NCBI GenBank assembly: GCA_033664045.1
Contig: GCA_033664045.1_3674.1
Reading direction: 5' to 3' (one strand)
Source of the DNA: a phage
DNA: 64,000 bases
Position numbers and translations under genes: made by a program
Shown here: one piece after another, positions 1-64,000 of the stretch
How the letters are laid out: each line of letters starts with the position of its first letter
How positions within the stretch are numbered: the first letter of the stretch is position 1
The notes under the pieces: model-generated
What the model was told of the DNA's origin: nothing
The model's database searches: none
Seen by the model: only the letters and a program-made list of their open reading frames with translations

Positions 1-2
1 GG

Positions 3-584
3 GCAGGGTTTGCTGCTGCCATCATGCTGGTAGTGAACGCCCTGACAAAAGGTTTTGTCATGGCATCTATGCTTGTAAAAACCTTCAAATTCCTTAGTTC
101 TATAAGAGGTGCAGCTGGAGCAGCAGGTGCAGGTGCAGCTACCACAGAAGGATCTGGTGGTGGTGCGGCAGGAAAAGGGGGAGGTGGCCTCAAGACACCT
201 GGTGGTAAAGTTGGCCTGCTTGGTAAGCTTGGTATTATCGGTACAATATTAAGCGCCGGGGAGTTATTTAATGACCGTTTCAACCCACTGAGTGAGAGAA
301 ATCAGCAACTGGATACTATCAGTGATATGATTCGCAAAGATATCATATCTGGAGGTAACGGGTTTGTTGATCCTTTGGACACCTTACCGGGAGGGACTCT
401 TCCGTTGCCAGGTGGCCCTGGTTTTGCTTCTCAATTAAGAACTATGGAAATGCTCCCTTTAGAGATTAGTGATGGTAAAATCACGATTTCAATAGATGAG
501 GGTGAGTTTAGCAAAATACTTGATGCAAAACTTGAGTGGGAGAACAACAAGGATATTAACTTTATGTCAACAGATCTTTGGTAA
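3..584 (+). CDS. structural protein, C-terminal fragment (Gly/Ala-rich; possibly tape-measure or tail protein); 5' end lies outside the window
   Basis: Frame is open from the window edge with no upstream stop; Gly/Ala-rich stretch plus hydrophobic segment LGKLGIIGTILSAG; followed by a terminator. Confidence 0.3.
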   Translation, partial: AGFAAAIMLVVNALTKGFVMASMLVKTFKFLSSIRGAAGAAGAGAATTEGSGGGAAGKGGGGLKTPGGKVGLLGKLGIIGTILSAGELFNDRFNPLSERNQQLDTISDMIRKDIISGGNGFVDPLDTLPGGTLPLPGGPGFASQLRTMEMLPLEISDGKITISIDEGEFSKILDAKLEWENNKDINFMSTDLW

Positions 585-596
585 TAAGCAGCACAC

Positions 597-623
597 AGGG
601 GGCTCCGGCCCCCTTTATTTTAT
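597..623 (+). terminator. rho-independent terminator (GC stem, TCCG loop, T-run)
   Basis: agggggcTCCGgccccct followed by ttattttat, immediately after the stop at 582-584. Confidence 0.6.
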
Positions 624-628
624 CGGTG

Positions 629-657
629 TTGTAAAAACGGCTATTTTATGATACAAT
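629..657 (+). promoter_or_regulatory. sigma70-like promoter TTGTAA-N17-TACAAT with extended -10 TG
   Basis: Hexamers at 629-634 and 652-657 with TG at 649-650, about 35 nt upstream of the ATG at 691. Confidence 0.5.
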
Positions 658-690
658 ATTTAGATGGTATCGGAGTGTCCTGGAGAGGTT

Positions 691-1575
691 ATGCCAAGCA
701 ATATAGTTGATGAAAAAGACCTGTACAAGCCTCAAGAGGTTAAATCTCCAAAGGCTGAAAAGGCAGAGCAGCAAACTGAAAGCGATGTAAAGTACACTAT
801 GTTTGTCAGTGGTCTTAACTATGGTGGTCGCAATACGGAGATGAAGGGTAAAAACTTTACTAACGATCTTGCCATCATCTTCGATCAGATTGAGAATTAC
901 TCTTTCAAACATTCTGTTGATAAGACTGATTTTGCGGTGGAAGATAAATCTACCCTGTCAGACCACGCTGTAATTAAAGATGGTGTATTTTCTTTTACTG
1001 GTAGGGTAAATACATCACCACATATAATCTATGAGCAAAACTACATTGACAGGAATACTGACTCTAAAAACCCTGCAGCATCTATGCGACCGGGCGCTGC
1101 ACTGGAGGCTTTGACTGAGATTATCAATAAACGACAGTTGGTTTCTTTGGTTACCGAAGAGAGACTTCTTGAGAACTACATTATAACCAGCCTTTCTGCC
1201 AGCAAGTCTGTTGGTGAAGGTGCTGCAATGGTTTTTGATGTAGAACTTACAGAGTTCCGCACATTCTACTTGAACAAGGTAGTTAATGCAACTGTATACA
1301 GCAATCCTAAGAAAGTAGGCAAGACCCAACAAAAAGGTGCTGTCAACGACTGTAAGAATGGTAGTAACGTAGGTAACAAGAGGGACACAGGAGCATTCGC
1401 AGACACAGCATCCACAAATGCTGCAGAGGAGTGGCAGCCATACAAATCTATGATGTGGACAGATGAAAACGGTGTTACCCAATCGGCTGCGGATTGGTAT
1501 TATCAGGAATATGGAAGACCTTCTACCATAGTCCCATCTGAGCAGGGGAACTACAACAAAGTTAACGGGAAATAA
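691..1575 (+). CDS. hypothetical virion structural protein
   Basis: Track ORF 664-1575 trimmed to Met10, which is preceded by GGAGAGG; no motif recognised. Confidence 0.5.
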   Translation: MPSNIVDEKDLYKPQEVKSPKAEKAEQQTESDVKYTMFVSGLNYGGRNTEMKGKNFTNDLAIIFDQIENYSFKHSVDKTDFAVEDKSTLSDHAVIKDGVFSFTGRVNTSPHIIYEQNYIDRNTDSKNPAASMRPGAALEALTEIINKRQLVSLVTEERLLENYIITSLSASKSVGEGAAMVFDVELTEFRTFYLNKVVNATVYSNPKKVGKTQQKGAVNDCKNGSNVGNKRDTGAFADTASTNAAEEWQPYKSMMWTDENGVTQSAADWYYQEYGRPSTIVPSEQGNYNKVNGK

Positions 1576-1587
1576 GGGGAGCGTATA

Positions 1588-1968
1588 ATGGAGCTTAAAG
1601 ATTGGTGCATAATCACCTTTGTGTGGGACATTGACGGCTTTCCTGATCAAACCATGCGTGTTGTTTTAGACAATGAAACGTATGAAATGCGTATGCAATG
1701 GAATGAGAGGGATGAGTCCTGGTGGTTATCTCTTGGTCCAGTAGGTGACAGCCCTTTAGTAACCAGAAAAGTAACAGCTTGTCAAGATATTTTAGACGGA
1801 CTGCATTACAGAGATGATTTACCGAAAGGTAGACTGATGGCGCTGTCGTTTAAAGACGATCAATATTGGGGCAGGGTTGGAAGATATAACCTTGGGGCGA
1901 GATCTGAGCTACAACTTGTATACGGCACCCCAGTTGATCTTTACAAGGAACAGCAAGGGTTAGAATAA
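1588..1968 (+). CDS. hypothetical tail/baseplate protein
   Basis: ORF with RBS AAGGGGAG; stop overlaps the next start (TAATG). Confidence 0.45.
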   Translation: MELKDWCIITFVWDIDGFPDQTMRVVLDNETYEMRMQWNERDESWWLSLGPVGDSPLVTRKVTACQDILDGLHYRDDLPKGRLMALSFKDDQYWGRVGRYNLGARSELQLVYGTPVDLYKEQQGLE

Positions 1969-2972
1969 TGGCAGAGTACAGACGTAGAACATGGCGATTA
2001 TTGTTTGGTCGTCCTGTAGAACATGGCGGTAAATCAAAAACCAATATCCCAAAATCTGTTGAAAAGAAAGGGGAGAGTGATTCCGGAGTTTATGAAGTTA
2101 GCTCAGACACTGGTGCTGCCAATATAGAGTTTGACATACAAAAGGACAATACCAAAGAGCCAAACAAAGGTTATGTGACAGTTTACAACCTGTCTGACGA
2201 TACAGTTAACTATTTGGATATGCATCAGGCTGATGCCCTTGCAGTTATGTTTGAAGCTGGCTATGATAATGAGAACCAGTTGATATTCTCTGGAACTGTA
2301 GAGTTTGTTGAAGACAGGTGGGAAGGTCCGACCAGAAAAACTAAGTTCATCTTTGGGGATGGCACTGAGAACATCATTAAGTGCCAAAGCACAAGATCTT
2401 ATCAGAAAGGCACACCTCTGAACTCTGTGCTTAATGACCTACTGAAGGATATGAACTTGCCAAAAGGTAGGGTTGTTGGTTTTGGAAACCAGACTTTGCA
2501 ATACTCTATGGCTTTCTCTGGAAACACTGCAGAGAACCTCCGCAGGTTTGCAAGGCTGACCAACTCAACATTTAGCGTTCAGGATGGGGCTTTGTATTGG
2601 ACCAAGGTTGGAAAAAGGTTCAAAGACTCTGTGTTTGAAATAAGTGCAGAGTCTGGGATGCACGGATCTCCTACCCCTAAAAACCCAGAACCTGCTAAAA
2701 AACGAAAAGCTAAAGCTGCTGCCAAAGGTGGTTCGACATCTAAAAAGAAAAAGAAAAACCCGAGAGAGGATGTTGGCCTTACTGTAACCACATGCCTTAA
2801 CGGAGCTATCCTCCCAGAGTCCACCATTTATCTTAAAAGCAAGCAATATACAGGCTTCTATAAAGTGATCACGGTGCATCATAAGGGCACCATAGAAGGT
2901 GGTGATTACACTACAGAGCTTGGCCTTGGAGAAACAGTGGGTGGAGTTGTTGACAAAACTGAGGAGGTATAA
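1968..2972 (+). CDS. hypothetical structural protein (possible baseplate hub) with Lys-rich segment
   Basis: ORF coupled by TAATG at both ends; contains KKRKAKAAAKGGSTSKKKKK; functional call is positional only. Confidence 0.45.
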   Translation: MAEYRRRTWRLLFGRPVEHGGKSKTNIPKSVEKKGESDSGVYEVSSDTGAANIEFDIQKDNTKEPNKGYVTVYNLSDDTVNYLDMHQADALAVMFEAGYDNENQLIFSGTVEFVEDRWEGPTRKTKFIFGDGTENIIKCQSTRSYQKGTPLNSVLNDLLKDMNLPKGRVVGFGNQTLQYSMAFSGNTAENLRRFARLTNSTFSVQDGALYWTKVGKRFKDSVFEISAESGMHGSPTPKNPEPAKKRKAKAAAKGGSTSKKKKKNPREDVGLTVTTCLNGAILPESTIYLKSKQYTGFYKVITVHHKGTIEGGDYTTELGLGETVGGVVDKTEEV

Positions 2973-3649
2973 TGGCAATAAATAGGAAAGATGCTGCTGT
3001 AAGATCCTTCATAGAAAAAATAATGAGGGACTACCACACCAGTATCAGGGCCAGAGTTGTCAGTGTAGACTACAGTATCCCTTCTGCAGCCGTGCAGCCA
3101 ATAGCTGAAACCACGTTTGATGACGGGGATGTAGAGAGATACCCTCTTATCTATGACGTTCCAATTCAGGTGATGTCTGCAAACAGCGGAAAGGCAAGGT
3201 TAACACTCCCTATTAAGGCTGGAGATGTTGTAGGATTGCAGTTTTCAGAGAGAAATGAAAACAATAACGACGATCAACAAACTCACGGTCTGTTTCCGGG
3301 GTGGGCAATAACCTCTGTTCATTCAGACTCAAACGCTTTACAGATCGATCCTGATAACGTAGAGTTATGGAATGATAGGGTTTATTTTAAACTGACACCT
3401 TCTGGAGATTTTGAGCTTCAAACACCTGGTGGGACACTACGGTGCGACAGCAGCGGGGAGTTTTCTTTCACTAACGGGGCTGCCAATTTGCGAGCTGCTG
3501 TGGATGGAAATATCAGAATGAATGGTGCCACAATAGACCCATCTGGTAGAATTATAACTGCTGCTGGCGTGGATTTGGATTCATTCTATGCAGAATATAA
3601 AGGTCATACCCACTCTTGTCCTGATGGCGAGACAAGTGGACCGCACTAA
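2972..3649 (+). CDS. baseplate central spike-like protein (gpV/gp5-type N-terminal fold suspected)
   Basis: N-terminal region RARVVSVDYS...AGDVVGLQF resembles the P2 gpV-type pattern from memory; His/Cys-containing C-terminus. Confidence 0.4.
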   Translation: MAINRKDAAVRSFIEKIMRDYHTSIRARVVSVDYSIPSAAVQPIAETTFDDGDVERYPLIYDVPIQVMSANSGKARLTLPIKAGDVVGLQFSERNENNNDDQQTHGLFPGWAITSVHSDSNALQIDPDNVELWNDRVYFKLTPSGDFELQTPGGTLRCDSSGEFSFTNGAANLRAAVDGNIRMNGATIDPSGRIITAAGVDLDSFYAEYKGHTHSCPDGETSGPH

Positions 3650-3661
3650 TAGAGGGCTTTC

Positions 3662-4378
3662 ATGGCTACGCTTTATAGTGATATATTGATGGACCCACAG
3701 ACAGGCGATTTGGCGATAGACAAAGGTCTTGAGTTGATAGATTCAAACCAGGTAAGTCTGCGCCAGCGCTTGTGGATGAGGTTTAATACGTGGAAGGGGA
3801 GCTGGTACTTTGACGAGCTGTTTGGCTTCCCTTATATGGACTTTCTCAGCAAGAAGGTCATGAAGACTGTTCTTGATAACAAGATCATGGAAGTAGCAAG
3901 ACAAGAGCCGGATGTGCTAAACATCATAAACTTCCAGTCTACCATGGATCGAAGATCGAGAACATACCAAGCGTTCTTTGAGGTTGTTACCAAAGAGAAC
4001 GAGATTGTAAGGCTGGCTTTCGTAGGTCTTGATCAGTTCACATACCCACAGCCTGATTCTGGGACAACCTCTCTCTGTGATGATGAGGGTTGGATTAAGT
4101 GGGCTAATAAACTGTACTATCTGATCAACTTCAGATTACCTAGAACCGGAGATGCCACATGGTGGAACCAGTATGCTGGTCCTGAGATGGAAAACCCGAT
4201 CCCTGTAGGTTCTCTGTTGACTCAGGATAAAGATCTGCTGATGACCGAGGCAGAACAAACCATTAACCGCAATACCTGGACGCTTGCTCCAGATGAGCGC
4301 GAATACTCTGGTGTTATTGCTACCTCTAATGATGAGGCTATTGCCAACCAGTCTGGTCGTGCTATTGATGTTAACTAA
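3662..4378 (+). CDS. putative baseplate protein
   Basis: ORF with RBS in the structural block; no firm motif. Confidence 0.35.
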   Translation: MATLYSDILMDPQTGDLAIDKGLELIDSNQVSLRQRLWMRFNTWKGSWYFDELFGFPYMDFLSKKVMKTVLDNKIMEVARQEPDVLNIINFQSTMDRRSRTYQAFFEVVTKENEIVRLAFVGLDQFTYPQPDSGTTSLCDDEGWIKWANKLYYLINFRLPRTGDATWWNQYAGPEMENPIPVGSLLTQDKDLLMTEAEQTINRNTWTLAPDEREYSGVIATSNDEAIANQSGRAIDVN

Positions 4379-4387
4379 GGAGAAATC

Positions 4388-5056
4388 ATGGCTGTAGCTT
4401 ATCCTACAATACCAATTCCAGATCTTGAAGATGCAGAAACAGTCCTGAGTGATGACTTCTTGGTTGTCAACCAGACTGATGGGACAAGAAAGGCTAAGAT
4501 TGACGATGTTGTCAACGATCTTAGCATTACTAAGATAGTCTATTTCACAGAGGGTGGTTATCTTAAGAGCAAGAAGGACTTTGCTTATGACCCAGAAACT
4601 AAGCGCTACTACACGTGGAACGGGGATTATCCTAAAATAATCCTCCCAGACTCCACTGTAGAGGGTGCTGGAGGTGTGTCTGCAAATGCCTGGTCTGTTT
4701 TTGGTGAGCTTGCTGCAACTTCTTCTGGTAGAATAGTTGATTACGGATCTATCGGTGGTCAGCTTGATATGGATCTTGAAGTTGCGGATACCTTTAAGGT
4801 TCGACTAACTTCAAATACCACAATCTCTTTTGAAAATCAAACAGAAGGTCTTGAAGGGGTGGCGAGAACTATAACCGTATGCATTACTCAGACCTCTGGC
4901 GGCAACAAAGTCTATTGGCCTGGTAATGTTAAATGGTCCTACGGAAGAGATCCTATCCTAACATTTACAGCTGGTGCAACAGACATTTTCAAGTTGGAAA
5001 CCTACGACAACGGGTTAACTTGGTACGGAGCACTGATTATCGCAGGAGCTATCTAA
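4388..5056 (+). CDS. tail fiber/baseplate-associated protein with conserved N-terminal anchor domain
   Basis: N-terminus (DDFLVVNQTDGTRKAKIDDVV...FTEGGYL...DFAY) is paralogous to the N-terminus of the 7691-11491 protein; RBS AAGGAGA. Confidence 0.5.
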   Translation: MAVAYPTIPIPDLEDAETVLSDDFLVVNQTDGTRKAKIDDVVNDLSITKIVYFTEGGYLKSKKDFAYDPETKRYYTWNGDYPKIILPDSTVEGAGGVSANAWSVFGELAATSSGRIVDYGSIGGQLDMDLEVADTFKVRLTSNTTISFENQTEGLEGVARTITVCITQTSGGNKVYWPGNVKWSYGRDPILTFTAGATDIFKLETYDNGLTWYGALIIAGAI

Positions 5057-5057
5057 G

Positions 5058-7655
5058 ATGCGTATTCAACACAACATTGATAACGTATTTCAGATGATTG
5101 AGGGGCACAGGAAGTGCCTCGATAACAACACAGGTATTACCAATACCCCTACACAAAATAAGCTAGTAAACCCTGATGGTCTTATAGCTGCAGGGTGGGC
5201 AGGTAATAAGATAAATAATGATTGGGCAATGCATGAGTCCCAAGCTGTGTTGATTCTGGGATACATTGAAGCATACAGGGCATCGAAAAGCGATTTCTAT
5301 CTGGATAGGGCAAAAGATGCTTGGGAAGCTTACAATAGTCATCTTCTGGGTGCATATGCAGTAGAAAGTAAAATGCAAAGATTGTCCCACTACCCACTAT
5401 CCACAGATGGGGTTCCATCACATGGTGGGTTTAAAGATGTAGTGGTGTCTTTTACCAACGGTAGAGGAAAAATCCCAGCTGGATCTCCGACATGGGGTGA
5501 ATACCTAGACAAGGCATTCCAAGCGTATAACGGTGTGCTAGGAAGAAACACTGTAGACTCTGATGTTTACGGCGGCACAGATGCTAACCCAAATTGGACA
5601 ACATCTGGATTAAGTTGGTGGGTTGAGTGGTATATAGCATGGGATGGTAACCGCTATTGGGCCAACGGTAGCATAGCAGACAGTGGTCATACGTCGGCAG
5701 AGTTCGGCACAATCCAACTGCAGGATAAGGGTGTTACAGGCAGCCATAAGGTAACCTACTGTGTGAGATTGCCACAAGAGCAGGGTGGTTCAGTGATACC
5801 TGCTGGATCCCCTGTAATTGTAAATCCTATAAATGTGGTTGCAGACAATCAAGCCCCAGAGTTGGGCGGGGAAGAAATGTGGTGTGACGCTTGTTATCAA
5901 CTCTACACCTTAACAGGTGAGGAAAAGTATTACACAGCGTTTAAGCAGTCTTACAACAAGCTGCTTAATTTCAGCGATATAAATGCCTACGACAAACTGT
6001 TTAGAAAGACCACGTTAATTAAGGCACCGTTCACAGATGGTACTTGTCTCGTCGCAGGAACAGTTCCTGTCATGAGCAGGGACAGTGACGGGTATATCAA
6101 TTTTAGAATGAACGCACGTCAGCCTTGCGAAATAATTCAAAAAGGGACTACATACAAGATAGGCAGAGATGCTGAAATTGTTATGAATTTCGGAGGAGAA
6201 GGGGTTCTGTTCCAGCCACACTTCATCCTTAATGATGGTAACAATAACAAAAAACAGTATAGGATAGGGGTCCCTTTTGGAGGGTCAGAGGTAACAGAGA
6301 CAGTTGCCAAGGTTACTGATTTCGTAGAGGTGGTTGGTAAAGACGGTAATCCGTATCTCTTGCCAAAAGAGGAAAACATTGCCGTAAGCGGTGGCGCTAG
6401 TGTTAGTATGCAGTATGATACCGACATTTATAACCACTCCGACAACTTCACCCGTTGCAACATAGCAAGAGGCAAGGTAACTTTCAATTTTGGAAGAGAG
6501 ATTTCTTTAAACTCAGTAACTTATCGCTCAGATGATGAGATGGTAAGGGCCAAATTCCTTGACAAAGACCGTTGGTTATGGTATGCTGATCTATATGCCA
6601 CTAACGGACAATGGGTAACAGAAACTCTTACCCTAGGTGATTTTAAACTAGACCCAACACAACCTCATCACACAGAAGATGAGATTAAACCTTTCTTTGC
6701 TAATCCTAAAGGAATTACCTCTGTAGATTTCAGTCTGAGCGACAGGCAGATAGGCAATGGCTTGTTCGATCTGTATTGCGTCAACACGCTGCCGCAATTT
6801 TATGTTGCAGATAGGGATGCTTATCTGATCTGGTTTAGTGTATGGATGGCAAGTAAGACAGAATCAACAGCCAAAGTTGGTGATTGCTATGTCAGAAACT
6901 ACAAGCAAGGTGCATACAGGTACACACCGGGTGTATTCCCTGCCGGAAAGGTGATAGATAAGGAAAACTATCTCTTAGAGGAAAAGCCAAATTGGCCCTA
7001 CCCTGGCATGCAATACCCAGCAGTCTACTGCATGGGTGCAGAAAACATAGATCGCCATAGGTTGTCAAATACAATAGGCTTTCTGTATGATGCTCAAGTC
7101 TGGTATAATAATACATTTAAGACAGAGGGTCCAGTTGCCTCACGTTATGTATGGCAGAGAGGTAATGAGGGGTTGACTGGTTGGTGGGAGATGGTAGATA
7201 ACTCTAAACTCCAATCAAGAGCCTTTGTTGCTGCGTGCCGCACACTGTACGAGCTTAAGAAACATAAAGAACCTGTTGACGAAAGACTGTTCCTGTTCTG
7301 CCAGAAATGGGCATGGTTCCTCAACAGATTCCAGTCATCTCATTCAGGAAATCTGCCTACAGACTTTAACACCTCTGGGGGATATTCTTATCAAGACAGA
7401 GGGGACAGGATGTGGGTGGTAGGTGAATGGCTTGCAGGTTGCTGCTGGCTAGGTCTGTGCGGGTATTCAGAGACAATACCTCAAATAGATATTGTTGTAG
7501 AAGCCTGCGTGAAGCTACTGCAAAAGCACCACTTCATCAATGGGGATAATGTTTTAAACGGCTGCTGGGCAGTTTCTGATCCGGTGGGCTATCACTCTGG
7601 CGAAATCCTTCGCGGTCTGGGCCTTTATGCTCAATACCGTGGATTGTACCTTTAA
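5058..7655 (+). CDS. large tail-associated protein (865 aa; possible receptor-binding or enzymatic spike)
   Basis: Own RBS GCAGGAG 9 nt upstream, starting 1 nt after the previous stop; Trp/Gly/Asn-rich; no anchor domain. Confidence 0.4.
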   Translation: MRIQHNIDNVFQMIEGHRKCLDNNTGITNTPTQNKLVNPDGLIAAGWAGNKINNDWAMHESQAVLILGYIEAYRASKSDFYLDRAKDAWEAYNSHLLGAYAVESKMQRLSHYPLSTDGVPSHGGFKDVVVSFTNGRGKIPAGSPTWGEYLDKAFQAYNGVLGRNTVDSDVYGGTDANPNWTTSGLSWWVEWYIAWDGNRYWANGSIADSGHTSAEFGTIQLQDKGVTGSHKVTYCVRLPQEQGGSVIPAGSPVIVNPINVVADNQAPELGGEEMWCDACYQLYTLTGEEKYYTAFKQSYNKLLNFSDINAYDKLFRKTTLIKAPFTDGTCLVAGTVPVMSRDSDGYINFRMNARQPCEIIQKGTTYKIGRDAEIVMNFGGEGVLFQPHFILNDGNNNKKQYRIGVPFGGSEVTETVAKVTDFVEVVGKDGNPYLLPKEENIAVSGGASVSMQYDTDIYNHSDNFTRCNIARGKVTFNFGREISLNSVTYRSDDEMVRAKFLDKDRWLWYADLYATNGQWVTETLTLGDFKLDPTQPHHTEDEIKPFFANPKGITSVDFSLSDRQIGNGLFDLYCVNTLPQFYVADRDAYLIWFSVWMASKTESTAKVGDCYVRNYKQGAYRYTPGVFPAGKVIDKENYLLEEKPNWPYPGMQYPAVYCMGAENIDRHRLSNTIGFLYDAQVWYNNTFKTEGPVASRYVWQRGNEGLTGWWEMVDNSKLQSRAFVAACRTLYELKKHKEPVDERLFLFCQKWAWFLNRFQSSHSGNLPTDFNTSGGYSYQDRGDRMWVVGEWLAGCCWLGLCGYSETIPQIDIVVEACVKLLQKHHFINGDNVLNGCWAVSDPVGYHSGEILRGLGLYAQYRGLYL

Positions 7656-7658
7656 CAT

Positions 7659-7679
7659 AGGGGGCTGTTTGCCCCCTTT
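7659..7679 (+). other. intergenic hairpin (weak terminator or RNA-stability element)
   Basis: gggggcTGTTTgccccc followed by only ttt, then the RBS. Confidence 0.3.
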
Positions 7680-7690
7680 CAGGAGAAAGA

Positions 7691-10600
7691 ATGGCTGATA
7701 TTAAAGTTGTCAGAATTGAATCTCTTCCTGCCACTACCGCAGTGACAGAGGATGATTACCTGGTTGTTCAACAACCAGACCTGACCCGTCGTGTAAAAAT
7801 TGGCGATGTTGTCCATGTGGATGGGACTGTTTCTCATGTAATCTCCTTTAAGGAAGGTGGTAAGTTAAACGGCCCAATGGATTTTGCCTACTTCGAAGAG
7901 GAAGACCTCTACCTGCGTTGGAAAGGCGAATTTCCACACACTGTTCCTGCACTGTCTTCACCATACTCCGATGGCGGGATTACTGACGCTGCATGGATGG
8001 TATATACAGATCCGTCCTTAAGGGAGGAGCTGGAATCTACCATTGGCGCATCTATGATCATGACAGCCGAAGGGCAGTCTGTCCAGGATGTGATGGATGT
8101 TACTGTTCAGACAGCTAACGATGCTAAAGCGCTTGCACAGCGTGTAGATTTTGGTACAGTGCACACTGTAGGTGATGTTATCCACCTCGATAACTTTGTT
8201 GGCCCTGCAGTTATTGAAGAGGGAAGAACCACCAACTATCCTTCTGTAGCAGCTGGTGAAAAATTTCTGAACGGTGTGGTATCTCGTCGTGATACTACAA
8301 CTGTTGATGGTATTTTCCGTGGCGCTACCTCCGGAGCAATGTATACCATCGCAGTAACCAACGGTGTAGCGACAACAAAAAGAATAGCACTTCGTGATGA
8401 ATTTAAACGCCTGGAGGCAAACAACCCAACAAGAACAGTTATCCGTGCTGGAGATGATTTAAACACGGCAGGGTACTTGCAGCTTGATGCAACAGGTCGT
8501 TGGGGTATGTGGAACCAACAAACAGCTTCTTGGCAACCTCTTGCTATAGAGCAAGGCGGTACAGGGGCCAGAGATGCCGCTGGAGTCCGTATCAATATCG
8601 GGGCTTTCTATAAGCAACGTGCAGCCCTTGAGCCAAATTTCAATATCAATAATTTGACTGGTAATCAGGATGGTGTATACTACCAGCCGATGACTGCTTA
8701 TGCAACTGAGGCAAATGGTTACCCTGCAGGTTCTGGTGCTGGTCACTTGATTGTTTGGCAGAACAATGCTAACGGCGGTACAGGTTGTCGTCAGGAATAC
8801 TATCCATTCTCTAACGTAGATGTTTGGTATTTGAGAACCTATCAGGCCAACACAAATCAGTGGACTGCATGGCAGCCGATGGTCAGACCTCGTAACGATG
8901 ATACCTTCAGATCTCATATTGGCCTTGGTAAAAACAACTCGCCAGCCTTCGGGCACCTTTACCTAGCTCAATACTCGGGAGATGTTAAATCGGCCTCAGG
9001 TATTCTCCATGGAGATAAATATAATACTGACGGTGTCCTTGAGCATGGATATAGGATCTATTCTGAGGTAAGAAACGACAATAAGGCTTGGTTGACAATC
9101 CACCTGCACAAAGGCGCAAAAGGATCTGAAACTCATAGATATTTAGGCTTCCGTGAGGATGGGGTCTTAGATTGTCCTAAATATATGCAGGTTGGTGATC
9201 TGAACGGTCAGCTGGCAAACTGGGGACTTGGAGAATGGATCCGCAGTTCAGGAGCAGAAAGAGGTTTCTGGGGATCTAAGAAAGCCGCCAAGATGGTTGT
9301 CTGGGATGGTGGGATGGACGAATCCGGTAACGGCACTCTGGAATGGGGTGTTTATAACAACCGGAAGGCCAAGTGGGAACCTTTACCTCAAGCCGCAGGT
9401 GGTACTGGGGCTACAACTTTAGCAGATGCTCAGAATCTGTTCAAAGTCCCTATAGCAGCAGGTGTGAAAGACTTCTTAACACTGCCAAGAACCGCAGGGA
9501 TGGAAGATGGGAAATACTACCCAATCATCGTTAGAACAGATCCGTATTACGCCCCTTCGACAGGTACAGATATTACCATAGTTACCAGATCGTCATCTGG
9601 AAATGACCCTATGAACTGTGCGACCTTACAGTGTCACTATAGAACTGGTGGTTGGACAGACAGAGGAGACTCTTTCTACGGGGTAGTAAATTTCTACCAG
9701 AATGAAAAAGCACTTCTTGGGATGGTTGCTCCAACAAGGGGTAAACAAGAATATGTTGCTTTCTATGTGGAGGCTCGTGCCTTCCCTGTCAGCATATACG
9801 CAAGTAGAAATGTTATCGAAGTGTTTACCAGAGAGCAAGATTACCAGGTTGGCTCTGTAACAGACAATCAGGATGGGGTTAAGTTCGTTGCACCTCTTCA
9901 GTCAGCAGATTTGAATCTTGCTGTTCTAGGAGATAACAACACCAATACCAGACCTATTGTTGACTTCAAAGGTACTTCAGGGTTCTACACTGGCGGCGGC
10001 ACACAGTGGCACTATATAGGCACTGCTGAACGCTATGCTGTGATGAGCAAAATGAATATGCCAAAAGTCGAGCTATGGGCAGACGGTCTTGACTATTTGT
10101 GCTACGGCAGTCCTAGAAAGGCGTTATTCTCTAATGCAGGATTCCAGTGTGCATCAGATGGGACAGAGGATCTGACTAACGGTACGTTTACCTCTAAATG
10201 CGGTAATGGTGCTGGTCTCAAAGGTCAGGCAGAGTTCAGATCTACTCCGGAAGCGGGTCAAGTTATTGTTCGCGATGTTGTAGGCACAGCTCATAGATTC
10301 TACAACTTCAACAAGGATGGTACTTTCTCAGCTCCTGGCGGTTTTGTATGTCATACTGGTGCAGACTGGAACAACCAGTTTGGGCCTAACAACCCTTCTA
10401 AAATAATGGCAGGCAATGTCAACGGACCTGAAGGATCGATGGTTGTTGGTGGGTTGTCTGTGGCGTTTTCTGGAAACTATGCCTTCCAAATGGCTGGTCG
10501 CCTTGATCAGTTATATACCAGATCTATCGAGGGTGGTAACCATAGGGCATGGAACAAGGTTATACAGCACAGAGGACAGGGTCTTGGGACAAACGACCTT

Positions 10601-11491
10601 AACGACTACAAAGGAGATAGGGAGGGTTTTTATCATCAGGAGGCCAATGCTCAAGCCGCACTTGATAAAAACTACCCATGCTCCCAGGCAGGTACTCTCG
10701 TTGTCTACAGAAACTATGCCAACGTTCCAGAGAGTTGCGTACAGGAATATACAACATATCTTGGAGAAAAATTCCTGCGTTATGGAACAACGATAGGTGG
10801 TGTTTTCACATGGGGCCATTGGCAGCAGCTTGGTGGTAAGGGTATCACTCTAAAAACTCAAGGATCCAATCTTGAACCGGAGTTCACAATACACACGGGT
10901 GGTGGGACGGATGTTACCAACACTTCCAACATGCCTTCTAATACAGGCAGGTTGTACTATTGGGGCAATGGCGCAGATAGGAAGAATGTGCTGGAGTTTC
11001 AGATAAGTGATAACTCAACAGTCGCCAGTTGGGTATTCCACTGTGGCGCTAAGACAGATGAGGCTAAATCAAGATATTTTGCTGTCAACGGTACGGTAGA
11101 ATGTACTACTGTTAGCCAAAGTTCCGATAGGGACCTGAAGGATAACATAGAGGTCATACCTAACGCTCTGGAAGCAATTAGAAAAATGAAAGGCTATACC
11201 TACACCTTGAAAGAGAATGGTATGCCTTATGCAGGCGTGATTGCTCAAGAGGTTATGGAAGCATTGCCAGAGGCAGTAGGATCTTTCGTGAAAAGGAAGG
11301 AAATAGAAGGTCCTACTCAAGACGGTATTCCTCTGATGACCGAGGAAAGGTTCTATAACGTTGACTACGCAGCTGTAACAGGCTTGCTTGTCCAGGTTTG
11401 CAGGGAACAGGACGATAAAATAACCGCCCTTGAGGAGCAGGTTAAAAAATTGACAGAGGTTGTTACTGGATTGCAAGAGAAACTGAAGTAA
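7691..11491 (+). CDS. tail fiber/tailspike protein with C-terminal peptidase S74 intramolecular-chaperone domain
   Basis: C-terminal about 130 aa (SDRDLKDNIEVIPNALEAIRKMKGYTYTLKENG...AGVIAQEV) matches the self-cleaving chaperone domain of endosialidase/T5 pb1-type fibers; N-terminus paralogous to the 4388 protein. Confidence 0.8.
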   Translation: MADIKVVRIESLPATTAVTEDDYLVVQQPDLTRRVKIGDVVHVDGTVSHVISFKEGGKLNGPMDFAYFEEEDLYLRWKGEFPHTVPALSSPYSDGGITDAAWMVYTDPSLREELESTIGASMIMTAEGQSVQDVMDVTVQTANDAKALAQRVDFGTVHTVGDVIHLDNFVGPAVIEEGRTTNYPSVAAGEKFLNGVVSRRDTTTVDGIFRGATSGAMYTIAVTNGVATTKRIALRDEFKRLEANNPTRTVIRAGDDLNTAGYLQLDATGRWGMWNQQTASWQPLAIEQGGTGARDAAGVRINIGAFYKQRAALEPNFNINNLTGNQDGVYYQPMTAYATEANGYPAGSGAGHLIVWQNNANGGTGCRQEYYPFSNVDVWYLRTYQANTNQWTAWQPMVRPRNDDTFRSHIGLGKNNSPAFGHLYLAQYSGDVKSASGILHGDKYNTDGVLEHGYRIYSEVRNDNKAWLTIHLHKGAKGSETHRYLGFREDGVLDCPKYMQVGDLNGQLANWGLGEWIRSSGAERGFWGSKKAAKMVVWDGGMDESGNGTLEWGVYNNRKAKWEPLPQAAGGTGATTLADAQNLFKVPIAAGVKDFLTLPRTAGMEDGKYYPIIVRTDPYYAPSTGTDITIVTRSSSGNDPMNCATLQCHYRTGGWTDRGDSFYGVVNFYQNEKALLGMVAPTRGKQEYVAFYVEARAFPVSIYASRNVIEVFTREQDYQVGSVTDNQDGVKFVAPLQSADLNLAVLGDNNTNTRPIVDFKGTSGFYTGGGTQWHYIGTAERYAVMSKMNMPKVELWADGLDYLCYGSPRKALFSNAGFQCASDGTEDLTNGTFTSKCGNGAGLKGQAEFRSTPEAGQVIVRDVVGTAHRFYNFNKDGTFSAPGGFVCHTGADWNNQFGPNNPSKIMAGNVNGPEGSMVVGGLSVAFSGNYAFQMAGRLDQLYTRSIEGGNHRAWNKVIQHRGQGLGTNDLNDYKGDREGFYHQEANAQAALDKNYPCSQAGTLVVYRNYANVPESCVQEYTTYLGEKFLRYGTTIGGVFTWGHWQQLGGKGITLKTQGSNLEPEFTIHTGGGTDVTNTSNMPSNTGRLYYWGNGADRKNVLEFQISDNSTVASWVFHCGAKTDEAKSRYFAVNGTVECTTVSQSSDRDLKDNIEVIPNALEAIRKMKGYTYTLKENGMPYAGVIAQEVMEALPEAVGSFVKRKEIEGPTQDGIPLMTEERFYNVDYAAVTGLLVQVCREQDDKITALEEQVKKLTEVVTGLQEKLK

Positions 11492-11498
11492 CTGTTTT

Positions 11499-11523
11499 GC
11501 CCTCGCTTCGGCGGGGGCTTTTT
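11499..11523 (+). terminator. rho-independent terminator with TTCG tetraloop
   Basis: gccctcgcTTCGgcgggggc followed by ttttt, 8 nt after the fiber stop. Confidence 0.7.
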
Positions 11524-11530
11524 GTTTGTA

Positions 11531-11559
11531 TTGCGTATTAACTCAAAATCTGGTAAAAT
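11531..11559 (+). promoter_or_regulatory. promoter TTGCGT-N17-TAAAAT with extended -10 TG
   Basis: Hexamers at 11531-11536 and 11554-11559; same TGnTAAAATA motif as at 17065. Confidence 0.45.
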
Positions 11560-11590
11560 AACTATCATGATTGTTTAACCAGGAGGCACA

Positions 11591-12181
11591 ATGTTTTTAT
11601 GGGAAAGGCCTAGATACCTTCCAGATATTAGATTGGAGCTGCTGGCAGATATTGTTACGTTTAAAAGTCCGTTTACAGGTAAAACGCAAAAAGTAACCTA
11701 TGCCACACCTAACTGGAAAGGCACTTTGACGGTTTCCAATATCAGCGAGTCACAGTTGCTAGAGCTTAAGAGCTTTGTTGATCAGGTGTATAGAGATGGA
11801 AACATCTTTCTTATTAAAACTTACGGTCACTCAGTTACAGCTAATGAGCCAATCGCCCTTGGGCCTACTGGTAACGACGATTTTTTGAAGACGGTTGGGT
11901 GGGAGCCAAACAGAGACATAGCCAGAGCTGGGGATAAAATATCTGTCAATGATGAATTGAAAGTGGTAACAGCTCCAGTGCGTAGCGATGGTGTTGGGTC
12001 TGCTGTTATAAGCATATCTCCAAGACTTAGAAAACCTATTGCCGCAGGGGACACTATGAAGATAATAACTCAATCCCCGAAGGGTAGGTTTCATATCAGA
12101 GATATTTATAAAATTAAGCAAAAAGTTGATGCTATGCAAAAAGGTGATAATATAGTTATCAACTTCTTTGAGGATTTCTAA
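11591..12181 (+). CDS. distal tail/tail-tip protein (lambda M-like position)
   Basis: First gene of a four-gene set ending in an NlpC/P60-like protein and a J-like giant protein; RBS AGGAGG. Confidence 0.35.
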   Translation: MFLWERPRYLPDIRLELLADIVTFKSPFTGKTQKVTYATPNWKGTLTVSNISESQLLELKSFVDQVYRDGNIFLIKTYGHSVTANEPIALGPTGNDDFLKTVGWEPNRDIARAGDKISVNDELKVVTAPVRSDGVGSAVISISPRLRKPIAAGDTMKIITQSPKGRFHIRDIYKIKQKVDAMQKGDNIVINFFEDF

Positions 12182-12182
12182 G

Positions 12183-12734
12183 ATGATCAGAGCGCCATTA
12201 GATAATTTATTTCTTGAAAAGCTGGAGCTTGATGGTGTTGAGATCTTAATTGCTGCAAAGCTGGAGCTACCGACAGGAACTGTCAGGGTGTGCTCAGGCA
12301 CTGGTGTTGTAGTAATTGAGGGGCAACATTTTATAGGGATAGGTGGATCAGCAACATTAACTGCTGTGTCTGAGAAAGATGCCACCAACTTCGGATCTGT
12401 GGTAGCGACATTGAACGGGTTTGATCCTAAGTATGTGGGTGATCTACTGAAGACGGAGTATTCTGGGTGTCGTGCCACGTTGTACATTACCGCTATGGAG
12501 AATGGTCTACCTGTTACAACCAATGGCTTGTTTGACGGCCTTATAACAGATATGGCTATTCAGACGGGTGAGAATAGTGCTTTGTCCATATCCATCTCTT
12601 CCATCTTCAACAGTTGGTTAAGAGGTTTTCCTTATCGGTACACAGAGGAAAGCCATAGCTCAAGAAACGATAATGACAGATTTTTTAAATATGTGGATCA
12701 GGTGGCGAGTCGCCCGATCATTTGGGAGGTTTAA
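12183..12734 (+). CDS. tail-tip protein (lambda L-like position)
   Basis: Track ORF 12168 trimmed to the ATG at 12183, which has GAGGAT upstream and lies 2 nt after the previous stop. Confidence 0.35.
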   Translation: MIRAPLDNLFLEKLELDGVEILIAAKLELPTGTVRVCSGTGVVVIEGQHFIGIGGSATLTAVSEKDATNFGSVVATLNGFDPKYVGDLLKTEYSGCRATLYITAMENGLPVTTNGLFDGLITDMAIQTGENSALSISISSIFNSWLRGFPYRYTEESHSSRNDNDRFFKYVDQVASRPIIWEV

Positions 12735-13159
12735 TGAGCACACACCCTCGTTTAGTGGATTGGCAAGAAAGATTGTGGAAAGTATTTGACGAAGAGGCCA
12801 CCATACCTTTTGAATGGGGATTCCACGATTGTTGCACCTTTGCAGCTAAGTGTGTTGATGCCCAATACGGAACAGATTTTCTTTCTAACTTCGAAGGAAC
12901 GTATAAAACAGAGTTGGAAAGCAAAAGATGGTGCATGCTTCGTTTCAAAACTACACACCTGCCTACTATTTTTGATCTCTTTTTGACTCGACTGGATACT
13001 CCTAAACAGGTTCAGCGTGGCGATATTGTTATTTTCGAAGGTCTGAACGGCCTCACCGCTGGTGTGTTCTGGAACAACCAGATTTGGGCGAAAGGTAATA
13101 AAGGGATCTTTACGTTCGATATGAAAGATTCTATCGTTGTTGATGTCTGGAGGTATTAA
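12734..13159 (+). CDS. NlpC/P60-like tail protein (lambda K / GTA g14-like)
   Basis: PFEWGFHDCCTF (Cys motif) and RGDIVIFEG...AGVFW (His-region pattern); ATG overlaps the upstream stop (TAATG). Confidence 0.5.
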   Translation: MSTHPRLVDWQERLWKVFDEEATIPFEWGFHDCCTFAAKCVDAQYGTDFLSNFEGTYKTELESKRWCMLRFKTTHLPTIFDLFLTRLDTPKQVQRGDIVIFEGLNGLTAGVFWNNQIWAKGNKGIFTFDMKDSIVVDVWRY

Positions 13160-16100
13160 TGCCAATTGCAATGATTGATAACATCGTTGCTTCTGCAAGA
13201 TCTTCAAGTTATGACTGGAACGCATCCAAGGCAGCTCTGGCTGACAGCCTGAACACTGTTACCACCAGAACTCTGGATAAGATTTTTGAGGGCAACAAAT
13301 CTTACAGAAGTCAGCAAGATAGACAAAAGCTTCTCAGATCTTCTGCTGCACCTTGCTCTGTAGTGTATGGGAAGACACGCACATCCGGATTGCTTGCGTT
13401 TTTGGAGCAGGATAGAGACAGAACTCTCCACTGTGCTATTGTTCTTGCCAATCACCCTCTGGAAGGTATAGAAGATATACTTATCGACGGTAACCCTATT
13501 TCCTCGTATGGGGATTTGGTATCGTGGGAGCTACATAACGACAGAAAAACATCTGATCCTTTCATGGGGACACACTGCCCATCGTGGTCACCAGACATGA
13601 TAGGTAGAGGGATCAGTTGGCTACGTGCCAGTTTCAAGTTTGACCCTAACAAGTTTCCTTTTGGGTTGCCAAACGTTACACTCGTCAAGGTTGGTAAAAA
13701 ATGCTATGATCCTCGCATCAGTAAAGAGGTGTATACCAATAACGCTGCCTTGGTGATCTTAGACTATTTAAGAACGTACCTTAAATGTCCTGACGAAACC
13801 ATCAACTGGGAGTCCTTCAAGGAGGCTGCCAACATATGCGACGAGGCGGTAAAAAACGCTGACGGAACCAGTGAGCGACGTTACACCATTAACGGTGAGT
13901 TTGACATGGATGAGGTCCCCGCAAGTATTATGGCAGAAATGCTGAAAGCTTGCGGTGCAGACCTTAGTTATGTTGCTGGTAAGTATGGTTTGCTGGTTGG
14001 TGCATACTATGGTCCGGCAACAATGACATTGAGTGAGGACTGTGTCTGTGGTGAGGTTAAGATCTATCCGGAAGCCTCGTTTGACAAAAGATCCAACACA
14101 ATAACTGGCAGATTCACTAGTCCGACCAAAGGGTATTCTGAAACAGATTTTCCATCAGTGTTTGTCCCAGAGTGGATAGAGAAGGATGGAGAAAGAAAGA
14201 TAATCGATATAGACTACCGCTTTGTTACCAGTCCTTATCAAGCTCAACGTGTTTCTGCAATCTTCCTAAGACGTGCCAGAGCTGGCAGGATTATTGAAGT
14301 CACCTGCAATATGCGAGGTTTTAAATTTAAACCTGGTCGTTACGTTACAATGGACCTCCCAAGTATTGGTATAGTGGGCCAAGAAATGAGGGTTCTTGAA
14401 TGGGAGTTCACCAAAAAGGGCGGTGTCAAGGTAAAACTTCGTCAAGATGCTAAAGAGTGGAATGATGCCACAGGGCAACTTCCGGATTCTGGCGATGTAG
14501 ATATTCCGATATCTCCATCTGGTGTAGCTCAACCGCAAAACTTCAGATATTCCGTTCTCCAAGCTGGAGAAGTAACTCACGGTGTTTTGGCTTGGGACAA
14601 CGTTGGGACTTACGCTCAAAATATTGTGCAGGTAAGAAAGAACGGAGAGATTGTTTGGACAGCACAGACAGTTGAGCAGTTTGTCCGTGTTGAAGGCTTG
14701 ACCAAAGGGTCATACACAGCAACCGTGGTTGCAACATCCTATAAAGGTGGTGTATCTCCAGAAGCGTACTGTGAGTTTAACATTCAGGCACCTGAAGCTC
14801 CGGTTTCTGTAGAGGTTAAGCAAGGATACTTTGCTATCACCTTGATTCCGCATAGTAGGGATTTAGCAAGTGTTAGCACCCAGTATGACTTTTGGACATC
14901 TGGTATGACAAGGTTGCCAGACACCAGTGATGCAACCGTTACTTCAAACGCCACCCGTATGGGTGTTGGTTCAACTTGGACATCTGAAGGACTGCAGAAC
15001 GATAAGGTTTATTATTGGTATATTCGAACCACAAACGCTTTTGGTAGCTCTCAGTTTGTAGAATGCGCTGCACGCTGCTACACCTCTATAGAGGATTTGA
15101 TGCCTCAGATAGATGCCGAATTCAAAAAGACAGAAACTTATAAAGAGTTGATGAGCACTTTGGATTCCTCTATTGAAGAGGTTGAAAATCGTGTCACAGA
15201 ACTTAACAGGTACATGGAGGGTAGGGTAGATGAAGCGTTCCAGCAGCTTGGTGACAGAATAGGTGCGGTAGTTACAGAAACAACTCAGAAGTTTGAAGAT
15301 GTCAATGGTAACATTACAGCGCTGGATAGGAAACTTGTTGCTGCACAGAACAAATTCACCAACGACCTGAACACTGAAAGTGGCAGACTGGCATCTCTAA
15401 TCGAGACAACCAATAAAGCAACCACTGATCTTCTGAACAAAAAGACAGAGGCTTTAGATGAGAAATTGGTTGCCGCCAAAGGTGAGCTGGTAGAGCAGAT
15501 AGAGGGAGTTGAGAGCGGGTATTTAGCCGGAGATAAAACTCTGGATGGTAAGATCAATACTCAGAGAACAGAACTTGACGCAAGTATCTTGAGCACTAAC
15601 CAATCCACTGTAGATCTTTTGAACAGGACATCTGAAACTCTGGATCAAAAGATTAGTCAGACAAACGCGACGGTATCTAAAAACTATACCACCCTTGACG
15701 GCAAGATAACTACCGCAAAAACTGACCTCAACACCTTGATTGCCAATACCAACAAGGCCACCACTGACTTGCTGAATCAGAAAACATCTGCACTGTCAGA
15801 GCAGATAACTTCTGCACGTGGGGAGATTTCTACCAATAAGCAAGCGATTGATGCTTTGGATGGAAAACTGACCTCCACAAAAACAGCGCTGGATGCTACA
15901 ATTTCCGATACCAACAAAGCCACTGTGGACCTTATCAACGGCACAGCGTCAGCTATTCGTCAAGAACTTGCTGTTGCTAAGCAGGAGATCATGGATGATG
16001 TTGGGGATGTGTCTGAGATCAGGGCTGCAGTAGCTACAACATCTAAGGCTGTGACCGACTTAGAGGGTAAAGTAAATGCTCAATGGGGCACAAAAATACA

Positions 16101-16998
16101 GGTAGACTCCGCAGGGAATAAATATGTTGCAGGTATTCAGTTGGGGATGGAAGGGTCTGGAGGCCAAGTTCAATCCTACTTCATGGTTAGTGCAAACAAT
16201 TTTGCGGTATACAACCCTGGCAATGGAACAGCAACCCTTGCTTTCGCAATCAAGAACAACCAAGCATTCTTGAAAGACGCTTTTATAGAGAATGGCACGA
16301 TCTCCTCTGCCAAGATCGCACAAGAAATCTCGTCAAACAACTACGATGGCAACGGGTACCATAAATACGGTTGGTATATTAACAAGAACGGGCACGCCCA
16401 ATTTATGGATGTGTGGGTGAAAGGCAACATCAACGCTAGTTCTGGTAACTTCACAGGGGCAGTTAACGCCACAAGTGGTACCTTCCGTGGGGATGTTTAT
16501 GCCAATAATGGTAGCTTTAGGGGCACCATAGATGCAACCGGAGGTACCTTCCGTGGTCGTGTGGAAGCTTCTGTTATCCGCGCTAACCAGTTCGAAGGTG
16601 CAATTGTTGCACACAGAACTTACGGGGATTGTGCTCCAGTATATAACTCCCAGCAAAGGGTTTGCCGTTGGAGGTGGAGATACGTAGATAACGTTTCAGG
16701 TCAGGGTAAGAACGTAACATTCTTCTTTAAACTGAATGGTACTCTTGCCAGCTCCCAACTGAATGCATGGATAGCTGGTCATCAGATCCTTGCTGGCAAG
16801 AAGTATTTTAACGACAACAACGGTATGTGTGCGGTAGGGATAACAGGTCTGGGTGAACAAACTATAGATATTGTTATCGAGATCTACACACCATGGTCAA
16901 CGTCTTCTGTAACAGGGGTCGCAATATCCTGTCCTACTGTTGTGGTAAGCCGTTCTAACTCAAGCTTCCAGGGACCTTGGAACGAGTCTCACGACTAA
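13159..16998 (+). CDS. giant central tail fiber/host-specificity (J-like) protein with FN3-like region and coiled-coil repeats
   Basis: 1279 aa; central region resembles the lambda J / Phage-tail_3 pattern from memory; FN3-like segment; repeated TNKATTDLLN motifs; Gly-rich C-terminal beta region. Confidence 0.5.
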   Translation: MPIAMIDNIVASARSSSYDWNASKAALADSLNTVTTRTLDKIFEGNKSYRSQQDRQKLLRSSAAPCSVVYGKTRTSGLLAFLEQDRDRTLHCAIVLANHPLEGIEDILIDGNPISSYGDLVSWELHNDRKTSDPFMGTHCPSWSPDMIGRGISWLRASFKFDPNKFPFGLPNVTLVKVGKKCYDPRISKEVYTNNAALVILDYLRTYLKCPDETINWESFKEAANICDEAVKNADGTSERRYTINGEFDMDEVPASIMAEMLKACGADLSYVAGKYGLLVGAYYGPATMTLSEDCVCGEVKIYPEASFDKRSNTITGRFTSPTKGYSETDFPSVFVPEWIEKDGERKIIDIDYRFVTSPYQAQRVSAIFLRRARAGRIIEVTCNMRGFKFKPGRYVTMDLPSIGIVGQEMRVLEWEFTKKGGVKVKLRQDAKEWNDATGQLPDSGDVDIPISPSGVAQPQNFRYSVLQAGEVTHGVLAWDNVGTYAQNIVQVRKNGEIVWTAQTVEQFVRVEGLTKGSYTATVVATSYKGGVSPEAYCEFNIQAPEAPVSVEVKQGYFAITLIPHSRDLASVSTQYDFWTSGMTRLPDTSDATVTSNATRMGVGSTWTSEGLQNDKVYYWYIRTTNAFGSSQFVECAARCYTSIEDLMPQIDAEFKKTETYKELMSTLDSSIEEVENRVTELNRYMEGRVDEAFQQLGDRIGAVVTETTQKFEDVNGNITALDRKLVAAQNKFTNDLNTESGRLASLIETTNKATTDLLNKKTEALDEKLVAAKGELVEQIEGVESGYLAGDKTLDGKINTQRTELDASILSTNQSTVDLLNRTSETLDQKISQTNATVSKNYTTLDGKITTAKTDLNTLIANTNKATTDLLNQKTSALSEQITSARGEISTNKQAIDALDGKLTSTKTALDATISDTNKATVDLINGTASAIRQELAVAKQEIMDDVGDVSEIRAAVATTSKAVTDLEGKVNAQWGTKIQVDSAGNKYVAGIQLGMEGSGGQVQSYFMVSANNFAVYNPGNGTATLAFAIKNNQAFLKDAFIENGTISSAKIAQEISSNNYDGNGYHKYGWYINKNGHAQFMDVWVKGNINASSGNFTGAVNATSGTFRGDVYANNGSFRGTIDATGGTFRGRVEASVIRANQFEGAIVAHRTYGDCAPVYNSQQRVCRWRWRYVDNVSGQGKNVTFFFKLNGTLASSQLNAWIAGHQILAGKKYFNDNNGMCAVGITGLGEQTIDIVIEIYTPWSTSSVTGVAISCPTVVVSRSNSSFQGPWNESHD
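15400..15990 (+). repeat. degenerate intragenic tandem repeats (about 150-190 nt period) encoding coiled-coil heptads
   Basis: Four copies of acCAAtAAaGCaACcACTGAtcTtcTGAAc-like units at about 15409, 15596, 15748 and 15910. Confidence 0.6.
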
Positions 16999-17005
16999 CC
17001 TTTAA

Positions 17006-17033
17006 AGCCCCGCTTCGGCGGGGTTTATTTTTA
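17006..17033 (+). terminator. rho-independent terminator with TTCG tetraloop
   Basis: agccccgcTTCGgcggggtt followed by tatttttat, 7 nt after the stop at 16998. Confidence 0.75.
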
Positions 17034-17041
17034 TGCTCAGA

Positions 17042-17070
17042 TTGACTATTGTTACAAAATTTGGTAAAAT
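17042..17070 (+). promoter_or_regulatory. promoter TTGACT-N17-TAAAAT with extended -10 TG
   Basis: Hexamers at 17042-17047 and 17065-17070; 33 nt upstream of the GTG start. Confidence 0.55.
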
Positions 17071-17103
17071 ACCTTGTAGAGATTTTCATACCGGAGGAGT
17101 GAC

Positions 17104-18594
17104 GTGGCTAAGTATGGATTGACAGAGGCTGGTTTCGTTATACCAACCCTAAATGACCTAATCGTTGAAACTAAGCAAAGCCTGATCCGTGCTTTTGGCG
17201 AAAACTTCAACGTACAGAGTAACTCCGTTGCAGATAAGCTGACCACTATCTTCAACGAGCGAGAGTATCAACTTATTCTTATGGCAGCATCTGTATACGC
17301 ATCACAGACGCTGTATGGGGCAGAGGGTATTTACCTGGATGAGCTTCTTGGAAGACAGGGTATTTACCGAAGAGGCCGTTCTAAATCATCAGGTACCTGC
17401 CAGTTGACAATCAACACAACTGTGCCGTACAATATGATTTATGATTCCAAAACTTATACGCTGGACAGTGGCAACTTTGTTCTTAGCAACGATGTGCAAG
17501 TAGCAGGGAATCTTATTGCTCACAGAATAAATGCTCCAGACCTAAGGATTGGTAAATACAACTTTCAAATTACCAACCAGACAGATGGGAGTATCAAAAC
17601 AAAAAGTCTGGTTTTAACAGATAAGTCTCTGGACTCTTCTGATTTGCCAAGCTTTTACGGAGAGATTAAGCAATTCATTGTCGATAATACAACCCTGTTG
17701 AACGACGATTTGATTCAGATTGATATGTTGACAGGAACGTTGTGGATAGGGTACAATTCGAATCTTGATCAAGTTGGACTTAACAGTAGGGTAGATTTCA
17801 GAGTATCTCCGATTGTAGGGGAAAGAACTATCACACTGGATGTTATCGCTAACGAGGCTGGTGAGCTGTCAAGAGAGGCAGAAACCGTGACAACAATGTC
17901 ACCTACTCCCAGTGGATTTATCAAGCTTACCAACCGAGAAAGATTCAATGAGGGCAGGGATGTTGAGAAAGACTCAGAGTATCGCTTAAGAGCTTCCAGC
18001 ACAAAACAGTTAACATCTAAGGCTACTCGTCCTGCAATCCTTAGTGCTGTAAGCGAGGTGAAAGGTGTTGAGAAAGTGAGAGTGTTCTCCAACAACACCG
18101 ATAAAACTGATGCTAAAGGTATACCTCCTTACAAGTTCCAAGTGGTTGTGTTTGGTGGTGCAACGGAGGACATTTGCCAAGCACTTTACCAAACTATAGC
18201 CTGTACGAACAGGACTTATGGTAATATTTTCTACGATGTCACTACATCTGACGGTCAAACTGAAAGAATTTATTACTCCAAGGCAAATACCTACCGCCTA
18301 GATGTAAGAATTACCTATTCCGGAGCTGCTCTTTCCACAACCGAAAAAGATGCCATTGTAGAGGCTCTTTTGCAGGTTGTTAACGGACTGGATGTTGCAG
18401 ATACGTTGTACAATATCCAATTGGTCGGTGCTGCATCTGCTGCTGTGTCGATAGGCAGATTTAATAGACTGGTAATTCAAGTTAAACCCGTAGGAGCTTC
18501 TGATGAAGCTTATACTACAAACGATATTGTTGCGAACATGACCGAGGTGTTTGACCTCGACGAAAGTAATATAACTTTCCAACAAACTATTTAA
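17104..18594 (+). CDS. baseplate J-like protein
   Basis: GTG start with GGAGGAG RBS; N-terminal pattern resembles the Baseplate_J (P2 gpJ / T4 gp6) family from memory. Confidence 0.5.
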   Translation: MAKYGLTEAGFVIPTLNDLIVETKQSLIRAFGENFNVQSNSVADKLTTIFNEREYQLILMAASVYASQTLYGAEGIYLDELLGRQGIYRRGRSKSSGTCQLTINTTVPYNMIYDSKTYTLDSGNFVLSNDVQVAGNLIAHRINAPDLRIGKYNFQITNQTDGSIKTKSLVLTDKSLDSSDLPSFYGEIKQFIVDNTTLLNDDLIQIDMLTGTLWIGYNSNLDQVGLNSRVDFRVSPIVGERTITLDVIANEAGELSREAETVTTMSPTPSGFIKLTNRERFNEGRDVEKDSEYRLRASSTKQLTSKATRPAILSAVSEVKGVEKVRVFSNNTDKTDAKGIPPYKFQVVVFGGATEDICQALYQTIACTNRTYGNIFYDVTTSDGQTERIYYSKANTYRLDVRITYSGAALSTTEKDAIVEALLQVVNGLDVADTLYNIQLVGAASAAVSIGRFNRLVIQVKPVGASDEAYTTNDIVANMTEVFDLDESNITFQQTI

Positions 18595-18605
18595 GGCGGC
18601 GAGAT

Positions 18606-19292
18606 ATGGCAGAGATTAAGTCGGATGTTAACCACATCCACACTCTGCCAGATTTTGTTCAGGGAGGTCTTGACTACCTGCCTGGAGATTTTCTGGCTGA
18701 GAAGGTTAATTTAGTCACATTCTTAACCGTATACCTTAAAAGGTTGGAGGATGTTGATAAGATGCTGGTAGGTTTGGCTGAAGGAAGATTGCTTAACAAT
18801 GCCAGCGGAAGATACCTTGACGAAGTTGGTAATCAACTTGGTATTCTTAGGAATGGACTTTCAGATGCTGATTTTCGTGCCACACTAATTATTCAGCAGG
18901 CCGCAGCATCAAGGGGCGGGACTCGCGAAGATGTCATCTCCACCTTGCGACAATTGTTCGGAAGAGACAATTTCGATACGTGGAAAGGAGACAACTTCAG
19001 GTTTGACATAAATATTAGAAAAACTTGCTTTGACATATTGCAGTCTATCGATCAGATCTTAGATATGCTGCCATTGCCTTGTCATTTGCGTCTTACAGAA
19101 TCGCAAGGGCAAGCTTTTGGTTTTGAAGGGGACTCTACAGCTCTTGGCTTCGGATCAGTGTGGGAAGAAAACCAATTCGGAGTTGGTGGGCTGGCTACTT
19201 TGCTATATGTTCCTGACGTAAGACCTGATTGGGACACCACAACCATTTATTGTGAAAGTATTACAGTAAACGCAACTAGACAGGAGGGTTAA
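18606..19292 (+). CDS. baseplate wedge protein (P2 gpI / DUF2313-like)
   Basis: Directly follows the J-like gene; pattern LP...A.GRYLDE.G...G..R...SDADFR. Confidence 0.4.
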   Translation: MAEIKSDVNHIHTLPDFVQGGLDYLPGDFLAEKVNLVTFLTVYLKRLEDVDKMLVGLAEGRLLNNASGRYLDEVGNQLGILRNGLSDADFRATLIIQQAAASRGGTREDVISTLRQLFGRDNFDTWKGDNFRFDINIRKTCFDILQSIDQILDMLPLPCHLRLTESQGQAFGFEGDSTALGFGSVWEENQFGVGGLATLLYVPDVRPDWDTTTIYCESITVNATRQEG

Positions 19293-21364
19293 TGGCAACA
19301 GCTGTTTTTAAACCTTACCGTGATTACTCTACAATGGCTGCACAGTTTCATTACCGAACAGTTCAGGATACTGCCGTTCCTGGTAGGGATTATAATCATG
19401 TTGAGGGCGATGTAACTATCCCAATTGGGGCAACCAGTATTGAAATCCCAGTGGAAATTGTTGACAAATTACCCAACAGGTTACCAAGAAGCTTCTTTAT
19501 GGAGTTTTCATCAAAATCTCAAGGGGTGATGATTGGGACACAAAGGGCAAAATGCACAATAGTTTCAGATGAGAATCTTGACAGGATATCTTGGGATACT
19601 GTTGAGGAGAGAATGTTTCACCCAAGATATTGGGTTACAACCACCCAGCAGACTGAAAGTACCTGTATTGTTGCAGATGACAACTGTTGTATTAACCGTT
19701 TAGTGTCAAGAACATATGGAGGTATGGCTGGGTGCATTTGGGAAACAGTTGACAAGTATGACCATTTCGGTATTGGGTTTGATGATCACTATGAGATGAG
19801 AAACACCAAGCTTTGGTTCAGAATGTCAATAACCAATGCCAGCAACTTCTCCACTCCTGAAAAGATGATTATGACTGTAGACCTTGTTGATGGCACAATC
19901 ATCTATGTTCCTTTAGCTCAATATGCTGTCAGCATCTCAGAGGATAAGAATGTTGCAGAGATTCATATTGATTTCGAGGACTGCGTCGGGATGGATCAGA
20001 ACAACAACATGATGGGTGTTGATCCTCGACAGGTGAGAAGGATTTTAATACCGCTTATGCCTAAAGATTGGGTAAGTAATAGCACAGACCCGAGAACGGA
20101 AAATGTAGAGTGCGAGTTGCGCTTAGACCTGCTTCAGCCAGACACAGGTTGGAAAATGATGCAACTTAACAATATTCAGGTTAAAGAGCACGACGTTGGG
20201 ATCTGCACCGCATATGACGATATGTGGAACGTATCTCCTTTAAGGGTGTTGAACAATATCAAGCGTCTGGGCTATACCGGAACCATAAACCATTATGTTG
20301 GTATGAGTCATTATTATGACTACACATGGTCAGGAACCCAATGGTCTATAAACAGAACAGGGGCGCTAAACGCTGCAGCTTATAAATGGCATGATGATTT
20401 TATGTACAATGCCAAACGACATAACTTCGACGTTATGCAGTCTGTAAGTTTTGAGCTTTACAGCGATGCCTGTCCGTTGGAATGGACCCAAAGAGACTGG
20501 AACGATAACTACGCTAAAACAGGGTATACACCTTGTAGCTACCTCCTGTCTCCAACCATTGAAGAGGGTATGAATTTCCTTACGGCAGTATTTAAGAATT
20601 TTGCATCAGCCGCTATGAGAAACAACCTGCCAGTGATTATGCAGATTGGTGAACCGTGGTGGTGGTTCAATACCGATACTCGTAAGCCTTGTATTTATGA
20701 TTACCCTACAAAACAGGCGTTTTATGATGAGACAGGCGAGTATGCATTAGATATTGGGACTATTGACGATCCTAAAACTGGCGGTGTTTACGACAAGTAT
20801 GTAGCATTTTGTCGTGGTAAGCTTGGCGCTCGTATTGCGGCTATTTCAAAGGCAATAAAAGCACACGCTGCATCAGCTCAGATGACAGCTTTGCTGTTTT
20901 TCCCAACCATTATGGAAACCGAGCTTACGCAAAAGCTGAACCTTGCTGACCAATATAAAAAGGAAGCAGGTGCTCTTGATTTCTTCTGCACTGAGTGCTA
21001 CGATTGGGTGATGCAGGGAGGTATTGAAAAGGCAAAAGAGTCTGTAAACATACCTATCGTTAAGTTAGGTTGGCAACCGTCTGAAATACAATACCTTGCA
21101 GGGTTCGTTCCTAGTAAAGAGCTTGCTCCGGTATATGGCTACGACCCAACCAGGAATTACCAAGAATTTTTATGGAGATGTATCTGCGGGAACATGGCAA
21201 CCATAGAGTATAGATACCCTGAGGTAAAACAGTATGTGTGGGCATACCCGCAAGTAATGTCTGACAGCATCACTGTTACCGCTAGGGATTCTACCGTGCT
21301 TCATATGGGGCAGGTTGCTCTGAAAGGGTATGTAGAAGATGTTGTCCCGCCAGACTTCTCATAA
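19292..21364 (+). CDS. tail fiber/baseplate-associated protein (690 aa)
   Basis: TAATG-coupled to the gpI-like gene; Trp-rich, no firm motif. Confidence 0.35.
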   Translation: MATAVFKPYRDYSTMAAQFHYRTVQDTAVPGRDYNHVEGDVTIPIGATSIEIPVEIVDKLPNRLPRSFFMEFSSKSQGVMIGTQRAKCTIVSDENLDRISWDTVEERMFHPRYWVTTTQQTESTCIVADDNCCINRLVSRTYGGMAGCIWETVDKYDHFGIGFDDHYEMRNTKLWFRMSITNASNFSTPEKMIMTVDLVDGTIIYVPLAQYAVSISEDKNVAEIHIDFEDCVGMDQNNNMMGVDPRQVRRILIPLMPKDWVSNSTDPRTENVECELRLDLLQPDTGWKMMQLNNIQVKEHDVGICTAYDDMWNVSPLRVLNNIKRLGYTGTINHYVGMSHYYDYTWSGTQWSINRTGALNAAAYKWHDDFMYNAKRHNFDVMQSVSFELYSDACPLEWTQRDWNDNYAKTGYTPCSYLLSPTIEEGMNFLTAVFKNFASAAMRNNLPVIMQIGEPWWWFNTDTRKPCIYDYPTKQAFYDETGEYALDIGTIDDPKTGGVYDKYVAFCRGKLGARIAAISKAIKAHAASAQMTALLFFPTIMETELTQKLNLADQYKKEAGALDFFCTECYDWVMQGGIEKAKESVNIPIVKLGWQPSEIQYLAGFVPSKELAPVYGYDPTRNYQEFLWRCICGNMATIEYRYPEVKQYVWAYPQVMSDSITVTARDSTVLHMGQVALKGYVEDVVPPDFS

Positions 21365-21376
21365 TCAGGAGATAAA

Positions 21377-22417
21377 ATGTCAAAACCTAGTTTTCCATTA
21401 GAGATTTGGGCAGAGGAGGATCAGGTTCTGCCTAACACCCACAGACAGAACAGGCTACGCCCGATTGATGATTTGTGGAGAAAAGGTTGGGATCTTGGTC
21501 AAAAGCCATCCTGTGAAGAACTTAACTATATTTTCAATATGCTCGGGACTTGGGCAAAATACATTGCTGACGAGCAGATCCCCGCTCAAGAAGGCCGCTA
21601 TCTGGTACGTGATAATAACTTGAGTGATCTTTTGAACATCCCTGTTGCCCGTAGAAACCTTGGAATTATTACTAAGGAAGAGGCAGACGCCAGGTATGTA
21701 AAAGTTACAGGTGATACAATGACAGGCCCATTGGGTTTGCAACGTATCAACTTTAAAGCTGCCGAGACAGATAAGGCTTGGATAGAGACAACTATTGGCC
21801 CAGATAAGACAACTCTCGACTTTGGGTTAAGTGATAATATTGGGGCGTTTGATGATGGTGGCACCTCTACAGTAGATGCGTTCCGTTGGAGATTTCAGCC
21901 AACTCAGCCGGACATTAACCCAGAGTTCACTTTGATGTATCTGAACGCAATCACGGCTAATCGTGCGTTGTTGAAAGTGGTGGGCAATGTTGAAGTTGTT
22001 GATAACATGCGATGTAATAACCTCACCATTAGCAGCACAGCAACATTCACCAACTGCAATGTAGCTAGTCAGTTGACGGCTGGGTCAGTATATGTCAATG
22101 GCGGTGCAAGTTGTGACAGTATGGTTGTAAGAAGCCAGCATTGTGTTGTCGGTAACAGAAATGTGGTGCGCTCTGTGAATGGAGTGACGGCTAACGGCAA
22201 CGGAGATGTAACGATCACCATCCCGCAGACAGGTGTACAGGATATCAGAATCGGCGCAAGACTTGTTGATGGTGTTTCTGAATCTCCAGTTCGCAACGGC
22301 TACGTTGTCACAGGTTGGCATTTTGGTGATAAAAAAGAGATGCGTGGTTCAACCTACTGGGCAGGGCCTTTACAGAAACTTGTAAATGGTCAATGGATCA
22401 CTGTTAATTATGCGTAG
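21377..22417 (+). CDS. tail fiber protein, paralog A
   Basis: N-terminus (KPSFPLEIWAEED) and C-terminus (LVNGQWITVNYA) are paralogous to the 23432-24475 protein. Confidence 0.55.
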   Translation: MSKPSFPLEIWAEEDQVLPNTHRQNRLRPIDDLWRKGWDLGQKPSCEELNYIFNMLGTWAKYIADEQIPAQEGRYLVRDNNLSDLLNIPVARRNLGIITKEEADARYVKVTGDTMTGPLGLQRINFKAAETDKAWIETTIGPDKTTLDFGLSDNIGAFDDGGTSTVDAFRWRFQPTQPDINPEFTLMYLNAITANRALLKVVGNVEVVDNMRCNNLTISSTATFTNCNVASQLTAGSVYVNGGASCDSMVVRSQHCVVGNRNVVRSVNGVTANGNGDVTITIPQTGVQDIRIGARLVDGVSESPVRNGYVVTGWHFGDKKEMRGSTYWAGPLQKLVNGQWITVNYA

Positions 22418-22431
22418 ATCGGAGGACTAGT

Positions 22432-23016
22432 ATGAAAATACTTCAAGAGTTTAAGCTTTACCAACCGGGATCTGGCGAATACCACGCCAACAAGGAAACC
22501 AAGGAGCTGACCCCTCAAGAGGTTGAGGATTACACTGCATACACCGGGTATTTTTTACGTAATGATGATGGCGATTGGTATGTGCAGTCACGAACATTAC
22601 GACAAGAAAATCCGGGTTGTATCTTCCTCCTTGTTGACGAGAAGGGTATTCTTAAGACATCTACAGAAGAACCTGATGCCTTGTGGCCTGCTCCGGGTCT
22701 TCGTGTGGTTATCGCCAAAAAAGAAGAGGTACCAGAAAACATTATGCTCCACCACGACGCTTTGCGTTTAGTTGGTGATGAATTTGTCACAGACAATGAA
22801 TTCTTTGTTCAACAGGCAGAGGGTGTCATAGAGACAGAACTTGCTTGGGCTACTGCTAGAATTGGTGCCTATCAAGACATGATTGACCTTGAATACGATC
22901 TTACTGATGACCAAAAACGCAACATCAGAGATTTGAAAATGTACAGGGTAAAACTTCTTGAAATAGATACATCTAAAGCCCCTGACATTTTCTTCCCGGA
23001 ACGACCTACCCTCTAA
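22432..23016 (+). CDS. tail fiber assembly chaperone (Tfa-like)
   Basis: C-terminal motif DDQKRNIRDLKMYRVKLLEIDTSKAPDIFFPERP matches the Caudovirales tail-fiber-assembly pattern; sits after a fiber gene. Confidence 0.65.
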   Translation: MKILQEFKLYQPGSGEYHANKETKELTPQEVEDYTAYTGYFLRNDDGDWYVQSRTLRQENPGCIFLLVDEKGILKTSTEEPDALWPAPGLRVVIAKKEEVPENIMLHHDALRLVGDEFVTDNEFFVQQAEGVIETELAWATARIGAYQDMIDLEYDLTDDQKRNIRDLKMYRVKLLEIDTSKAPDIFFPERPTL

Positions 23017-23027
23017 GAGGAGGTGTT

Positions 23028-23342
23028 GTGGAGTTGGATTTGGCGGCATTGTACGGTATCTGCATGGGTACCGTTGTCCCGATCTGTGTATGGGCTTTCA
23101 ACCAGTGGCACACCAAATGGAAAGGCATTTCCAAGAGGTTGGATGAACTGGAGAAAGACCTCATCTTAGTGAAAAACAGTATGGTTACAAAAGATAAACT
23201 TGATTCCGTTATCGAGACCCGGTTAAGCAAGCTAGAGGCCGATATTAACGACCTTAAGCAGGATGTCAGGACAGATGTCTCCGGTATCCGAGCTGATGTA
23301 CAAAAGATTTTGCACATGCTTGTAGAGCATAGTAAAAGGTAA
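23028..23342 (+). CDS. membrane-anchored coiled-coil protein (function unknown)
   Basis: GTG start after GAGGAGG; N-terminal hydrophobic helix LYGICMGTVVPICVWAF, then a heptad-rich region. Confidence 0.4.
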   Translation: MELDLAALYGICMGTVVPICVWAFNQWHTKWKGISKRLDELEKDLILVKNSMVTKDKLDSVIETRLSKLEADINDLKQDVRTDVSGIRADVQKILHMLVEHSKR

Positions 23343-23352
23343 ACAAAGGTCA

Positions 23353-23382
23353 GAACGGAAAGGACTCCGTTCTTGCATTTTG
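23353..23382 (+). terminator. hairpin terminator overlapping the next promoter
   Basis: gaacggAAAGGACTccgttc followed by a T-rich run. Confidence 0.5.
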
Positions 23383-23401
23383 TTCTCTAAAGTGTTAAAA
23401 T
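23373..23401 (+). promoter_or_regulatory. promoter TTGCAT-N17-TAAAAT with extended -10 TG
   Basis: Hexamers at 23373-23378 and 23396-23401, about 30 nt upstream of the 23432 ATG. Confidence 0.45.
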
Positions 23402-23431
23402 AGTCCTAAGGAATTTTCTCAGGAGAACGCG

Positions 23432-24475
23432 ATGACTAAACCAGTTATCCCTCTTGATATTTGGGCCAATCAGGATGTTGTGCTTGAAAATACGGGAGAA
23501 TTGAATAAGTCCCAACCAAAAAAAGAAGAGAGATTGAAAGGTTGGGATATGACACAAAGAGTGGCATGTGAAGTTGTTAACTTTGAACTTCACATGCTTT
23601 CTGCGTGGTTAAAGCATTTAACAGAAGATGTTGTCCCAGGATGGGATAATAGATTCTTAAGGGTCACTAATAATCTGGCAGACGTTCCAGACAAAGCTGC
23701 TGCACGTCAAGTTCTCAATGTATACTCGCCTGAAGAAATGGATGACCTTTATGTTGACAAGGCTGGAGACACAATGATCCAGACTCAAACTTTAGGTCTT
23801 CAAAGAATCGAGTTTGCATCCGCGTCAACAGACAATGCGGCGATATACACCACCATAACTCCAGACAAGACGACAATGGATTTCTGGATTATGGACAACA
23901 TCGGTGGTGCTGACGGCACAGATCTTGATGATCCTTCTCACCAAATAGACGGGTTCCGTTGGAGATTTCAACCTTCTGGTGGGCAGCCTGTGTTTTCGGC
24001 TATGAAGCTCAATGCTATAACTGCCAACCGTGCAAGACTGGCTATCCAAGGGAATCTTGAATGCAACGATGCAAAAAGTTCCTCTGCAAATGCCAATTCG
24101 GTCACGATACCAAGAGCCGCTGTTAACGGACAACAATCCTGCGGAAGCGCTCAAATAGGTGGAAGAGTAGATTGTAACGATAAAACCGCCAGAGGTCAAT
24201 ATGCAACAGTTGGTGGAAGAAACGTGGTCCGCAGGGTAAATGGTAGTAGCGCAGACAGTAGTGGTAACCTTACTATTCCTATGCCTAGTAGGGGTGTTGA
24301 AGATGTAAGGATAGCAAACCGTTTCAGAACCACCTACAGAGAATCAAGAGTATACCCTGGGCATGTAATGTGCTCCGGCAATTACGCCTATAAACACCCG
24401 TATCAGGGCGACTATTGGACTGGAGCTATTCAAAAATTTGTAAACGGTCAATGGATCACCATATCTTATGCTTAA
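23432..24475 (+). CDS. tail fiber protein, paralog B
   Basis: Termini conserved with 21377-22417 (KPVIPLDIWANQD ... FVNGQWITISYA); divergent middle. Confidence 0.55.
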   Translation: MTKPVIPLDIWANQDVVLENTGELNKSQPKKEERLKGWDMTQRVACEVVNFELHMLSAWLKHLTEDVVPGWDNRFLRVTNNLADVPDKAAARQVLNVYSPEEMDDLYVDKAGDTMIQTQTLGLQRIEFASASTDNAAIYTTITPDKTTMDFWIMDNIGGADGTDLDDPSHQIDGFRWRFQPSGGQPVFSAMKLNAITANRARLAIQGNLECNDAKSSSANANSVTIPRAAVNGQQSCGSAQIGGRVDCNDKTARGQYATVGGRNVVRRVNGSSADSSGNLTIPMPSRGVEDVRIANRFRTTYRESRVYPGHVMCSGNYAYKHPYQGDYWTGAIQKFVNGQWITISYA

Positions 24476-24484
24476 AGAGGGTAA

Positions 24485-24751
24485 ATGAAATTAACTCAGT
24501 TTTTATGGGGACTGGTTGCAGCATCTGATGACCCTACAAAAGTGTCCCAATCTAAGCTATGGTCAAACATAGGCATGGCAGTGATGACTGGGGTTTTTAT
24601 TCATATGGGGTACAATGATACGCTTCCTGAATGGTATGCGTGGATATACGCACCTTCAGTAGCCTGCCCCCAGCTTATTAGCAAATTCATCTCGCTCCGG
24701 TGGGGTTGCCAGCACCCTGACCACGTTAAAAACGAAGAGCAAAAAGCTTAA
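24485..24751 (+). CDS. small membrane protein (function unknown)
   Basis: 88 aa, RBS AGAGGG, one hydrophobic helix IGMAVMTGVFIHMGY; sits between fiber genes. Confidence 0.35.
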   Translation: MKLTQFLWGLVAASDDPTKVSQSKLWSNIGMAVMTGVFIHMGYNDTLPEWYAWIYAPSVACPQLISKFISLRWGCQHPDHVKNEEQKA

Positions 24752-24760
24752 GGAGAAATC

Positions 24761-26506
24761 ATGGCGCAAGACATGACAAGCTTCGAGCAGGCGGTAGATC
24801 AAGTAATTGTTGATTCTGAACGTTTGCACTTGATTGTCAACGGTAACGCTGTGGATGAAGTTGTCGTAGAGGATGGGACCACCATCCCTACGGTACGAAA
24901 AGCCATGCTTGACACCCTTTATTTTAAAACGCCACCAATCCCTTGGGCGTATGGTGCATCCACAACAGTTTTTAACCAGTTGTATGAGTTTAAAGGGGAT
25001 ACAGGCCCTCAGTGGTGGTACGCCCCAGCAGCATCAAAATCTAACCCGGTTAGGATGCCAGCAGATCCTTCACAATCTCCGAACTGGAGATTATATACCG
25101 ATTCTGCAGTAATGGCAAAATACTACGCAAAACTTAACAGCCCAAGATTCGAAGGTGACCCGCGAGTACCTACACCTCCAATGGACGATAAGTCCGAGTC
25201 TATAGCAAACACAGAGTTTGTTGTGGACTATGTGGATAGCATATTTAAAGCCATGGAGGGGATGAAAGTTACTGTAGGGTCTTTGGTGGTAAAAGGTCTT
25301 ACAGAACTTGCTAACACCATAGTTGGTGGCACCCTTACCTTACACGGGCCTGTTAATGGAGCGGATTCTACTGCACGCTTCAGGAACCTAATCCTTACTG
25401 CAAATACTTCTACACTGACTTTTGCGTGGAGCGATCCTAAGCATGCAGACTGGAGAAGCACAGAGCTGCAACCTCATGAAGTAGCCACCCACAGAGTTAT
25501 AGCTGACACTATAACTTCTGGGAAACCAGTGGCTAATAACAACGATGTGCATTTTGATGGTCTAGGTAATAACTTTTTTGACTACGTGTACATTCGTGGT
25601 AATGCCATGAAGGCAGCAACCGAACCGACATTGCAGGTTGATGGGACCACCAGGGTTAAGAACCTTGAGGTGACAGGTACCGTTACAGGGATAACCTACT
25701 CTGTAGATGGCACCATGATCTACCCTAGCTATATTGAAAGCACGGGAGATGCACTGATCAATGGAGATTTAGAGGTTGGCGGATCTATAGTCATTCGTGG
25801 CACAGCATCCGTCCAGAACATATCTTTAAATACTCTGCGGGTGAATGAGCGTGCCACTTTTGAAGGAGAAGGGCTTACAGCCAACAAAGGTGCAATTACC
25901 GAGCTGACAACCACTACTCTAACTGCAACAACTGCAAACTCTGAAAACTGCAACGTTACCCGAAACTTGCAGGTAAATGGAGATGTTAGTTTAAACGCAG
26001 CAGGGACGGGCACCACCTACCTTCACAACCTTGAAATATCCGGCACAGTGACTGGGTGGCTGCCAGACTTCTCTAATGTCAACTTTGTTTGTAATGGCAT
26101 TAACTCCAGCGGTAAGATAACCACCTCTCAAGAAATTGAGGCGGGTAAAACCATTACTGCCCCTACTTTCCACGCAGGAAAGGTAGATTTTGATTTAGAG
26201 GAGGTTGACGCGTCCAGTGGGACATGGACACCTAACGGGCAGGCCAGTATGTATGTTGTCCACGCTAAAGGGGATTTTACAATAGGTCAGTGGCCTGGGA
26301 CATCAGCGGAAGATAAACCTTATCCATTCACTGCAGTTATCTATGTCATTCAGGATGCTGTAGGTCACAACGTGACTTTGCACGATAAGTATGCTATCCT
26401 GTCGGCAACACCTGTTATTAACAACAAGGCTAACAGTGTTACCTTGCTGCAATTAACGTATTGTGGTGTTGGTGATATCGTAGACGTAGTAATTGCACAA
26501 CGTTAA
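24761..26506 (+). CDS. tail fiber protein (581 aa)
   Basis: RBS AAGGAGA; Gly/Thr/Asn-rich fibrous composition in the fiber cluster. Confidence 0.45.
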   Translation: MAQDMTSFEQAVDQVIVDSERLHLIVNGNAVDEVVVEDGTTIPTVRKAMLDTLYFKTPPIPWAYGASTTVFNQLYEFKGDTGPQWWYAPAASKSNPVRMPADPSQSPNWRLYTDSAVMAKYYAKLNSPRFEGDPRVPTPPMDDKSESIANTEFVVDYVDSIFKAMEGMKVTVGSLVVKGLTELANTIVGGTLTLHGPVNGADSTARFRNLILTANTSTLTFAWSDPKHADWRSTELQPHEVATHRVIADTITSGKPVANNNDVHFDGLGNNFFDYVYIRGNAMKAATEPTLQVDGTTRVKNLEVTGTVTGITYSVDGTMIYPSYIESTGDALINGDLEVGGSIVIRGTASVQNISLNTLRVNERATFEGEGLTANKGAITELTTTTLTATTANSENCNVTRNLQVNGDVSLNAAGTGTTYLHNLEISGTVTGWLPDFSNVNFVCNGINSSGKITTSQEIEAGKTITAPTFHAGKVDFDLEEVDASSGTWTPNGQASMYVVHAKGDFTIGQWPGTSAEDKPYPFTAVIYVIQDAVGHNVTLHDKYAILSATPVINNKANSVTLLQLTYCGVGDIVDVVIAQR

Positions 26507-26515
26507 TATATCTAA

Positions 26516-26541
26516 CCGCTCCTGACGGGGCGGTTTTCTTA
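26516..26541 (+). terminator. rho-independent terminator
   Basis: ccgctccTGACggggcgg followed by ttttctt. Confidence 0.6.
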
Positions 26542-26554
26542 TCTGGAGAACACA

Positions 26555-29500
26555 ATGCTTCCAATCCCTTTGCTAAAACTTGGTCGTCATTTCCTCGATA
26601 AGAGGGGTGGAATTAAGGAACTTGCTGTTCTGTCATACCCAATAGACAACAGTGATGGCACAAGCACTACAGTACCCTATGTAAATAGCTTAGCTATACT
26701 TTTTGATGATGGTCAACTTAATATCACGGGCTATAACAGGTTCGGAGAGTGCCGCACTGGGGATCTTGACACGATAAACTACCCCAACGAGGCTGCCTGG
26801 AACGTTGATCATGTGTGGAGAGCAGACCGCGCGTTTGTGATCCGAACTTTTGATAACCAGTTTTTCTACATCGGCTGCACTGCAGGGCTTATCGGGTCTG
26901 ATGCTGCAGGCGGTAATGATGTTTGTGTAAGAGAGTGGACACCTCTCCCTGAACAGATTGTTAAAGGGTTGCACCTTGACACACACCCAGAGCGCCTTGT
27001 TGAGGTGATGGGTGGTATTAACAACACTATTTGGGTTATTGCAGAGGCAGAAGGCACTGGCATACTGAATCTGTATGGATCTGGTAACAACACCTACGGA
27101 TCTTTGCATGTAGATAAAAACCAGCATGCAACTCCTGTAAAGATTGGTGAAACATCGGAAAATCCTGAAACAGGTCCTTGGAAAAACCCAAGCATCAACT
27201 GCGAGGTGCATGACAACTCTGTTATTTTCGGCGGTCCTAGAGGTTTCTGGATTGCTGGATACGACTTTCTGAGAAACAACAGTAGAAACGACCTTGTTTG
27301 GCCTCCTGTGCAGATTACTCGTAACGATTTGAGAGGCATTCCTGCAGATGAGGAGTGGAAAGGGTTTATGTGTGGTCCTAACGGGGCAATAATTGCCACA
27401 CAGAGGATGCACAAACCCAATGACCAGCAGCTTGTTAACGTATTCTACGGGCAAGACGTCTGGGGAGATGACACATGGCGTTCCTTAAATATCACCTACA
27501 CTCATGAGGTGATAATGGCTCGTGGATACGGCACAAGTGGCATTTTCTTCAATAATGGCACTAAGCAGTATCGTGGATTCTCTCGCAACTTGTGTAATGA
27601 TATTGGTGCACAATCTGCAAACAATAGCCCTAGGGCTAATTTTATTCACTATCAGGCTCTGGCTACGGCTAAATACGTCGAGCAACGTCTGCCAGTTAGC
27701 TGGACAGAGAGTGTTTATTTCCAAGGCATCCACAGAGAAGGTTTCTTAGGGACCTTTACTGTTGTTAATGGCAAACTTTGGTGGTCAGGCATCCCAAGGG
27801 GGAGTTTTGCAGGCTCTAACAACCTGTTTGGCGGCAGACTTAATAGTCAGGGGTTCACAGAGGTTCCTGAGAATTGGTATAAAAATGTCCCGGTAGACAG
27901 TTGGGGTGTTGATGATATTTTCGACGTTAACGGTGTTAGCAGCGTTAGCAATATTTACATTGGTGACACGGTCAAGATGAAATTGAAGCCTCAGCCAGAG
28001 GGAGCTACGTTCATTATTGACAAGATTGAACTGGTAAATGCTGCAGGTACGGTTGTTACAGATGCAAATTACCAATTCTCCACCAACTGGAACCACGGCG
28101 GGGCCAACGAGGTTGTTGTTACCCAGTATAACAGAAATGTTAACAGACGTGGCCTGTACTCTGTAAAAATAACCTATCATGACAAGCATGGCACAGGCAG
28201 AACCCATACGACAAGAACTTTGAACTGGAACACCATAGTTCCTGCGTATCCGTCCAACGGCAAGTGGCATACTGTCGGTAGAAACAAACAGTTCCATGTC
28301 AACGATACTGTATACTTCGGGCTTAACGCAGCTCAACCTGTTGTAGAAGGCGATACATCGTATATGGTACGACTCCATAGAATGGATGCCGGGTCTGTAA
28401 CCTACGATGTGACTCAAGAGATCTACGATCAGAGACGTACTACGTATGACAATGTTGTGAAAACACAAGCCTTGTGGGAGTTCAACCCTAACGGCAGAGG
28501 CGGTAAAATGTTGCAGGTCAACGAGCAAAACGGAACATCGTTGACTGTCCATGAGCATCCAGATCCTTGGCCTGATCCTGGAAAACCTAACTCTGGTGCT
28601 CGTACACTGAAAATTGTCAGCCATGATGCAGGATATTTCGGAATACGCTGGGAAGCTACAGTAAGATATGCCGACGGGACAACAAACAACATAGGGATTA
28701 CACTTGGCGGCACTAGTGAAGATAACTCACTGAAAATTGCCTACACCCCTAGAGGCATCTCTATTGACAATATGGATGTTGTTCGCAACGGTTACGGCGA
28801 TGTGAATGTCAAAGTTACTCTTGGCGAACATCTTGGTGGGGAAAGGATCATCATGTATGCCTTTGATCATGACCCTCGCACCAACGGAACCTATGCAGAC
28901 CAGGCGTGGAGTTACCTGATAAGCGCACCTGAGCCAAATACTAAAGAATTCTACTACGGTATGAAGCGAGATGTGTGCAAGAAAACAGGGACACATGACT
29001 GGATTGCGATCTGTGTTAAAGATGAACGCACCGCTTGGAACGAGCCTGTTAACAGATGGTTCATAGGTATTCCCACCCGAAGTGATAAATACGTTGAAGA
29101 ATATATTGTGTGCATGGGCGGCACCAACCTTAATATGTGTTGGAACGAGGATGCAAACAACAAATACTCTGATTATGACTATATGCGGGACTATTCTTGC
29201 AATCAGTGGTTTAACCAACCTGGATATGCTGATCGACAGGCAAGAGTGAATCCTGCAATCTTCACAGATACTCAGGTTTTCTTGACAAAACAGGCTAACG
29301 AGGTTCAGACCTTCAAGAACAAATATGACCCTAACAAGTGGTTTTATAACTGTTATGGCGCATTTTTCTGGGGCCCAGGGGAACTACCTGGTGGTGGGTC
29401 TTGCTTCGAGGCTGCAACTTACGCCAGTGACAGATTCATGGGGCAGGTCAAGAAGTACAAGATAATTCCAGGGCCTGAAACTTTGGGTAATGCTGTTGAT

Positions 29501-32182
29501 CCTTACATCATCATGACCGTACTAAGATCGAACATGGACGGAACATCCATATCTATGCAGGTTCCGATAACAAACGGCTACAAGCGTGTTGTGATGATCA
29601 TTAAGTGCGACTTAATAGGTAAGCAAGTTCTTGCAGAAAACGGAACCTCAACACATTTATTTGAGACTGCTCTGCACTATCAGTTTGCTGATTCACCTTT
29701 TGCAGGGGATAAGAGAATATCAGATACAGACACTGCGCGGTGCAAAAAATTTATGCTTGGCGGCGGATGGTGGTGGTATGAATTTGATTTAACAGACAAA
29801 TTCACCGACACATCTAAAGTGGTGACAGGACTTCGTCTAGACCTGGGTGAGAACATGCATAAAAGTGTTTGTGATGGCACCTACGGTGATCCTACGGTAT
29901 ACTTGAAGTATGTCTCTTTTGAGCACCCTGAAGATGTTGTTTATGGTCCAAAACTGAGGCTGTTTGGCAATTGGATTGCTAAAGACAGAGAAGGGATGGG
30001 TAGGAAGGTAAGAGGCTTCTTGGTCGATGCTGGCACAGAGGATATGCTGGTGAATGCGGTGTGGCCTGAATTACCGGGAACTCAGTGGGACAATTCTGCT
30101 AAGTCTATAAACTGGTTCAATATCCACAGAGCTATGTGGGCAACTAACTGCTATCTGTGGAAAGAGTTGAATGACGGCGCTTTCGGGTTTACTGGTGGCA
30201 GAAGAATGGCAATCATTTGCTGGACAACGCTGCAGAGATGTTATGACCATGACTATGAGATTGGAGGCAGGGCATGGAAAAATATAAGGGATAGAATCAT
30301 AACTAACTTTGCAGATCCTAACGGTGGCGGGGCGTATGGTTTCGACTGCAGCAGGCTTATCCATTTGAACGGATCTTCGGCCTATAAGAAAGAAGGCTAC
30401 TCTGGGTCCATGATTGAATGGGGCTTGGTAAAAGATTCTCGTGTGTTGATGGGTCAGCAACTTGCTGCTGCAATAGGACCGAACGCAGTACAATCTGTTA
30501 AACCAGCATGGTTCGATATCCCATTATGGTCCTCTGGAACACCAGGAACTGCTGCAATCAACCCTACCACTGGGGATCTGGAAATCTCCTGGGAGGACCT
30601 GAAGCAGGTCGGTGGCTGGGATAAGACAGGGTACCAGGTGCAATGGTGGAGATCTGACGGATCGTTAGCGGCTGATGAGTTTGTTAGGGACAATTTCTAC
30701 ACTATGTCCTCTGCAAAAGCACAGCAATTATTTGGTCAGGCAACTCCGTCAACGATCACCATGTCTATGTGCTGTAAAGACAACAGGACTGGAGCTTTGG
30801 GACCAAGGGTTGCTAAGGTTTTCTCAGGTATTAAATGGAATCTTCCTGTTCAAAGTGTTGCATGGAAGCAAATAGGTGATAACAAGCTGCTGGTTACCCC
30901 TGCTTGTCAGTTCAACGCAACTCTTAACGTTGATCCTGCTGTTGCGGCAAACTCAGCTAAAGCTTCTGACTTCTCTGTGTCTAACGCTGCTATGGCAGAT
31001 GTGAGGAAGATTGACACACTGAACGCCAGAATTACCTGTAAAAACACTTATGGTACATTCCAGATCATCAACAACTTCACAGATACTGATTCTAAGGTAG
31101 TGAGGACAGCAAGCCAGACTCTGAGTTTAGGAACTCTGGCATACTCTGCCCTAATCACTGAACAGTCCTCTACCCTTCAGGGTGGGGGTGTTGGTAAGTT
31201 GATCACAACCCCTGTGTGGAAGCCAAATGAGTGGGTTGTATTCGATTTGACTGTGGACTTCTCCAGTGATAATAACTGGACATGGGTAAGGAATTGCTTG
31301 TCACAGTTGATGGGCGGTCCAAGCTCCATTAGCGATAGTCACGACTCTACTGACCCGAGCGTGTTCCAGGTGGGTAAAACTCACCCAGAGACTGGAGAAA
31401 CGTTGCCTGACAGGAAGTATGCTTTGGTTTGCATCTCCAACGGCAAGGCAGATGTCACATTCTCAGGCACACACGCTTATAACGGTACATATAACTTCTC
31501 AAGGAAGTATAGTCTCAAAGCAGGTAACATTATAGACGAGGTTGGTGTGCTGTATAATCCGGGCAACGGCATAGGGATTGTGGGCGGTAAACTGCAGATG
31601 CAGGAACCTTCTATCACCCCTTCCAACGTATCCGGGATTAGAAAGACTTGGGAAAGTAGTAATACCAACATTGCAACAGTGGATGCCACCACAGGGCTGG
31701 TAACATTTAAAGCTACTGGGAATGTCACCATAAAGTTTGTAGTTACAGATGATGCAGGCCGCAAAACGTCTTCAACATCGTTTACTGTCAGGCAGATGGC
31801 ACCTCAGTGGTTTATTTGGGAAGGAAATCCTCTTGACGGGGCTTATCCTAGACCTGCAGGAACGTCCAATATGAGGGTCTTTACCGGTCCGGTCATGAAC
31901 AATCCGACCACAACCACCAACCCTACATTTTTTGGTGCTTACATACCTGAAATTATTGGCCTACCAAGGAACCAGATACAACTGCTTTTCGGAGCAGGTG
32001 TTGATGGTCTAGCCACTTTTGGGTACAGTGACAACATTGATGCAGCCAGAAGCTCGGGTTGGATTGGATTTAAGTTTCAGTGGAACCCTGGTGGTAGAAC
32101 ATTAGGTGTTGCAAGCATAGGTGTTATGCTACCTGGTAACCAGCAATACCATCTCGAAGCTTATACAAACTTCCCTAGTTAA
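26555..32182 (+). CDS. giant tail-associated protein (1875 aa) with C-terminal Big_2-type Ig-like domain
   Basis: Uninterrupted ORF with RBS GGAGA; Trp/Gly/Asn-rich; Ig-like motif ...NIATVDATTGLVTFKATGNVTIKFVVTDDAGRK... near 31600-31790. Confidence 0.5.
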   Translation: MLPIPLLKLGRHFLDKRGGIKELAVLSYPIDNSDGTSTTVPYVNSLAILFDDGQLNITGYNRFGECRTGDLDTINYPNEAAWNVDHVWRADRAFVIRTFDNQFFYIGCTAGLIGSDAAGGNDVCVREWTPLPEQIVKGLHLDTHPERLVEVMGGINNTIWVIAEAEGTGILNLYGSGNNTYGSLHVDKNQHATPVKIGETSENPETGPWKNPSINCEVHDNSVIFGGPRGFWIAGYDFLRNNSRNDLVWPPVQITRNDLRGIPADEEWKGFMCGPNGAIIATQRMHKPNDQQLVNVFYGQDVWGDDTWRSLNITYTHEVIMARGYGTSGIFFNNGTKQYRGFSRNLCNDIGAQSANNSPRANFIHYQALATAKYVEQRLPVSWTESVYFQGIHREGFLGTFTVVNGKLWWSGIPRGSFAGSNNLFGGRLNSQGFTEVPENWYKNVPVDSWGVDDIFDVNGVSSVSNIYIGDTVKMKLKPQPEGATFIIDKIELVNAAGTVVTDANYQFSTNWNHGGANEVVVTQYNRNVNRRGLYSVKITYHDKHGTGRTHTTRTLNWNTIVPAYPSNGKWHTVGRNKQFHVNDTVYFGLNAAQPVVEGDTSYMVRLHRMDAGSVTYDVTQEIYDQRRTTYDNVVKTQALWEFNPNGRGGKMLQVNEQNGTSLTVHEHPDPWPDPGKPNSGARTLKIVSHDAGYFGIRWEATVRYADGTTNNIGITLGGTSEDNSLKIAYTPRGISIDNMDVVRNGYGDVNVKVTLGEHLGGERIIMYAFDHDPRTNGTYADQAWSYLISAPEPNTKEFYYGMKRDVCKKTGTHDWIAICVKDERTAWNEPVNRWFIGIPTRSDKYVEEYIVCMGGTNLNMCWNEDANNKYSDYDYMRDYSCNQWFNQPGYADRQARVNPAIFTDTQVFLTKQANEVQTFKNKYDPNKWFYNCYGAFFWGPGELPGGGSCFEAATYASDRFMGQVKKYKIIPGPETLGNAVDPYIIMTVLRSNMDGTSISMQVPITNGYKRVVMIIKCDLIGKQVLAENGTSTHLFETALHYQFADSPFAGDKRISDTDTARCKKFMLGGGWWWYEFDLTDKFTDTSKVVTGLRLDLGENMHKSVCDGTYGDPTVYLKYVSFEHPEDVVYGPKLRLFGNWIAKDREGMGRKVRGFLVDAGTEDMLVNAVWPELPGTQWDNSAKSINWFNIHRAMWATNCYLWKELNDGAFGFTGGRRMAIICWTTLQRCYDHDYEIGGRAWKNIRDRIITNFADPNGGGAYGFDCSRLIHLNGSSAYKKEGYSGSMIEWGLVKDSRVLMGQQLAAAIGPNAVQSVKPAWFDIPLWSSGTPGTAAINPTTGDLEISWEDLKQVGGWDKTGYQVQWWRSDGSLAADEFVRDNFYTMSSAKAQQLFGQATPSTITMSMCCKDNRTGALGPRVAKVFSGIKWNLPVQSVAWKQIGDNKLLVTPACQFNATLNVDPAVAANSAKASDFSVSNAAMADVRKIDTLNARITCKNTYGTFQIINNFTDTDSKVVRTASQTLSLGTLAYSALITEQSSTLQGGGVGKLITTPVWKPNEWVVFDLTVDFSSDNNWTWVRNCLSQLMGGPSSISDSHDSTDPSVFQVGKTHPETGETLPDRKYALVCISNGKADVTFSGTHAYNGTYNFSRKYSLKAGNIIDEVGVLYNPGNGIGIVGGKLQMQEPSITPSNVSGIRKTWESSNTNIATVDATTGLVTFKATGNVTIKFVVTDDAGRKTSSTSFTVRQMAPQWFIWEGNPLDGAYPRPAGTSNMRVFTGPVMNNPTTTTNPTFFGAYIPEIIGLPRNQIQLLFGAGVDGLATFGYSDNIDAARSSGWIGFKFQWNPGGRTLGVASIGVMLPGNQQYHLEAYTNFPS

Positions 32183-32194
32183 CAGGAGGAAAAT

Positions 32195-32224
32195 AAAAAG
32201 GGGCCAAACGGCCCCTTTCTTTTT
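32195..32224. terminator. bidirectional rho-independent terminator at the strand switch
   Basis: aaaaaggggccAAACggcccctttcttttt; A-run upstream and T-run downstream, between convergent stops at 32182 and 32229. Confidence 0.75.
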
Positions 32225-32228
32225 ATAA

Positions 32229-32429
32229 TTAGTAATATTCCCAACACGACCCATCTTCAGACGGCTGGACACGTTTACCTTCATGATCGACATAGGTGTA
32301 ACCACAGCCTTCACAGATAACAGGGGCCGCATAACCTTCCTTCCACTGGTCTTCTGTGATCAGTCCTTTCAGATCTCCGCAGTCACGACCAAACAACTCT
32401 TCAGAACAATCTTTGCAAAAATCAGCCAT
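32229..32429 (-). CDS. C4 zinc-ribbon protein (66 aa)
   Basis: CKDC...CEGC pairs; RBS GAGGA. Confidence 0.45.
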   Translation of the reverse strand: MADFCKDCSEELFGRDCGDLKGLITEDQWKEGYAAPVICEGCGYTYVDHEGKRVQPSEDGSCWEYY

Positions 32430-32432
32430 TTC

Positions 32433-32840
32433 TCAGTCCTCGTATTTAACAAATTTTTCTACAGATCCACCAAGCACAGCTTGTTGTTTGATGGCACTTT
32501 CTTCATCATAGTGGATAGACTTATGTTCCGTACCTCCAAACTTACCTGTGTGGAAGGTGTGCACCCAAATCTCTTTAGGAAGGGATTTATTCTCTTCCTC
32601 CACCAACTCCCACATACCCCACAGGTGGTCTGTAATATCTTTGATGAAATATCCCTCACCAAGATTTGTATTCACACTATAGGCCGATTCGTGATCTCCG
32701 CAAATATAACGGAAGGCAGTGTACTCTTTTCCTGGTGTGAAGTGGGTGTCCATTAGTATAGCTGTTAGAGAATAAGGATCTCGAAAACCTAAAAATTTTA
32801 GTTTGACAATTTCAACCTTTATATCTGCAAGACTATCCAT
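32433..32840 (-). CDS. hypothetical protein (135 aa)
   Basis: RBS GGAGGTG; lies downstream of the internal minus-strand promoter. Confidence 0.45.
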   Translation of the reverse strand: MDSLADIKVEIVKLKFLGFRDPYSLTAILMDTHFTPGKEYTAFRYICGDHESAYSVNTNLGEGYFIKDITDHLWGMWELVEEENKSLPKEIWVHTFHTGKFGGTEHKSIHYDEESAIKQQAVLGGSVEKFVKYED

Positions 32841-32876
32841 ACTGCACCTCCGGCTTGTTTGTTATCGATATGGAGA

Positions 32877-32905
32877 ATAATACTTCGCGAGGTGGAAGAT
32901 GTCAA
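32877..32905 (-). promoter_or_regulatory. near-consensus sigma70 promoter TTGACA-N17-TATTAT (minus strand)
   Basis: Plus-strand tgtcaa at about 32900-32905 and ataata at about 32877-32882; about 35 nt upstream of the start at 32840. Confidence 0.55.
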
Positions 32906-33009
32906 GATTAATTTTAAGCAATTTGAGAGGGTATTTTATTCAGGGGGGTAATCACATAGGGTATGGCAATTTATGAAGGCACAGGCCTCTTTTGAGGCCT
33001 TAAAATCGA

Positions 33010-33390
33010 TTATGACACTTTGACGTAGCGCTCTGACATAGCTGGAAAGCCAAAAGCAGTACCTATACTACCATATGCTACCCACCATTGAAGTTCATCG
33101 TGACACCATTTTCCGATCAGAAAGGTGCTGGGGTAGCGGGTCAGTATTTTGGCATAAGCTTTAGGGTCTGCATCCTCTGGGATAATGATACTTGGAACAT
33201 CTTTGTTATGACCACAGCAGCAGTTTAGAGTTTTCAATCCTGCCGCCCATAGACTCATGATAGGCTTAGCCATGCACTTATCAAGGCATACACGTTTTTT
33301 GCCGTCACGGAGCTTTTTAGGCACATCAACGATAACATTTTGATGCTTGGCACCTTTCACTTTCCAATTATAGGATTTACACTTGCACAT
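33010..33390 (-). CDS. Cys-rich hypothetical protein (126 aa)
   Basis: Multiple Cys clusters (CKCK, NCCCGH); RBS GGAGA. Confidence 0.45.
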   Translation of the reverse strand: MCKCKSYNWKVKGAKHQNVIVDVPKKLRDGKKRVCLDKCMAKPIMSLWAAGLKTLNCCCGHNKDVPSIIIPEDADPKAYAKILTRYPSTFLIGKWCHDELQWWVAYGSIGTAFGFPAMSERYVKVS

Positions 33391-33420
33391 TCAATCAGTC
33401 TCCATCTATAAAGCAATACT

Positions 33421-33591
33421 TTACTTAAAATCTTTGTCACCTATTACAATTGCACGAATCCACTCATTGTGATGTTCAATGGCGGTAAGGTGTAACATAA
33501 TGTAGTGATTGTCATTACTAAACACGGTGCGGTAAGCTTTAGCAGCACCATGATATAACTTCCACATCAGGTAATGATATCTTCGCCTCAT
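33421..33591 (-). CDS. small hypothetical protein (56 aa), translationally coupled
   Basis: Not in the ORF track (below its size cut-off); ATG overlaps the upstream stop as ATGA at 33588-33591. Confidence 0.3.
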   Translation of the reverse strand: MRRRYHYLMWKLYHGAAKAYRTVFSNDNHYIMLHLTAIEHHNEWIRAIVIGDKDFK

Positions 33592-34067
33592 GGCTCTTGC
33601 TCCGGTTCAGGGTCTGGGTAATCTTCAATAATAAAAGGCCATCCATTACGCTTTGCTTCAGACTTATACTTAATCTCCTTCATTGCAAACTCTAATTGAT
33701 TCTTAGCAGGAATGCAAGCCGGAGAATCATCCACCCAGATGTCGGGGTAGATATCGAACTGTGCCAAGTAGGCTGCCTTCTGCACACCTCCTGTATAGAA
33801 CACACCTACGTCCAACTCCTTGCGCCAATACTCAATGTCTACATTGTCTTGAGTGATGAATCGGAAAGTCACAAGGTATGGTGTCCACCCTTCCTTTTTC
33901 AAGTCCCTAATCAGGCGGGAGAAGATGAAAGGGCTCGCATTAAATGTCCCATCAAAGTCAATGGCAATGATGTGTGTTCCGTGGCGAGTCTCATATGGAT
34001 TGCTTGTGGTAAGATTGCTGTAGTTAAAAGGAACTTCTTCCCCGCAGTAGCTGTAGTCCATATTCAC
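33588..34067 (-). CDS. HAD-superfamily phosphatase/nucleotidase-like protein
   Basis: Motif I IAIDFDGTF and motif IV-like WVDDSP; start overlaps the upstream stop (ATGA). Confidence 0.5.
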   Translation of the reverse strand: MNMDYSYCGEEVPFNYSNLTTSNPYETRHGTHIIAIDFDGTFNASPFIFSRLIRDLKKEGWTPYLVTFRFITQDNVDIEYWRKELDVGVFYTGGVQKAAYLAQFDIYPDIWVDDSPACIPAKNQLEFAMKEIKYKSEAKRNGWPFIIEDYPDPEPEQEP

Positions 34068-34339
34068 ACCTTCTCGTTGATAAATTTACGGGCGGTTTGG
34101 TGAGTTGTTTCTGCTGTCTTCAGAATGATATTAATTTTATTGTCAAGATCATTCATCTCAGCAGTTAATTCAGGAATCTCTCCGGCATGCATGGTGAAAT
34201 CATACATAGACATACTCAGGATCTCATTGATTCGGCGGTTGCATTCTGCAGCACGCTGGTTCATTTTCCAAGCTAACACCAGAGCCTCTTGCGTAGCCTC
34301 CAGTGCAAAGTCTAATACGTCAGCTTCTTCTTTCGTCAT
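34064..34339 (-). CDS. hypothetical helical protein (91 aa)
   Basis: ORF with upstream RBS; no motif. Confidence 0.45.
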   Translation of the reverse strand: MTKEEADVLDFALEATQEALVLAWKMNQRAAECNRRINEILSMSMYDFTMHAGEIPELTAEMNDLDNKINIILKTAETTHQTARKFINEKV

Positions 34340-34394
34340 CTCAGTTTCTCTTGTTGTATTGTTGATAGGTGCATGAACACCTTATATCTCACTT

Positions 34395-34961
34395 TTATTC
34401 AAACTGTAATAGCAAGTCCACCACCGCACTAGGCCTGTCAACAAATTCCCCAGGCCCACATGCCCATAGAGGGTATCCATCAACATACCGCCATATCCAA
34501 CCTGCAGTGTGGAGCTCAAGCAGGGCAGTGCCGTCCTTACTGTCAACTACTCTTTCCCACAGTGTTGGGCAGCGAAGCTTGAGAATAGGATCACCACCCT
34601 TATACCCATCCATGTAGATACCCATTGCAAAGTTCAGCATCATCTTTTTGTGCACTGATCTCTTATTGAGGGTGCTCATCACTTCTTCTTTGTGAATGTT
34701 TGTAAGCTTCTCCCTGGCTACCCGCAGATCGTTGCAACCATTGTTCAGCAGATCTTCCAGGCACTTGATCCGAAGGTCGTGAATGTCTTTGTCGTGTACC
34801 GTTGGCACAGGGTCGTAGCGGTATAGCACTGTTGATACAAGGTTGCTAGGGTGTGGGTCTGACAGCAACCCATAGCCCCAATACTCTTCTGTATCTGAAA
34901 GGACAAGACACCCAATGTCTCTGTCAAGCTTTCCTGTGTTGTAAGCCACATTGACAGCCAT
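34395..34961 (-). CDS. hypothetical protein (188 aa)
   Basis: RBS GGAG; no motif. Confidence 0.45.
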   Translation of the reverse strand: MAVNVAYNTGKLDRDIGCLVLSDTEEYWGYGLLSDPHPSNLVSTVLYRYDPVPTVHDKDIHDLRIKCLEDLLNNGCNDLRVAREKLTNIHKEEVMSTLNKRSVHKKMMLNFAMGIYMDGYKGGDPILKLRCPTLWERVVDSKDGTALLELHTAGWIWRYVDGYPLWACGPGEFVDRPSAVVDLLLQFE

Positions 34962-34963
34962 GA

Positions 34964-35209
34964 CTATAGCTCCACTAGCAAAGTGCTTTCAAAGTGCCTC
35001 TCATGCAGACCGTTGTAAGGCACCACTTCCACAACGCCATCACGGACATATGGGGCCATCATGGTGGCATAATCTCCAAACGGGTTGGTATTGTCACTAA
35101 CCACAACCACCTTCTGTCCTTCCTTGGCAGAGTGCCAAATAGACCTGCACTTCATCAGGTGTTCGAGAGCTCCGGGTAAAATTTTGTTACGTTCTTTACG
35201 GGTCTTCAT
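34964..35209 (-). CDS. hypothetical protein (81 aa)
   Basis: ATGA overlap with the upstream gene. Confidence 0.4.
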   Translation of the reverse strand: MKTRKERNKILPGALEHLMKCRSIWHSAKEGQKVVVVSDNTNPFGDYATMMAPYVRDGVVEVVPYNGLHERHFESTLLVEL

Positions 35210-35655
35210 AACAGGTATAGCTCCTTATGAAAGTAGTCTTTTAATTTCTCACTGAGAAACTTCTTGATACCTTCCTCTAAAGTGTTTTCGATGTAGTCCA
35301 GCTTAACTGCTTCGATGGACATATCATAGATCGCCAGCTCTAAGCTGTCAAGTCCCATCATAGCATGAACCATAAGATTTTCATCTTCAGATACATTCAA
35401 GGGACTTCCTATAACATCTGTAGGTAGGATAGTCTCCCAATTATTCTGGGGAGTAGTTCTCCCGCCATCCACTTTCCGGCGCAGTTCGAAGGTGTTCTTA
35501 GTGTAGAACACTTCATAAGAAACGATACGACTGTCACTCTCATAATAAACGAAGTTCAGGTAGGAGCCTAGCCGCAGTCGGCAAACTTCTACCCCAAACC
35601 ATTGTTTCTTATAGGAATTCAGGCTAATGCTGTCGCATTCACGTTTGCTCAACAC
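35206..35655 (-). CDS. hypothetical protein (149 aa)
   Basis: GTG start preceded by AGGAGA. Confidence 0.45.
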   Translation of the reverse strand: MLSKRECDSISLNSYKKQWFGVEVCRLRLGSYLNFVYYESDSRIVSYEVFYTKNTFELRRKVDGGRTTPQNNWETILPTDVIGSPLNVSEDENLMVHAMMGLDSLELAIYDMSIEAVKLDYIENTLEEGIKKFLSEKLKDYFHKELYLL

Positions 35656-35671
35656 GGCTCTCTCCTTTTTG

Positions 35672-35905
35672 TTAATCTTCGTAAATCAGGATTTCTGCTT
35701 TAGGTTTTCGTGCTTTCAAGTCCAGCTCTATCCAGTGCACCATAGCTGTTTCAAGAAAAACAGCTTGGATGCATCCGTCCTCAGCGTGCCCCACCAACAT
35801 AACAAGATCTTCACATTCGTCATCTGCATCACGAACATACAGAATCTCCCCAGATTCAAAGTCTTTCACAACCTGATTGCTGGATAATTTACGAATTTTT
35901 GCCAT
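35672..35905 (-). CDS. small hypothetical protein (77 aa), possible member of a small-paralog family
   Basis: RBS GAGGG; weak resemblance to the two upstream small ORFs. Confidence 0.4.
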   Translation of the reverse strand: MAKIRKLSSNQVVKDFESGEILYVRDADDECEDLVMLVGHAEDGCIQAVFLETAMVHWIELDLKARKPKAEILIYED

Positions 35906-35906
35906 A

Positions 35907-36170
35907 TCAGAAACCCTCTAAAAAGCTCTTGTAGAAAATAATTTCAGTATCAACACCAGTCACGATCTTGTCGTTCCTGATTTCATCGGTAAGATAGGTG
36001 TCAAAACGCAGAACCTGTGTGGTATTGTCGCACATCCACTCAGCTGTGACCATGGCGAAAATCTTAGCATCTTCATTATCTGGTGTAAATGTTACCACCT
36101 CACCACATTTAAATTTTTCGATAGGTTGCGTGTTAGCTTTCGGTTCTGCAATAGTGATTTTCGTGGTCAT
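35907..36170 (-). CDS. small hypothetical protein (87 aa)
   Basis: TAATG overlap with the upstream gene. Confidence 0.4.
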   Translation of the reverse strand: MTTKITIAEPKANTQPIEKFKCGEVVTFTPDNEDAKIFAMVTAEWMCDNTTQVLRFDTYLTDEIRNDKIVTGVDTEIIFYKSFLEGF

Positions 36171-36427
36171 TACTCTTCCTCCATAGTTTCACCAAATACT
36201 TCGATACGAGCATCGAGCTCGGTTGCTTTCAGCTCCCCAACAAAGTATTTTAGTTCTTTCTCGTCCAGATCGTAAGCCCACACACAAGAAGAACATGCAG
36301 ATTTCACAATCAGCAGCGTAGATACACGACCTGACTCTGTGATCATGCTCACAATGGTTCCCACAGGGAACGTGTTGATAGCTTTTTTAACTGGGCGTTC
36401 AGCTTTAATTACTACCTCTGTTGCCAT
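36170..36427 (-). CDS. small hypothetical protein (85 aa)
   Basis: Track ORF trimmed to Met4, which has AGAGAGGATG upstream. Confidence 0.4.
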   Translation of the reverse strand: MATEVVIKAERPVKKAINTFPVGTIVSMITESGRVSTLLIVKSACSSCVWAYDLDEKELKYFVGELKATELDARIEVFGETMEEE

Positions 36428-36442
36428 AAATAACATCCTCTC

Positions 36443-37903
36443 TTACTTAGCGTACTCGATTAATTCCACAGTTTTCCCAAAGCTAGGGATATAATTTTTA
36501 TTATACCCTTCGGTGAGAACCCATAAAGTATCGTACTTTTTCCACTTGTTGTCAACAGCCTTTTGTTCAAAGTTATGCTCAAAGTATAGGTCGGTCAGGA
36601 CGATGACATCTTTTGCATTTGGTATGTTGGCATCCAGATACTCGAACACGCAAGCAGCTGTTGTGCCCCATGTTGAGTGGACCTCATAGTTGATCATCTC
36701 GTCTATGTTGCCGCGAGTATATACTTTAACCTCTCCGACTTCAGTTGACCAACAGAACATTGTAACCTTAAACTCTTTATACAGATTGCACAATCCGGTG
36801 ATTTCATTGAACATTTTCTTTAAAGTTCTTTGAGAGATCGAGCCAGAAACGTCTAAAGCTACCACAATATCTATGGTGTTTTCCGGATTACGACCAGGAA
36901 CAATAACGTGCTGGTTCTTGTTTATAGCCCCAACTTTTCGCATTGTGCTGGTCAAAGACCCAGATCGGCGACCAGGTTTTCTGTAGGTCAGTTCAGCCTT
37001 TCGTTTAGACAACATGCGTTGCTTAATGATGTCTATATAGTTGATTACAGGCTTGCCTCTGTTCTTGACAAACTCACGCACCGCCTCAGGGCAACGGCCT
37101 CCGGACGCTTGCATTGCTGCTTCCAGCATGTCACCAGAGTCTTGCATGGCCTGATCTTTATCAGATTGGCTGATTACAGGTTGTGGCTGATCATACCCCA
37201 TAGCCTTTCCAAGATCATCACTGGTACCACCGTTCCCACTCATGTGATCATCTGTTTGTCGCTTATCTCCTTGAGAGTTCTCACCTTTACCGCTCTTATT
37301 TTTACCGTTATTCTGATCTCTTTGCTTATCAAGAACTGCATAGACGTTCTCAGCAATCCATCCATGAAACCTCATGTCGCAGTAGCAGCTGGCTAAGAAA
37401 CCAAAAGGCTTACCTTTCACGAACGTAGTGCTTTTCCCCTTCGGGAAGAAAACACAAGGAGGCTTGCTAAAGTCAACCACAAGTCCTGTGTTGATAACGT
37501 GATCACAAGCAATATTGAACAGTTCCGGCTCAAAGCTTTTACCACGGACCAGGTGATCACAGATAATATGCCCCACCTCATGCGACAGAAGAAAGGCCAC
37601 CTCTTTCACAGATTTTGGGGAATAGAAAACTTCAGCCATCTCAAACTGCTCGTTAGTTAGAGAGGCCTTAAGAATAGCCTTGCGTTCATCAGCCAACCCC
37701 ATAATGAACTCAGGACTGTAATAGATACGTTTATGGTCGGTTGCCATGGTAGAGCACCATGTGTGGTTCTCTACGAACTGCAACCCTGACAGTAGTGTGC
37801 CATAAAACGGCAGCTTTTCAAGAAGATACATACGTGCAGCCTGCAACATTCTCAGGGCATCATCTTTCTGTGAGGCAATGATTTCTGAACTTCTGCTATC
37901 CAT
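36443..37903 (-). CDS. vWA-domain protein with N-terminal zincin-like metallopeptidase domain (DUF2201-like; CobT-like)
   Basis: HExxH in LLSHEVGHIICDH; MIDAS-type DxSxS in IVVALDVSGSIS; track start trimmed to the ATG after the upstream terminator hairpin. Confidence 0.7.
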   Translation of the reverse strand: MDSRSSEIIASQKDDALRMLQAARMYLLEKLPFYGTLLSGLQFVENHTWCSTMATDHKRIYYSPEFIMGLADERKAILKASLTNEQFEMAEVFYSPKSVKEVAFLLSHEVGHIICDHLVRGKSFEPELFNIACDHVINTGLVVDFSKPPCVFFPKGKSTTFVKGKPFGFLASCYCDMRFHGWIAENVYAVLDKQRDQNNGKNKSGKGENSQGDKRQTDDHMSGNGGTSDDLGKAMGYDQPQPVISQSDKDQAMQDSGDMLEAAMQASGGRCPEAVREFVKNRGKPVINYIDIIKQRMLSKRKAELTYRKPGRRSGSLTSTMRKVGAINKNQHVIVPGRNPENTIDIVVALDVSGSISQRTLKKMFNEITGLCNLYKEFKVTMFCWSTEVGEVKVYTRGNIDEMINYEVHSTWGTTAACVFEYLDANIPNAKDVIVLTDLYFEHNFEQKAVDNKWKKYDTLWVLTEGYNKNYIPSFGKTVELIEYAK

Positions 37904-37904
37904 T

Positions 37905-37931
37905 AAAACTCCAGAAGGGGCCAATGGCCCC
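37905..37931 (-). terminator. intergenic hairpin terminator (minus strand)
   Basis: ggggccaATggcccc palindrome directly after the stop at 37937-37939, followed on the minus strand by UUCUGGAGUUUU. Confidence 0.45.
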
Positions 37932-37936
37932 TGTCA

Positions 37937-38926
37937 TTATTTAACGTGTTTGAAAATACCTGCCAACTCGGTCATTGTCATGCGGGTGGTCTTCATAAGG
38001 TCTGTCATAGCCTTCTCCATAATTGGAGATACTACCATAAAGTTACCCTTGGTGAAACCTTTATTCCAGTCGGTCACTAATAGTGGTTTAAGTCCGACCC
38101 CGAGACGCTCACCAGTTAAAGCACAACATTTTCGAATGTACGTGCTCTTAAATTGACTGAATGACAGATCAACTTTCATACCTGCATCGTAGAACGTCTG
38201 ACAATAGAAAGTGTAAGCTTTGGCAATCTCAACATCGTCAGGCAGTGCAGGAACCTCTTCTGTGAGCTCTTCTTCGTCCCCTTGAGGCTCTTTTTCCTCT
38301 TCGTAAGCCTGTTGCGCCACTTCTTTAATCTCCTCTGCTGCAGGCTCGTTTACAATGTCAGAAATGTGCTTGTTGGCTCCACGGTTAGCCATGAAGTTTT
38401 TAAAATCCTGCATTGGTGACATATCTTCCTCCCATTCTTCGTCAAAGAGTGCCAGTTTATCCTCTTCCGTCCCATATTGCAAGATGAAATCTTCAAAAGT
38501 GTAATCACCTTTCAATTTCTCCATGCGCTCTTCGCTCAGGTGGAGCATCATCTGCTGGACAATTTTTCGATCAGTTTTGTCTTTAATCAAGATTGCGGTC
38601 TTTTTATCTACCAGGCAGTCTTTCAGAGAGTTACACCTCAATCCTACCACACAACAGTTATCAATTGCGTAAGGACCTTCATCATCTATCCGCTCCAGAG
38701 ATGGGTAGAAAGGATTCCCCAGCCCGTTTTCATCTGTGTGCATGTCGAAAGGTATAAGGGTATAGTCGCATACCCCCTCTCCTAAAAGTTTTTTACCAAA
38801 TAGGAGGTATTCTTCCCATGACAGGTTGAACTCTATATCTCGTTTCCGTGCATTATTTTGTTTGCGTCTGTATTTTTTGAGCAGGCGCTCTAACTCTTCT
38901 GGTGTATAATATTTTTCAAGATTCAT
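37937..38926 (-). CDS. protein with two degenerate HNH-like (His-Me finger) motifs
   Basis: SLERIDDEGPYAIDNCCVVGLRCNSLK and LVTDWNKGFTKGNFMVVS resemble the C..CG...DRID..GY..NV...CN..K pattern; start placed at Met66 so the gene clears the divergent promoter region. Confidence 0.35.
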   Translation of the reverse strand: MNLEKYYTPEELERLLKKYRRKQNNARKRDIEFNLSWEEYLLFGKKLLGEGVCDYTLIPFDMHTDENGLGNPFYPSLERIDDEGPYAIDNCCVVGLRCNSLKDCLVDKKTAILIKDKTDRKIVQQMMLHLSEERMEKLKGDYTFEDFILQYGTEEDKLALFDEEWEEDMSPMQDFKNFMANRGANKHISDIVNEPAAEEIKEVAQQAYEEEKEPQGDEEELTEEVPALPDDVEIAKAYTFYCQTFYDAGMKVDLSFSQFKSTYIRKCCALTGERLGVGLKPLLVTDWNKGFTKGNFMVVSPIMEKAMTDLMKTTRMTMTELAGIFKHVK

Positions 38927-38957
38927 AAGTTGTCTCTTGTGCCCTGTAGGTGAAGAA

Positions 38958-38986
38958 ATCTTATCAAGTGCCTCGACAGATGTCAA
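38958..38986 (-). promoter_or_regulatory. sigma70-like promoter TTGACA-N17-TAAGAT with TGn (minus strand)
   Basis: Plus-strand tgtcaa at 38981-38986 and atctta at 38958-38963; drives the minus-strand cluster. Confidence 0.55.
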
Positions 38987-38999
38987 CCTCAAAAACGTG

Positions 39000-39028
39000 T
39001 TGACTTTACTATAAATCCACGATATAGT
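39000..39028 (+). promoter_or_regulatory. sigma70-like promoter TTGACT-N17-TATAGT
   Basis: Hexamers at 39000-39005 and 39023-39028; RBS AGGAG and ATG at 39069. Confidence 0.6.
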
Positions 39029-39068
39029 GCACCCATTCGAAAGAAAACGAACACAGGAGCACTTAATC

Positions 39069-39968
39069 ATGGCAAATCTTAACAGCTTTAGCACTCGGTG
39101 GAAACAAGATATCACAACCAATCTCTCAGCAGGTGATATCCTTTCTGCAATTTACGAGGCTTTGGATGATAAAGCTACTTCAAAATCGGTTTGTACCAAC
39201 CCGCTAATTCCTGTAGTAATGAAGGTTATTGAGCGTAGGCTGGTATCCGGATCTGATAAGTGGACATATCTGGATAATGGAGGCCACACTTACTCCAACG
39301 GCTATGTCGATATAAAAGTAGAATATGCGGTATCATATCGCCGGAGCGGCTCTGTAACTTTCAACTTCTCTGGTGGTTTCCGATCTCTGGCAACTTCACC
39401 TTTTGTTTCCTCAGAGGAGAAGTTTGAACTTCCGTTCCTTTGGATGATGGCTAACGCGACAGGCAAAACCCCTGTAAGCATTCGCGTAAAATACAACTAC
39501 AATGGATCTAGTAAGATCTATGCCGAGAGTGTCTCAGCAAGTTTTTATTTTGTGATGGGGGATGGAATCCTCAAACATATAAAGATGTGTGATATGCATG
39601 ATGTTATAAATGAAGTGACTGATAAGAATGTTCTGGTGAAGGATCTCAACAATTTTTATACACCGGGAGACTATTACGTCAACCGTCCACTGTGCATCTT
39701 TAATGCTGCACACCCTTTAGGTGAGTATTTGATTGCCAATAGTGATATTGCCAATAACCGCTTCGAGGTATCAAGAGTACAGAATGAGGTGTTGACATCT
39801 TGCAAGAGCGGTGATAAGTTTACCGAAGAAGAGATGGGTGTTTTAGAGATGATGGGATATAAGTGTAGCCTTTGGGTAGATGAGGTGTTTAATGACGGCA
39901 TCTATGGACAGGATATTTACCCGTTAAAGAAGTACACTGATTCCAGTTTAATTTACGCGGAGATTTGA
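39069..39968 (+). CDS. hypothetical early protein (about 300 aa)
   Basis: Track ORF trimmed to Met15, which has AGGAG upstream and lies downstream of the promoter. Confidence 0.5.
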   Translation: MANLNSFSTRWKQDITTNLSAGDILSAIYEALDDKATSKSVCTNPLIPVVMKVIERRLVSGSDKWTYLDNGGHTYSNGYVDIKVEYAVSYRRSGSVTFNFSGGFRSLATSPFVSSEEKFELPFLWMMANATGKTPVSIRVKYNYNGSSKIYAESVSASFYFVMGDGILKHIKMCDMHDVINEVTDKNVLVKDLNNFYTPGDYYVNRPLCIFNAAHPLGEYLIANSDIANNRFEVSRVQNEVLTSCKSGDKFTEEEMGVLEMMGYKCSLWVDEVFNDGIYGQDIYPLKKYTDSSLIYAEI

Positions 39969-39970
39969 CT

Positions 39971-40243
39971 ATGATGAAGTCATGTGGTAGTGTATATTAT
40001 GTTGGTGAGAATGTTCAGGCAGATAGTGTGTGGAAATCCATTAAGTCCACCACCGATGATGCCTTCTTGAGCGGGTTATGTTTCCCCAATCCCGGAGACA
40101 TTCTCCCTCACCCTGGGGATTTTGTTGTCAACAAGACGGACGGTTATACAGTGTGCCTGATGGTTGAAAAAATCTTTTTAGACACTAGACACAATCACCG
40201 TCTTGTGTTAAAATTTCAAGAATGTAAAATGACAATTGCCTAA
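39971..40243 (+). CDS. hypothetical protein
   Basis: ATG 3 nt after the upstream stop; GGAG about 10 nt upstream. Confidence 0.4.
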   Translation: MMKSCGSVYYVGENVQADSVWKSIKSTTDDAFLSGLCFPNPGDILPHPGDFVVNKTDGYTVCLMVEKIFLDTRHNHRLVLKFQECKMTIA

Positions 40244-40256
40244 GGAGGCCTTACCT

Positions 40257-40613
40257 ATGTCTAAAGTTACTTATCGTGCAGCTATTTACTGCAATGAGCA
40301 CCCAATCAATAATGATGGTCACTGCCTTTTTAAAGAAAATCAGTTGGGCTGCATTGTCCTCCCTGATGAAGGGGAAGGTTATCTGATTGCATTGACAGGG
40401 TTTGAGCCTGAAGCTCTGGAAGCCAATCTGGACTACCTGGTGGAAGAGGGTGCTGCAGACTTGGTTGCCAATGGCCTCTCTGTAAGCCTTGACGAAGTGG
40501 AGCGCTTCATGGGCAATTACCGTGTAGTGCGTGAGTTTACTATCGAGGTGGAAACTCCAGAGTGGGGTAGCACTGAAACTAATGCCGAAGAAAAAGAAGA
40601 GGAGGTAGAATAA
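40257..40613 (+). CDS. acidic small protein with poly-Glu C-terminus
   Basis: RBS AGGAGG; Asp/Glu-rich, ends EEKEEEVE. Confidence 0.45.
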   Translation: MSKVTYRAAIYCNEHPINNDGHCLFKENQLGCIVLPDEGEGYLIALTGFEPEALEANLDYLVEEGAADLVANGLSVSLDEVERFMGNYRVVREFTIEVETPEWGSTETNAEEKEEEVE

Positions 40614-40870
40614 TGAAAGTACAGATCTTGACTAATGCCGAGAAGATGTTTATTGAAGATACACCTTTTGAAGCTGGTGAGCTCCAGTTTGTTTATTTTG
40701 TTGACTTAGATAAGGTGTTTCCTGCACTGAATCTGGGTCTGGATGAAGTTCCTCATAAGGTTTTGTGTCAAGTTGTTCGTGCCTTAGCGGCAGATGGAGA
40801 GTTCCACACCCTTCAAGATATCCAGACCTACGGGTATCTTGAACTACAACGAGAAGAAGAGGTGAACTGA
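40613..40870 (+). CDS. acidic small protein
   Basis: TAATG-coupled; RBS GAGGAGG. Confidence 0.45.
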   Translation: MKVQILTNAEKMFIEDTPFEAGELQFVYFVDLDKVFPALNLGLDEVPHKVLCQVVRALAADGEFHTLQDIQTYGYLELQREEEVN

Positions 40871-40872
40871 TA

Positions 40873-41253
40873 ATGGCCCGGTGGAAGACAACAGTTGACC
40901 TGCATGATCAGTGGTTAGGACGCATCACTGAAGACGGGAAACTAGCGGAGTGGGACAATAAGCATGTTAGCGAGTTGGCAAGCATTGTGGCTGGCAAGTT
41001 ACGCTCCAAGTTCCCTGAACAACTGAATCCTGATAGTTCAAAGTTCGATCCTGAGTTGGAGGATGTTGTATACTACTTCGATACCGTGGATGACTACGAT
41101 GCGTGGCTTGCAGCACGGGAGCTTTACCCACAAGGCTCTGCTATGCGCCAGATGGAAGAAGATTATCCTCCGTGCGAGCAATTTAATAGCGCAATGACTT
41201 GCCTCTACGATTGGGCAGATAAGAACCTTGTCTGGATTCGGACTGCATTCTAG
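40873..41253 (+). CDS. acidic hypothetical protein
   Basis: RBS GAGGTG; Asp/Glu-rich. Confidence 0.45.
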   Translation: MARWKTTVDLHDQWLGRITEDGKLAEWDNKHVSELASIVAGKLRSKFPEQLNPDSSKFDPELEDVVYYFDTVDDYDAWLAARELYPQGSAMRQMEEDYPPCEQFNSAMTCLYDWADKNLVWIRTAF

Positions 41254-41268
41254 CAGGCGGTGGCAAGG

Positions 41269-41562
41269 ATGCCACTTAAAAGAGTAATGAACATGTTATA
41301 CCAGAAACACGAACTTTGTGCAGAAAAAGAGTTAAATTTTGACAAAGTTATCCACAGATATTGTTATGGAAAAACCGGAAGACAACTAAGAAGATGCACT
41401 CCAGCATTCTTTCACCCCAGCAGGCGGCTAAGTCCTGAAGAGGCGACAGCAGAAAGGGTTGCATACAACTGGGAAGTTGTGTACGATATTGACAGATCCG
41501 ATGTGACATCTGTTTTGGAAAACTTTGAAAACACTTACACACAAGTAGAGGACTTTTACTAA
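41269..41562 (+). CDS. hypothetical protein
   Basis: Track GTG start trimmed to the ATG at 41269. Confidence 0.4.
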   Translation: MPLKRVMNMLYQKHELCAEKELNFDKVIHRYCYGKTGRQLRRCTPAFFHPSRRLSPEEATAERVAYNWEVVYDIDRSDVTSVLENFENTYTQVEDFY

Positions 41563-42746
41563 TGTCAAGAAACGTATTTGAAAGTGGTCAAATCACTGTC
41601 CGTGAGTTGCCAGCTATCATTCAGTTCGCCCAGCGTCATAACCGATCTGTCCTGATTTTAGGACCAATGGGCGTGGGTAAGAGCCAGGTGATGAAGCAGA
41701 TTGCAGATAATATGTTCGGTGAGCGAGATGACAACCTGGTTGACGTGCGACTGTCAGATAAAGATCCTGCTGACTTATCTGGGCTACCTATCCCTGTAGA
41801 AGCGGATGGAACTACACGTACAGTGTTTGCAATTCCAGAATTTTGGCCTGCAGATCCGGACTGGAGCGGAATTATCTTTCTAGATGAGCTTACCCATGCA
41901 GATAATTACCTGCAGAAGGTTGCAATGCAAATTATGCTCGACCACAAGTGCGGCACTTATGCATTCCCTAAGGGCTCTGTTTTTGTAGCTGCAGGTAACC
42001 GTTCTACAGATGGTGCTGTTCTTTCAGCGCTTGAAGCACCTCTGGCTAACCGCTTTATCATTGTAGAGGTTACAAGCAATGCAGAGGTGTTTATTGAGGA
42101 CTATGCATTCCTCAACGGGGTGCACTCCTCTGTAATTGGGTATTTGAAAAGAGTTCCATCAGCTATCGATAATTATGAGGCTATGGCTGAGATTAATTGT
42201 CCATCTTTTGCCACACCGCGATCTTGGGTTGCTGCATCTGATATCTTGCACGATTTTGACAGCGGTATTATTTCTGACGCTATGGCCCGTGTTCTTCTGC
42301 AAGGTGCTATTGGTCACACTGCAGCGGTAGAGATCTGGACTTACCACACCAAAAAACGCAACTTACCGGAAATCGGTCGGATTATGGCAGGAGGTTGCAA
42401 AGAATACGTAGGTCCTAAACAGCCAGACATCTTGTGGATTCTTGGATCTGAAGGTTGTATCGCTATTCGTAATATGATGGAAAATGCAAGTATCTCCGAC
42501 GAAGATCTTGTTAGCTGTGTGGCAAACTTCCTCGATTTCCTTTGGGAAAATTTCAAGGACGAGAACCGAGATTTTGTATTCTCAGTCTTTATGGCGATGA
42601 TGAAACCTAATGCCTTAGGAAATGCCTTGCTTATCGGTAAAGGGCGTGACAAGATTGTTGCTCAGCTGATCAAAGCATACCCAAACCTGATGAAGATTGT
42701 AAAAGAGTTTGGTGAAGAGTTTAGCGCCATTTTGGCTAAAGCTTGA
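41562..42746 (+). CDS. MoxR-like AAA+ ATPase (AAA_5/CobS-like)
   Basis: Walker A GPMGVGKS, Walker B IIFLDELTHAD, sensor region AAGNRSTDG. Confidence 0.7.
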   Translation: MSRNVFESGQITVRELPAIIQFAQRHNRSVLILGPMGVGKSQVMKQIADNMFGERDDNLVDVRLSDKDPADLSGLPIPVEADGTTRTVFAIPEFWPADPDWSGIIFLDELTHADNYLQKVAMQIMLDHKCGTYAFPKGSVFVAAGNRSTDGAVLSALEAPLANRFIIVEVTSNAEVFIEDYAFLNGVHSSVIGYLKRVPSAIDNYEAMAEINCPSFATPRSWVAASDILHDFDSGIISDAMARVLLQGAIGHTAAVEIWTYHTKKRNLPEIGRIMAGGCKEYVGPKQPDILWILGSEGCIAIRNMMENASISDEDLVSCVANFLDFLWENFKDENRDFVFSVFMAMMKPNALGNALLIGKGRDKIVAQLIKAYPNLMKIVKEFGEEFSAILAKA

Positions 42747-42755
42747 GGAGGTTGT

Positions 42756-43136
42756 ATGGCTAAAGTAGGTAAGCGGGGAAACTACTTGGTAGTATTGACC
42801 GAGGAGCCGGAGAAGGAGTACGAATGCAGCTCCACTTGCGTGATCGATATCCGAGAAAAAGATGTAGATGAAATCTGGTTTGAAATATTAGATGCTTGCG
42901 ACAGCAGTGATTATTTCTTCATCTATGTCAACGATAAAGCTGGGTTCTTCCATGACGACGGAGAGTTGCCGTATGAAATCTATGAACTTGTAGAGGCTTG
43001 CCATCGTGGAGATGCGGAGTTGTTTGGCTTACGGCTGAAAAGCGGTAAATTCTTCTATCAAGATGAGTGCATGAATCTTCATAACTTTGTAGAGGGAACT
43101 TGCAACGATGGAGAGATTTTGGCACACTACGATTAA
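42756..43136 (+). CDS. acidic Cys-containing hypothetical protein
   Basis: RBS GAGGAGG. Confidence 0.45.
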   Translation: MAKVGKRGNYLVVLTEEPEKEYECSSTCVIDIREKDVDEIWFEILDACDSSDYFFIYVNDKAGFFHDDGELPYEIYELVEACHRGDAELFGLRLKSGKFFYQDECMNLHNFVEGTCNDGEILAHYD

Positions 43137-43148
43137 TTTCTAAGACCA

Positions 43149-43175
43149 CCCCGCTTCGGCGGGGATTTTCTATTT
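43149..43175 (+). terminator. rho-independent terminator with TTCG tetraloop
   Basis: ccccgcTTCGgcgggg followed by attttctattt; same hairpin type as at 11499 and 17006. Confidence 0.7.
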
Positions 43176-43184
43176 GGAGTTATT

Positions 43185-43685
43185 GTGAAAATTAAGATCT
43201 TTGCTATTATTTTGAGCGCATTTTTATCGCTGCCTGTTGTTGCAGCACCAAAACAAAAAGTATACCATACTTGCAAGCCATCAGATACTAAGGAAAACAT
43301 TCTAGCATGCAATATCTACAGGGAAGCTAGAGGGGATGGCACGATGGGTATGCTGGCATCTGGGTTTGCCACATTAAACAGGAAATCTCACCCTAAATAC
43401 CCAGACACTATAAGAAAGATTGTCTACCAGCCTAACCAGTTTTCGTGGACAAACCACGGCAAAACTTTTAAGGTGACAGAAAAAGATTCATGGGATCACG
43501 CTAAAAGTCTTGCAAAGATGCTTCTAAAGGTCTACAATAACAACCATGTTGCATACATGGCTATGGACATAACAGGTGGAGCAACACACTACCATACAAC
43601 CAAAGTACGACCGAAATGGGCAAAAAAGATGCAGAGGACAGCTCAATTCGGGAGTCATATCTACTACAAGGAGCGCAATAAATGA
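43185..43685 (+). CDS. SleB-like cell-wall hydrolase with N-terminal signal peptide (candidate exported endolysin)
   Basis: GTG start; signal-like N-terminus KIKIFAIILSAFLSLPVVAAP; Hydrolase_2 signature CNIYREARGDG...ATLNR. Confidence 0.6.
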   Translation: MKIKIFAIILSAFLSLPVVAAPKQKVYHTCKPSDTKENILACNIYREARGDGTMGMLASGFATLNRKSHPKYPDTIRKIVYQPNQFSWTNHGKTFKVTEKDSWDHAKSLAKMLLKVYNNNHVAYMAMDITGGATHYHTTKVRPKWAKKMQRTAQFGSHIYYKERNK

Positions 43686-45664
43686 TTGTAAACAGTAATG
43701 AAACTAAAGCAGTACTAACCGGAAATATGGAGGTCACCAGGGGCTCAATTTCTCTGAACAAAGAGACTTTTGGGCTAATCATTAAAGGGATTTACGAAGA
43801 TAAGGTGCTGGCAAGCTGCCGTGAACCAATCTTCAATGCTGTGGACTCTCATGTTGAGTCTGGACGGAGTGATGTACCGATCATCATTCACTCTCCTACA
43901 GACCTTGAACCATACTTCTTTGTGCAGGACGTTGGATTGGGCATGTCAGAAGAGATGGTCCGCAACACGTTCATGAACCTTGGAGAGTCAACCAAACGCA
44001 ACAGCAACGCCCTGGTAGGTAATAAAGGTGTTGGCTCAAAGGCTCCGTTCAGCATGGTGGACACTTTCGATGTTATCAGTGTGCACAATGGTGTTGAAAG
44101 CACATATCTATTGTTCTTGGATCAGGGTATCCCAAACGTTACCAAGATCCGAGAGCGGAAGACTGAAGAGCACAACGGGGTAAAAGTTCAGTTCCATGTT
44201 AAGAAAGAGCATGTCCTGAAATATCGCACCGCTATTGCATCATGCCTACGCTATGCAAAATTCCCGTTCACCGTCACTGATCCGATGACGAGCAAGATGC
44301 TAGAGGGTGACAAGGTAGAGGCGCAATACTATTACGAAAAAGATGGTTGGAAGATGACCATCTTGAAGGGCTATACCAGCTCTGACGAGAGTCGTGTGGT
44401 AATGGGCCACCAACCTTACCGCTCTAAGTTCCTGGAGACATTGACCGATTACCCTGCAATCTGCGTGGAAATTCCTATTGGGGATTGCAATATTAACCCT
44501 GGGCGTGAATGGACCATAGAGGGCCATGACGACGGTGGATTCCAGGATCGCCTGGAGGCCTTTGTCAAAGAAGGTATACGTCTTCGCGGGGCAGAAGTTG
44601 TTGCAGAACTGGAGACGGCAAAAACCTCCGCAGAAGCACGTGAGATGATGAAGAACAGTGGAGTGTTCGGGCACATCTTCGGTAAGAATTTTATGTGGGA
44701 CCGATGGGAAGAGACAGGACTAGGAAGTTTGGGAGATTGTGAGATCTTCGCTGGAGGCTTAAATAAAGGCCGCATAGGTTACGCTTGTTACGGAAAGGTA
44801 GAATTCTTACGGGGAGTCTATTTAGTATTTAACGACGGAGACGGCAAATATAACCGAAATAAGTGTAACTACTTAAGCGAGATCACCGGACGCAACGTTT
44901 TCTATTGCCGTAACACGGATCTGGTGAAAGAGTTTAAAGAGGCGGCACACCATCCGTTCTTTGCAGATACGGTAAAATTGTTATCAGAGCTACCTCGCCG
45001 ACCTGCGAAGAAAGGTGAAACAAAAACTCATTATGAGCCAGGTTATTGGGTTAAAAAACTTGAGAAGGATGGTTACTTCCGTCGTGAGCGTATTACTAAG
45101 GCAGAGTTCAAGAAGATTAAGCACTGCATTCCTTATGAGGGTGATATCCAACGTGGAAGTTGTTGGCTGGGACAGCTGAGTAACATCTACCAGCAAAATT
45201 ATGATCGTGTGCGTGCGGCACTCCAGATTCCTGAAGGGGAAGATCTGTACCTGGTATCAGAATCCCGTCTGCTTTGGACTGATCCTGATTGCCAGTATGT
45301 TACAGAGAAAAATGTGGAACATTTGTTGAAAGAGGACGCCTGGAAATTCTTACTGACTCGCGCAGCAAATGAAACTTCATATGACAGCCTGTATAGACAA
45401 TTAGGGAAAATTATCCCCATGCAAGATTTTGGAAATTATCGGCCACATTTCCACAAGTGGGAAGGTAACACCGCGTGGAAGCACAGTGAGCTAAATCATC
45501 GTGCCAAAATCTTAATCGCCAACCGAGTCAAGTGCGGGAAGGCCTATATTGCAAGATTGGAAAAGAAATACCCACTTTTGAAGCATGTAGGCTTGAAATA
45601 TTGGGACACTCCTGCTATGATTGAATACCGTGAACTGATCGATACAAAGAATAACATCAAATAA
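43682..45664 (+). CDS. rIIA: rIIA-like protein (N-terminal GHKL-type ATPase fold)
   Basis: N-box-like IFNAVDS, G1-like FVQDVGLGMS, G2-like GNKGVGSKAPFS; colinear with T4 rIIA as I recall it. Confidence 0.6.
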   Translation: MIVNSNETKAVLTGNMEVTRGSISLNKETFGLIIKGIYEDKVLASCREPIFNAVDSHVESGRSDVPIIIHSPTDLEPYFFVQDVGLGMSEEMVRNTFMNLGESTKRNSNALVGNKGVGSKAPFSMVDTFDVISVHNGVESTYLLFLDQGIPNVTKIRERKTEEHNGVKVQFHVKKEHVLKYRTAIASCLRYAKFPFTVTDPMTSKMLEGDKVEAQYYYEKDGWKMTILKGYTSSDESRVVMGHQPYRSKFLETLTDYPAICVEIPIGDCNINPGREWTIEGHDDGGFQDRLEAFVKEGIRLRGAEVVAELETAKTSAEAREMMKNSGVFGHIFGKNFMWDRWEETGLGSLGDCEIFAGGLNKGRIGYACYGKVEFLRGVYLVFNDGDGKYNRNKCNYLSEITGRNVFYCRNTDLVKEFKEAAHHPFFADTVKLLSELPRRPAKKGETKTHYEPGYWVKKLEKDGYFRRERITKAEFKKIKHCIPYEGDIQRGSCWLGQLSNIYQQNYDRVRAALQIPEGEDLYLVSESRLLWTDPDCQYVTEKNVEHLLKEDAWKFLLTRAANETSYDSLYRQLGKIIPMQDFGNYRPHFHKWEGNTAWKHSELNHRAKILIANRVKCGKAYIARLEKKYPLLKHVGLKYWDTPAMIEYRELIDTKNNIK

Positions 45665-45674
45665 GGAGACCAAG

Positions 45675-46880
45675 ATGATTTTCATCTACGAACATTTCAA
45701 AACCCGTAAAGAAGCACGAGACCGCCGTGCAGAACTGGAGAAAAAGGGTTTCACATGTGCCATTGAGAAAGGCGACACAACCTGGACACTGGCAGTGGGT
45801 GCCCCAGAGTTGTTCGATCCTGACCGTGACAGCGTCTGCTACACCCGTGAGGATTTTGAAACCCGCGAAGAGGCCCGTTTATTTCGATATGGTCTGGAAG
45901 ATAACGGCAAGTACGCTATGATCTTAGATTTAGGCGAAGGTTCCGTTAAACGTTGGGGCGTGGTATATCCCCTGTGTGTTGTTCACGGTGTGGGGTTCAC
46001 TGGGGTGGCAATCAAGTCAGAAGAACCTTTAGTAGAAGTCAAAGATCCGGTGCTGGAGGTGGTGAGCAGTGTGTCTCAGCAACAGACTCGAAGCATCGAG
46101 CCTTTGGTAGTTATTTGTGGGGAACTCCTCCAGATCACCTGCAACGAAGGTATTTTTGAAATTCGCCGCAGTGAAAGTGAGGAAGTTTACCAGAAAGTCT
46201 TCGACCATATCTCTGTTCAGGAATATGATGAGGCAATTGGTGAAATCCTTGTCTGGCTGGAACGCAAGAATGAGTTCACCACACTTGCAGACAACCTGAT
46301 CATGAAAGATGGTAAGCTCTACTACTACGGTGTAGAGATGCGATCCACCATTGCAAAGAAAATTGAGAAAGACTATGCAGACGGAACACTGGATGACCGC
46401 TATGTGAAATTCCTCGTTCGCCTGCTACGCAATCCTTCTGCAAAATCTGTAAACATGCTCTACGATTTTATGCAGGCCAACGATATCCAGATTGCAGAAG
46501 ATGGTCGAATCGTTTGCTACAAAGGTGTTCAGTTTAACGGCAGCAAGTGGGTGGATTGGCACAGTGGTAAAGTTCCACAATACCAGGGTGCTTTTGTATC
46601 CATGCCTCGTAACTTTGTAGAGGATGATCCGGAAGCTGCGTGCTCCTATGGCTTACACTGCGCCAGCAAAGAGTATGCAAAAAGCTACGGCACTGTAATG
46701 ACTGTTATGGTTGACCCTGCAGATGTGGTTAGTGTGCCATACCAACACAATAGCGCCAAGTGCCGTGCATGCCGCTATGAGATTGTGGTAGCTCCGGAAG
46801 CACGCAAGGACGGAGACCCGATTGAATACGTGGTTGACAGAGATGGTAACACTATCGACATTCTTTACGAGGAGGTGTAA
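45675..46880 (+). CDS. rIIB: rIIB-like protein
   Basis: Immediately downstream of the rIIA-like gene; C-terminal pattern MPRNFVEDD...GLHCASKEY...VVSVPY...AKCRACRYE resembles rIIB from memory. Confidence 0.5.
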   Translation: MIFIYEHFKTRKEARDRRAELEKKGFTCAIEKGDTTWTLAVGAPELFDPDRDSVCYTREDFETREEARLFRYGLEDNGKYAMILDLGEGSVKRWGVVYPLCVVHGVGFTGVAIKSEEPLVEVKDPVLEVVSSVSQQQTRSIEPLVVICGELLQITCNEGIFEIRRSESEEVYQKVFDHISVQEYDEAIGEILVWLERKNEFTTLADNLIMKDGKLYYYGVEMRSTIAKKIEKDYADGTLDDRYVKFLVRLLRNPSAKSVNMLYDFMQANDIQIAEDGRIVCYKGVQFNGSKWVDWHSGKVPQYQGAFVSMPRNFVEDDPEAACSYGLHCASKEYAKSYGTVMTVMVDPADVVSVPYQHNSAKCRACRYEIVVAPEARKDGDPIEYVVDRDGNTIDILYEEV

Positions 46881-48250
46881 TGGAAAAAGGGCAGTATGAT
46901 GTAGGCACAGATGCTGCCCTCGTTGCAATCATGAGCGGTGAGAATGTCTTCGTTTCAGGACCCGCAGGTTGTGGGAAGACGTACCTCATCAACATGATCC
47001 AGTCAATGTATGGAGACTCTTGCATAACGGTTGCCCCGACAGGGGTAGCCGCTTTAAACGTTAATGGAGCAACAGCACACCGAACCTTCGATCTTGCAGC
47101 AGGTGTGAGCATGGAGTCAGACTGGACCGCAATAAGGGCAAAAACAGCAAAGCCTTTGAAAAGCAAGGCATTTACCATCCTAATTATCGATGAAATCTCT
47201 ATGATCCGTGCTGATAAGTTTATAGAGATGGATAGGAAACTTCGCTTCCTTCGAAAAAATGACAAACCTTTCGGAGGCATACAGGTCATATTGTTTGGCG
47301 ACTTTTACCAGGCACCTCCTGTTGTCTCTTCTATGGAGAAGGAAGCCTACTTCAACTTCTACCATACGGACCTGTGTTGCTATACCGAATCTTGGAAAGA
47401 GCTTGACCTCCACAACATAGCCCTAGTAGATCAGTTCCGACAGGAGTCTATTCGATTTGCCACAATGCTCAACTGTGTTCGTGAGGGTCGTCGCATAAAA
47501 GAGGTTGTAGCAGAGCTTAATGCTCGCTGTTACAAAGGCGGTGTACCAACAGACGCTCTCACAATTTGCGCCACCAACAAACAAGCAGAGGAAGTGAACA
47601 GAAGGTTCTATGATGCCATCAACGCCCCAGAGAAGGTATACACTGGTGAAATGAAGGGTAAGTTTCCCTCCACCCTACCAGTTGAGCAGGAGATGAAGTT
47701 GAAAATTGGCATGAAAGTTATGATAACCGCCAACGATGTTGACCCAACGCACAAAGTACCTTATTATGTTAACGGAACACGTGCCACAATTGTTAAATTT
47801 AAGAACAAGGCAGTGGTGGTAGAGCTTGAAGATGGAACACAGGTTGACATAGAGCAGATGTTGTGGGAGAATAACGAATATAAGCCATCTCAGAGATACA
47901 ACATTGCAGAAAGGAAGATGGAGAAGTTTATAGAGAGGGTAGTGATCGGGTCATATAAGCAACTCCCTCTGAAATCTGGGTACGCCGTAACATCTCATAA
48001 AAGTCAAGGACTTACACTAGATTGTTACAACCTAGACCTTGGAAAGAACGGAGCTTTCTCTCCTGGGATGACGTATGTCGCTTTGAGTAGAGTTAAGACA
48101 ATACAAGGAATAAACTTGTTGCGTCCACTAAGAGAGGTTGACATTATTGTTGACCCGCGAGTCGTAGAGTTTTACAATACAACATTCCCTGACTTAGACA
48201 AAATTGTCAGGAAAGATTTTGAAACCAGAGCCGAAGAGGGGGACGTATGA
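46880..48250 (+). CDS. SF1B DNA helicase (Dda/RecD/Pif1-like)
   Basis: Walker A SGPAGCGKTY, Walker B ILIIDEISM, C-terminal VALSRVKT. Confidence 0.75.
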   Translation: MEKGQYDVGTDAALVAIMSGENVFVSGPAGCGKTYLINMIQSMYGDSCITVAPTGVAALNVNGATAHRTFDLAAGVSMESDWTAIRAKTAKPLKSKAFTILIIDEISMIRADKFIEMDRKLRFLRKNDKPFGGIQVILFGDFYQAPPVVSSMEKEAYFNFYHTDLCCYTESWKELDLHNIALVDQFRQESIRFATMLNCVREGRRIKEVVAELNARCYKGGVPTDALTICATNKQAEEVNRRFYDAINAPEKVYTGEMKGKFPSTLPVEQEMKLKIGMKVMITANDVDPTHKVPYYVNGTRATIVKFKNKAVVVELEDGTQVDIEQMLWENNEYKPSQRYNIAERKMEKFIERVVIGSYKQLPLKSGYAVTSHKSQGLTLDCYNLDLGKNGAFSPGMTYVALSRVKTIQGINLLRPLREVDIIVDPRVVEFYNTTFPDLDKIVRKDFETRAEEGDV

Positions 48251-48588
48251 GTTTGTGGAGAAATATAGTTAACTACGTGTGCGGCAATCCAACTCCTGAA
48301 GAGAAGGATGTTGTGATTCACGATTTTACTAAAAGATCTCGTGAAAAAGATCTACTGCTAACAAAGGTGACTGATAAAGATCCTGCAGTAGGGGACTGGG
48401 CAGGTTTTGCGTTTACATCGGACAAATACACCTTTAACAAAGGTGACTACCTTGTTGTAGATTTTAACGAAGACATCGAGGGTGCTGAACCTTACTATCA
48501 GACCCTTATTGTTGCAGGGTGTGTTGATCTCTCTGCAGGCATGCACAGTTTGATTCTTTTTGAGCTTGACTCTGAAGACCTTGAGTAG
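48247..48588 (+). CDS. hypothetical protein
   Basis: ATGA-coupled to the helicase gene. Confidence 0.45.
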   Translation: MSLWRNIVNYVCGNPTPEEKDVVIHDFTKRSREKDLLLTKVTDKDPAVGDWAGFAFTSDKYTFNKGDYLVVDFNEDIEGAEPYYQTLIVAGCVDLSAGMHSLILFELDSEDLE

Positions 48589-48648
48589 TAAGATGTGAGT
48601 ATAAAGGGGAGGCACTCCTCCCCACAAAAACTAAGGAAGCACTAAACG

Positions 48649-48951
48649 ATGAAACGTTATAAACCATACACTTTTGAAATCGATTTCGAACTTGACGATA
48701 TGTTTACTGTAGAAGCTCAGGCAGTTGTCCAGTTGCCAGACCCGGAGTGCCGTGATTCTGATGTTGACTATTACGGATTTAGACAAATTACCGATGTGCA
48801 TGTTTACCACAACGGTGAAGAGGTGGACTTCCACCAACTGCCAAACGATTTGCGACACTCAATTTACAAACGTGCAGCCCGTGAACTAGAGTCCTATCTG
48901 GATGCAGCGACGACAGCAGCTGCATTTGCTGAAGAAGTGGGAGGTTTCTGA
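48649..48951 (+). CDS. hypothetical protein
   Basis: RBS AAGGAAG. Confidence 0.45.
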   Translation: MKRYKPYTFEIDFELDDMFTVEAQAVVQLPDPECRDSDVDYYGFRQITDVHVYHNGEEVDFHQLPNDLRHSIYKRAARELESYLDAATTAAAFAEEVGGF

Positions 48952-49349
48952 TGATTACAGGTGTGAAGATTATCCAATACCACTTAACCAAATTGGAAGA
49001 TGCTGAAAAAGAGCTTGCAGAAGTTCTGAATAGTGGATATACTTTACTATCATGCGCCTGCTCAGACACCTACGTTGTGTGGACACTTATCCGGAAGGAA
49101 GAGCCTGCGGGGATCTTGGTGCCAAACCCTAAGATCCTTAGTGAGGTGGATGACTACGCTCAGGACGGCCTGCCAGAAGGCTGGGAAGTATGGGAAGGTG
49201 GTGAAAACCCTGCACCAGGTAAGTGGGTAAAATACAAACTACGTAGCGGTGCGCAGTACGCTGACTACTCTGATGACCTAGACTGGAGTCATTCTTCACC
49301 AGGATCGTCTGCAAGTTCATATGATATCGTTGCTTTTCAGGAAGAATAA
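48951..49349 (+). CDS. hypothetical protein
   Basis: TGATG-coupled; RBS GGAGG. Confidence 0.45.
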   Translation: MITGVKIIQYHLTKLEDAEKELAEVLNSGYTLLSCACSDTYVVWTLIRKEEPAGILVPNPKILSEVDDYAQDGLPEGWEVWEGGENPAPGKWVKYKLRSGAQYADYSDDLDWSHSSPGSSASSYDIVAFQEE

Positions 49350-49361
49350 GGAGATAGTGTT

Positions 49362-49844
49362 ATGTCAGATTTTATGTGGAAAGTAGGTTACGCAGCTCCT
49401 GAAATGTGTGAGGCTTGCTTTGTGAAAATAGGCCGCGAGGATATCGACAAAGTGATCCTTAAGTTTCGTGATGTAGCTGTGATCGGCAACCGAGTGCTTA
49501 AGCACTTAAAGAATCTGAAGCTCACCAAAAAGAAGTTCTTCGGACTTTTCGAAGAGAAAGTTGATGCTTGGACCCATTGCATTCAGGAAGCTAAATCTCA
49601 CTACAGTGCTATCGTTACCCCAGAACGGGTAGCCAAGATGGAAGGACTCATCAACAGCACAGAGTTTGAGTGCCTAAAGGCTGCCCTTGATAGTTATCCG
49701 AAATGCCTCAAGCACTTGGACAAGTATGTGGAAAAGGATGGGGAAATGTATCTCACCCTGGACGCATATTATGAGATGCAAGAAATTTTAAATTTAGATT
49801 TGACATTGGTATCCACCGAGTATACAATAGGTATCCGGGTTTAA
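49362..49844 (+). CDS. hypothetical protein
   Basis: RBS AAGGAGA. Confidence 0.45.
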   Translation: MSDFMWKVGYAAPEMCEACFVKIGREDIDKVILKFRDVAVIGNRVLKHLKNLKLTKKKFFGLFEEKVDAWTHCIQEAKSHYSAIVTPERVAKMEGLINSTEFECLKAALDSYPKCLKHLDKYVEKDGEMYLTLDAYYEMQEILNLDLTLVSTEYTIGIRV

Positions 49845-49849
49845 CACTA

Positions 49850-49878
49850 GGCCCTGCCCGAAAGGGTGGGGCTTTTTG
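49850..49878 (+). terminator. rho-independent terminator with GAAA tetraloop; exact copy of the hairpin at 60657
   Basis: gccctgcccGAAAgggtggggc followed by ttttt. Confidence 0.7.
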
Positions 49879-49895
49879 CATTAGGAGACAGCAAA

Positions 49896-50657
49896 TTGAA
49901 ATTTATCTACAAAGAACACTACCACAAAGGTGTTGTGTGGAGTCTATTTGACGGGTCTGGTGGTGCAGTCATTGACTGGGCAAAAGCTGGATATCTGTGC
50001 CTGTGCTTTAATGCAGAAGGTGCTGATCACGGCAGCTATGCAGAGGTGATAACCGATCATCCCAACATTCACTACGTGGATTATTGGATTGACCCATGGT
50101 TCCCTCAGGAAACTTTTTGCATGTACCCAGCTCCAGACTTTATTCTTGCATTTCCTCCGTGCACGCATTTAGCGGTATCAGGTGCCGCACATTTTAAGAA
50201 AAAGCTGGCTAAGGACCCCATGATCCAAATTAATGCTGTAAAGGATGCTCGGGTTGCGGAAGAACTGGGAGAGATTTACGATTGCCCGTGGCATGTAGAG
50301 AATCCTGTTGGTGTTATGTCCACACTGTGGCGCAAACCTGATTACCGTTTTCATCCTTCTGACTATGGCGGGTATTTACCGGAGGATGATGTAAACCCCT
50401 GGTTTCCTGAATTTATAGCTCCACGTGATGCCTATCCAAAAATAACTTGCGGCTGGATAGGTAATGGATTTATAATCCCGGCCACAAAACCTGTCCCGCA
50501 AATAGTTGACGCGGTTAGCGGGTATTCCATGCAACACGCCAAGCTGGGTGGAAAGAGTGCAAGAACGAAGATGATCCGAAGCCTTACACCACGTGGCTGG
50601 GCAAAAGCCGTATTCTTAGCAAACGAGCCTGTAGTAAGGAGAAGGGCCAATGGTTGA
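49896..50657 (+). CDS. compact DNA (cytosine-5) methyltransferase-like protein
   Basis: Motif I LFDGSGG, motif IV FPPCTHLAVSG, motif VI ENPVG, motif X-like WIGNGF; TTG start after AGGAGA (the track's GTG start sits inside the terminator hairpin). Confidence 0.5.
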   Translation: MKFIYKEHYHKGVVWSLFDGSGGAVIDWAKAGYLCLCFNAEGADHGSYAEVITDHPNIHYVDYWIDPWFPQETFCMYPAPDFILAFPPCTHLAVSGAAHFKKKLAKDPMIQINAVKDARVAEELGEIYDCPWHVENPVGVMSTLWRKPDYRFHPSDYGGYLPEDDVNPWFPEFIAPRDAYPKITCGWIGNGFIIPATKPVPQIVDAVSGYSMQHAKLGGKSARTKMIRSLTPRGWAKAVFLANEPVVRRRANG

Positions 50658-51321
50658 CTGGAGCAAGTATTTCACCTACAGTGACGGCAAACTGTTCTGG
50701 GCGTACACTGCAAAAGCCGGAAGGGGCAGGGTTATACATTACGCAGGTGAGGAGGCCACAGGTACAGATAAAAATGGCTATAGAGTGATATATGTGTCAG
50801 GTGTTGGGAGTGTTCGTAGGCATAGAATAGTTTGGGAGATGCATTACGGGGAGATACCCGAAGGACTTGTTGTGCGGCACAAGAACGACATAGCAGGCGA
50901 TGATAGGGTAGAGAACTTAGTCCTAGGTACACAGGGCGATAATGCACGAGACATGATCTACAGTGACAAACTGAGCATTAACAATACCTCAGGGTGTCGA
51001 GGTGTACGCTACCATAAAGGCATAAAAAGATGGATTGCATCTGTTGGAGACATATACTTAGGATGTTTTAAGACAAAAGAGGATGCAATTGCATGCAGAA
51101 AGTTATGGGAGAAGGGAAAATTCGTCCCGCAAGAGTTGGATGTTAGAAACACTAGCGGTGTAACAGGAGTGTTCTATGTGCCGAGCTCTGGAAGGTGGAG
51201 AGTAAGAGTGCAAAGCGGCAAAAAGAGAAAGAGCTATGGCACTTACAATACTTTAGAAGAAGCAAAAGCTGTAAGAGATAGAGTGATGAAAGAGATTGAG
51301 GAGTTTAAAGATGGGGAATAA
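50650..51321 (+). CDS. HNH endonuclease with AP2 domains (free-standing homing endonuclease type)
   Basis: HNH_3-like RRHRIVWEMHYGEIPEGLVVRHKNDIAGDDRVENL plus two AP2-like repeats (SGCRGVRYH..., SGVTGVFYV...). Confidence 0.7.
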   Translation: MVDWSKYFTYSDGKLFWAYTAKAGRGRVIHYAGEEATGTDKNGYRVIYVSGVGSVRRHRIVWEMHYGEIPEGLVVRHKNDIAGDDRVENLVLGTQGDNARDMIYSDKLSINNTSGCRGVRYHKGIKRWIASVGDIYLGCFKTKEDAIACRKLWEKGKFVPQELDVRNTSGVTGVFYVPSSGRWRVRVQSGKKRKSYGTYNTLEEAKAVRDRVMKEIEEFKDGE

Positions 51322-53389
51322 GTTTATATCCTCTGCATATAGCCGCTATGGAGAACCCAACCCGGTTGCAACAAGATACAAAAGTGGGGGCAGTATGAAA
51401 CGAGACTATCGTGATGAAAAAGAGGTTGAAACTGTAGAGACTGTTTTAGAAAATACTAAAATTGTCCCTGTTCCACAACAGAATATAGGGCTAATGGCTG
51501 CTCAATATTTTGGTGTGCGATCAGCATTATCCCAAGAAGATGGTGTGACAGTCACTGCAACATATTTTCCATATTATGACCGCTACGGAAATCTGTCTGG
51601 TTTCAAAAAACGTGATTGGTCTAAGCCGAAAGAGCAGAAAGGACACTGGTCTGTAGTAGGCATCGTAAAGGCTAACTCCCAGATGTTTGGTCAAAAGCTG
51701 TGTGCATCTTCCAACAACCGTAAGCAGATTAACGTTTGTGAGGGGGAAGGTGATGTTATTGCAGCATGGCAGGCTGCATATCAGATACAAGTAAAAGGGA
51801 TTCTCACCAACGCTAAAGCCCCGGCAAAGGTGAAGCAGTGGGCTAAAGAGGTCCAAGACGGGATCGACGCAGTTATCAACGGTGGTGATCTGGCAGGAAA
51901 ACCCTGCCTGCCTTTTGTTGGAATTAACTGTGGATGTGCAAACGCAGTAGATACTTTTGCAAACAATGAGAAGTTTATCCGTAGCTATGGAACAGTTGTG
52001 CTGGCAATGGATAACGATGCAGCTAACGAGGTAGAGAAGCAAAAACACGTCATCAAAGGTGTTGAGGCCACGCACAATATCGCAGCATTTTTGATGGCTG
52101 ATAACGTTTACCACGTAGAATACCCCGGTGAAGTAAACGACCCTGATGGTGTAAAAGATATCCGAGACATGCTGAAGGCTAAAAAGCTGGAAGATATTGT
52201 CAACATGTTCCGGCATCCTGTTAAATATGTACCTGATGCTGTGTCGGATTTAGAAGACTTCTCTATCGAGTCTTTGCGGAAAAAGACTTCCAACGGGGTA
52301 GATATCAGTGCAGAGTTCCCAAAACTGCAAAAAATGCTAAAAGGCTTGCACAAAGGGACACTCGTAATGCTTACAGGTCCATCAGGCGGCGGTAAAACAA
52401 CCGTGGCTAAAAAACTGGAACACTGTATTGCAAGATACCTAATGGACCCGACATGCCCGAAGGCCGATGACTATGAAGAGGATGATCGTCTATGTATGAT
52501 CCATCTTGAGGAGGATCCAGAGGAAGCAATTAACTCCTTGTATGCAAACCAGTTAGGGTTTGATGTTAAAGAGTTTGTTGAAGATCCTAGCCAGTTTTTA
52601 ACTGATCAAGAACACGCAGAGATTCACCAATCATGGGCAAAAGCTGGAAAAATCAAAGTGTTCAAACATTTCGGGTCTATTCCGGTGGACGAGTTGATTA
52701 CCAAGCTTAAGCAAATGGTTTGCCTGTACCATTGTCGTTATATTGTGCTGGATCACCTGTCCATGGTAATTTCAGGGCTTAATGTTAAGGATGAGCGAAA
52801 AGAACTGGACATGGCTATGACCCAACTGGCTGCGTTTTGTAAGCAGTTTAACGTGTTTATCTTGGTGATCGCTCACCTCAAACGTACAGAGATTGTGCCT
52901 CCTAAAGACAAGGATGGTAACCCGTTACCTTTCTGGTATCCTGTGCGAAAAGAGAATTTGCGAGGATCGGCTGGGCTTGAACAGTTGAGTTGGGTAGTCA
53001 TAGGTGTCGAGGCCGAAGAAATGGTGGATCGTTCTCGTGGGCGTGTCCGTTTAGTAGGTCTTAAAAACCGTCCAGCAAAAACATTGGGTATTGCAGACAC
53101 TTTGGTTATGGACCCACATACAGGTAAGTTCCATGATGCCAGTAATTGGTACTGGGACAAAGAAATGCAAATGTTTACAGATGGAGAAGGTGGGGAGGTT
53201 GTTTGGAGACCTCAGGCTATGTTTGAGGATCAGGAGCATGCAGTTGTAGAAACACCTATGGGCAAGGTTGTGGCTGATAAGGTTGTAACTCCTACTGTTA
53301 AGCCTGTTGACACGCAGGAAGACCTCCAGTACGATGATCCGTCCTCTGACCATGTTCCTGGTTTTGAGGATGATGAAACACCTTTTTAA
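51311..53389 (+). CDS. DNA primase-helicase (Toprim + DnaB-like helicase, T7 gp4-type)
   Basis: Toprim-like VCEGEGDVIAAW; Walker A LTGPSGGGKTT; start placed at the ATG at 51311 after AGGAG. Confidence 0.7.
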   Translation: MGNKFISSAYSRYGEPNPVATRYKSGGSMKRDYRDEKEVETVETVLENTKIVPVPQQNIGLMAAQYFGVRSALSQEDGVTVTATYFPYYDRYGNLSGFKKRDWSKPKEQKGHWSVVGIVKANSQMFGQKLCASSNNRKQINVCEGEGDVIAAWQAAYQIQVKGILTNAKAPAKVKQWAKEVQDGIDAVINGGDLAGKPCLPFVGINCGCANAVDTFANNEKFIRSYGTVVLAMDNDAANEVEKQKHVIKGVEATHNIAAFLMADNVYHVEYPGEVNDPDGVKDIRDMLKAKKLEDIVNMFRHPVKYVPDAVSDLEDFSIESLRKKTSNGVDISAEFPKLQKMLKGLHKGTLVMLTGPSGGGKTTVAKKLEHCIARYLMDPTCPKADDYEEDDRLCMIHLEEDPEEAINSLYANQLGFDVKEFVEDPSQFLTDQEHAEIHQSWAKAGKIKVFKHFGSIPVDELITKLKQMVCLYHCRYIVLDHLSMVISGLNVKDERKELDMAMTQLAAFCKQFNVFILVIAHLKRTEIVPPKDKDGNPLPFWYPVRKENLRGSAGLEQLSWVVIGVEAEEMVDRSRGRVRLVGLKNRPAKTLGIADTLVMDPHTGKFHDASNWYWDKEMQMFTDGEGGEVVWRPQAMFEDQEHAVVETPMGKVVADKVVTPTVKPVDTQEDLQYDDPSSDHVPGFEDDETPF

Positions 53390-53447
53390 TGTTTAACAAA
53401 GAGTGGGAGGGGTAGTACAACCGCCTCCCCTTTAAGGAGAACACTTT

Positions 53448-56225
53448 ATGAGTATGTATAGCTTCGATTTTGAGGCCTCTGGGCTTTTGGAAGATCCAGA
53501 CCTTTATTATCACTGCGGCCTGTTTAAAGCGTTGAATAAGAACCGTTTTATGCTGTTCCTTCCTCTGAATGACCGCACACACTACTCCGAGGAGGATATA
53601 GAGAAGGCTAAGAACTTTATTCTGGCAAAGAAAACTCTTTATAAGGATTTTGAAGTTCGCATAGCAGATTTTTCGGAGTTGGAAGGGTGGCTTACAGGAA
53701 ATTCTGACTGGTCACCCACAGCTTTGAACTGCCACAACTGCTACAGCTACGACTTTATGCTGATGGAGAGATTGTCCGGTATTCATTTTGATATGTTCCG
53801 TGATCCTAAGTGTATGGGGACTATCAACGACCACCAGGTTAATCTGTTTGATACATTGGCTATGAGCCGAATTTTGTGGCCTGACCGACCTTTGCCAAAA
53901 GGTTGTCCAGACGCTGTATTCAACCCGGTTACTAAGAAAATGCAGCCTGTTGGTCCTCACGGCCTTATGGCATGGGGCTACGCTCTTGGTAACCAGAAAG
54001 TTCAAATTGATGACTGGCGCGATCTTCCGTTGTGGAAGTATGTGGATCGTGTATTCGAGGACGTTATCATCCAGGAGCTGCTCTGGAAAGAGCTGGTAGC
54101 GGAATCAAAAGGTGTATTCTACGGCAAATCTGACATGCAGAACTTTATGTACGATCCTGCCAAAGAGAAGCCGAAAGGATTCAAGAAGATCACCTGGAAG
54201 AACGCATTACGTCGAGGCATGCTGCAGCACTTCCTGATGGAGCTGCAGGCCCGTCAGGGCGTATACTTCGACATAGATGGAGCTATTGCTTTACGTGACC
54301 GTTGCGATGCGTGGATGAAAGAAATCGCTGATCGTGTTGAACCACAACTGCCTTTAAAAGAGCTGTCAATGTCTCAGCGGCCCAAGTTCCCTGAAAAGCC
54401 GTTTAACCAAGACGGGACAATCTCCAATAATGGTTGGAAATGGTTAAAAGATAAGCTTGGCTATCCTGTAGACATGAGCGCTTTAGAGTTCAAAGCCCCG
54501 CCTAAGAGAGCATTTACCTCTACAGGAGATGTCAGCAAGATGGGGATAAAATGGTGTGAAGAGATGGGATGCAAAGACCCCGATAAGATGGCTGATTTCT
54601 TGAGAGGCTATATTAAGGGCACTTCCACACCACACCCTTTGCCTAAAGAGCTGATGGATCAGGCAATAAGTGATCTACAGCAGAAGCGAATGCCGGACTG
54701 CAAGATACCTATGAAAATCAGCAACCAGGACGACATTAAGCGATACCTGATCAGTGCTGGCTGGCTTCCGACAATGTGGAGAACTAAGGATGTAACTAAA
54801 GACAGCAAGAAGAAAGCTTTACCTGATGCAGATGTTGATGCACGAGTATATGCATATATGGACGAGCTTTTGGAGTCAGAGTATTGTGACCTAATTATCA
54901 ACTTCTGGAACAAAACTGATGCTAAGTTCCAGACAACCGTGCACAAGTTCCGAAGCTTTCCTAACTCCGAAAGGATTAAAAAGGAAGTATTCGGGAAAAT
55001 ACGTAGAAAAGCTAGGGCACTTATTACTTCTCCGCAACTGAAAGATACGTTTGGACACCTATGCCCAAATCTTGAAAAATTGAACGGAGAGATGGCTAAA
55101 GATATCGTCTTGTGGTTATCATTGCGAAACCGCAGATCGGTCCTTGATCCAATCAAGGAGGATAAGGTTGATACTGGTCTTCTTAATCACCCACGCTTGA
55201 AGATTGACCATAAGCTTCCTGCTAAAAGTTCTGGATTAACAAACACTTCCCGACAGAAACACAGTATTTGTGCAAACATGCCTAAACCATCTCCTAAAGT
55301 GGTTATGGGTAAAGAGATGCGTAGTCTGTGGGGTGTTCCTCCAGGATACTTTGAGATCGGTATTGACGGGTCCAACTTAGAGCAGCTTATCGGGGCTTGG
55401 GGTGCCTTTGAGTTCGACAACGGCTTGTATTATGATGTTGTAAGTAACGGGGACGCACACCAAAACAATGCTGAGGCATATACAAAAGTAGCAGGCAGAG
55501 AGGTGTCTCGTAACGACGGTAAACCTATCACGTATGGGGTTATGTACGGGGCACAAAAAGATAAAGTTGCAGACATGCTGGATATCTCTCCAGAGTTGGG
55601 GCAAAGGGTAATCGATGCGCTTTGGGATGCCAACCCAGGTCTTAAGGGGCGTAAAGAGGATCTGGAGAAATTCTGGGAAGCAACTGGTAAGAAGTTTATC
55701 TACTCTTTTGATGGTCATGCCATCTGGACCCGATCTAAACACTCTTTACTTAATGCATACCAACAAAATGGCGGTGCATCGTTGTGTGATTTAGTTGGGA
55801 TACTCATGCACCACCAAATGGTGAGGCGTGGGTGGTACGATGAAGGTGTTCGTCGTATTATCTATTACCATGACGAATATCAGCTTCAAGTACCTGACAC
55901 ACCGAAGTATAAGACTGTGTACACCTTCGACACAATTGAAGAATTGGAAGCATTTAAGGCAGAGCAGGAGGCCAAACTTCATGTGTTCGACGGTCATAAG
56001 TACAAAAAGGCACGCAAGGATGAAAACGGAAACGAAGTGGTTGACAGAGACGGAAACACGGTGTACGATCCTATCTTGAACGATGACGGAAAGCTTGAAC
56101 TTATCTGGAGTCCTGTGGGCGAAATGGTGGTACATTGCTTCTGGCAAGCTTCTAAAATGATGGGAGTCCCGTTCCAGATCACAGGTGAATACTTGTGTGG
56201 TCGTAATTGGGGTGATTGTCACTAA
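53448..56225 (+). CDS. family A DNA polymerase with 3'-5' exonuclease domain
   Basis: Exo I FDFEASGL, motif A GIDGSNLEQ, motif B RNDGKPITYGVMYG, motif C YYHDEYQL. Confidence 0.85.
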   Translation: MSMYSFDFEASGLLEDPDLYYHCGLFKALNKNRFMLFLPLNDRTHYSEEDIEKAKNFILAKKTLYKDFEVRIADFSELEGWLTGNSDWSPTALNCHNCYSYDFMLMERLSGIHFDMFRDPKCMGTINDHQVNLFDTLAMSRILWPDRPLPKGCPDAVFNPVTKKMQPVGPHGLMAWGYALGNQKVQIDDWRDLPLWKYVDRVFEDVIIQELLWKELVAESKGVFYGKSDMQNFMYDPAKEKPKGFKKITWKNALRRGMLQHFLMELQARQGVYFDIDGAIALRDRCDAWMKEIADRVEPQLPLKELSMSQRPKFPEKPFNQDGTISNNGWKWLKDKLGYPVDMSALEFKAPPKRAFTSTGDVSKMGIKWCEEMGCKDPDKMADFLRGYIKGTSTPHPLPKELMDQAISDLQQKRMPDCKIPMKISNQDDIKRYLISAGWLPTMWRTKDVTKDSKKKALPDADVDARVYAYMDELLESEYCDLIINFWNKTDAKFQTTVHKFRSFPNSERIKKEVFGKIRRKARALITSPQLKDTFGHLCPNLEKLNGEMAKDIVLWLSLRNRRSVLDPIKEDKVDTGLLNHPRLKIDHKLPAKSSGLTNTSRQKHSICANMPKPSPKVVMGKEMRSLWGVPPGYFEIGIDGSNLEQLIGAWGAFEFDNGLYYDVVSNGDAHQNNAEAYTKVAGREVSRNDGKPITYGVMYGAQKDKVADMLDISPELGQRVIDALWDANPGLKGRKEDLEKFWEATGKKFIYSFDGHAIWTRSKHSLLNAYQQNGGASLCDLVGILMHHQMVRRGWYDEGVRRIIYYHDEYQLQVPDTPKYKTVYTFDTIEELEAFKAEQEAKLHVFDGHKYKKARKDENGNEVVDRDGNTVYDPILNDDGKLELIWSPVGEMVVHCFWQASKMMGVPFQITGEYLCGRNWGDCH

Positions 56226-56274
56226 TGTAAACTATCAACACATGGAAGTGTTGTTGAGCAAAGAGGAGACTTTT

Positions 56275-56559
56275 ATGGTAGTAGAGCCAACAAAAACATT
56301 TACATCCATGACCATTCCTGTTATTATGCAGGTGGAGTGTGTTCAGGTATCTCAAGTGTGGCCTGGCACCAAAATCCCAACAGGGCCTGATTTCTTTCAG
56401 GTTGGGAAAGTGTACAATGTCTGGAAGGCACCAGATTGTTACCCTTTCATTAAAGATGACCGTGGGATGCTGTGGTATCTTGGAAATGACTTGACACTGC
56501 ACCTTGGGAATGCTATTATTGCAGTATTCAGACTTAACAAGAAGGAGACCGATCAATGA
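56275..56559 (+). CDS. small paralog family 1 protein (94 aa)
   Basis: Track ORF trimmed to Met31, which has GAGGAGA upstream; shares FF.VGK.Y.V...IKDD.G..WY with the next two ORFs. Confidence 0.45.
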   Translation: MVVEPTKTFTSMTIPVIMQVECVQVSQVWPGTKIPTGPDFFQVGKVYNVWKAPDCYPFIKDDRGMLWYLGNDLTLHLGNAIIAVFRLNKKETDQ

Positions 56560-56783
56560 CGACTTTGGTTAAAGCTACCTTTGTAGAAGAAAAGATGACA
56601 GACCTGTCATTCTTTAAAGAAGGAAAGACCTACGAGGTTTATTACGATAAAAATCGTGCAAACAAGATGATTAAAGACGAGGAAGGGATTGCCTGGTTTA
56701 TCTCCCATCTGGCAAACGGTGAGTATCATATCTACGGAACCACCCTGCTTGCCAAGTTTGTAGCTGTTGAAGAGGGCCTATGA
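56556..56783 (+). CDS. small paralog family 1 protein (75 aa)
   Basis: RBS AGGAGA; motif FFKEGKTYEVYY...MIKDEEGIAWFISH. Confidence 0.5.
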   Translation: MTTLVKATFVEEKMTDLSFFKEGKTYEVYYDKNRANKMIKDEEGIAWFISHLANGEYHIYGTTLLAKFVAVEEGL

Positions 56784-56974
56784 AAGTAAAGTATCTGGCT
56801 GAGGGTATGAGTAGGTATTTCACCCTTGGTGAAGAATATTGGCCCTTTACAAGCAACGGCGATGTCTACGTGAAAGATAATTCCGGCACGCCGTGGTTTC
56901 TGCACTTTAATGGGCTGGGATACTCCATTTACTGCGGTGCAGTGAACAACACAACACTTGCAGAGTTTGTATAG
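56780..56974 (+). CDS. small paralog family 1 protein (64 aa)
   Basis: Motif YFTLGEEY...YVKDNSGTPWFLHF. Confidence 0.45.
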   Translation: MKVKYLAEGMSRYFTLGEEYWPFTSNGDVYVKDNSGTPWFLHFNGLGYSIYCGAVNNTTLAEFV

Positions 56975-56984
56975 GGGAGGCAGG

Positions 56985-57356
56985 ATGTTAGTAAAAGGTA
57001 CTCACACAGTCAAACAGCGTATTGAAGTTGAGATTGATGATTGTGAGCTGAAGCATATTCTACGGTCATGTTCTAACGTTTTGCTCCTTAGCATTCTTCA
57101 GGAGCGAGCAGAGAACGAGTTCTTAAATGCACTGGCAGGCCGTCCTGGTGACTTCTGTGTGCGTAAGCGTGGTGACAACAAGTCATGGCTGTGGGAAATC
57201 GATGCCGACTGGGATTACCACAAAAATGAGGGTATAGATGAGCCTATTCGTGAATTGACAGACAAAGAGGTTCAGATGTACAATGAAGTTTGTCATTGGG
57301 CAACACGCCAACAAATTTACCTCGACCCTGTGTGGCTGATTGAAAATAGTCATTGA
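56985..57356 (+). CDS. hypothetical protein (123 aa)
   Basis: Track ORF trimmed to Met10, which has GGGAGG upstream. Confidence 0.45.
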   Translation: MLVKGTHTVKQRIEVEIDDCELKHILRSCSNVLLLSILQERAENEFLNALAGRPGDFCVRKRGDNKSWLWEIDADWDYHKNEGIDEPIRELTDKEVQMYNEVCHWATRQQIYLDPVWLIENSH

Positions 57357-57432
57357 CAAGAAGTAAGATTAGATATAAGATGTTTCACACAAACAGAGCG
57401 TTGATTTTTAAATAACTAAGGAGACTGCCAAG

Positions 57433-57687
57433 ATGAAAATTACTTTGAAGCCAGAATGCGTTGAAAATGACCGAGCTTTTAAAGATTGCACAGTCGGTGC
57501 AATTTATGAAGCAGAGTTTTGTGAGAACCCTCTGGTAAAAGCCCTTCTGGAAGAAGGGGCCCCTTTATCACAAGAAGAGATCGATGAGCTGGAAAACTCA
57601 GCACAGTGCCTTACCTTTAAAGATGATGAAGGAGACTCTGTCTGGTGCACTGTTAATGAAGTAGTTTTTGTAAAACCTGAACATTAA
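57433..57687 (+). CDS. small paralog family 2 protein (84 aa)
   Basis: RBS AAGGAGA; KPECVENDRAFKDCT...FKDDEGDSVWCT is paralogous to the 57751 protein. Confidence 0.5.
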   Translation: MKITLKPECVENDRAFKDCTVGAIYEAEFCENPLVKALLEEGAPLSQEEIDELENSAQCLTFKDDEGDSVWCTVNEVVFVKPEH

Positions 57688-57690
57688 TAC

Positions 57691-57719
57691 TTGACAACAG
57701 TGATAGGGCCTAATATAAT
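57691..57719 (+). promoter_or_regulatory. consensus sigma70 promoter TTGACA-N17-TATAAT with -10 inside a 9-bp inverted repeat
   Basis: Hexamers at 57691-57696 and 57714-57719; gatagggcc (57702-57710) and ggccctatc (57720-57728) flank the -10. Confidence 0.6.
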
Positions 57720-57750
57720 GGCCCTATCAAAACGAAAGGGGACCACAGCA

Positions 57751-58023
57751 ATGACCAAACAATATCAACGAATTAAAGCCAAGGTTAAGCCAGACTATCT
57801 GGAGAAGGACTCTGCTTTTCGGGACTGCACAGCTGACAAAGTTTACACAGGTGCCGTCCTGTTGAACGATGAACTTGAAGTAGATATTCTGGGTAAAGAG
57901 GCCACTATTAAGGACGACCAAGGCGATTATGTTTGCTGCACCACACGTGAGCTAGAAATCTTAGAATACTTCGGTGAAATCTTCACCTCTCTTGATGATT
58001 ACTTAGACGACGAGGAAGCGTAA
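57751..58023 (+). CDS. small paralog family 2 protein (90 aa)
   Basis: Track ORF (TTG at 57691) trimmed to Met21, downstream of the promoter; KPDYLEKDSAFRDCT...IKDDQGDYVCCT. Confidence 0.5.
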   Translation: MTKQYQRIKAKVKPDYLEKDSAFRDCTADKVYTGAVLLNDELEVDILGKEATIKDDQGDYVCCTTRELEILEYFGEIFTSLDDYLDDEEA

Positions 58024-58412
58024 TGAAAAATATTTGGGATATTGATATCTTTGAAGCCTCTAAGCTTGACGGTGCTGATGGAGTGATTATGGTGTCTGAT
58101 GGCAAGGCAACACTAACTTCCGGAGATATCATCTATGCCTTGGACGAGCTGGCGCTTCTGAAGTCTACCGGTAACACTCTAGAGGAGCGTCTTCAAGGCT
58201 TCGCCTTCAAAGAAGGCACAAATACCGCCATGATGTGCACCACACGGACAGTTCAGGTGGGTAACGGTGTCTATATGATTATTGCTGTGTGTCCTAAATT
58301 CAGCAACGTCAACAAAGATGATGCTGACGCGGTAAACGATGTGGTTGTTCTCTTCGTGGGTGACGCTATGGCAGATCTGATGAATGCAGGAGAAGCAGCA
58401 AATGAAGACTGA
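58023..58412 (+). CDS. hypothetical protein (129 aa)
   Basis: TAATG-coupled; RBS GAGGAAG. Confidence 0.45.
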   Translation: MKNIWDIDIFEASKLDGADGVIMVSDGKATLTSGDIIYALDELALLKSTGNTLEERLQGFAFKEGTNTAMMCTTRTVQVGNGVYMIIAVCPKFSNVNKDDADAVNDVVVLFVGDAMADLMNAGEAANED

Positions 58413-58704
58413 AAACATCACCCCAGCAGGGTTCTTAAAAGTATACCGTGAACTGCTATATACTACAGAGGACAGTGTTCTGGAGTATCCAGAATATCTT
58501 TTGCTGTATAAGTATCTACAGGAGGCTGGTGAAAATCTGCCAGTTAATGCAGAAGGCGGTCCGAACTGGGTATACAGCGCATGGAGAAAGGTTGACATTC
58601 TCCCAGATCCAGGTAAAGATATGGTAGTTTGGCAGCTTATCAACAACATCGGGATTCCAATCTTCGATGAGGCTGTTAAAATCTATTTTGAACTTGACGA
58701 TTAA
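58402..58704 (+). CDS. hypothetical protein (100 aa)
   Basis: Track ORF trimmed to Met7, which has AGGAGAAG upstream; overlaps the upstream gene by 11 nt. Confidence 0.4.
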   Translation: MKTENITPAGFLKVYRELLYTTEDSVLEYPEYLLLYKYLQEAGENLPVNAEGGPNWVYSAWRKVDILPDPGKDMVVWQLINNIGIPIFDEAVKIYFELDD

Positions 58705-58721
58705 TATCAGGAGACCTTAAG

Positions 58722-58967
58722 ATGACTGAAGTAGTTGCTCGCGCAGGACAGAAAGTACGTTGTGTTGAAGTAGGTTTTGGTGGCAAAGGGTGTCAAAACT
58801 TGACTCAAGGTAAGGAATACGCTGTTATCTCTGGTGGTGGCGACGAAAGTATTGTGTTCGAGGGCCACATCCTGGATGCTGAAAACTTTGAAATCTTTGA
58901 CGACGATGGGGATCCGATCACCTGCCTGCTGGACGGGAATTGGGGAACTTTCGAAGTGATTGGCTAA
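58722..58967 (+). CDS. small Gly-rich protein (81 aa)
   Basis: RBS CAGGAGA. Confidence 0.45.
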   Translation: MTEVVARAGQKVRCVEVGFGGKGCQNLTQGKEYAVISGGGDESIVFEGHILDAENFEIFDDDGDPITCLLDGNWGTFEVIG

Positions 58968-58977
58968 CAAATACCTA

Positions 58978-59006
58978 TTGTAATTTACAGAAGGGGATGC
59001 TAAAAT
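58978..59006 (+). promoter_or_regulatory. promoter TTGTAA-N17-TAAAAT with extended -10 TG
   Basis: Hexamers at 58978-58983 and 59001-59006; same class as the promoter at 629. Confidence 0.45.
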
Positions 59007-59050
59007 AGTGTCTCCTTCTATGTTGTTCAAATAAAATCGGAGATTCCATA

Positions 59051-59416
59051 ATGGAACAAATGAACGATCAAGCGTCGGTTGCGATGAACGAGCAAGAACA
59101 ACCTCAAGAATTTTTCTTAGGGTTAAGTAAAGATCAAGTGTCTCTTCTGCTAGTGCTTTCTTCTTTCATGGGAAGACTTCAGGAGCTCACACAACAGCCA
59201 GAGGCTGAACAATTATTCCAAGCTTTGCGTGAAGAAGAAAAATATCGTCGTTTGGACTATGCCTTAGGTTGGGTAGCTCAACAACGAGATATGCTAATGG
59301 CCCTCTCTGGGACTACAAGTTTTGCAATGGGCCTGTTGGCTCAAGTTCAGGACAAATTAATTCAAGCAGGGTTTGCACACACGGCAAACACTAACGAAGA
59401 ACAAGGAGATAAATAA
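59051..59416 (+). CDS. hypothetical protein (121 aa)
   Basis: RBS GGAGA. Confidence 0.45.
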   Translation: MEQMNDQASVAMNEQEQPQEFFLGLSKDQVSLLLVLSSFMGRLQELTQQPEAEQLFQALREEEKYRRLDYALGWVAQQRDMLMALSGTTSFAMGLLAQVQDKLIQAGFAHTANTNEEQGDK

Positions 59417-60642
59417 TGAGCGTTATTCAACAATTCGCTAACCCAATGAATCCGCGTGAAACTGTTTTACTGGCTCACGGCATGATTAAACGTGTTAGCA
59501 TCAAGCCTATCAAAGGTGCTGATCCTACAACAGGTATTAAAACCACTGTGTGGCAAGGTAAGAAAATTGAATCCAGCCACACCATCTCTTTACTGATTTC
59601 TGAACTGGATTCCTCTGATAACCTGCTTCAAGGTGGTGAAGAAGTCTGGATCAGCATGGGTGATAAGCTGCTTAAACCAGGTCATCAAGACTCTGTCTCT
59701 GTTAAGATTGATGACAAGTGGGAAACCGTAACGCCAGGATGGATCGTAAATATCCCTTTGAAGGCAAACGAGCATAACGGTAAGACCTATTACAAGGGCT
59801 CACTGGCTAAGATGGTTAAGCTGGGTGCAGGAGAGGCTCCAGCAGCGACTCAGCAGCAAAAACAGCAACAAGGTGCACAATCACAAGGCCAGAAGCAGAA
59901 ACCTCAGCAGAATGCCAATCAGGACGTTTTACGCATCTATGGTGATGTGACTCAGATTGTTGGCAACGTGGTTACTGTTAATGACCACAAGATTGGCGAA
60001 GGTGCTATGGTTGTAACTGATGAGCAGCTTAAAGACCTGGTGGTAGGTGGTCGTGTTGCAGCCATTGTTGACAAAGACACCGGAAACATTATCAGTGGTT
60101 TCAAGGCCTATCCCCCTAAGGCAGAGAACGGCACTCAAGGCTCTGGTGGCAAGCGTAAATCCTCTTACGACCCTATCGGTGTGGAAACGGGGCATAGCAT
60201 CAATGCGTTGCAGATCATCCTGGATCGCGGGTTTAAGGTAGACGACCCGCTGGGCGTGGCTAAAACACTGCACGTAGTCACCATTGAGCTTAAGAAAGAG
60301 TATGCTCAAGCCACCAACCGAACTGAAGATGAAGTAGGTGCCAGTGTCGGTAATGCGGTGTTGAACGCTTGTCGCCGTATTGACAAGAAAACGAAAGTTG
60401 ATGATTTTGCAGCGGCAATTACTGCAGAAGCAAAAGATGTCTTGACTAATCTGGCTGAACCGTTGTACGATTGGATCAAGAACGGTGCTGGGTCAACCGA
60501 CCATCAAGAACCTCAGGCTGCCAAACAGGAAGCAGCTCCACAGCAAAACACTGTAGACGCTCCTCCTGTAAATGATGAGGAAGATGACCCAATGGATCAG
60601 AATCCAGCACAGTACGCCTTTGATGATGACATCCCTTTTTAA
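59416..60642 (+). CDS. ssDNA-binding protein-like with Gln-rich linker and host-SSB-type C-terminal tail (DDDIPF)
   Basis: Protein ends ...AQYAFDDDIPF, identical to the E. coli SSB C-terminal hexapeptide; low-complexity QQQKQQQGAQSQGQKQKPQQ linker; RBS AAGGAGA. Confidence 0.55.
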   Translation: MSVIQQFANPMNPRETVLLAHGMIKRVSIKPIKGADPTTGIKTTVWQGKKIESSHTISLLISELDSSDNLLQGGEEVWISMGDKLLKPGHQDSVSVKIDDKWETVTPGWIVNIPLKANEHNGKTYYKGSLAKMVKLGAGEAPAATQQQKQQQGAQSQGQKQKPQQNANQDVLRIYGDVTQIVGNVVTVNDHKIGEGAMVVTDEQLKDLVVGGRVAAIVDKDTGNIISGFKAYPPKAENGTQGSGGKRKSSYDPIGVETGHSINALQIILDRGFKVDDPLGVAKTLHVVTIELKKEYAQATNRTEDEVGASVGNAVLNACRRIDKKTKVDDFAAAITAEAKDVLTNLAEPLYDWIKNGAGSTDHQEPQAAKQEAAPQQNTVDAPPVNDEEDDPMDQNPAQYAFDDDIPF

Positions 60643-60656
60643 CAATTAGTTAACAT

Positions 60657-60686
60657 AGCCCTGCCCGAAAGGGTGGGGCATTTTTG
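60657..60686 (+). terminator. rho-independent terminator with GAAA tetraloop; exact copy of the hairpin at 49850
   Basis: gccctgcccGAAAgggtggggc followed by atttttg, then an AGGAGA RBS. Confidence 0.7.
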
Positions 60687-60704
60687 TATAAGGAGATCTG
60701 AAAA

Positions 60705-61121
60705 ATGACATTAGAAGATATCATTGTTAAACCTGAGAACTATGACCAATACAACCTGTCAACTCAATCTGTAGACCTCGGATGCGCCACAGTCAGTGCA
60801 TGGCTGGTTAACGGAAAAGAGCTTGACGAGTGCCTGGAAGCACACATGTCGGTGAATAAATTTCTTGATGAAAATACCCACTGGCTAGAGGGTGCAGGAG
60901 TATATGCTTCATGGTTGGAGAGTATGGGATTCGACTACCAATCTGAAGAGGGGTGGTGGAGCTATTTAGCTATCTGCCCAGAGACGCTGCAATGCTTCAT
61001 GAAATATTCTGAAGATTTGGAGTACCGGGCGGTGGTTGATAGTGCCATTGCCCGTTATAGCCGTAAACCTTTTTCCCACGACATTAAAACTGTGGAAGAA
61101 TTTGTTGAAGTTTTCTGTTGA
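60705..61121 (+). CDS. hypothetical protein (138 aa)
   Basis: RBS AAGGAGA. Confidence 0.45.
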   Translation: MTLEDIIVKPENYDQYNLSTQSVDLGCATVSAWLVNGKELDECLEAHMSVNKFLDENTHWLEGAGVYASWLESMGFDYQSEEGWWSYLAICPETLQCFMKYSEDLEYRAVVDSAIARYSRKPFSHDIKTVEEFVEVFC

Positions 61122-61217
61122 CACAGGTTGAAAGGTGTGCAATTATAACTTCATATAACGGGAGGACGCGATGAACGAAGAAAACTGGGATGTATAACTA
61201 ACAGGAGGCCACTGCCC

Positions 61218-61415
61218 ATGATTTATCGAATCCGTGTAAGAGAAGATGCACCAGGCTGTTACTTTGACTGGCGTGGGTGGTGGTTTCTCCACCCAATGGA
61301 TGGACTCACAGATAGAATGCTGGATGCTGCCCTTTATACAGATATCGACATAGAATATAATCTCTATCTGAAGGACGGTATAGATAACGGCCTGTTTGAA
61401 GCAATTCCTGTATAA
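61218..61415 (+). CDS. hypothetical protein (65 aa)
   Basis: RBS CAGGAGG. Confidence 0.4.
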   Translation: MIYRIRVREDAPGCYFDWRGWWFLHPMDGLTDRMLDAALYTDIDIEYNLYLKDGIDNGLFEAIPV

Positions 61416-61483
61416 GAGACTGTGATAGCCATGTTTTATGATCTCCCTGTAGCACCACCCCCTGTTGAACCCGGAGAACTAAG

Positions 61484-61909
61484 ATGATCTATGAAATGCC
61501 AAAACTGATTCGCGACGATGCCCAAAACGCTCACACCATTATTATGGGCAAGCGCATGGATATTATTTGTCATAAAGATTTCTGGGAAGGGAGTTACTTC
61601 ACAGAATATTTTGGTAAACTGGATAATGGTCTGCTGATCCAGTTCTACACCGATGCGGAAAACAACATTCACTGGGAGTTCGAAACTGAAGATATCCATA
61701 AACTTTTCACCTTCCTAGGTATTAAGGTTGAGGCCAAGTTCGAAGAAGGTGAGTGCGACGATTGTGGATTCTACGAGGTAACAGATTTCTATCTCCCAAG
61801 TGGTGAGAACCTTTACTATGAAAGCCACTTCGGCAACTCAAATATGCCACAAGGTTGGGATGAGTTTTTTGAAATTGCGGAAGAGGAGCTGGCATACCGT
61901 GATTATTGA
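61484..61909 (+). CDS. hypothetical acidic protein (141 aa)
   Basis: RBS GGAGAA. Confidence 0.45.
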   Translation: MIYEMPKLIRDDAQNAHTIIMGKRMDIICHKDFWEGSYFTEYFGKLDNGLLIQFYTDAENNIHWEFETEDIHKLFTFLGIKVEAKFEEGECDDCGFYEVTDFYLPSGENLYYESHFGNSNMPQGWDEFFEIAEEELAYRDY

Positions 61910-62357
61910 TACTGTAGAGGGAGATCTAATCTCCATTTTCAAGAAAGGGTCAGGCCACATGATCCACGGTTGTAACTGCTTTCACACAATGGGTGCAGGT
62001 ATAGCGAAAGATATTGCCCGTGAGTTCCCTCAAGCACTGGCAGCCGACAAAGAGACTGCCTATGGTAATCTAGACAAGCTGGGTATGTTTTCTTGTTGGG
62101 AGCATTTTGCCAAGAACAGGGTTGTATATGGGATCAACCTGTATACCCAGTTCTACCCAGGGCCCAATGCTGAATACTTCTCAATCATGAAAGGTTTTGA
62201 GCGAGTCAACGAGGTATTCAAAGGTGTGTCATTGCCGTTCTACATCCCTAAGATCGGGTGCGGCATAGGCGGTTTGAAGTGGGAGCACGTGGAAGATGTC
62301 ATTAATCTTGCAACCACGGATATTGATGTGGTTGTAGTAGAGTACAAAAAGTGTTGA
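61899..62357 (+). CDS. macro-domain-like protein (possible ADP-ribose binding/hydrolase)
   Basis: GTG start after GAGGAG, overlapping the upstream gene by 11 nt; GDLISI...HMIHGCNCFHTMGAGIAKDI and FYIPKIGCGIGGL resemble the macro-domain pattern. Confidence 0.5.
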   Translation: MIIDTVEGDLISIFKKGSGHMIHGCNCFHTMGAGIAKDIAREFPQALAADKETAYGNLDKLGMFSCWEHFAKNRVVYGINLYTQFYPGPNAEYFSIMKGFERVNEVFKGVSLPFYIPKIGCGIGGLKWEHVEDVINLATTDIDVVVVEYKKC

Positions 62358-62382
62358 CGACCATCTTCTGAGGTGATATATT
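62354..62382 (+). promoter_or_regulatory. promoter TTGACG-N17-TATATT with TGn
   Basis: The -35 overlaps the stop of the macro gene; RBS AGGAGA and GTG at 62412 follow. Confidence 0.45.
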
Positions 62383-62411
62383 CTCCACAACGACTAAGAG
62401 AGGAGAGCGCT

Positions 62412-62582
62412 GTGGAGACTAAAATCTTAATTCTTGCTGTGGTAGATACAACCGAAGGAGCTATATTCGAATCTGCAGGAGGGTATTTCTATCTACCATA
62501 CGGAAAAAGAACTTCCGAGCCAAGTAAAGATTCAATCCTCAAAGTGTTCCCGTGTGCTTTCTGGCTGGAGATTTTGGTATAA
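62412..62582 (+). CDS. small hypothetical protein (56 aa)
   Basis: Track ORF trimmed to the GTG at 62412, downstream of the promoter. Confidence 0.3.
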   Translation: METKILILAVVDTTEGAIFESAGGYFYLPYGKRTSEPSKDSILKVFPCAFWLEILV

Positions 62583-62608
62583 GATTGCATAGGATTTGAG
62601 AGAGAATT

Positions 62609-62803
62609 ATGAGAAACAAGAGAGAGCTTTACTCTGGAGAGTGGATAAACGATCAACAGGTTGGAGAGGTAACCTGCTTCCGGTGTTTTACTCGGTACAA
62701 TCTTAAAACTGCACCAAAAAGTGTTCCAAAGACTGATGGTTATTACATAAAAGAACCTCATTGCCCAAAATGTAAATGCCGATTATACTGGAGTAACCTG
62801 TAA
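62609..62803 (+). CDS. zinc-ribbon protein (64 aa)
   Basis: CFRC...CPKCKC Cys pairs. Confidence 0.4.
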   Translation: MRNKRELYSGEWINDQQVGEVTCFRCFTRYNLKTAPKSVPKTDGYYIKEPHCPKCKCRLYWSNL

Positions 62804-62807
62804 AAGA

Positions 62808-62835
62808 TTGACATCTTAAAACTACAGTGTATAAT
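62808..62835 (+). promoter_or_regulatory. near-consensus sigma70 promoter TTGACA-N16-TATAAT
   Basis: Hexamers at 62808-62813 and 62830-62835, about 30 nt upstream of the ATG at 62867. Confidence 0.55.
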
Positions 62836-62866
62836 ATACGCACAGACTAACAGAGAGCGACGTATT

Positions 62867-63058
62867 ATGGTAATTTTTAACCGGGATGGCATCATAGTTA
62901 GACAGCACCCCTTCCTTGAATACTATCAAATTGAGCAATGGTGCTACGGAGATTGCAGTCACTCCTATGGGCAAAGTTGGGGATATCGCACAGTTTTTGA
63001 ATCAACAGACCTTGACAAAGTAAGACAGAAAGTTTTAGAACTTATTAACAACAAGTGA
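62867..63058 (+). CDS. hypothetical protein (63 aa)
   Basis: ORF downstream of the promoter. Confidence 0.4.
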   Translation: MVIFNRDGIIVRQHPFLEYYQIEQWCYGDCSHSYGQSWGYRTVFESTDLDKVRQKVLELINNK

Positions 63059-63067
63059 GTATGACAT

Positions 63068-63400
63068 ATGGTAACATTAGAAAGACGTAAAGCTATCGCC
63101 GCAACACTGGCAGACATCTTTTGGGATTGCAACTTAAAAGATACCCGAAATTGTGGCGCATCTGTAGATGTATTATTCCCACGGCCCACCATTGTTGCAA
63201 TGGGAAACCTGTTAAACGTAGTGTACGGAGCATGGGACAAAGAAGGTGGATTCTATATCTGGCAACCTGACTACGGAGCCTGGAAAGAGGTAAGGGGTGC
63301 GGATGACTTTGGGCCTACAGTTGCTAAGATGGACGGCTGGGAAATTTATGTTGGAAACGACATGAAGCTGAAAGGCGAGATTGTTTACTGGCTACCTTAA
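63068..63400 (+). CDS. hypothetical protein (110 aa)
   Basis: ORF 9 nt after the upstream stop. Confidence 0.45.
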   Translation: MVTLERRKAIAATLADIFWDCNLKDTRNCGASVDVLFPRPTIVAMGNLLNVVYGAWDKEGGFYIWQPDYGAWKEVRGADDFGPTVAKMDGWEIYVGNDMKLKGEIVYWLP

Positions 63401-63409
63401 GGGTAAAGT

Positions 63410-63655
63410 ATGAACACAGAGTGGACATCTGTAGACGGCGTTAAAAACATGCCTCTTGGAAAGTATATCGTAGCCATGGCTGATGAGGATGGCAATGTAG
63501 ATTTCGGAGCTTGCGAGGTTATTCTTGCAGGATCTGGTAACTATGTAGACAAAACCGGGATAATTAACGGTCAGTTCTACTTTGATCACAACCCTGTTGT
63601 AGCGTATATGGCTATGCCAGAGTTTAAGTTCCCAAAGGAGGGTGCTGATGTTTAA
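63410..63655 (+). CDS. hypothetical protein (81 aa)
   Basis: ORF with AAGGG upstream. Confidence 0.4.
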   Translation: MNTEWTSVDGVKNMPLGKYIVAMADEDGNVDFGACEVILAGSGNYVDKTGIINGQFYFDHNPVVAYMAMPEFKFPKEGADV

Positions 63656-63845
63656 GCTTAAATCCGCATGGAACATTGCTGTAGGTGACGAGATCCGTAT
63701 CCCCGGTGGGAAGACCATTATGAAGATATCTCGTATTGAGTACGAAGGTGACCGTGTATTCCACATCTTCGCAGAAGATGGTCGAGAAATTTATATACAG
63801 GCAGGTTCTCACATTTATATCCGTAAGAAAGGGGACGACAAATGA
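63648..63845 (+). CDS. hypothetical protein (65 aa)
   Basis: Track GTG start trimmed to the ATG at 63648, which has AAGGAGGG upstream. Confidence 0.4.
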   Translation: MFKLKSAWNIAVGDEIRIPGGKTIMKISRIEYEGDRVFHIFAEDGREIYIQAGSHIYIRKKGDDK

Positions 63846-64000
63846 CAGAGATCATCATTTCAACTGCAGGGTATGTGTTCCTGACAATCATTGCACTGAC
63901 TATTTTGGTGACAGTGTATGGGTTTGTTATCCTTCCTATCCTTGAGACATTTAGTTTGTGTCGGTGTTGGAGAAAAGCTTACGGTCCACAACCATGGAAG
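63842..64000 (+). CDS. small hydrophobic membrane protein, N-terminal fragment (3' end outside the window)
   Basis: ATGA-coupled start; translation MTEIIISTAGYVFLTIIALTILVTVYGFVILPILETF... is helix-like; not in the ORF track because no stop falls inside the window. Confidence 0.4.
   Translation, partial: MTEIIISTAGYVFLTIIALTILVTVYGFVILPILETFSLCRCWRKAYGPQPWK

Follow-up and report, generated by a model that had tools for sequence, protein, structure and literature searches.

The window analysed here, a stretch of 64,000 nucleotides, comes from an rV5-like Vequintavirus that shares ∼96–97% DNA identity with phages FV3, BP9 and EmilHeitz. Its short tail fibre region holds two fibre genes, A and B, the orthologues of rV5 gp33 and gp30 respectively, together with their upstream baseplate genes, a chaperone gene, two small open reading frames and a long fibre gene:

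17104–21364, + strand: the upstream context as a whole, assigned from Pfam and PHROG matches
17104–18594, + strand: Baseplate_J wedge protein (Pfam/PHROG)
18606–19292, + strand: baseplate protein (Pfam/PHROG)
19292–21364, + strand: 690-aa protein with non-contractile-tail-sheath TIM-barrel and Calx-beta domains (Pfam/PHROG)
21377–22417, + strand: short tail fibre paralogue A (rV5 gp33 orthologue), 346 aa, with wedge anchor, shaft and Mu S-like tip
22432–23016, + strand: tail fibre assembly chaperone (Tfa) of the Mu U/Caudo_TAP family, rV5 gp32 (Pfam, PHROG and Mu U profile)
23028–23342, + strand: ORF104, rV5 gp31, a predicted N-terminal membrane anchor with a coiled coil of ∼80 aa
23352–23373, + strand: terminator-like hairpin (consensus scan) that ends the unit of baseplate genes, fibre A, Tfa and ORF104
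23380–23416, + strand: motif of a late promoter, agreeing exactly with the published sequence of rV5 P030 (PMC3606486)
23432–24475, + strand: short tail fibre paralogue B (rV5 gp30 orthologue), 347 aa, the derived and faster-evolving copy
24485–24751, + strand: ORF88, rV5 gp29, small, weakly hydrophobic and very conserved, with a variable charged tail
24761–26506, + strand: long (lateral) fibre, rV5 gp28, homologous to the long tail fibre of phiTE (phrog_4549, 5e-250)
26514–26535, after the long fibre: terminator corresponding to rV5 t028 (consensus scan)

A duplicated fibre pair with one shared chaperone is an already published feature of rV5-like phages. The rV5 fibres gp30 and gp33, which are 42.3% identical to each other, were described together with gp32 (Kropinski 2013, PMC3606486), BASEL phages carry the annotation ‘short tail fiber protein’ twice and ‘tail fiber chaperone’ once at this locus, and Maffei 2021 (PMC8594841) read it as a pair of paralogous short tail fibres with a chaperone, relatives of Mu S and U. 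Compared with rV5 gp33/gp32/gp31/gp30/gp29 and the BASEL ‘short tail fiber locus’, the window has the same gene set in the same order, 95–100% amino-acid identity and the predicted late promoter P030; we saw no difference of substance, and the window represents a further member of the genus. Rediscovering a published feature changes little. What is added here is a dating of the duplication, the replacement of a gene that we call X, a rate asymmetry between A and B, and a corrected map of where the paralogues are similar. The locus is very probably an rV5-like short tail fibre module in which two LPS-binding fibres of shared anatomy, the products of a single old duplication, are served by one chaperone.

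The sequence-only reading had described the two fibre genes as duplicates with conserved termini and divergent middles. The duplication is real: A and B aligned end to end with 43% identity (E 5e-96) and a global alignment score 43 sd above that of shuffled sequences, so that significant similarity on formal alignment covers the full length as well as the termini, and the two fall into sister clades. Neither gene is truncated, the two run in direct orientation, and each has a separate N-terminal anchor and Shine-Dalgarno site. The proposed distribution of similarity was reversed, however. Identity was 38% over aa 1–110, 60% over aa 111–200 and 38% over aa 201–346; therefore, the middle is the best-conserved part. 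In sliding windows, similarity was lowest at aa 40–90 and aa 205–240. The C-terminal motifs that had been pointed out, LVNGQWITVNYA and FVNGQWITISYA, do exist in the fibre pair, with a terminal VNGQWIT common to A and B.

Both fibres matched phrog_4465 over its entire profile (positions 1–342 of 342), A with residues 1–346 (E 2.3e-171) and B with residues 1–347 (E 1.4e-163). At the N-terminal end, residues 1–108 of A matched residues 1–111 of the phiTE short tail fibre (9cuy; E 1.8e-19) and residues 1–83 of B matched the same structure (E 1.4e-8, or 5.9e-14 with a B-clade profile). At the C-terminal end, residues 286–343 of A matched residues 440–501 of Mu S (5yvq_A; E 4e-6). As a single sequence, B gave no match to the Mu S tip at E ≤ 1; a profile of seven B-clade sequences (positions 284–345) matched Mu S residues 436–502 in the same register as A at a marginal E of 0.0012, and B aligns to A through the tip region. 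From sequence comparison, A and B thus appear to follow the same plan of a phiTE-type wedge anchor of ∼100 aa, a shaft and a Mu S-type tip. Receptor binding is likely to lie in this C-terminal tip and not, as had been supposed, in the centre.

We then considered the history of the two copies. Since the A clade (100% bootstrap) and the B clade (99%) were each monophyletic and sisters of one another (98%), and since every Vequintavirus record (∼117) has two copies where all relatives have one, sequence data place a single duplication after the split from Avunavirus/Seunavirus; tree and synteny make it a tandem event in an ancestor that Vequintavirus shared with an uncultured sister clade. pS was 0.77–1.03 across the entire A/B alignment, and the duplication is therefore old and free of recent conversion. 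The C-terminal thirds of the two copies resemble each other more in the sister clade, at 61% compared to 38% in the window, which suggests occasional exchange between A and B. The gene order of the single-fibre relatives is short tail fibre, Tfa, ORF104-like gene, X, ORF88-like gene and long fibre, where X encodes a 4-TM membrane protein, lies at the locus in all other genera and is kept by all single-copy relatives. X is absent from the window: fibre B took its place, bringing its own late promoter.

All genes of the locus are under purifying selection. Across Vequintavirus (∼117 records), the amino-acid identity of A is 98–100% (dN/dS 0.022) and that of B is 95–99% (dN/dS 0.057). B changes about twice as fast as A and at about the rate of the chaperone, and A was slower than both B and Tfa at each of three divergence levels. 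The variable sites of B are concentrated in aa 208–299 (20 of 31). Across clades, its most conserved region is the N-terminal anchor, at 56% compared to 37% for the C-terminal third.

The chaperone gene starts 14 nt past the end of fibre A. Its product scored 45.8 bits against Pfam PF02413 (Caudo_TAP; E 8.4e-12), for which the gathering cut-off is 22.1 bits, and matched phrog_136 (2e-36); a profile of 12 Tfa family sequences (positions 1–173) matched Mu U (5yvq_B) residues 1–174 at E 8.3e-29. As the sequence-only reading had it, a Tfa-like gene follows the first fibre and not the second: there is no second Tfa after fibre B and this was the only Tfa gene found in the cluster. One GenBank record names ORF88 a ‘tail fibre assembly protein’, but ORF88 showed no similarity to the Tfa families of Pfam or PHROG. 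The homology of the tips, their common C-terminal motif and the similar rates of B and Tfa suggest that one Mu U-type chaperone may serve two tips that are 38% identical; the lone chaperone would then fold the tips of both A and B. A chaperone of this kind bears on the specificity of Tfa proteins, which matters for fibre engineering in therapeutic rV5-like phages.

The tip of fibre A, probably that of B, and the whole chaperone are homologous to Mu S and U (5YVQ), and Mu likewise has two alternative fibre tips per genome. Gin-mediated DNA inversion in Mu swaps two tip/chaperone pairs, S/U and S′/U′, and each tip has its own chaperone. In contrast to the Mu G segment, the window has two full genes in direct orientation, one chaperone, no inversion sites and a separate late promoter for B, and its N-terminal anchor is of the phiTE/phi92 type rather than that of Mu.

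The hairpin downstream of ORF104 has a fold energy of −17.5 kcal/mol (z −4.5), and none of 200 shuffles was as stable. The core of the P030 motif that follows, TGTTAAAATA, lies at 23393–23402. Three copies of this core occur in the window, against 0.37 expected, all on the + strand and in gaps before late genes; a second location, 17062–17071, is ahead of the baseplate genes. The TTGCAT and TGnTAAAATA elements of the promoter are kept in three divergent relatives. With a hairpin before it, its own P030 and a terminator after it, the stretch of fibre B, ORF88 and long fibre is a separate late unit. Orthologues of the long fibre, gp28, carry the Pfam domains Phage_phiTE_241_N and Phage_phiTE_241_C (precomputed annotation).

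Evidence on where such fibres sit comes from the relatives. Virions of CB7 were found to contain the single-copy homologue, and cryo-EM showed it in phiTE (PMC11972413) and phi92 (PMC13450770). The phiTE short fibre attaches to wedge 1 through its residues 3–92, with one for each wedge protomer (PMC11972413), and in phi92 six gp147 fibres (fibre III), proposed to act in irreversible adsorption, hang from the wedge protein gp145 (PMC13450770). The fibres of these phages, to whose anchors those of A and B are homologous, are wedge-docked, six per virion and pointing downward, and each is encoded by a single gene, in contrast to the two paralogues of the window; the phiTE fibre also differs in its length of 554 aa and in its Ig-like domains and long coiled coil, and flagella are its presumed target (PMC11972413). 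For rV5, the main text names gp30, gp32 and gp33 as detected, and no peptide or mass for these three was found in the 19-protein supplementary table (PMC3606486). The wedge proteins in the window are about the same size as those of relatives with six sites and one fibre per wedge. Two paralogues whose anchors are homologous would have to be reconciled with the six wedge sites of the single-copy relatives, by mixed occupancy, by alternating C3 occupancy or by a second site.

The authors of the rV5 study reported HHpred similarity of gp30 and gp33 to T4 gp12 (PMC3606486). T4 gp12 is a functional analogue, a fibre on the baseplate whose binding to LPS core makes adsorption irreversible; T4 has one gp12 gene where the window has two fibre genes. 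T4 gp12 uses gp57A and not a Mu U-type Tfa. In the window, A and B may both project from the baseplate and bring about irreversible adsorption to LPS core, and their diverged tips would probably recognise two LPS core variants. The benefit of two specificities is questionable if, as reported, the LPS receptor is a glucose common to all E. coli core types (Maffei 2021, PMC8594841), and yet two copies have been kept under strong selection.

The two small ORFs had been read as membrane proteins, one paired with each fibre gene. For ORF104, the description as a membrane-anchored coiled-coil protein was supported. It has a single strongly hydrophobic segment at aa 5–21 (Kyte-Doolittle 2.08) followed by a helix with heptad periodicity, whose a/d positions are 71% hydrophobic compared to 38% overall, and the AlphaFold2 model (pLDDT 88.6) has helices at 5–49 and 55–103. 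In 10 of 11 homologues, the transmembrane segment is flanked by acidic residues on its N side and by basic ones on its C side, and the predicted topology is N-out/C-in. ORF104 matched phrog_5345, a family of unknown function (1e-48), with a dN/dS of 0.033; a fold search returned nothing at E ≤ 0.001 (best E 0.32). An ORF104-like gene is found directly after Tfa in Avunavirus, Seunavirus, Henunavirus, Certrevirus and Phapecoctavirus.

For ORF88, the evidence for a membrane protein is weak. It matched phrog_1322 (3e-32), which carries the label ‘membrane protein’, and the annotators of PVP-SE1 called a TMD; on the other side, its best 17- to 19-residue windows reach Kyte-Doolittle values of only 1.05–1.27 and the rV5 table (TMHMM and Phobius; PMC3606486) lists no TMD for gp29. 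The AlphaFold2 model is of low confidence (pLDDT 59.7) and no match was found in Pfam, NCBIfam or PDB. Homologues occur in 369 phage records, with a conserved core of ...KxWSNxG..MT.VF..G...L.EWY.W.YAP.V..P.L.S..I.LRWG, a dN/dS of 0.011 and one variable residue in 88. The pairing of A with ORF104 and of B with ORF88 proved to be positional only, as both ORFs predate the duplication and are found in single-fibre relatives. Both belong to the ancestral gene set of the locus, neither matched a known family, and they rank among the most strongly constrained genes of the cluster; they would be older, non-structural, membrane-associated partners of the fibre genes.

That ORF104 and ORF88, with X in the relatives, are instead lysis proteins (holin/antiholin) or superinfection-exclusion proteins inside the fibre cluster is in our view unlikely. 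Room for a holin exists, as none is confirmed in this phage group: the annotators of LL12 could not identify one and found the endolysin (gp90) and spanins (gp65 and gp66) elsewhere, rV5 has only a tentative candidate in gp129 (PMC3606486), and neither CB7 nor KPP-1 yielded a lysis cassette. The two proteins are small and membrane-associated, their genes sit in late units, and the basic N-flank, acidic loop and variable charged C-tail of ORF88 correspond to a two-TM holin layout. In addition, the 26 proteins reported for CB7 virions do not include CB7_33–35, which occupy the syntenic position. However, searches of Pfam, PHROGs, NCBIfam and PDB revealed no similarity to holin, spanin, Imm or Sp families, and the hydrophobic segments of ORF88 are weak. 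Vequintavirus has entirely lost X, which alone of the three is clearly multi-pass, and the ORF104/X/ORF88 trio is therefore not an indispensable unit. The small ORFs never adjoin the endolysin and remain in strict synteny with the fibre genes across two subfamilies. The predicted topology of ORF104 would put its coiled coil in the cytoplasm; in T4 holin T and i-spanins, that part sits in the periplasm. For superinfection exclusion, late expression fits poorly. It is similarly doubtful that the ORF104-like, X and ORF88-like proteins form a Vequintavirinae holin/antiholin system; if they did, lysis-timing genes would sit inside fibre operons. In T4, the holin gene t directly follows the fibre chaperone gene 38.

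Within the two-fibre reading preferred here, B would act as a receptor-binding fibre. It could alternatively have become a structural adaptor of the long-fibre network that no longer binds a receptor and might, for instance, brace the phiTE_241-like long fibre or hold it in position; we consider this distinctly improbable. B, ORF88 and the long fibre do form one unit from P030 to the terminator at 26514, the phiTE long fibre is thought to touch the short fibre, the tip of B has drifted past single-sequence detection of Mu S, and conservation across clades is highest in its anchor. Against this, B still has all parts of the fibre, the terminal VNGQWIT and the profile-level match to the Mu S tip among them, and is under purifying selection along its entire length.

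Of the proposed host-range cassette duplication, the duplication stands and the cassette does not: that A and B are interchangeable, rapidly diversifying receptor-binding modules with variable centres setting host range is very unlikely even given two receptor-binding-type genes in tandem, the somewhat greater and clustered variability of B and the possible copy exchange in the sister clade, since ∼117 genomes from isolates on many hosts have both genes at 95–100% conservation, dN/dS is 0.02–0.06, and the two paralogues resemble one another most in their centres. A repeat search of the locus found no inversion sites or flanking inverted repeats, the sole repeats being residual A/B homology. 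Maffei 2021 (PMC8594841) likewise reported no considerable allelic variation at the short tail fibre locus, variation between isolates being confined to the three largest lateral fibre genes.

The two short tail fibre genes, A and B, lie in a run of six genes on this rV5-like Vequintavirus sequence, the first five of which each have a Shine-Dalgarno sequence:

21377-22417 (+), fibre A, 346 aa, orthologue of rV5 gp33
22432-23016, tail fibre chaperone (Tfa), 194 aa, rV5 gp32
23028-23342, ORF104, 104 aa, rV5 gp31
23432-24475 (+), fibre B, 347 aa, orthologue of rV5 gp30
24485-24751, ORF88, 88 aa, rV5 gp29
24761-26506, 581-aa fibre, rV5 gp28

We found that fibres A and B align from the first to the last residue with 43% identity (E 5e-96), the global alignment score lying 43 standard deviations above that of shuffled sequences. 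Because the two align end to end, with a score so far above the shuffled level, their similarity includes the termini, and both carry the C-terminal motif described in the sequence-only reading. The duplication proposed there is real and old. Its picture of conserved termini and divergent middles did not hold, however: identity is 38% at residues 1-110, 60% at residues 111-200 and 38% at residues 201-346, and in sliding windows similarity is highest at residues 100-200 and falls to its minimum at residues 40-90 and 205-240.

Each fibre aligns with phrog_4465 from end to end. At the N-terminus, ∼100 residues align with the short tail fibre of phage phiTE (PDB 9CUY), at E 1.8e-19 for A, 1.4e-8 for B and 5.9e-14 when a profile of the B clade is used. 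In the phiTE structure, the joint made of residues 3-92 docks on wedge 1, and since every wedge protomer contains a single wedge 1, the phiTE virion has six short fibres. In the phi92 structure (2026), the homologue gp147 (fibre III) is likewise present in six copies and hangs from the wedge protein gp145; the authors of that structure propose a role for gp147 in irreversible adsorption. At its C-terminus, A has ∼60 residues that align with the Mu S tip in the S-U complex (5YVQ, E 4e-6). No such match was obtained with B as a single sequence, but a seven-sequence B-clade profile aligns with the tip at E 0.0012, in register with A. The earlier chaperone call was right: the 194-aa protein scores above the Pfam Caudo_TAP cut-off, and a profile built from 12 members of its family aligns with Mu U over the whole length (E 8.3e-29). 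Homology thus predicts two trimeric fibres, each with a wedge anchor and a tip of the Mu S type, and a single chaperone of the Mu U type.

Much of this has been described before. The rV5 tables list gp32 as a tail fibre assembly protein, gp31 as a membrane protein with one transmembrane domain and gp29 without annotation (Kropinski et al. 2013, PMC3606486). For the Vequintavirinae sensu stricto, a pair of paralogous short tail fibres plus a chaperone has been reported, at a locus homologous to the one in phages of the phi92 type and, ultimately, to Mu S/U, the fibre pair being without considerable allelic variation (Maffei et al. 2021, PMC8594841). Deposited annotations likewise give 'short tail fiber protein' twice and 'tail fiber chaperone' after the first. 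Since these accounts already describe the pair, the duplicated arrangement is a re-discovery, the whole of it being in the literature. What interest the locus retains is low and lies in how two paralogues would be placed on six sites, why two copies are kept and what the conserved membrane ORFs do.

Both fibres would be displayed on the virion and would bind the LPS core for irreversible adsorption. With their diverged tips, A and B may recognise a broader set of core structures, and the one chaperone would fold both fibres. The wedge proteins in the window are about the same size as those of relatives, and single-copy relatives have six docking sites. Direct evidence for both paralogues in virions is thin. 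For rV5, the main text names gp30, gp32 and gp33 among the detected proteins; the supplementary mass-spectrometry table of 19 proteins (Additional file 5) includes gp34, gp37 and gp27, and we found no peptide or mass for gp29-33 in it; and in Table S3, gp34 and gp41 carry the mark 'MS evidence' and gp29-33 do not (Kropinski et al. 2013, PMC3606486). Mass spectrometry of phage CB7 identified 26 virion proteins, the short and long fibres (CB7_31 and CB7_36) among them. This set does not include CB7_32 to CB7_35, the ORFs syntenic to Tfa and the three membrane proteins, explicit non-detection being stated in that paper for CB7_32 only.

The duplication had also been taken for a host-range cassette, a reading that proved wrong: across about 117 genomes, A is 98-100% and B 95-99% identical. 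Two fibres were present in all Vequintavirus records and one in all relatives. In nine genomes, dN/dS was 0.022 for A, 0.064 for Tfa, 0.033 for ORF104, 0.057 for B, 0.011 for ORF88 and 0.033 for the 581-aa fibre. No inversion sites were found at the fibre locus, the repeats there being residual A/B homology only.

Fibre A is the slow copy at three divergence depths, with B and the chaperone changing about twice as fast:

Divergence of fibre A, fibre B and Tfa
Variable sites, cultured Vequintavirus: A 4.3%, B 8.9%, Tfa 7.2%
L027, identity to the window: A 88%, B 78%, Tfa 78%
L023, L024 and L030, identity to the window: A 72-74%, B 45-49%, Tfa 43-46%

Residues 208-299 hold 20 of the 31 variable sites in B. 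The rate of the chaperone tracks that of B, which is compatible with a chaperone that may also serve B. P0015 does not represent a typical genome with a divergent B allele: the whole genome is more divergent, every gene having 70-85% DNA identity.

In single-fibre relatives the gene order is short fibre, Tfa, ORF104-like gene, gene X, ORF88-like gene and long fibre, as seen in Avunavirus (Av-05), Seunavirus (PVP-SE1, EC152, R7), Henunavirus (Hena1), Klebsiella phages and Certrevirus (CR3). Gene X (gp42 in PVP-SE1) encodes a protein of 128-157 aa with four transmembrane segments (phrog_7451, PHROG label unknown function) and follows the ORF104-like gene in all single-fibre relatives (L016 6138-6922; L017 6186-6970; L003 6439-7232). 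Its start overlaps the stop codon of the ORF104-like gene in the Avunavirus, Seunavirus, Henunavirus and Klebsiella-phage loci, which suggests translational coupling. All 110 records with X are from Vequintavirinae outside Vequintavirus, always with X at the same position; in Vequintavirus that slot is held by fibre B. X is not a degraded fibre, being a four-transmembrane protein unrelated to fibres, and no remnant of it survives in the rV5-type gap (no tblastn match in the window and no alignable junction remnant).

In a neighbour-joining bootstrap tree, the A copies group at 100%, the B copies at 99% and A and B as sisters at 98%, with the single-copy fibres outside. Because the A and B clades are sisters that exclude the single-copy fibres, the tree indicates one duplication, after the split from Av-05 and Seunavirus. 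Horizontal acquisition of B was ruled out: B is sister to A, and outside the two-fibre clade no phage is nearer to B than A is. Synonymous differences between A and B are saturated in every 40-codon window (pS 0.77-1.03), and the longest exact word common to both is 18 nt. The conserved middle therefore reflects constraint on the protein and not recent gene conversion. In the sister clade, A and B are most alike in the C-terminal third (61% identity, versus 38% in the window), which suggests that occasional lineage-specific exchange between the copies may occur. Metagenomic contigs contain more divergent two-fibre genomes (L021, L023, L024, L027 and L030) in which the layout is unchanged and the promoter is conserved.

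That promoter lies in the 89-nt gap between ORF104 and fibre B (23343-23431), together with a stable hairpin at 23352-23373 (−17.5 kcal/mol, z −4.5) that abuts a −35-like hexamer, TTGCAT. An extended −10 and late-promoter core, TGTTAAAATA (23393-23402), follows 17 nt past the hexamer. The 37-nt sequence of P030, a late promoter predicted in rV5 (Kropinski et al. 2013, PMC3606486), is unchanged at 23380-23416. In relatives with ∼65% protein identity, the promoter elements are conserved whereas the hairpin sequence is not. The window has three copies of the core TG(G/T)TAAAATA, where 0.37 would be expected:

11551-11560 (+), late-promoter core, intergenic, before late structural genes
17062-17071 (+), late-promoter core, intergenic, before late structural genes
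23393-23402 (+), late-promoter core, intergenic, before late structural genes

These cores probably mark late transcription units of the tail region. From the hairpin and P030 upstream of B and the placement of the cores, fibre B, ORF88 and the 581-aa fibre are predicted to form a unit of their own, ending at a terminator at 26514-26535. The 581-aa fibre is a homologue of the phiTE long fibre (Pfam Phage_phiTE_241_N/C on orthologues).

Directly upstream of fibre A, 19292-21364 encodes a 690-aa protein with Pfam 'non-contractile tail sheath protein' N-terminal and TIM-barrel domains (E 1e-79) and a Calx-beta domain. In BASEL phages it is annotated as a lateral tail fibre that carries glycosidase and deacetylase domains. 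It lies upstream of the short fibre in Av-05 and is absent at that position in PVP-SE1 and CR3.

ORF104 and ORF88 predate the duplication, being present across Vequintavirinae and in Phapecoctavirus, and do not belong to A and B as respective accessories. Near its N-terminus, ORF104 has a strong transmembrane segment, flanked by acidic residues on the N-terminal and basic residues on the C-terminal side in 10 of 11 homologues; the predicted topology is therefore N-out/C-in, with the coiled coil in the cytoplasm. Its AlphaFold2 model (pLDDT 88.6) has two long helices; fold searches with it gave no match at E ≤ 0.001 (best E 0.32). These searches, and PDB profile searches with ORF104 and ORF88, returned generic coiled-coil or helical-hairpin matches only. 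For ORF104, ORF88 and X, annotation in Pfam, NCBIfam and PHROG went no further than 'unknown' or 'membrane protein'.

The core of ORF88 is highly conserved, and its hydrophobic segments are weak. It has a basic N-flank, a predicted N-in topology and a charged, variable tail that is lengthened to ∼50 residues in some relatives. In the uncultured sister clade (L024 7001-7369; L030 5067-5447), a C-terminal extension of ∼35-50 residues is rich in Tyr, Asp, Arg and Pro, and the 74-residue core is nearly invariant. In Phapecoctavirus Ro121c4YLVW (L005 5696-6243), the ORF88 homologue is not adjacent to a long fibre; its neighbours are the baseplate wedge gene and a 102-aa ORF that consists only of the N-terminal anchor domain of tailspikes (phrog_7992 and others). 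In Escherichia phage 241Ecol014PP (OR062943.1, L026 3768-4034), the ORF88 orthologue is labelled 'tail fibre assembly protein similar to phi92-like gp144' and the ORF104 orthologue is without annotation; we found no sequence support in Pfam or PHROG for ORF88 as a Tfa.

The small membrane ORFs had been suggested to be lysis proteins. This idea keeps some standing because no confirmed holin is assigned in this phage group in the literature on LL12, CB7, KPP-1 and rV5. We consider it improbable: X is lost outright in Vequintavirus, ORF88 is only weakly hydrophobic, and the small ORFs are strictly syntenic with the fibre genes and never linked to an endolysin. ORF104 as an i-spanin was ruled out, as spanins are annotated beside the terminase in LL12 and CB7 and ORF104 is without an embedded or adjacent lipoprotein partner. 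The ORF104 homologue of Ro121c4YLVW is annotated 'lipoprotein' and has no lipobox in its sequence.

More than 110 rV5-like E. coli myophages of the genus Vequintavirus, BP9, FV3, EmilHeitz and rV5 derivatives among them, share 96-97% identity with the 8 kb around the fibre pair. An IMG/VR scan gave five loci in total, and fibre A is 100% identical across its length to an IMG/VR contig of 84,494 bp; two large protein searches gave 13 and 6 matches, almost none named. Between 16 and 21 GenBank MG0656xx records named 'Campylobacter phage' (host C. jejuni) have ∼96% identity to rV5-like coliphages over 19000-27000, with identical small ORFs. These look like coliphage carry-over or mislabelling, not true Campylobacter phages. 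Salmonella phage vB_Sen_SG_WM_RUS_R7 (PQ002170.1, L004) is filed under Demerecviridae, and its short fibre is 99% identical to that of Seunavirus PVP-SE1.

Follow-up and report, generated by a model that had tools for sequence, protein, structure and literature searches.

The question raised by positions 32229-38926 of the phage DNA analysed here (a stretch of 64,000 nt, the window) is what a run of genes on the opposite strand represents, and whether it is an insertion devoted to early interaction with the host. An earlier note, made from the sequence alone, took it to be a cluster of 13 coupled genes on the opposite strand between the late and replication blocks. The strand assignment is borne out, since this is the sole minus-strand gene run in the 64-kb window, with all of its long ORFs on the minus strand and the sign of the GC skew flipping exactly over 32-40 kb. 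The count is not 13 but 14 ORFs (g1 to g14), a number matched by the annotation of three related GenBank records. The position is also as described; specifically, a gene for a 1875-aa tail-fibre protein lies to the left and is convergent to the block, and the right arm passes from an AAA+ ATPase and a cell-wall hydrolase through rIIA/rIIB and helicases to DNA polymerase. That the genes are mostly joined by overlaps was an overstatement, as only 4 of the 13 junctions overlap (TAATG, ATGA, GTGA, ATGA), the others being four gaps of 1-6 nt and five of 16-169 nt. Counting overlaps, 8 of 13 junctions are at or below 6 nt, and "tightly packed" is a fair description. The products are mostly small, acidic and soluble.

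Sequence comparison identifies the whole 64,000-nt window as Vequintavirus, an rV5-like E. coli phage, and the minus-strand block as rV5 genes 11-26, a transcription unit already published in 2013 and thus not new (Kropinski et al. 2013, Virol J 10:76, PMC3606486). Gene set and order are identical to rV5, nucleotide identity to rV5-group genomes is 93-96% and nothing essential differs; the rV5 annotation has 16 ORFs, two of which are omitted in later annotations, against 14 here, and the window is distinguished by a single g12-type gene and a g2 in its 135-aa form. Promoters P011 and P025 and the bidirectional terminator t026/t027 are likewise common to both. In that paper gp11 is already given as a homologue of Srd, and gp12 as a protein with DUF2201_N (PMC3606486).

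The block is bordered by a divergent sigma-70-type promoter pair at 38.96-39.03 kb and a bidirectional terminator at 32195-32220. The predicted promoter of the unit (38958..38986, minus strand), found by consensus scan, reads TTGACA-17-TAAGAT and has an extended -10 (TG); it is the equivalent of rV5 P011, which is entered in Table S4 of that study (PMC3606486), and its -35 and extended -10 are retained in 8/8 genomes compared. Back to back with it stands the predicted equivalent of P010 (39000-39028, plus strand). The near-consensus internal promoter of the earlier note is confirmed at 32877..32905 (minus strand; P025 equivalent) as a predicted TTGACA-17-TATTAT site with 11/12 consensus matches, within the 169-nt gap between g3 and g2; a TTGACA-type site occupies this position in 6/8 genomes, with the spacer and -10 varying along with the cargo. 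Promoter-like sites over the whole region number 25 against 16.9 +/- 5.3 expected, an enrichment that is not significant, and only the two intergenic near-consensus sites carry weight. The predicted intrinsic terminator (32195..32220; t026/t027, entered in the rV5 table, PMC3606486) has an 11-bp stem with a U-run on both strands (-18.8 kcal/mol, z -3.6) and is common to the block and the convergent tail-fibre gene. Two further structures lie on the minus strand: a G+C-rich palindromic hairpin in the g14/g13 gap (37916..37932; -15.2 kcal/mol, not significant at z -1.7), which may be a processing/stability element or terminate in part, the record of phage Murica listing a "terminator" feature with its vWA gene match, and a stem-loop without a U-tract directly 3' of the g3 stop codon (32983..33000; -13.4 kcal/mol, z -3.0), which 0/200 shuffles fold equally well. 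The rV5-type late motif (TGGTAAAATA) occurs 0 times inside the block and four times in the neighbouring tail block.

Four genes, g14, g13, g9 and g5, are conserved across the Vequintavirinae, with homologous arms in seven other genera. The first gene of the unit, g14 (37937..38926, minus strand; 329 aa), encodes a Srd-like protein and is the one in which two degenerate HNH-like motifs had been noticed. Its N-terminal degenerate HNH-like domain (CDYT at 53-56, ERID at 78-81) is joined by a disordered acidic linker (about 167-226) to a second, more degenerate copy (CALT at 268-271, VTDWNKGF at 284-291), the two domains aligning at E 0.0027 in hhalign. The N-terminal domain is homologous to residues 4-133 of T4 Srd (for g14, BLASTP 1e-7; hhalign 97%, E 1.2e-10), and BLASTP also aligns the C-terminal domain with that part of Srd, at 0.001. 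The AF2 model (pLDDT 79.6) has as its top Foldseek matches almost exclusively HNH nucleases, all weak (E 0.03-0.3), and PHROG matches are phrog_3118, phrog_1400 and phrog_4592. The HNH-derived domains have lost the catalytic histidine. T4 Srd is a stimulator of RNase E that has historically been labelled "anti-sigma" or a sigma-70 decoy, and the labels attached to g14 in databases ("anti-sigma factor", "anti-termination", "HNH endonuclease") are not experimentally based. The genes of both proteins lie with other non-late genes, where host-takeover functions are located. Counting against this reading of g14, the similarity is limited to the N-terminal domain of g14 and the overall architectures differ; Srd has 248 aa, and the second degenerate domain and the acidic linker are features of g14. 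T4 Srd binds RNase E and hastens host mRNA decay (Qi 2015, as cited in PMC4980113 and PMC13232886). By homology, g14 would have the catalytic half of RNase E as its binding partner and would speed the decay of host mRNA.

The second gene, g13 (36443..37903, minus strand; 486 aa), combines a zincin-like metallopeptidase domain (HEVGH, 108-112) with a vWA domain (MIDAS motif DVSGS, 351-355), and both Pfam models, DUF2201_N (5.7e-28, 98.7 bits) and DUF2201 (3.5e-11, 43.7 bits), score above their cut-offs, which confirms the vWA/zincin protein of the earlier note. Homologues occur in 634 phage records, N4-like and jumbo phages among them. A DUF2201-type protein is labelled "N4 gp37-like protein" in the record of Pseudomonas phage LIT1. 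The presumed partner of g13 is the AAA+ ATPase of the opposite arm (41562..42746, plus strand; phrog_1297 "ATPase", 1.4e-110), which is conserved in 7/7 other genera and adjoins the vWA gene in the same direction in 3/7 of them, as it does in N4-like and jumbo phages. Because all its matches to Pfam AAA families, AAA_5 included, fall below the cut-offs, the "MoxR" tag that it takes from relatives is an inherited label. The nearest known systems are the MoxR-vWA couples of chaperone and co-chaperone (RavA-ViaA, CoxD-CoxE) and the DUF2201 "metallopeptidase + VWA" proteins found beside AAA+ ATPases, with which g13 shares both DUF2201 domains, the HExxH and MIDAS motifs and an AAA+ ATPase as conserved genomic partner across phage families. 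Unlike in those couples, the two genes here are on opposite strands with about 3.6 kb between them, and a third conserved, Vequintavirinae-specific protein, g9 (35206..35655, minus strand; 149 aa), accompanies g13, its gene being directly downstream of the vWA gene in seven other genera. By analogy, g13 may be the substrate-binding co-factor of the ATPase. For g9, a six-strand beta meander with three helices is confidently predicted; no analogue of this predicted structure was found in the PDB, so that its role is a guess. It accompanies g13 throughout and is a candidate adaptor or substrate.

The fourth conserved gene, g5 (33588..34067, minus strand; 159 aa, 154-157 aa in related records), has homologues in 332 phage records and is a HAD-like putative phosphatase. 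It shares with HAD-superfamily phosphatases the four signature motifs in canonical order (I DFDGT 37-41, II VTFR 66-69, III GGVQK 93-97, IV WVDD 111-114), the key residues (D, D, T / T, R / K / D, D) being invariant in nine diverse phage homologues; it differs in being very small, with a core of about 115 aa and no evident cap domain. The HAD phosphatase of the earlier note is a reading from motifs only, with no significant match in Pfam, NCBIfam or the PDB, where HAD matches are sub-threshold only. It may act on nucleotides or phospho-metabolites.

These genes could also be read as a housekeeping module of the middle phase, serving replication, nucleotide metabolism or the maturation of proteins, and not as a host-interaction locus. 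The AAA+/vWA-zincin couple would then mature a phage complex, with the HAD enzyme working in nucleotide metabolism. In an N4-like phage the ATPase and vWA/zincin pair directly precedes a DNA helicase, near rIIA, and therefore a middle or housekeeping role fits this pair equally well; the two adjoin again in a jumbo phage, the ATPase arm of the window continues into rIIA/B, helicases and polymerase, and MoxR-vWA couples have a known role as chaperones in maturation (PMC7159879). Against this, the first gene resembles Srd, a modulator of host RNA decay, and 10/14 genes are either polymorphic or confined to the genus, as housekeeping genes seldom are, and we regard this account of the core as rather unlikely.

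The ten other genes appear, by homology searches, to be genus-specific small proteins. Profile searches agree with the earlier view that most members have no recognisable function, as 10/14 proteins receive no Pfam/NCBIfam assignment and their PHROGs are labelled "unknown function". Between the vWA gene and g9 lies an array of genes for small acidic proteins (35672..36436, minus strand), made up of g12 (36170-36436, 88 aa), g11 (35907-36170, 87 aa) and g10 (35672-35905, 77 aa), with homologues in Vequintavirus only and none in the seven other genera. The g12 family and g11 are probable paralogues (hhalign 74%, E 2.8e-5 over 75 columns); the relation of g10 to them, at E about 0.04, is only suggestive. 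Copy number varies, EduardKellenberger and DrSchubert having two g12 paralogues of 39% identity. The others, also on the minus strand, are g8 (34964-35209, 81 aa) and g7 (34395-34961, 188 aa), both genus-specific; g6 (34064..34339, 91 aa), acidic, helical/coiled-coil-like and genus-specific, with sub-threshold alanine-zipper and spectrin matches only and no cross-genus homologues found; g4 (33421-33591, 56 aa), basic and rich in His; and g3 (33010-33390, 126 aa), basic, the Cys-rich protein already noticed, with eight Cys including CCC at 57-59. Neither g4 nor g3 has a family assignment.

At the 3' end, behind the predicted internal promoter, is a mosaic accessory cassette (32229..32840, minus strand) of g2 (32433-32840, 135 aa), in which two modules are fused, and g1 (32229-32429, 66 aa), whose sequence shows a CxxC...CxxC pattern (CKDC...CEGC). 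DrSchubert, 241Ecol014PP and FV3 have other genes in the g2 slot. Homologues of g1 with 64-77% identity occur in Felixounavirus and T5-like phages, a total of 836 records, T5.062 of T5 being 65% identical.

Two slots of the block thus vary between phages, and one could suppose, as the earlier note implied, that the whole was recently acquired and is a moron or anti-defence island placed between the late modules and those of replication. The two hypervariable slots, the g1 and g2 modules common to unrelated phage families, the predicted promoters and terminator of its own and the small, mostly acidic products speak for this. We hold this to be improbable. The block is collinear in essentially every Vequintavirus record, being found at 90-96% identity in 114/122 matching phage records (the others mostly fragments), and none of the 122 is a Vequintavirus that lacks the whole block at an intact tail-fibre/ATPase junction. 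Its G+C (0.43-0.45) is in line with that of its surroundings, g14, g13, g9 and g5 are kept in homologous arms of other genera, and when ChuuTotoro and Certrevirus are set beside 4MG and rV5, one ancestral inversion of the [Srd...ATPase] segment is seen to explain the strand change. The word "inserted" is to be dropped: the block is a conserved unit, one arm of a divergent promoter pair, in which acquired cargo would be limited to the g2-g1 cassette and the array g12-g10 at most. Its gene structure, signals, conservation, homologies and polymorphism are shown directly.

That some members are virion or assembly proteins is very improbable, for the "tail protein" label of g9 in RefSeq (several records) and PHROGs (phrog_6790) has no traceable experimental basis, rV5 gp11-26 have no mass-spectrometry evidence in virions (PMC3606486), the block lacks a late-type promoter and is transcribed convergently to the tail genes, even if, as cited in PMC7159879, a MoxR-vWA pair drives tail development in the archaeal virus ATV.

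An early or middle role in host interaction is plausible from sequence features. The extended -10 sigma-70-type promoter and the absence of a late motif inside are consistent with it, as are the Srd-like first gene, the small acidic soluble products and the two polymorphic slots. The promoter type, which together with position was taken earlier as an early mark, is by itself no such mark, because rV5 sigma-70-like promoters occur genome-wide and also precede late genes (PMC3606486). Neither transcriptomic nor proteomic data on timing were found in the literature for any Vequintavirus, and we infer the early/middle timing, as we do every biochemical activity of the products. The small-gene clusters of virulent phages, early or accessory, as in the T4 and T5 early regions, resemble the block in their many short packed ORFs without assigned function, host-type promoters and mosaic content, and differ in that the block also holds large conserved genes and is only presumed to be early.

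We therefore think it fairly probable that the block is the rV5-type transcription unit 11-26 built in three layers: a conserved core, genus-specific proteins and a mosaic cassette. Unmodified host RNA polymerase would read it from the sigma-70 promoter arm toward the shared bidirectional terminator. The genus-specific layer, which includes the tandemly duplicated, copy-number-variable family of g12/g11 and perhaps g10, may supply host- or defence-directed binders, mostly acidic and soluble. The 3' g2-g1 cassette, with its own predicted promoter, has a content that is swapped between phages and is common to T5-, FelixO1- and T1-like phages.

Using megablast, the minus-strand gene block at 32229-38926 was matched by 122 phage records, in 114 of which a single alignment, 90-96% identical, spanned 80% or more of the query. 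The matching records are almost all Escherichia phages of the genus Vequintavirus (rV5-like myoviruses), which makes the window part of a Vequintavirus genome. The rV5 genome paper proposed four transcription units, with "genes 11-26", the counterpart of the block, among them; its tables give P011, P020, P025 and t026/t027, with sequences that agree with the sites in the window, it names gp11 as an Srd homologue and gp12 as a DUF2201_N protein, and for none of gp11-26 does it give mass-spectrometry evidence as a virion protein (Kropinski et al., 2013; PMC3606486). Overall the block holds nothing new: it is a rediscovery of a transcription unit already in print, strongly conserved in a genus that has been sampled well. 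Sixteen GenBank records (MG0656xx) titled "Campylobacter phage", with Campylobacter jejuni as host, share ~95% identity with E. coli Vequintaviruses across the block; they are probably mislabelled or derived from contaminating coliphages.

As the earlier note had described, all genes of the block lie on the opposite strand, in an unbroken run of minus-strand ORFs from 38926 to 32229 that is the sole such run in the 64 kb; GC skew is positive across the window except at 32-40 kb. The count of 13 genes given there needs correction, since we find 14 ORFs, numbered downwards from g14, the first transcribed, to g1, as in three related records that annotate 14 minus-strand CDSs here, between the large tail-fibre protein and the divergent arm. 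The genes are tightly packed, but it was too much to call them mostly overlapping, as overlaps occur at only 4 of the 13 junctions (TAATG, ATGA, GTGA and ATGA); at four others neighbouring genes stand 1-6 nt apart, and the remaining five have spacings of 16, 30, 33, 55 and 169 nt. Rfam and tRNA scans of the block region gave no matches.

In other genera, phmmer found homologues only of g14, g13, g9 and g5, together with those of two genes on the other arm of the divergent promoter pair, namely a conserved AAA+ ATPase gene (41562-42746, +) and a 126-amino acid acidic ORF upstream of it (40873-41253, +). The ATPase is separated from the Srd-like gene (g14), the vWA gene (g13) and g9 in Vequinta-, Seuna-, Mydo-, Henuna- and Avunavirus, where it occupies one arm and they occupy the other; in the window, the ATPase gene lies on the opposite strand to g13 and ~3.6 kb from it. 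In ChuuTotoro the Srd-like gene is on the opposite arm. The ATPase and vWA genes of this phage run in the same direction, adjacent or nearly so, and the same is true of Certrevirus, W70, an N4-like phage and a jumbo phage. We infer that a single inversion of the [Srd ... ATPase] segment, including its divergent promoters, would interconvert the two arrangements. The minus-strand block would then be an ancestral rearrangement, and the earlier description of it as inserted is wrong. A comparative check for polymorphism of the block, which had also been recommended, bore out variation at two slots (g12 and g2), but within Vequintavirus the block is collinear.

Two sigma-70 promoters are predicted, both intergenic, both with 17-nt spacers and both kept in relatives. 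The unit promoter at 38986-38958 (-), TTGACA-17-(TG)-TAAGAT (10/12 plus TG), is paired, back to back, with a promoter on the + strand (39000-39028), while the internal promoter noticed from sequence was recovered at 32905-32877, TTGACA-17-TATTAT (11/12), inside the 169-nt gap. As a class, promoter-like sites are not enriched in the region (25 observed vs 16.9 +/- 5.3 expected), and the rV5 authors report that sigma-70-like promoters occur all over the genome (PMC3606486). A further site at 35351-35323 (TTGACA-17-TATGAT, 11/12) was not counted as a promoter because it is located in conserved coding sequence, that of g9; it is identical or nearly so in 8/8 genomes compared, a conservation that is inseparable from coding constraint. 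The unit ends at a bidirectional intrinsic terminator (32195-32220) with an 11-bp stem, U-runs on both strands and a z of -3.6. Two intergenic gaps also hold G+C-rich hairpins without a U-tract, at 37916-37932 (after g14) and 32983-33000 (after g3), the latter stronger than 200/200 shuffles (z -3.0), and these could act as attenuators or in RNA processing or stability. No rV5-type late motif (TGGTAAAATA) occurs in the block, and four copies, close variants included, lie on the + strand in the tail-gene block (4726, 11551, 17062 and 23393). Early or middle expression would fit the absence of the late motif, the promoters of sigma-70 type and the Srd-like nature of the first gene; we found no expression data for any Vequintavirus in the published literature.

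The best name for the first gene of the unit, g14 (37937-38926), is Srd-like. By BLASTP its N-terminal domain matches T4 Srd at 1e-7 and its C-terminal domain matches the same stretch of Srd at 0.001, and profile comparison with hhalign gives 97% and E 1.2e-10 over Srd residues 4-143; nothing in g14 matches the C-terminal half of Srd, and the domain architecture differs from that of Srd. The protein comprises two domain copies and an acidic disordered linker, and its AlphaFold model (pLDDT 79.6) places this linker between two folded domains, with a beta-beta-alpha element predicted in each. The best Foldseek matches are almost all HNH nucleases (PacI at prob 1.0 and TMt 0.53, McrA, Cas9 HNH), although they are weak, with none at E <= 0.001, and the N- and C-terminal domains match each other in the expected register (hhalign, E 0.0027). 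This HNH tendency, the beta-beta-alpha element in both domains and their mutual match uphold the earlier claim of two degenerate HNH-like motifs. Invariant in the family alignment are C-D-Y-T and E-R-I-D ... N ... N, and on our own reading, made without alignment to an HNH profile, the arginine of E-R-I-D occupies the expected place of the HNH catalytic histidine (D-H). With no catalytic histidine as read, and no CxxC pairs in g14, the protein is probably not a nuclease. According to Qi (2015), cited in PMC4980113 and PMC13232886, T4 Srd binds RNase E at its catalytic (N-terminal) half and speeds up the decay of host mRNA. These properties are known for T4 Srd only, to which g14 is likened by sequence homology. 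For Srd, the label "anti-sigma" is historical. The "anti-sigma" and "anti-termination" labels of g14 itself have been propagated in databases and look unfounded.

The second gene, g13 (36443-37903), is indeed the vWA/zincin protein that had been claimed, with both DUF2201 domains above their cut-offs: DUF2201_N (PF13203) at 5.7e-28 and 98.7 bits against a gathering score of 23.2, and the VWA-like domain DUF2201 (PF09967) at 3.5e-11 and 43.7 bits against 26.4. An HExxH zinc-binding motif (HEVGH, 108-112) and a MIDAS motif DxSxS (DVSGS, 351-355) are present, and this family's PHROG label (phrog_1314), "HNH endonuclease", is evidently wrong. Phage records with homologues number 634, N4-like and jumbo phages among them. 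The presumed partner of g13, the ATPase, is an AAA+ P-loop protein for which "MoxR" is an inherited label. All its Pfam AAA matches are below cut-off (AAA_5 at 16.7 bits, against 22), its homologues in relatives score no better, and its PDB matches are confined to the Walker-A region of Clp ATPases. The 126-amino acid ORF is kept beside the ATPase in Seunavirus, Mydovirus and Avunavirus, and may belong to an ATPase/vWA module.

The small gene g9 (35206-35655) has a confident predicted fold without a solved analogue, and is always beside the vWA gene in the Vequintavirinae. By iterated profile search, its homologue is the ORF directly after the vWA gene in 7/7 other Vequintavirinae loci fetched (Seunavirus 4MG, Mydovirus VIK251, Henunavirus, Avunavirus, Certrevirus, W70 and ChuuTotoro). 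Homologue searches returned, among the best 120 matches listed, almost only proteins at least 96% identical, the more distant matches ranking lower, and a whole-library profile search gave only 10 cluster representatives. The labels "tail protein" (PHROG) and "holin" (one record) look unfounded for g9, which has no hydrophobic segment and for whose counterpart there is no virion evidence in rV5. We offer as speculation, and consider improbable, that the ATPase, the zincin-vWA protein g13 and g9 form a three-part phage chaperone-protease, in which g9 would be an adaptor or pro-substrate aiming the complex at a host target, the copy-number-variable g12, g11 and possibly g10 would be diversifying counter-defence binders, and the whole would be the phage counterpart of bacterial ternary MoxR-vWA conflict systems.

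A CBASS operon, EcCdnG, restricts Bas48-59, which are Vequintaviruses; its restriction of Bas51 persists when loop mutations prevent it from sensing the T4 prohead protease, and the paper does not name the trigger in Vequintaviruses (PMC12991175). We dropped the idea that the zincin g13 is the protease sensed by CBASS in Bas48-59, as that paper concerns prohead proteases and does not mention g13.

The protein g5 (33588-34067) had been called a HAD phosphatase, a claim that stands as to the motifs but that is without statistical support for membership from profiles or structures. Motifs I (DxDxT; D15, D17, T19), II (S/T; T45, with R47), III (K75) and IV (DD; D91, D92) fit and occur in order, and these residues are invariant in an alignment of 9 homologues of 25-41% identity; homologues are found in 332 phage records, Kuravirus, Otagovirus and Zobellviridae included. 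The single sequence has no Pfam, NCBIfam or PDB match, the best HAD matches of the family profile are sub-threshold (E 0.26-1.3), and so are the Pfam matches of individual family members (Hydrolase 0.01, Acid_phosphat_B 0.09, HAD_2 0.17). Profile matches of the family to designed PPR proteins dominated the PDB results and are a spurious repeat match.

Profile searches placed ten genes (g1-g4, g6-g8 and g10-g12) in no family other than PHROGs of "unknown function", in keeping with the earlier note's remark that most members lack a recognisable function; Pfam, NCBIfam, PADLOC and PDB single-sequence searches of the small ORFs likewise gave nothing usable. Their products, including those of g4 (33421-33591), g6 (34064-34339), g7 (34395-34961) and g8 (34964-35209), are all soluble and most are acidic, while g3 (33010-33390) is basic and, with 8 cysteines, accounts for the Cys-rich protein that had been reported. 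Between the vWA gene and g9 lies the array of g12 (36170-36436), g11 (35907-36170) and g10 (35672-35905), found in Vequintavirus only when set against the other genera compared. The g12 slot holds a single gene in the window and FV3, whereas the loci of DrSchubert and EduardKellenberger (L021:4447-4973, L023:4237-4763) have a tandem pair of paralogues there with 39% identity to g12. Pairwise BLAST among the small proteins showed no paralogy. Comparison of g12 and g11 by hhalign gave 74% and E 2.8e-5 over 75 columns, only when diverged g12 copies were in the profile, which makes g11 a probable further paralogue of g12; for g10 the match (E ~0.04) is no more than suggestive.

The 3' end of the unit is a mosaic cassette. 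When the window was compared with three loci of related phages (L021, L022 and L024), the g2 slot (32433-32840), directly behind the internal promoter, was found to hold one of three contents: the 135-amino acid g2; a 72-amino acid protein corresponding to the N-terminal half of g2 (51% identical) with a 109-amino acid ORF; or a g2-like gene with ORFs of 109 and 167 amino acids. A TTGACA-type -35 of the promoter is kept in 6 of the 8 genomes compared, and its spacer and -10 vary along with the cargo. The last gene, g1 (32229-32429; 66 amino acids), has homologues of 64-77% identity in Felixounavirus, T5-like and some Pseudomonas and Stenotrophomonas phages (836 records), and its counterpart in T5, T5.062, is within the T5 tRNA cluster. 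It has two CxxC pairs, CKDC (5-8) and CEGC (39-42), which make it a candidate zinc ribbon; the homologues were compared by overall identity. That so tiny a protein is conserved across phage families suggests that its host target is conserved as well. A paper on daunorubicin that we considered is about T5-like pre-early genes and is unrelated to the block.

Taken together, the block is best read as an early or middle operon in three layers, the timing and all activities being our inferences. A conserved core would comprise a modulator of RNase E resembling Srd, a zincin-vWA protein serving the AAA+ ATPase as co-factor, its companion g9 and an enzyme with HAD motifs; a second layer would consist of genus-specific small proteins, diversifying paralogues among them; and the third would be the mosaic cassette with its separate promoter. 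Several propagated labels are flagged here as unsupported: that of the vWA/zincin protein ("HNH endonuclease"), those of g9 ("tail protein", "holin") and those of g14 ("anti-sigma", "anti-termination"). On the other arm, the first + strand gene (39069-39968) is labelled "1-3 fucosyltransferase", which looks unfounded; it has no Pfam match.

Vequintaviruses are common candidates for therapy and biocontrol, and we know of no account of how they take over their host. The value of the block is as a short list for experiments, with four leads: the Srd-like first gene, the trio of ATPase, vWA-zincin protein and g9 that is common to several phage families, the 66-amino acid g1, and the two polymorphic slots.

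Follow-up and report, generated by a model that had tools for sequence, protein, structure and literature searches.

A MoxR-class AAA+ ATPase and a DUF2201 protein with putative zincin and vWA domains, encoded on diverging strands in a Vequintavirus: a candidate counter-defence pair

The window, a 64,000-nt stretch of DNA from a virulent Vequintavirus (rV5-like E. coli phage), encodes a MoxR-class AAA+ ATPase and, on the opposite strand, a DUF2201 protein that combines a putative zincin with a vWA domain. On balance, we favour the view that the two are subunits of a phage MoxR-type AAA+/vWA machine, which would serve early in infection as an ATP-driven remodeller or protease for counter-defence, and that their genes were split by an inversion. 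Both genes are already known, being annotated in near-identical phages. Bas53, Bas58, BP9 and rV5_ev168 carry identical pairs; amino-acid identity of the pair between the window and its siblings is 98.6–99.7%, and nucleotide identity is 95–97%. The window ATPase is 99.5% identical to its Bas53 and Bas58 orthologues. The Bas54 group shares with the window the genus, the gene order, the gene lengths (1461 and 1185 nt) and the diverging layout, and the pair of Bas54 consists of bas54_0063 (MoxR ATPase) and bas54_0055 (putative metallopeptidase). We regard these as orthologues because gene order, numbering and lengths match and amino-acid identity to the siblings Bas53 and Bas58 is 98.6–99.5%.

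Domain composition of the two proteins

In the ATPase, an AAA+ core bearing both a helix-2 insert and a pre-sensor-1 hairpin is followed by a lid and then by ~120 aa that form an additional helical domain at the C terminus. Walker A, Walker B, sensor 1, the arginine finger and sensor 2 are all present, and across 60 homologues no variation is seen at G37, G39, K40, S41, D108, E109, N146, R147, R164 or R220. The protein matches PHROG 1297 (1.4e-110). The original prediction expected matches to Pfam families in both proteins. Those in the partner pass, but in the ATPase AAA_5 (PF07728) falls short of the gathering score (16.7 bits vs 22, E = 0.0075); AAA_3 (PF07726) is absent from its Pfam match list. 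Despite the failed AAA_5 cut-off, we assign the protein to the MoxR class (helix-2-insert clade) because its homologues carry AAA_3/AAA_5 and its predicted fold is nearest to NorQ/CbbQ, the link to AAA_3/AAA_5 being transitive, not direct. It matches 360-aa proteins carrying PF07726, PF07728 and sometimes PF20030 (E ~1e-45, 35% identity). In the AlphaFold2 model (pLDDT 84), the helix-2 insert is predicted as a beta-hairpin, with strands 75–81 and 84–90 after helix 69–73, and the pre-sensor-1 hairpin as short paired strands at ~128–134 before beta-4. A Foldseek search with this model returned chains of NorQ (from the NorQ/NorD complex) and CbbQ as its top 17 matches (E = 1.5e-8, target-normalised TM-score 0.58–0.65). 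The proposed MoxR-type identity is thus borne out through the homologues and the NorQ/CbbQ-like model.

The DUF2201 protein begins with a zincin-like domain that contains HExxH; a disordered, low-complexity linker (aa 203–227) connects this to a minimal vWA domain, with a full MIDAS, at the C terminus. Its gene has GGAG 5 nt upstream of the ATG, and the mechanical ORF extends back to a TTG at 37924. In the numbering of the 493-aa ORF, Pfam DUF2201_N (PF13203) covers residues 95–321 (E = 6e-28, 98.6 bits vs a cut-off of 23.2) and DUF2201 (PF09967) residues 353–488 (E = 3.6e-11, 43.7 bits vs 26.4), both over the gathering score and in the correct N-to-C order. All 38 homologues retain H108, H112, N130, D134 and N138, and conservation of E109 and H117 is 90% or higher. 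The MIDAS is completed by T414 and D438, with five out of five residues invariant in the same set, DGSGS in the I domain of integrin alpha-X aligns with its DVSGS, and the vWA fold with DxSxS...T...D is present. A DUF2201 protein with HExxH and a MIDAS-containing vWA domain was what had been proposed, and both the Pfam scores and the alignment of the motifs with conserved catalytic and MIDAS positions agree with it. For the N-terminal domain, profile matches are weak (minigluzincin MJ1213, E = 0.012; M48 HtpX and BepA, E = 0.08–0.3), and two fold searches with the protein gave vWA matches and no zincin match. The zincin fold of this domain is putative, resting on Pfam and the weak profile matches. 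Some homologues bear the CoxE-type VWA family PF05762.

Table 1. Features of the locus, in coordinates of the window
Feature	Position	Strand	Remarks
DUF2201 protein gene	36443-37903	minus	486 aa from ATG
DVSGS, DxSxS part of MIDAS (D351, S353, S355)	36839-36853	minus	from translation
HEVGH, putative zinc-binding/catalytic motif (H108, E109, H112)	37568-37582	minus	from translation; H117 and D134 downstream
GC-rich palindromic hairpin GGGGCC-ATTG-GGCCCC	37916-37932		between anti-sigma-like gene and DUF2201 gene
Srd-like 'anti-sigma factor' gene	37937-38926	minus	first gene of leftward unit, between promoter and DUF2201 gene
Leftward sigma70-like promoter	38958-38986 (38986->38958)	minus	TTGACA-17-TAAGAT with upstream TG; faces anti-sigma-like and DUF2201 genes
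Rightward sigma70-like promoter	39000-39028 (39000->39028)	plus	TTGACT-17-TATAGT; faces six small genes and ATPase gene
Six small genes, from promoter to ATPase gene	39069-39968, 39971-40243, 40257-40613, 40613-40870, 40873-41253, 41293-41562	plus	
MoxR-class AAA+ ATPase gene	41562-42746	plus	394 aa
Walker A, GPMGVGKS	41661-41684	plus	from translation
Walker B, FLDE	41877-41888	plus	from translation

Organization of the locus

The two ORFs were confirmed at their predicted positions on diverging units around a promoter region, about 3.6 kb apart; their start codons are separated by 3,658 bp. The strand switch is a 142-bp intergenic region (38927–39068) which contains two back-to-back sigma70-like promoters (Table 1). 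The hexamers of both are conserved in BP9, Bas53 and Bas58, and in 4MG and VIK251 a TTGACA-17-GATAAT promoter (11/12 matches) faces the same arm as the leftward promoter of the window. The original prediction had spoken of an early promoter region: the promoter pair was found, whereas its early use is only suggested, by the sigma70-type hexamers and the gene content.

In the leftward unit, the anti-sigma-like gene matches PHROG 3118, 4592 and 1400 and is annotated as anti-sigma factor in relatives; homologues with 40% identity occupy the equivalent position in 4MG and VIK251. The hairpin that follows it may act as a weak terminator or attenuator, and the minus-strand T-run behind it is poor (TTCTGGAGTTTT). 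In the rightward unit, a Pfam search found no family for any of the six small genes, the last of which overlaps the ATPase start as ATGA. Only one of the six, 40873–41253, is common to 4MG and VIK251.

Co-inheritance and probable rearrangement of the pair

The two genes are co-inherited over three large groups of virulent phages, in which they are normally adjacent. They co-occur in Vequintavirinae, in N4-like phages (gp24/gp25) and in jumbo phages, where the homologues show 26–28% identity. Records of the ATPase and of the DUF2201 protein are nearly equal in number per host genus (211 vs 214 in Escherichia, 26 vs 26 in Pectobacterium, 17 vs 17 in Cronobacter), and identity to the window proteins co-varies between the two (r = 0.91, eight lineages). 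Adjacent pairs are found on a 1.25-Mb bacterial contig, on phage contigs of 155 kb and 146 kb and in N4, in keeping with the earlier claim that the pair is usually adjacent. On a 578-kb contig, the DUF2201 gene adjoins genes for HSP20, ClpS and ClpP.

The split extends beyond the window phage, being conserved in three genera, Vequintavirus, Seunavirus and Mydovirus. Phage W70 and a Certrevirus encode the pair on one strand, and relative to their arrangement the block from the promoter to the ATPase gene looks flipped, so that the split layout appears derived. This block would have been inverted in the common ancestor of the three genera, leaving both genes still 1–2.5 kb from the same promoter region. 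We infer the inversion from the placement of three neighbouring genes. In four other lineages, an HD-phosphohydrolase gene, absent from the 64-kb window, invariably separates the promoter from the ATPase gene; the gene downstream of DUF2201 keeps company with it across layouts; and Hydrolase_2 is located across the promoter from the ATPase gene in phage contigs L006 and L007 but downstream of it in the window. Nor is expression without translational coupling special to the split, as had been supposed, since in same-strand relatives the genes are already 36–167 nt apart or have two to four small genes between them. Strong purifying selection acts on both genes in the split lineage (dN/dS 0.007–0.054 for the pair, 0.007–0.021 for the ATPase alone). 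The split layout itself is of minor evolutionary interest, indicating that the pair tolerates separation provided that both genes stay near the same promoter region.

Counter-defence phenotypes and possible functions

Insertion and knockout data for Bas54 are available from a 2025 preprint (bioRxiv 10.1101/2025.11.20.689424). On E. coli K-12, insertions were recovered at 81 of the 86 TA sites of bas54_0055 and at 60 of the 64 of bas54_0063, and both genes were called non-essential. On the clinical isolate CFE311, mutants in bas54_0063 vanish (log2FC -7.23, q = 0), whereas those in bas54_0055 are depleted ~4.6-fold (log2FC -2.20, q = 0.009); several tail-fibre genes are conditionally essential on this isolate too. 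Knocking out bas54_0063 sensitizes the phage specifically to DS-28, a cloned two-gene defence system; the other Bas54 gene found necessary against DS-28 is bas54_0140, a 100-aa ORF, rather than the DUF2201 gene (bioRxiv 10.1101/2025.11.20.689424). The Bas54 orthologues of the six small genes of the window yielded no case of depletion on CFE311. The view that the function of such pairs in phages is unresolved is therefore outdated for the ATPase, and counter-defence, one of the roles originally suggested, now has experimental backing for its Bas54 orthologue.

We infer the following mechanism, together with a requirement for the DUF2201 partner in counter-defence. Host RNA polymerase would transcribe both arms early from the back-to-back promoters at ~38.96–39.03 kb. 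The ATPase would assemble into a hexamer and dock the vWA domain of DUF2201, in the way that NorQ docks NorD (PMC13036017, PMC9976466), and the MIDAS would capture an acidic residue of the target, either a DS-28 component or a host factor on which DS-28 depends. ATP hydrolysis would then remodel the target or the DUF2201 linker, after which the N-terminal zincin could cleave the target or the DUF2201 protein itself. The phenotype of the DUF2201 gene on CFE311 is far weaker than that of the ATPase gene (~4.6-fold depletion vs complete loss); the ATPase may act largely without its partner. A more specific version, namely that the pair is an ATP-powered, MIDAS-targeted protease or unfoldase, made early, which destroys or dismantles a DS-28 component, is one we put forward only tentatively, as somewhat less probable than not. 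If true, phage counter-defence would have its first known AAA+/vWA machine, and a similar role would be suggested for the orthologous pairs of N4-like and jumbo phages.

The weaker partner phenotype could also mean that in this lineage the two genes work independently, the ATPase countering DS-28 by itself or together with a different partner, such as a homologue of bas54_0140, and DUF2201 having a separate role which the split reflects. The distance of 3.6 kb, the opposite strands, the unequal log2FC values on CFE311 (-7.23 vs -2.20) and the validation of the ATPase gene and bas54_0140, rather than the DUF2201 gene, against DS-28 all fit such a separation. We nevertheless consider it unlikely: the DUF2201 gene is still significantly depleted on CFE311 (q = 0.009), the split clade keeps both genes with intact active sites and dN/dS <0.06 throughout, co-inheritance is strict in distant phage groups, and characterized MoxR ATPases all act through a vWA partner (PMC9976466).

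Readings that place the pair outside defence have still lower probability. In a classical MoxR role, it would mature or activate a phage or host metalloenzyme by cofactor insertion or release of inhibition, like NorQD, CbbQO and CoxDE, and sensitivity to DS-28 would be indirect. NorQ and CbbQ are indeed the nearest solved structures, PF05762 occurs in some homologues, the pair lies among genes of nucleotide and DNA metabolism (dCTP deaminase, thymidylate synthase, 5'-3' exonuclease) in N4 and contigs L003–L005, and the four other lineages conserve an HD metal-dependent phosphohydrolase as a neighbour. However, the window has no HD gene, either gene of the pair can be lost on K-12 without a fitness cost, the effect of the knockout is confined to a single cloned defence system, and DUF2201 has a conserved HExxH domain, putatively a peptidase, where NorD, CbbO and CoxE have a target-specific adaptor domain; we regard this role as quite improbable. 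Least credible, in our estimate, is a chaperone for virion assembly with proteolytic processing of structural proteins, which Iyer et al. 2021 (PMC7824862) proposed for the same pair in group 2.2 jumbo phages on the model of the Acidianus two-tailed virus MoxR/vWA pair. The HSP20, ClpS and ClpP genes beside DUF2201 on the 578-kb contig and the conditionally essential tail-fibre genes would accord with it, but phage remain viable on K-12 despite near-saturating insertions in both genes. Furthermore, the ATPase knockout shows its sensitivity to cloned DS-28 in K-12, a host that otherwise allows normal adsorption and assembly, and the pair adjoins the sigma70-like promoters in a group of small non-structural genes that is separate from the structural module, which ends at 32182.

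MoxR/vWA pairs are core genes of N4-like phages, Vequintavirinae and several jumbo phages and, among phage gene pairs to which no function is assigned, some of the most widespread. Near-identical Bas54 provides a genetic handle, its ATPase being required against DS-28 and the partner being mildly depleted on CFE311, which carries DS-28; the locus is therefore tractable for learning what such machines do in viruses. It could reveal whether the fusion of a peptidase to a MIDAS adaptor serves to remove host immune proteins.

Relationship to characterized AAA+/vWA systems

Two kinds of system named in the original prediction did not hold up. A CobS/CobT-like cobaltochelatase was rejected on Pfam and NCBIfam scans of the pair and its neighbours, which detected no CobT, CobS or CobN family, the partner being DUF2201 with a putative peptidase domain. 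For the vWA-MoxR ternary conflict systems (Kaur et al. 2020), no VMAP, FtsH or beta-propeller third component is present among the neighbours, and the source is a virulent phage, not a cellular genome; in PADLOC, the ATPase drew nothing beyond P-loop-level noise and the DUF2201 protein had no match.

A bacterial MoxR-DUF2201 operon, on the 1.25-Mb contig, has an AAA_3/AAA_5 ATPase directly upstream of a DUF2201_N+DUF2201 protein; it is chromosomal and shows ~21–24% identity to the window proteins. In phage N4, gp24 (AAA ATPase) and gp25 (vWFA), whose function is listed as unknown (PMC2784036), belong to the same two families (27% and 22% identity, E = 8e-26 and 6e-18) and are encoded in a non-structural region with rIIA/rIIB nearby. 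Unlike the window pair, they are encoded side by side on one strand, have lengths of only 352 and 380 aa and lie in a pre-late region upstream of replication genes, not beside a sigma70-type promoter pair.

Group 2.2 jumbo phages have a MoxR and metallopeptidase-vWA pair (Iyer et al. 2021) with the same domain architecture as in the window, whereas the pair of Acidianus two-tailed virus is without a peptidase domain. In both of these the genes are adjacent and proposed to function in virion assembly; the Vequintavirus pair is split and, in Bas54, dispensable for virions on K-12. NorQ-NorD and CbbQ-CbbO offer the nearest ATPase fold and a partner in which a linker joins an N-terminal domain to a C-terminal vWA with MIDAS, and by analogy the same stoichiometry and docking logic would be expected for the window pair. 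The window ATPase differs from NorQ and CbbQ in its extra ~120-aa C-terminal helical domain, and its partner differs from NorD and CbbO in having a minimal vWA domain (~140 aa) and, at the N terminus, a predicted HExxH zincin instead of a target-specific adaptor.

The ATPase and its partner

Both open reading frames of the original prediction, a MoxR-type AAA+ ATPase and a protein with HExxH metallopeptidase and MIDAS-containing vWA domains, are present on opposite strands, with start codons 3,658 bp apart (3.6 kb had been claimed). The expected AAA_5 Pfam match of the ATPase fails as written, scoring 16.7 bits against a gathering score of 22, and no other AAA Pfam family reaches its gathering score. 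Despite this, the protein is assignable to the MoxR class by its homologues, invariant residues, structural model and fold matches. It resembles 360-aa AAA_3/AAA_5-bearing proteins (PF07726, PF07728, sometimes PF20030; E about 1e-45, 35% identity), and 60 homologues share, without exception, its Walker A and Walker B motifs, sensor 1, sensor 2 and two arginines. Moreover, the model (pLDDT 84) displays the helix-2 beta-hairpin insert and the pre-sensor-1 hairpin, and its best 17 matches in the structure database are to chains from the bacterial MoxR/vWA remodellers NorQ, in part in complex with NorD, and CbbQ. In single-sequence searches of solved structures the ATPase matched P-loop proteins only and the partner had no match, the ATPase profile matched midasin AAA modules at just 1e-10, and NCBIfam and PADLOC scans of the pair gave nothing meaningful.

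The partner passes the Pfam cut-offs of both DUF2201 families, as anticipated (DUF2201_N, E = 6e-28; DUF2201, E = 3.6e-11). Furthermore, the claimed motifs are present: in an alignment of 38 homologues, down to 19% identity, the HExxH residues (H108, E109, H112), four downstream residues (H117, N130, D134, N138) and all five MIDAS residues (D351, S353, S355, T414, D438) are invariant or at least 90% conserved. Profile matches of the N-terminal domain, to a minigluzincin and M48 peptidases, were weak, and two fold searches with the full-length model, both dominated by the vWA domain, returned vWA matches only; its assignment as a putative zincin therefore derives from Pfam and the motif. A linker of variable length, disordered and low in complexity, spans residues 203-227. 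Searching with a profile built from the DUF2201 alignment gained just 11 further relatives, the word pre-filter being limiting.

PHROG 1314 and many RefSeq phage records label this family 'HNH endonuclease', including N4 gp25 (3165-4307 in L012, phage N4), slur16, LIT1, LUZ7 and several Vibrio phages. No HNH family match was found in the partner, whose only Pfam domains are DUF2201_N and DUF2201, and the name looks like a propagated misannotation. In a 578-kb metagenomic contig (L016, 592-7591), a DUF2201 protein, which follows a 465-aa protein lacking a Pfam family, is clustered with HSP20, ClpS and a ClpP-family protease; this protein quality control context is unlike that in the window.

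Evidence for pairing

Three lines of sequence evidence, namely adjacency elsewhere, matching distribution and co-divergence, argue that the two proteins form a pair. Consistent with the proposal that the module is usually adjacent, an AAA_3/AAA_5 ATPase lies 46 nt upstream of a DUF2201 protein in a 1.25-Mb bacterial contig, the genes adjoin in two contigs of 155 kb (phage-like) and 146 kb, and gp24 and gp25 of phage N4 are the same pair. By tblastn, 634 phage records have the partner and 813 the ATPase, covering Vequintavirinae, N4-like phages and several jumbo phages, with partner/ATPase counts per host genus of 211/214 (Escherichia), 26/26 (Pectobacterium), 17/17 (Cronobacter) and 16/16 (Campylobacter-labelled). 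Identity to the window proteins co-varies between the two (r = 0.91 over eight lineages). Purifying selection on both genes is strong in Vequintavirus (dN/dS 0.007-0.054 at dS 0.11-0.22). Over 36000-43200, sixteen unannotated 'Campylobacter phage' records (A135, A147, D1 and others; MG065690, MG065644; host C. jejuni) share 95-97% identity with E. coli rV5-like phages, and their host label seems doubtful.

Locus and promoters

Region 36000-43200 is matched by 122 phage records at 90-97% nucleotide identity, with at least 80% coverage in 115. The window belongs to an rV5-like phage of the genus Vequintavirus; the ATPase of Escherichia phage phita32 is 100% identical. GC skew changes sign at ~32 kb and ~39 kb, delimiting a 6.7-kb minus-strand gene block. 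The genes had been placed on diverging arms around a promoter region, and back-to-back sigma70-like promoters, their -35 hexamers 13 bp apart, were indeed found in the intergenic region at its right boundary. The hexamers of both are retained in the near-identical phages BP9, Bas53 and Bas58, the last with a different spacer sequence, and the more distant 4MG and VIK251 have a TTGACA-17-GATAAT promoter (11/12 matches) facing the partner-gene arm. Six small genes separate the promoter from the ATPase gene. No transcriptome of any Vequintavirinae phage was found in the literature.

The 33-nt gap between the anti-sigma-like and partner genes holds a perfect GC-rich palindromic hairpin (37916-37932; GGGGCC ATTG GGCCCC) followed by a poor T-run on the minus strand; it could damp read-through, so that less partner than upstream product might be made. 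A strong two-way terminator-like hairpin (32195-32220; 11 pairs, with a T-run on either strand) sits where the tail-fibre gene converges with the minus-strand small-gene block that ends with the DUF2201 operon. On the other side, rIIA-rIIB (43185-46880; N4 7461-12076) lies downstream of the MoxR/vWA genes on the same strand, two genes away in the window and, in N4, eight genes from gp25. Although it may just reflect a shared pre-late gene class, this association is seen in two unrelated phage families.

Features of the window, HD-type phosphohydrolase genes of its relatives and the gene table of sibling phage Bas54
Feature	Genome	Position or gene	Strand	Remarks
Tail-fibre gene	window	26555-32182		5.6 kb; left boundary of minus-strand block
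Partner gene	window	36443-37903	-	486 aa from ATG; GGAG 5 nt upstream of ATG
Srd-like 'anti-sigma factor' gene	window	37937-38926		only gene between promoter and partner gene
Intergenic region	window	38927-39068		142 bp; right boundary of minus-strand block
Leftward sigma70-like promoter	window	38958-38986	-	TTGACA-17-TAAGAT, TG upstream
Rightward sigma70-like promoter	window	39000-39028	+	TTGACT-17-TATAGT
Small ORF	window	41293-41562	+	89 aa; PHROG 13164 ('ATPase'); ATGA overlap with ATPase start codon
ATPase gene	window	41562-42746	+	394 aa
HD-type 'metal dependent phosphohydrolase' gene	L008 (Seunavirus)	4106-4615		between diverging promoter and ATPase
HD-type 'metal dependent phosphohydrolase' gene	L010 (W70)	3503-3964		between diverging promoter and ATPase
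HD-type 'metal dependent phosphohydrolase' gene	L011 (Certrevirus)	2988-3266		between diverging promoter and ATPase
HD-type 'metal dependent phosphohydrolase' gene	L007 (metagenomic relative)	9058-9531		between diverging promoter and ATPase
Metallopeptidase	Bas54	0055		1461 nt
Anti-sigma factor	Bas54	0056
Small genes	Bas54	0057-0062
MoxR ATPase	Bas54	0063		1185 nt
Cell-wall hydrolase	Bas54	0065
rIIA, rIIB	Bas54	0066, 0067
DNA helicase	Bas54	0068

Origin of the split layout

Seunavirus 4MG and Mydovirus VIK251 likewise have the ATPase on one arm and, on the other, the partner gene behind the anti-sigma-like gene; judging from gene order, the split is shared by three genera as a conserved, derived layout and is not a peculiarity of the window phage. 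Certrevirus DU_PP_IV, phage W70 and two metagenomic contigs (L006, L007) have the pair on one strand, just downstream of the diverging promoter region, with zero to four small genes in between. Since these relatives already lack translational coupling, its absence from the window is not special and says little about the split. Whichever way the block is oriented, the HD-phosphohydrolase gene of the relatives always lies between promoter and ATPase gene, an annotated one being in the equivalent position in VIK251; it is absent from the window, where unrelated small genes take its place. The gene after DUF2201 keeps its company across layouts. In L006 and L007 the promoter separates a Hydrolase_2 gene from the ATPase, whereas in the window this gene is two genes downstream of the ATPase. 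On synteny, the positions of HD-phosphohydrolase and Hydrolase_2 suggest that the promoter-proximal block was inverted, after which both genes would still lie at most 1-2.5 kb from the same promoter region. A simple model, deriving the anti-sigma-like gene by inversion from the first gene of the opposite arm, was dropped, as this gene has no homologue in W70, DU_PP_IV, L006 or L007. It was probably acquired separately, and its lack of a counterpart in same-strand genomes implies that events other than the inversion occurred.

Function of the pair

Transposon sequencing of Bas54 is reported in a 2025 preprint (10.1101/2025.11.20.689424), whose gene table agrees with the window gene for gene. 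According to its tables, insertions on E. coli K-12 occupy 81/86 TA sites of the partner orthologue (bas54_0055) and 60/64 of the ATPase orthologue (bas54_0063), both called non-essential; on the clinical isolate CFE311 ATPase mutants are gone (mean count 148.7 to 0.0, log2FC -7.23, q = 0) and partner mutants fall from 219.7 to 47.2 (log2FC -2.20, q = 0.009) (10.1101/2025.11.20.689424). These figures stand in a sheet headed 'resampling_K-12_vs_CFE303' (Extended Data Table 8, S6), whose command line names the CFE311 library, and the identical table is repeated under a CFE311 heading (S7); the Bas54 CFE303 results thus seem to be missing from the copy of the table used here. The authors deleted the ATPase gene and bas54_0140, a 100-aa ORF, and report that each mutant was sensitised specifically to DS-28, a predicted defence system of two genes that had been cloned from CFE311 into K-12; the partner gene received no follow-up (10.1101/2025.11.20.689424). 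The literature search on DS-28 yielded only 'small uncharacterised family, plasmid-associated'. The small ORF upstream of the ATPase was considered as a third subunit and rejected: it has no Pfam family, and since its orthologue 0062 is unaffected on CFE311 it is seemingly not part of the machine. The helicase gene just after rIIB (46880-48250, +) corresponds to bas54_0068, non-essential on K-12 and depleted on CFE311 nearly to the ATPase level (log2FC -6.32, q = 0); no discussion of this was found in the preprint's main text (10.1101/2025.11.20.689424).

Counter-defence, originally one candidate function, gains weight from the reported DS-28 sensitivity, and we lean towards the pair being an early-expressed two-part remodeller/protease used for this purpose. 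The need for the partner is the main uncertainty, its phenotype being much weaker than that of the ATPase; that the two genes are by now functionally independent we consider unlikely. For the same MoxR and metallopeptidase-vWA pair in group 2.2 jumbo phages, Iyer et al. drew on Acidianus two-tailed virus as an analogue and proposed a role in assembling virions, with proteolytic processing (PMC7824862). This fits poorly here: in the Bas54 data both genes are dispensable for infective particles on K-12 and the effect of losing the ATPase is confined to a single cloned defence system, and the two genes are surrounded by small non-structural ones, with sigma70-type promoters close by. The pair could instead mature a metalloenzyme, the classical MoxR role, but the window offers no candidate client and the conserved peptidase domain would be left unexplained.

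The genes, family names and diverging layout were already annotated in near-identical genomes ('metal-dependent peptidase' and 'MoxR-like ATPase' in BP9; 'putative metallopeptidase' and 'MoxR ATPase' in Bas53 and Bas58), the pair had been described in phages, and the ATPase had an experimental phenotype. To this we add the split as a probable conserved derived state of three genera, the significant depletion of the partner gene on the DS-28-carrying host, unremarked in the preprint, and the apparent error of the 'HNH endonuclease' label. The mechanism of the pair is now testable, with NorQ-NorD as the model for counter-defence by a two-part machine. In that system, a vWA-domain loop enters the hexamer pore, MIDAS binds the client and ATP hydrolysis pulls the linker (PMC13036017, PMC9976466). 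By analogy, the pore of an ATPase hexamer would take the vWA loop of the partner, or would hold its conserved C-terminus (FGKxVxL), and the partner's MIDAS would bind the client while ATP hydrolysis would pull on the linker. The window ATPase differs from NorQ and CbbQ by an additional C-terminal helical domain of ~120 aa.
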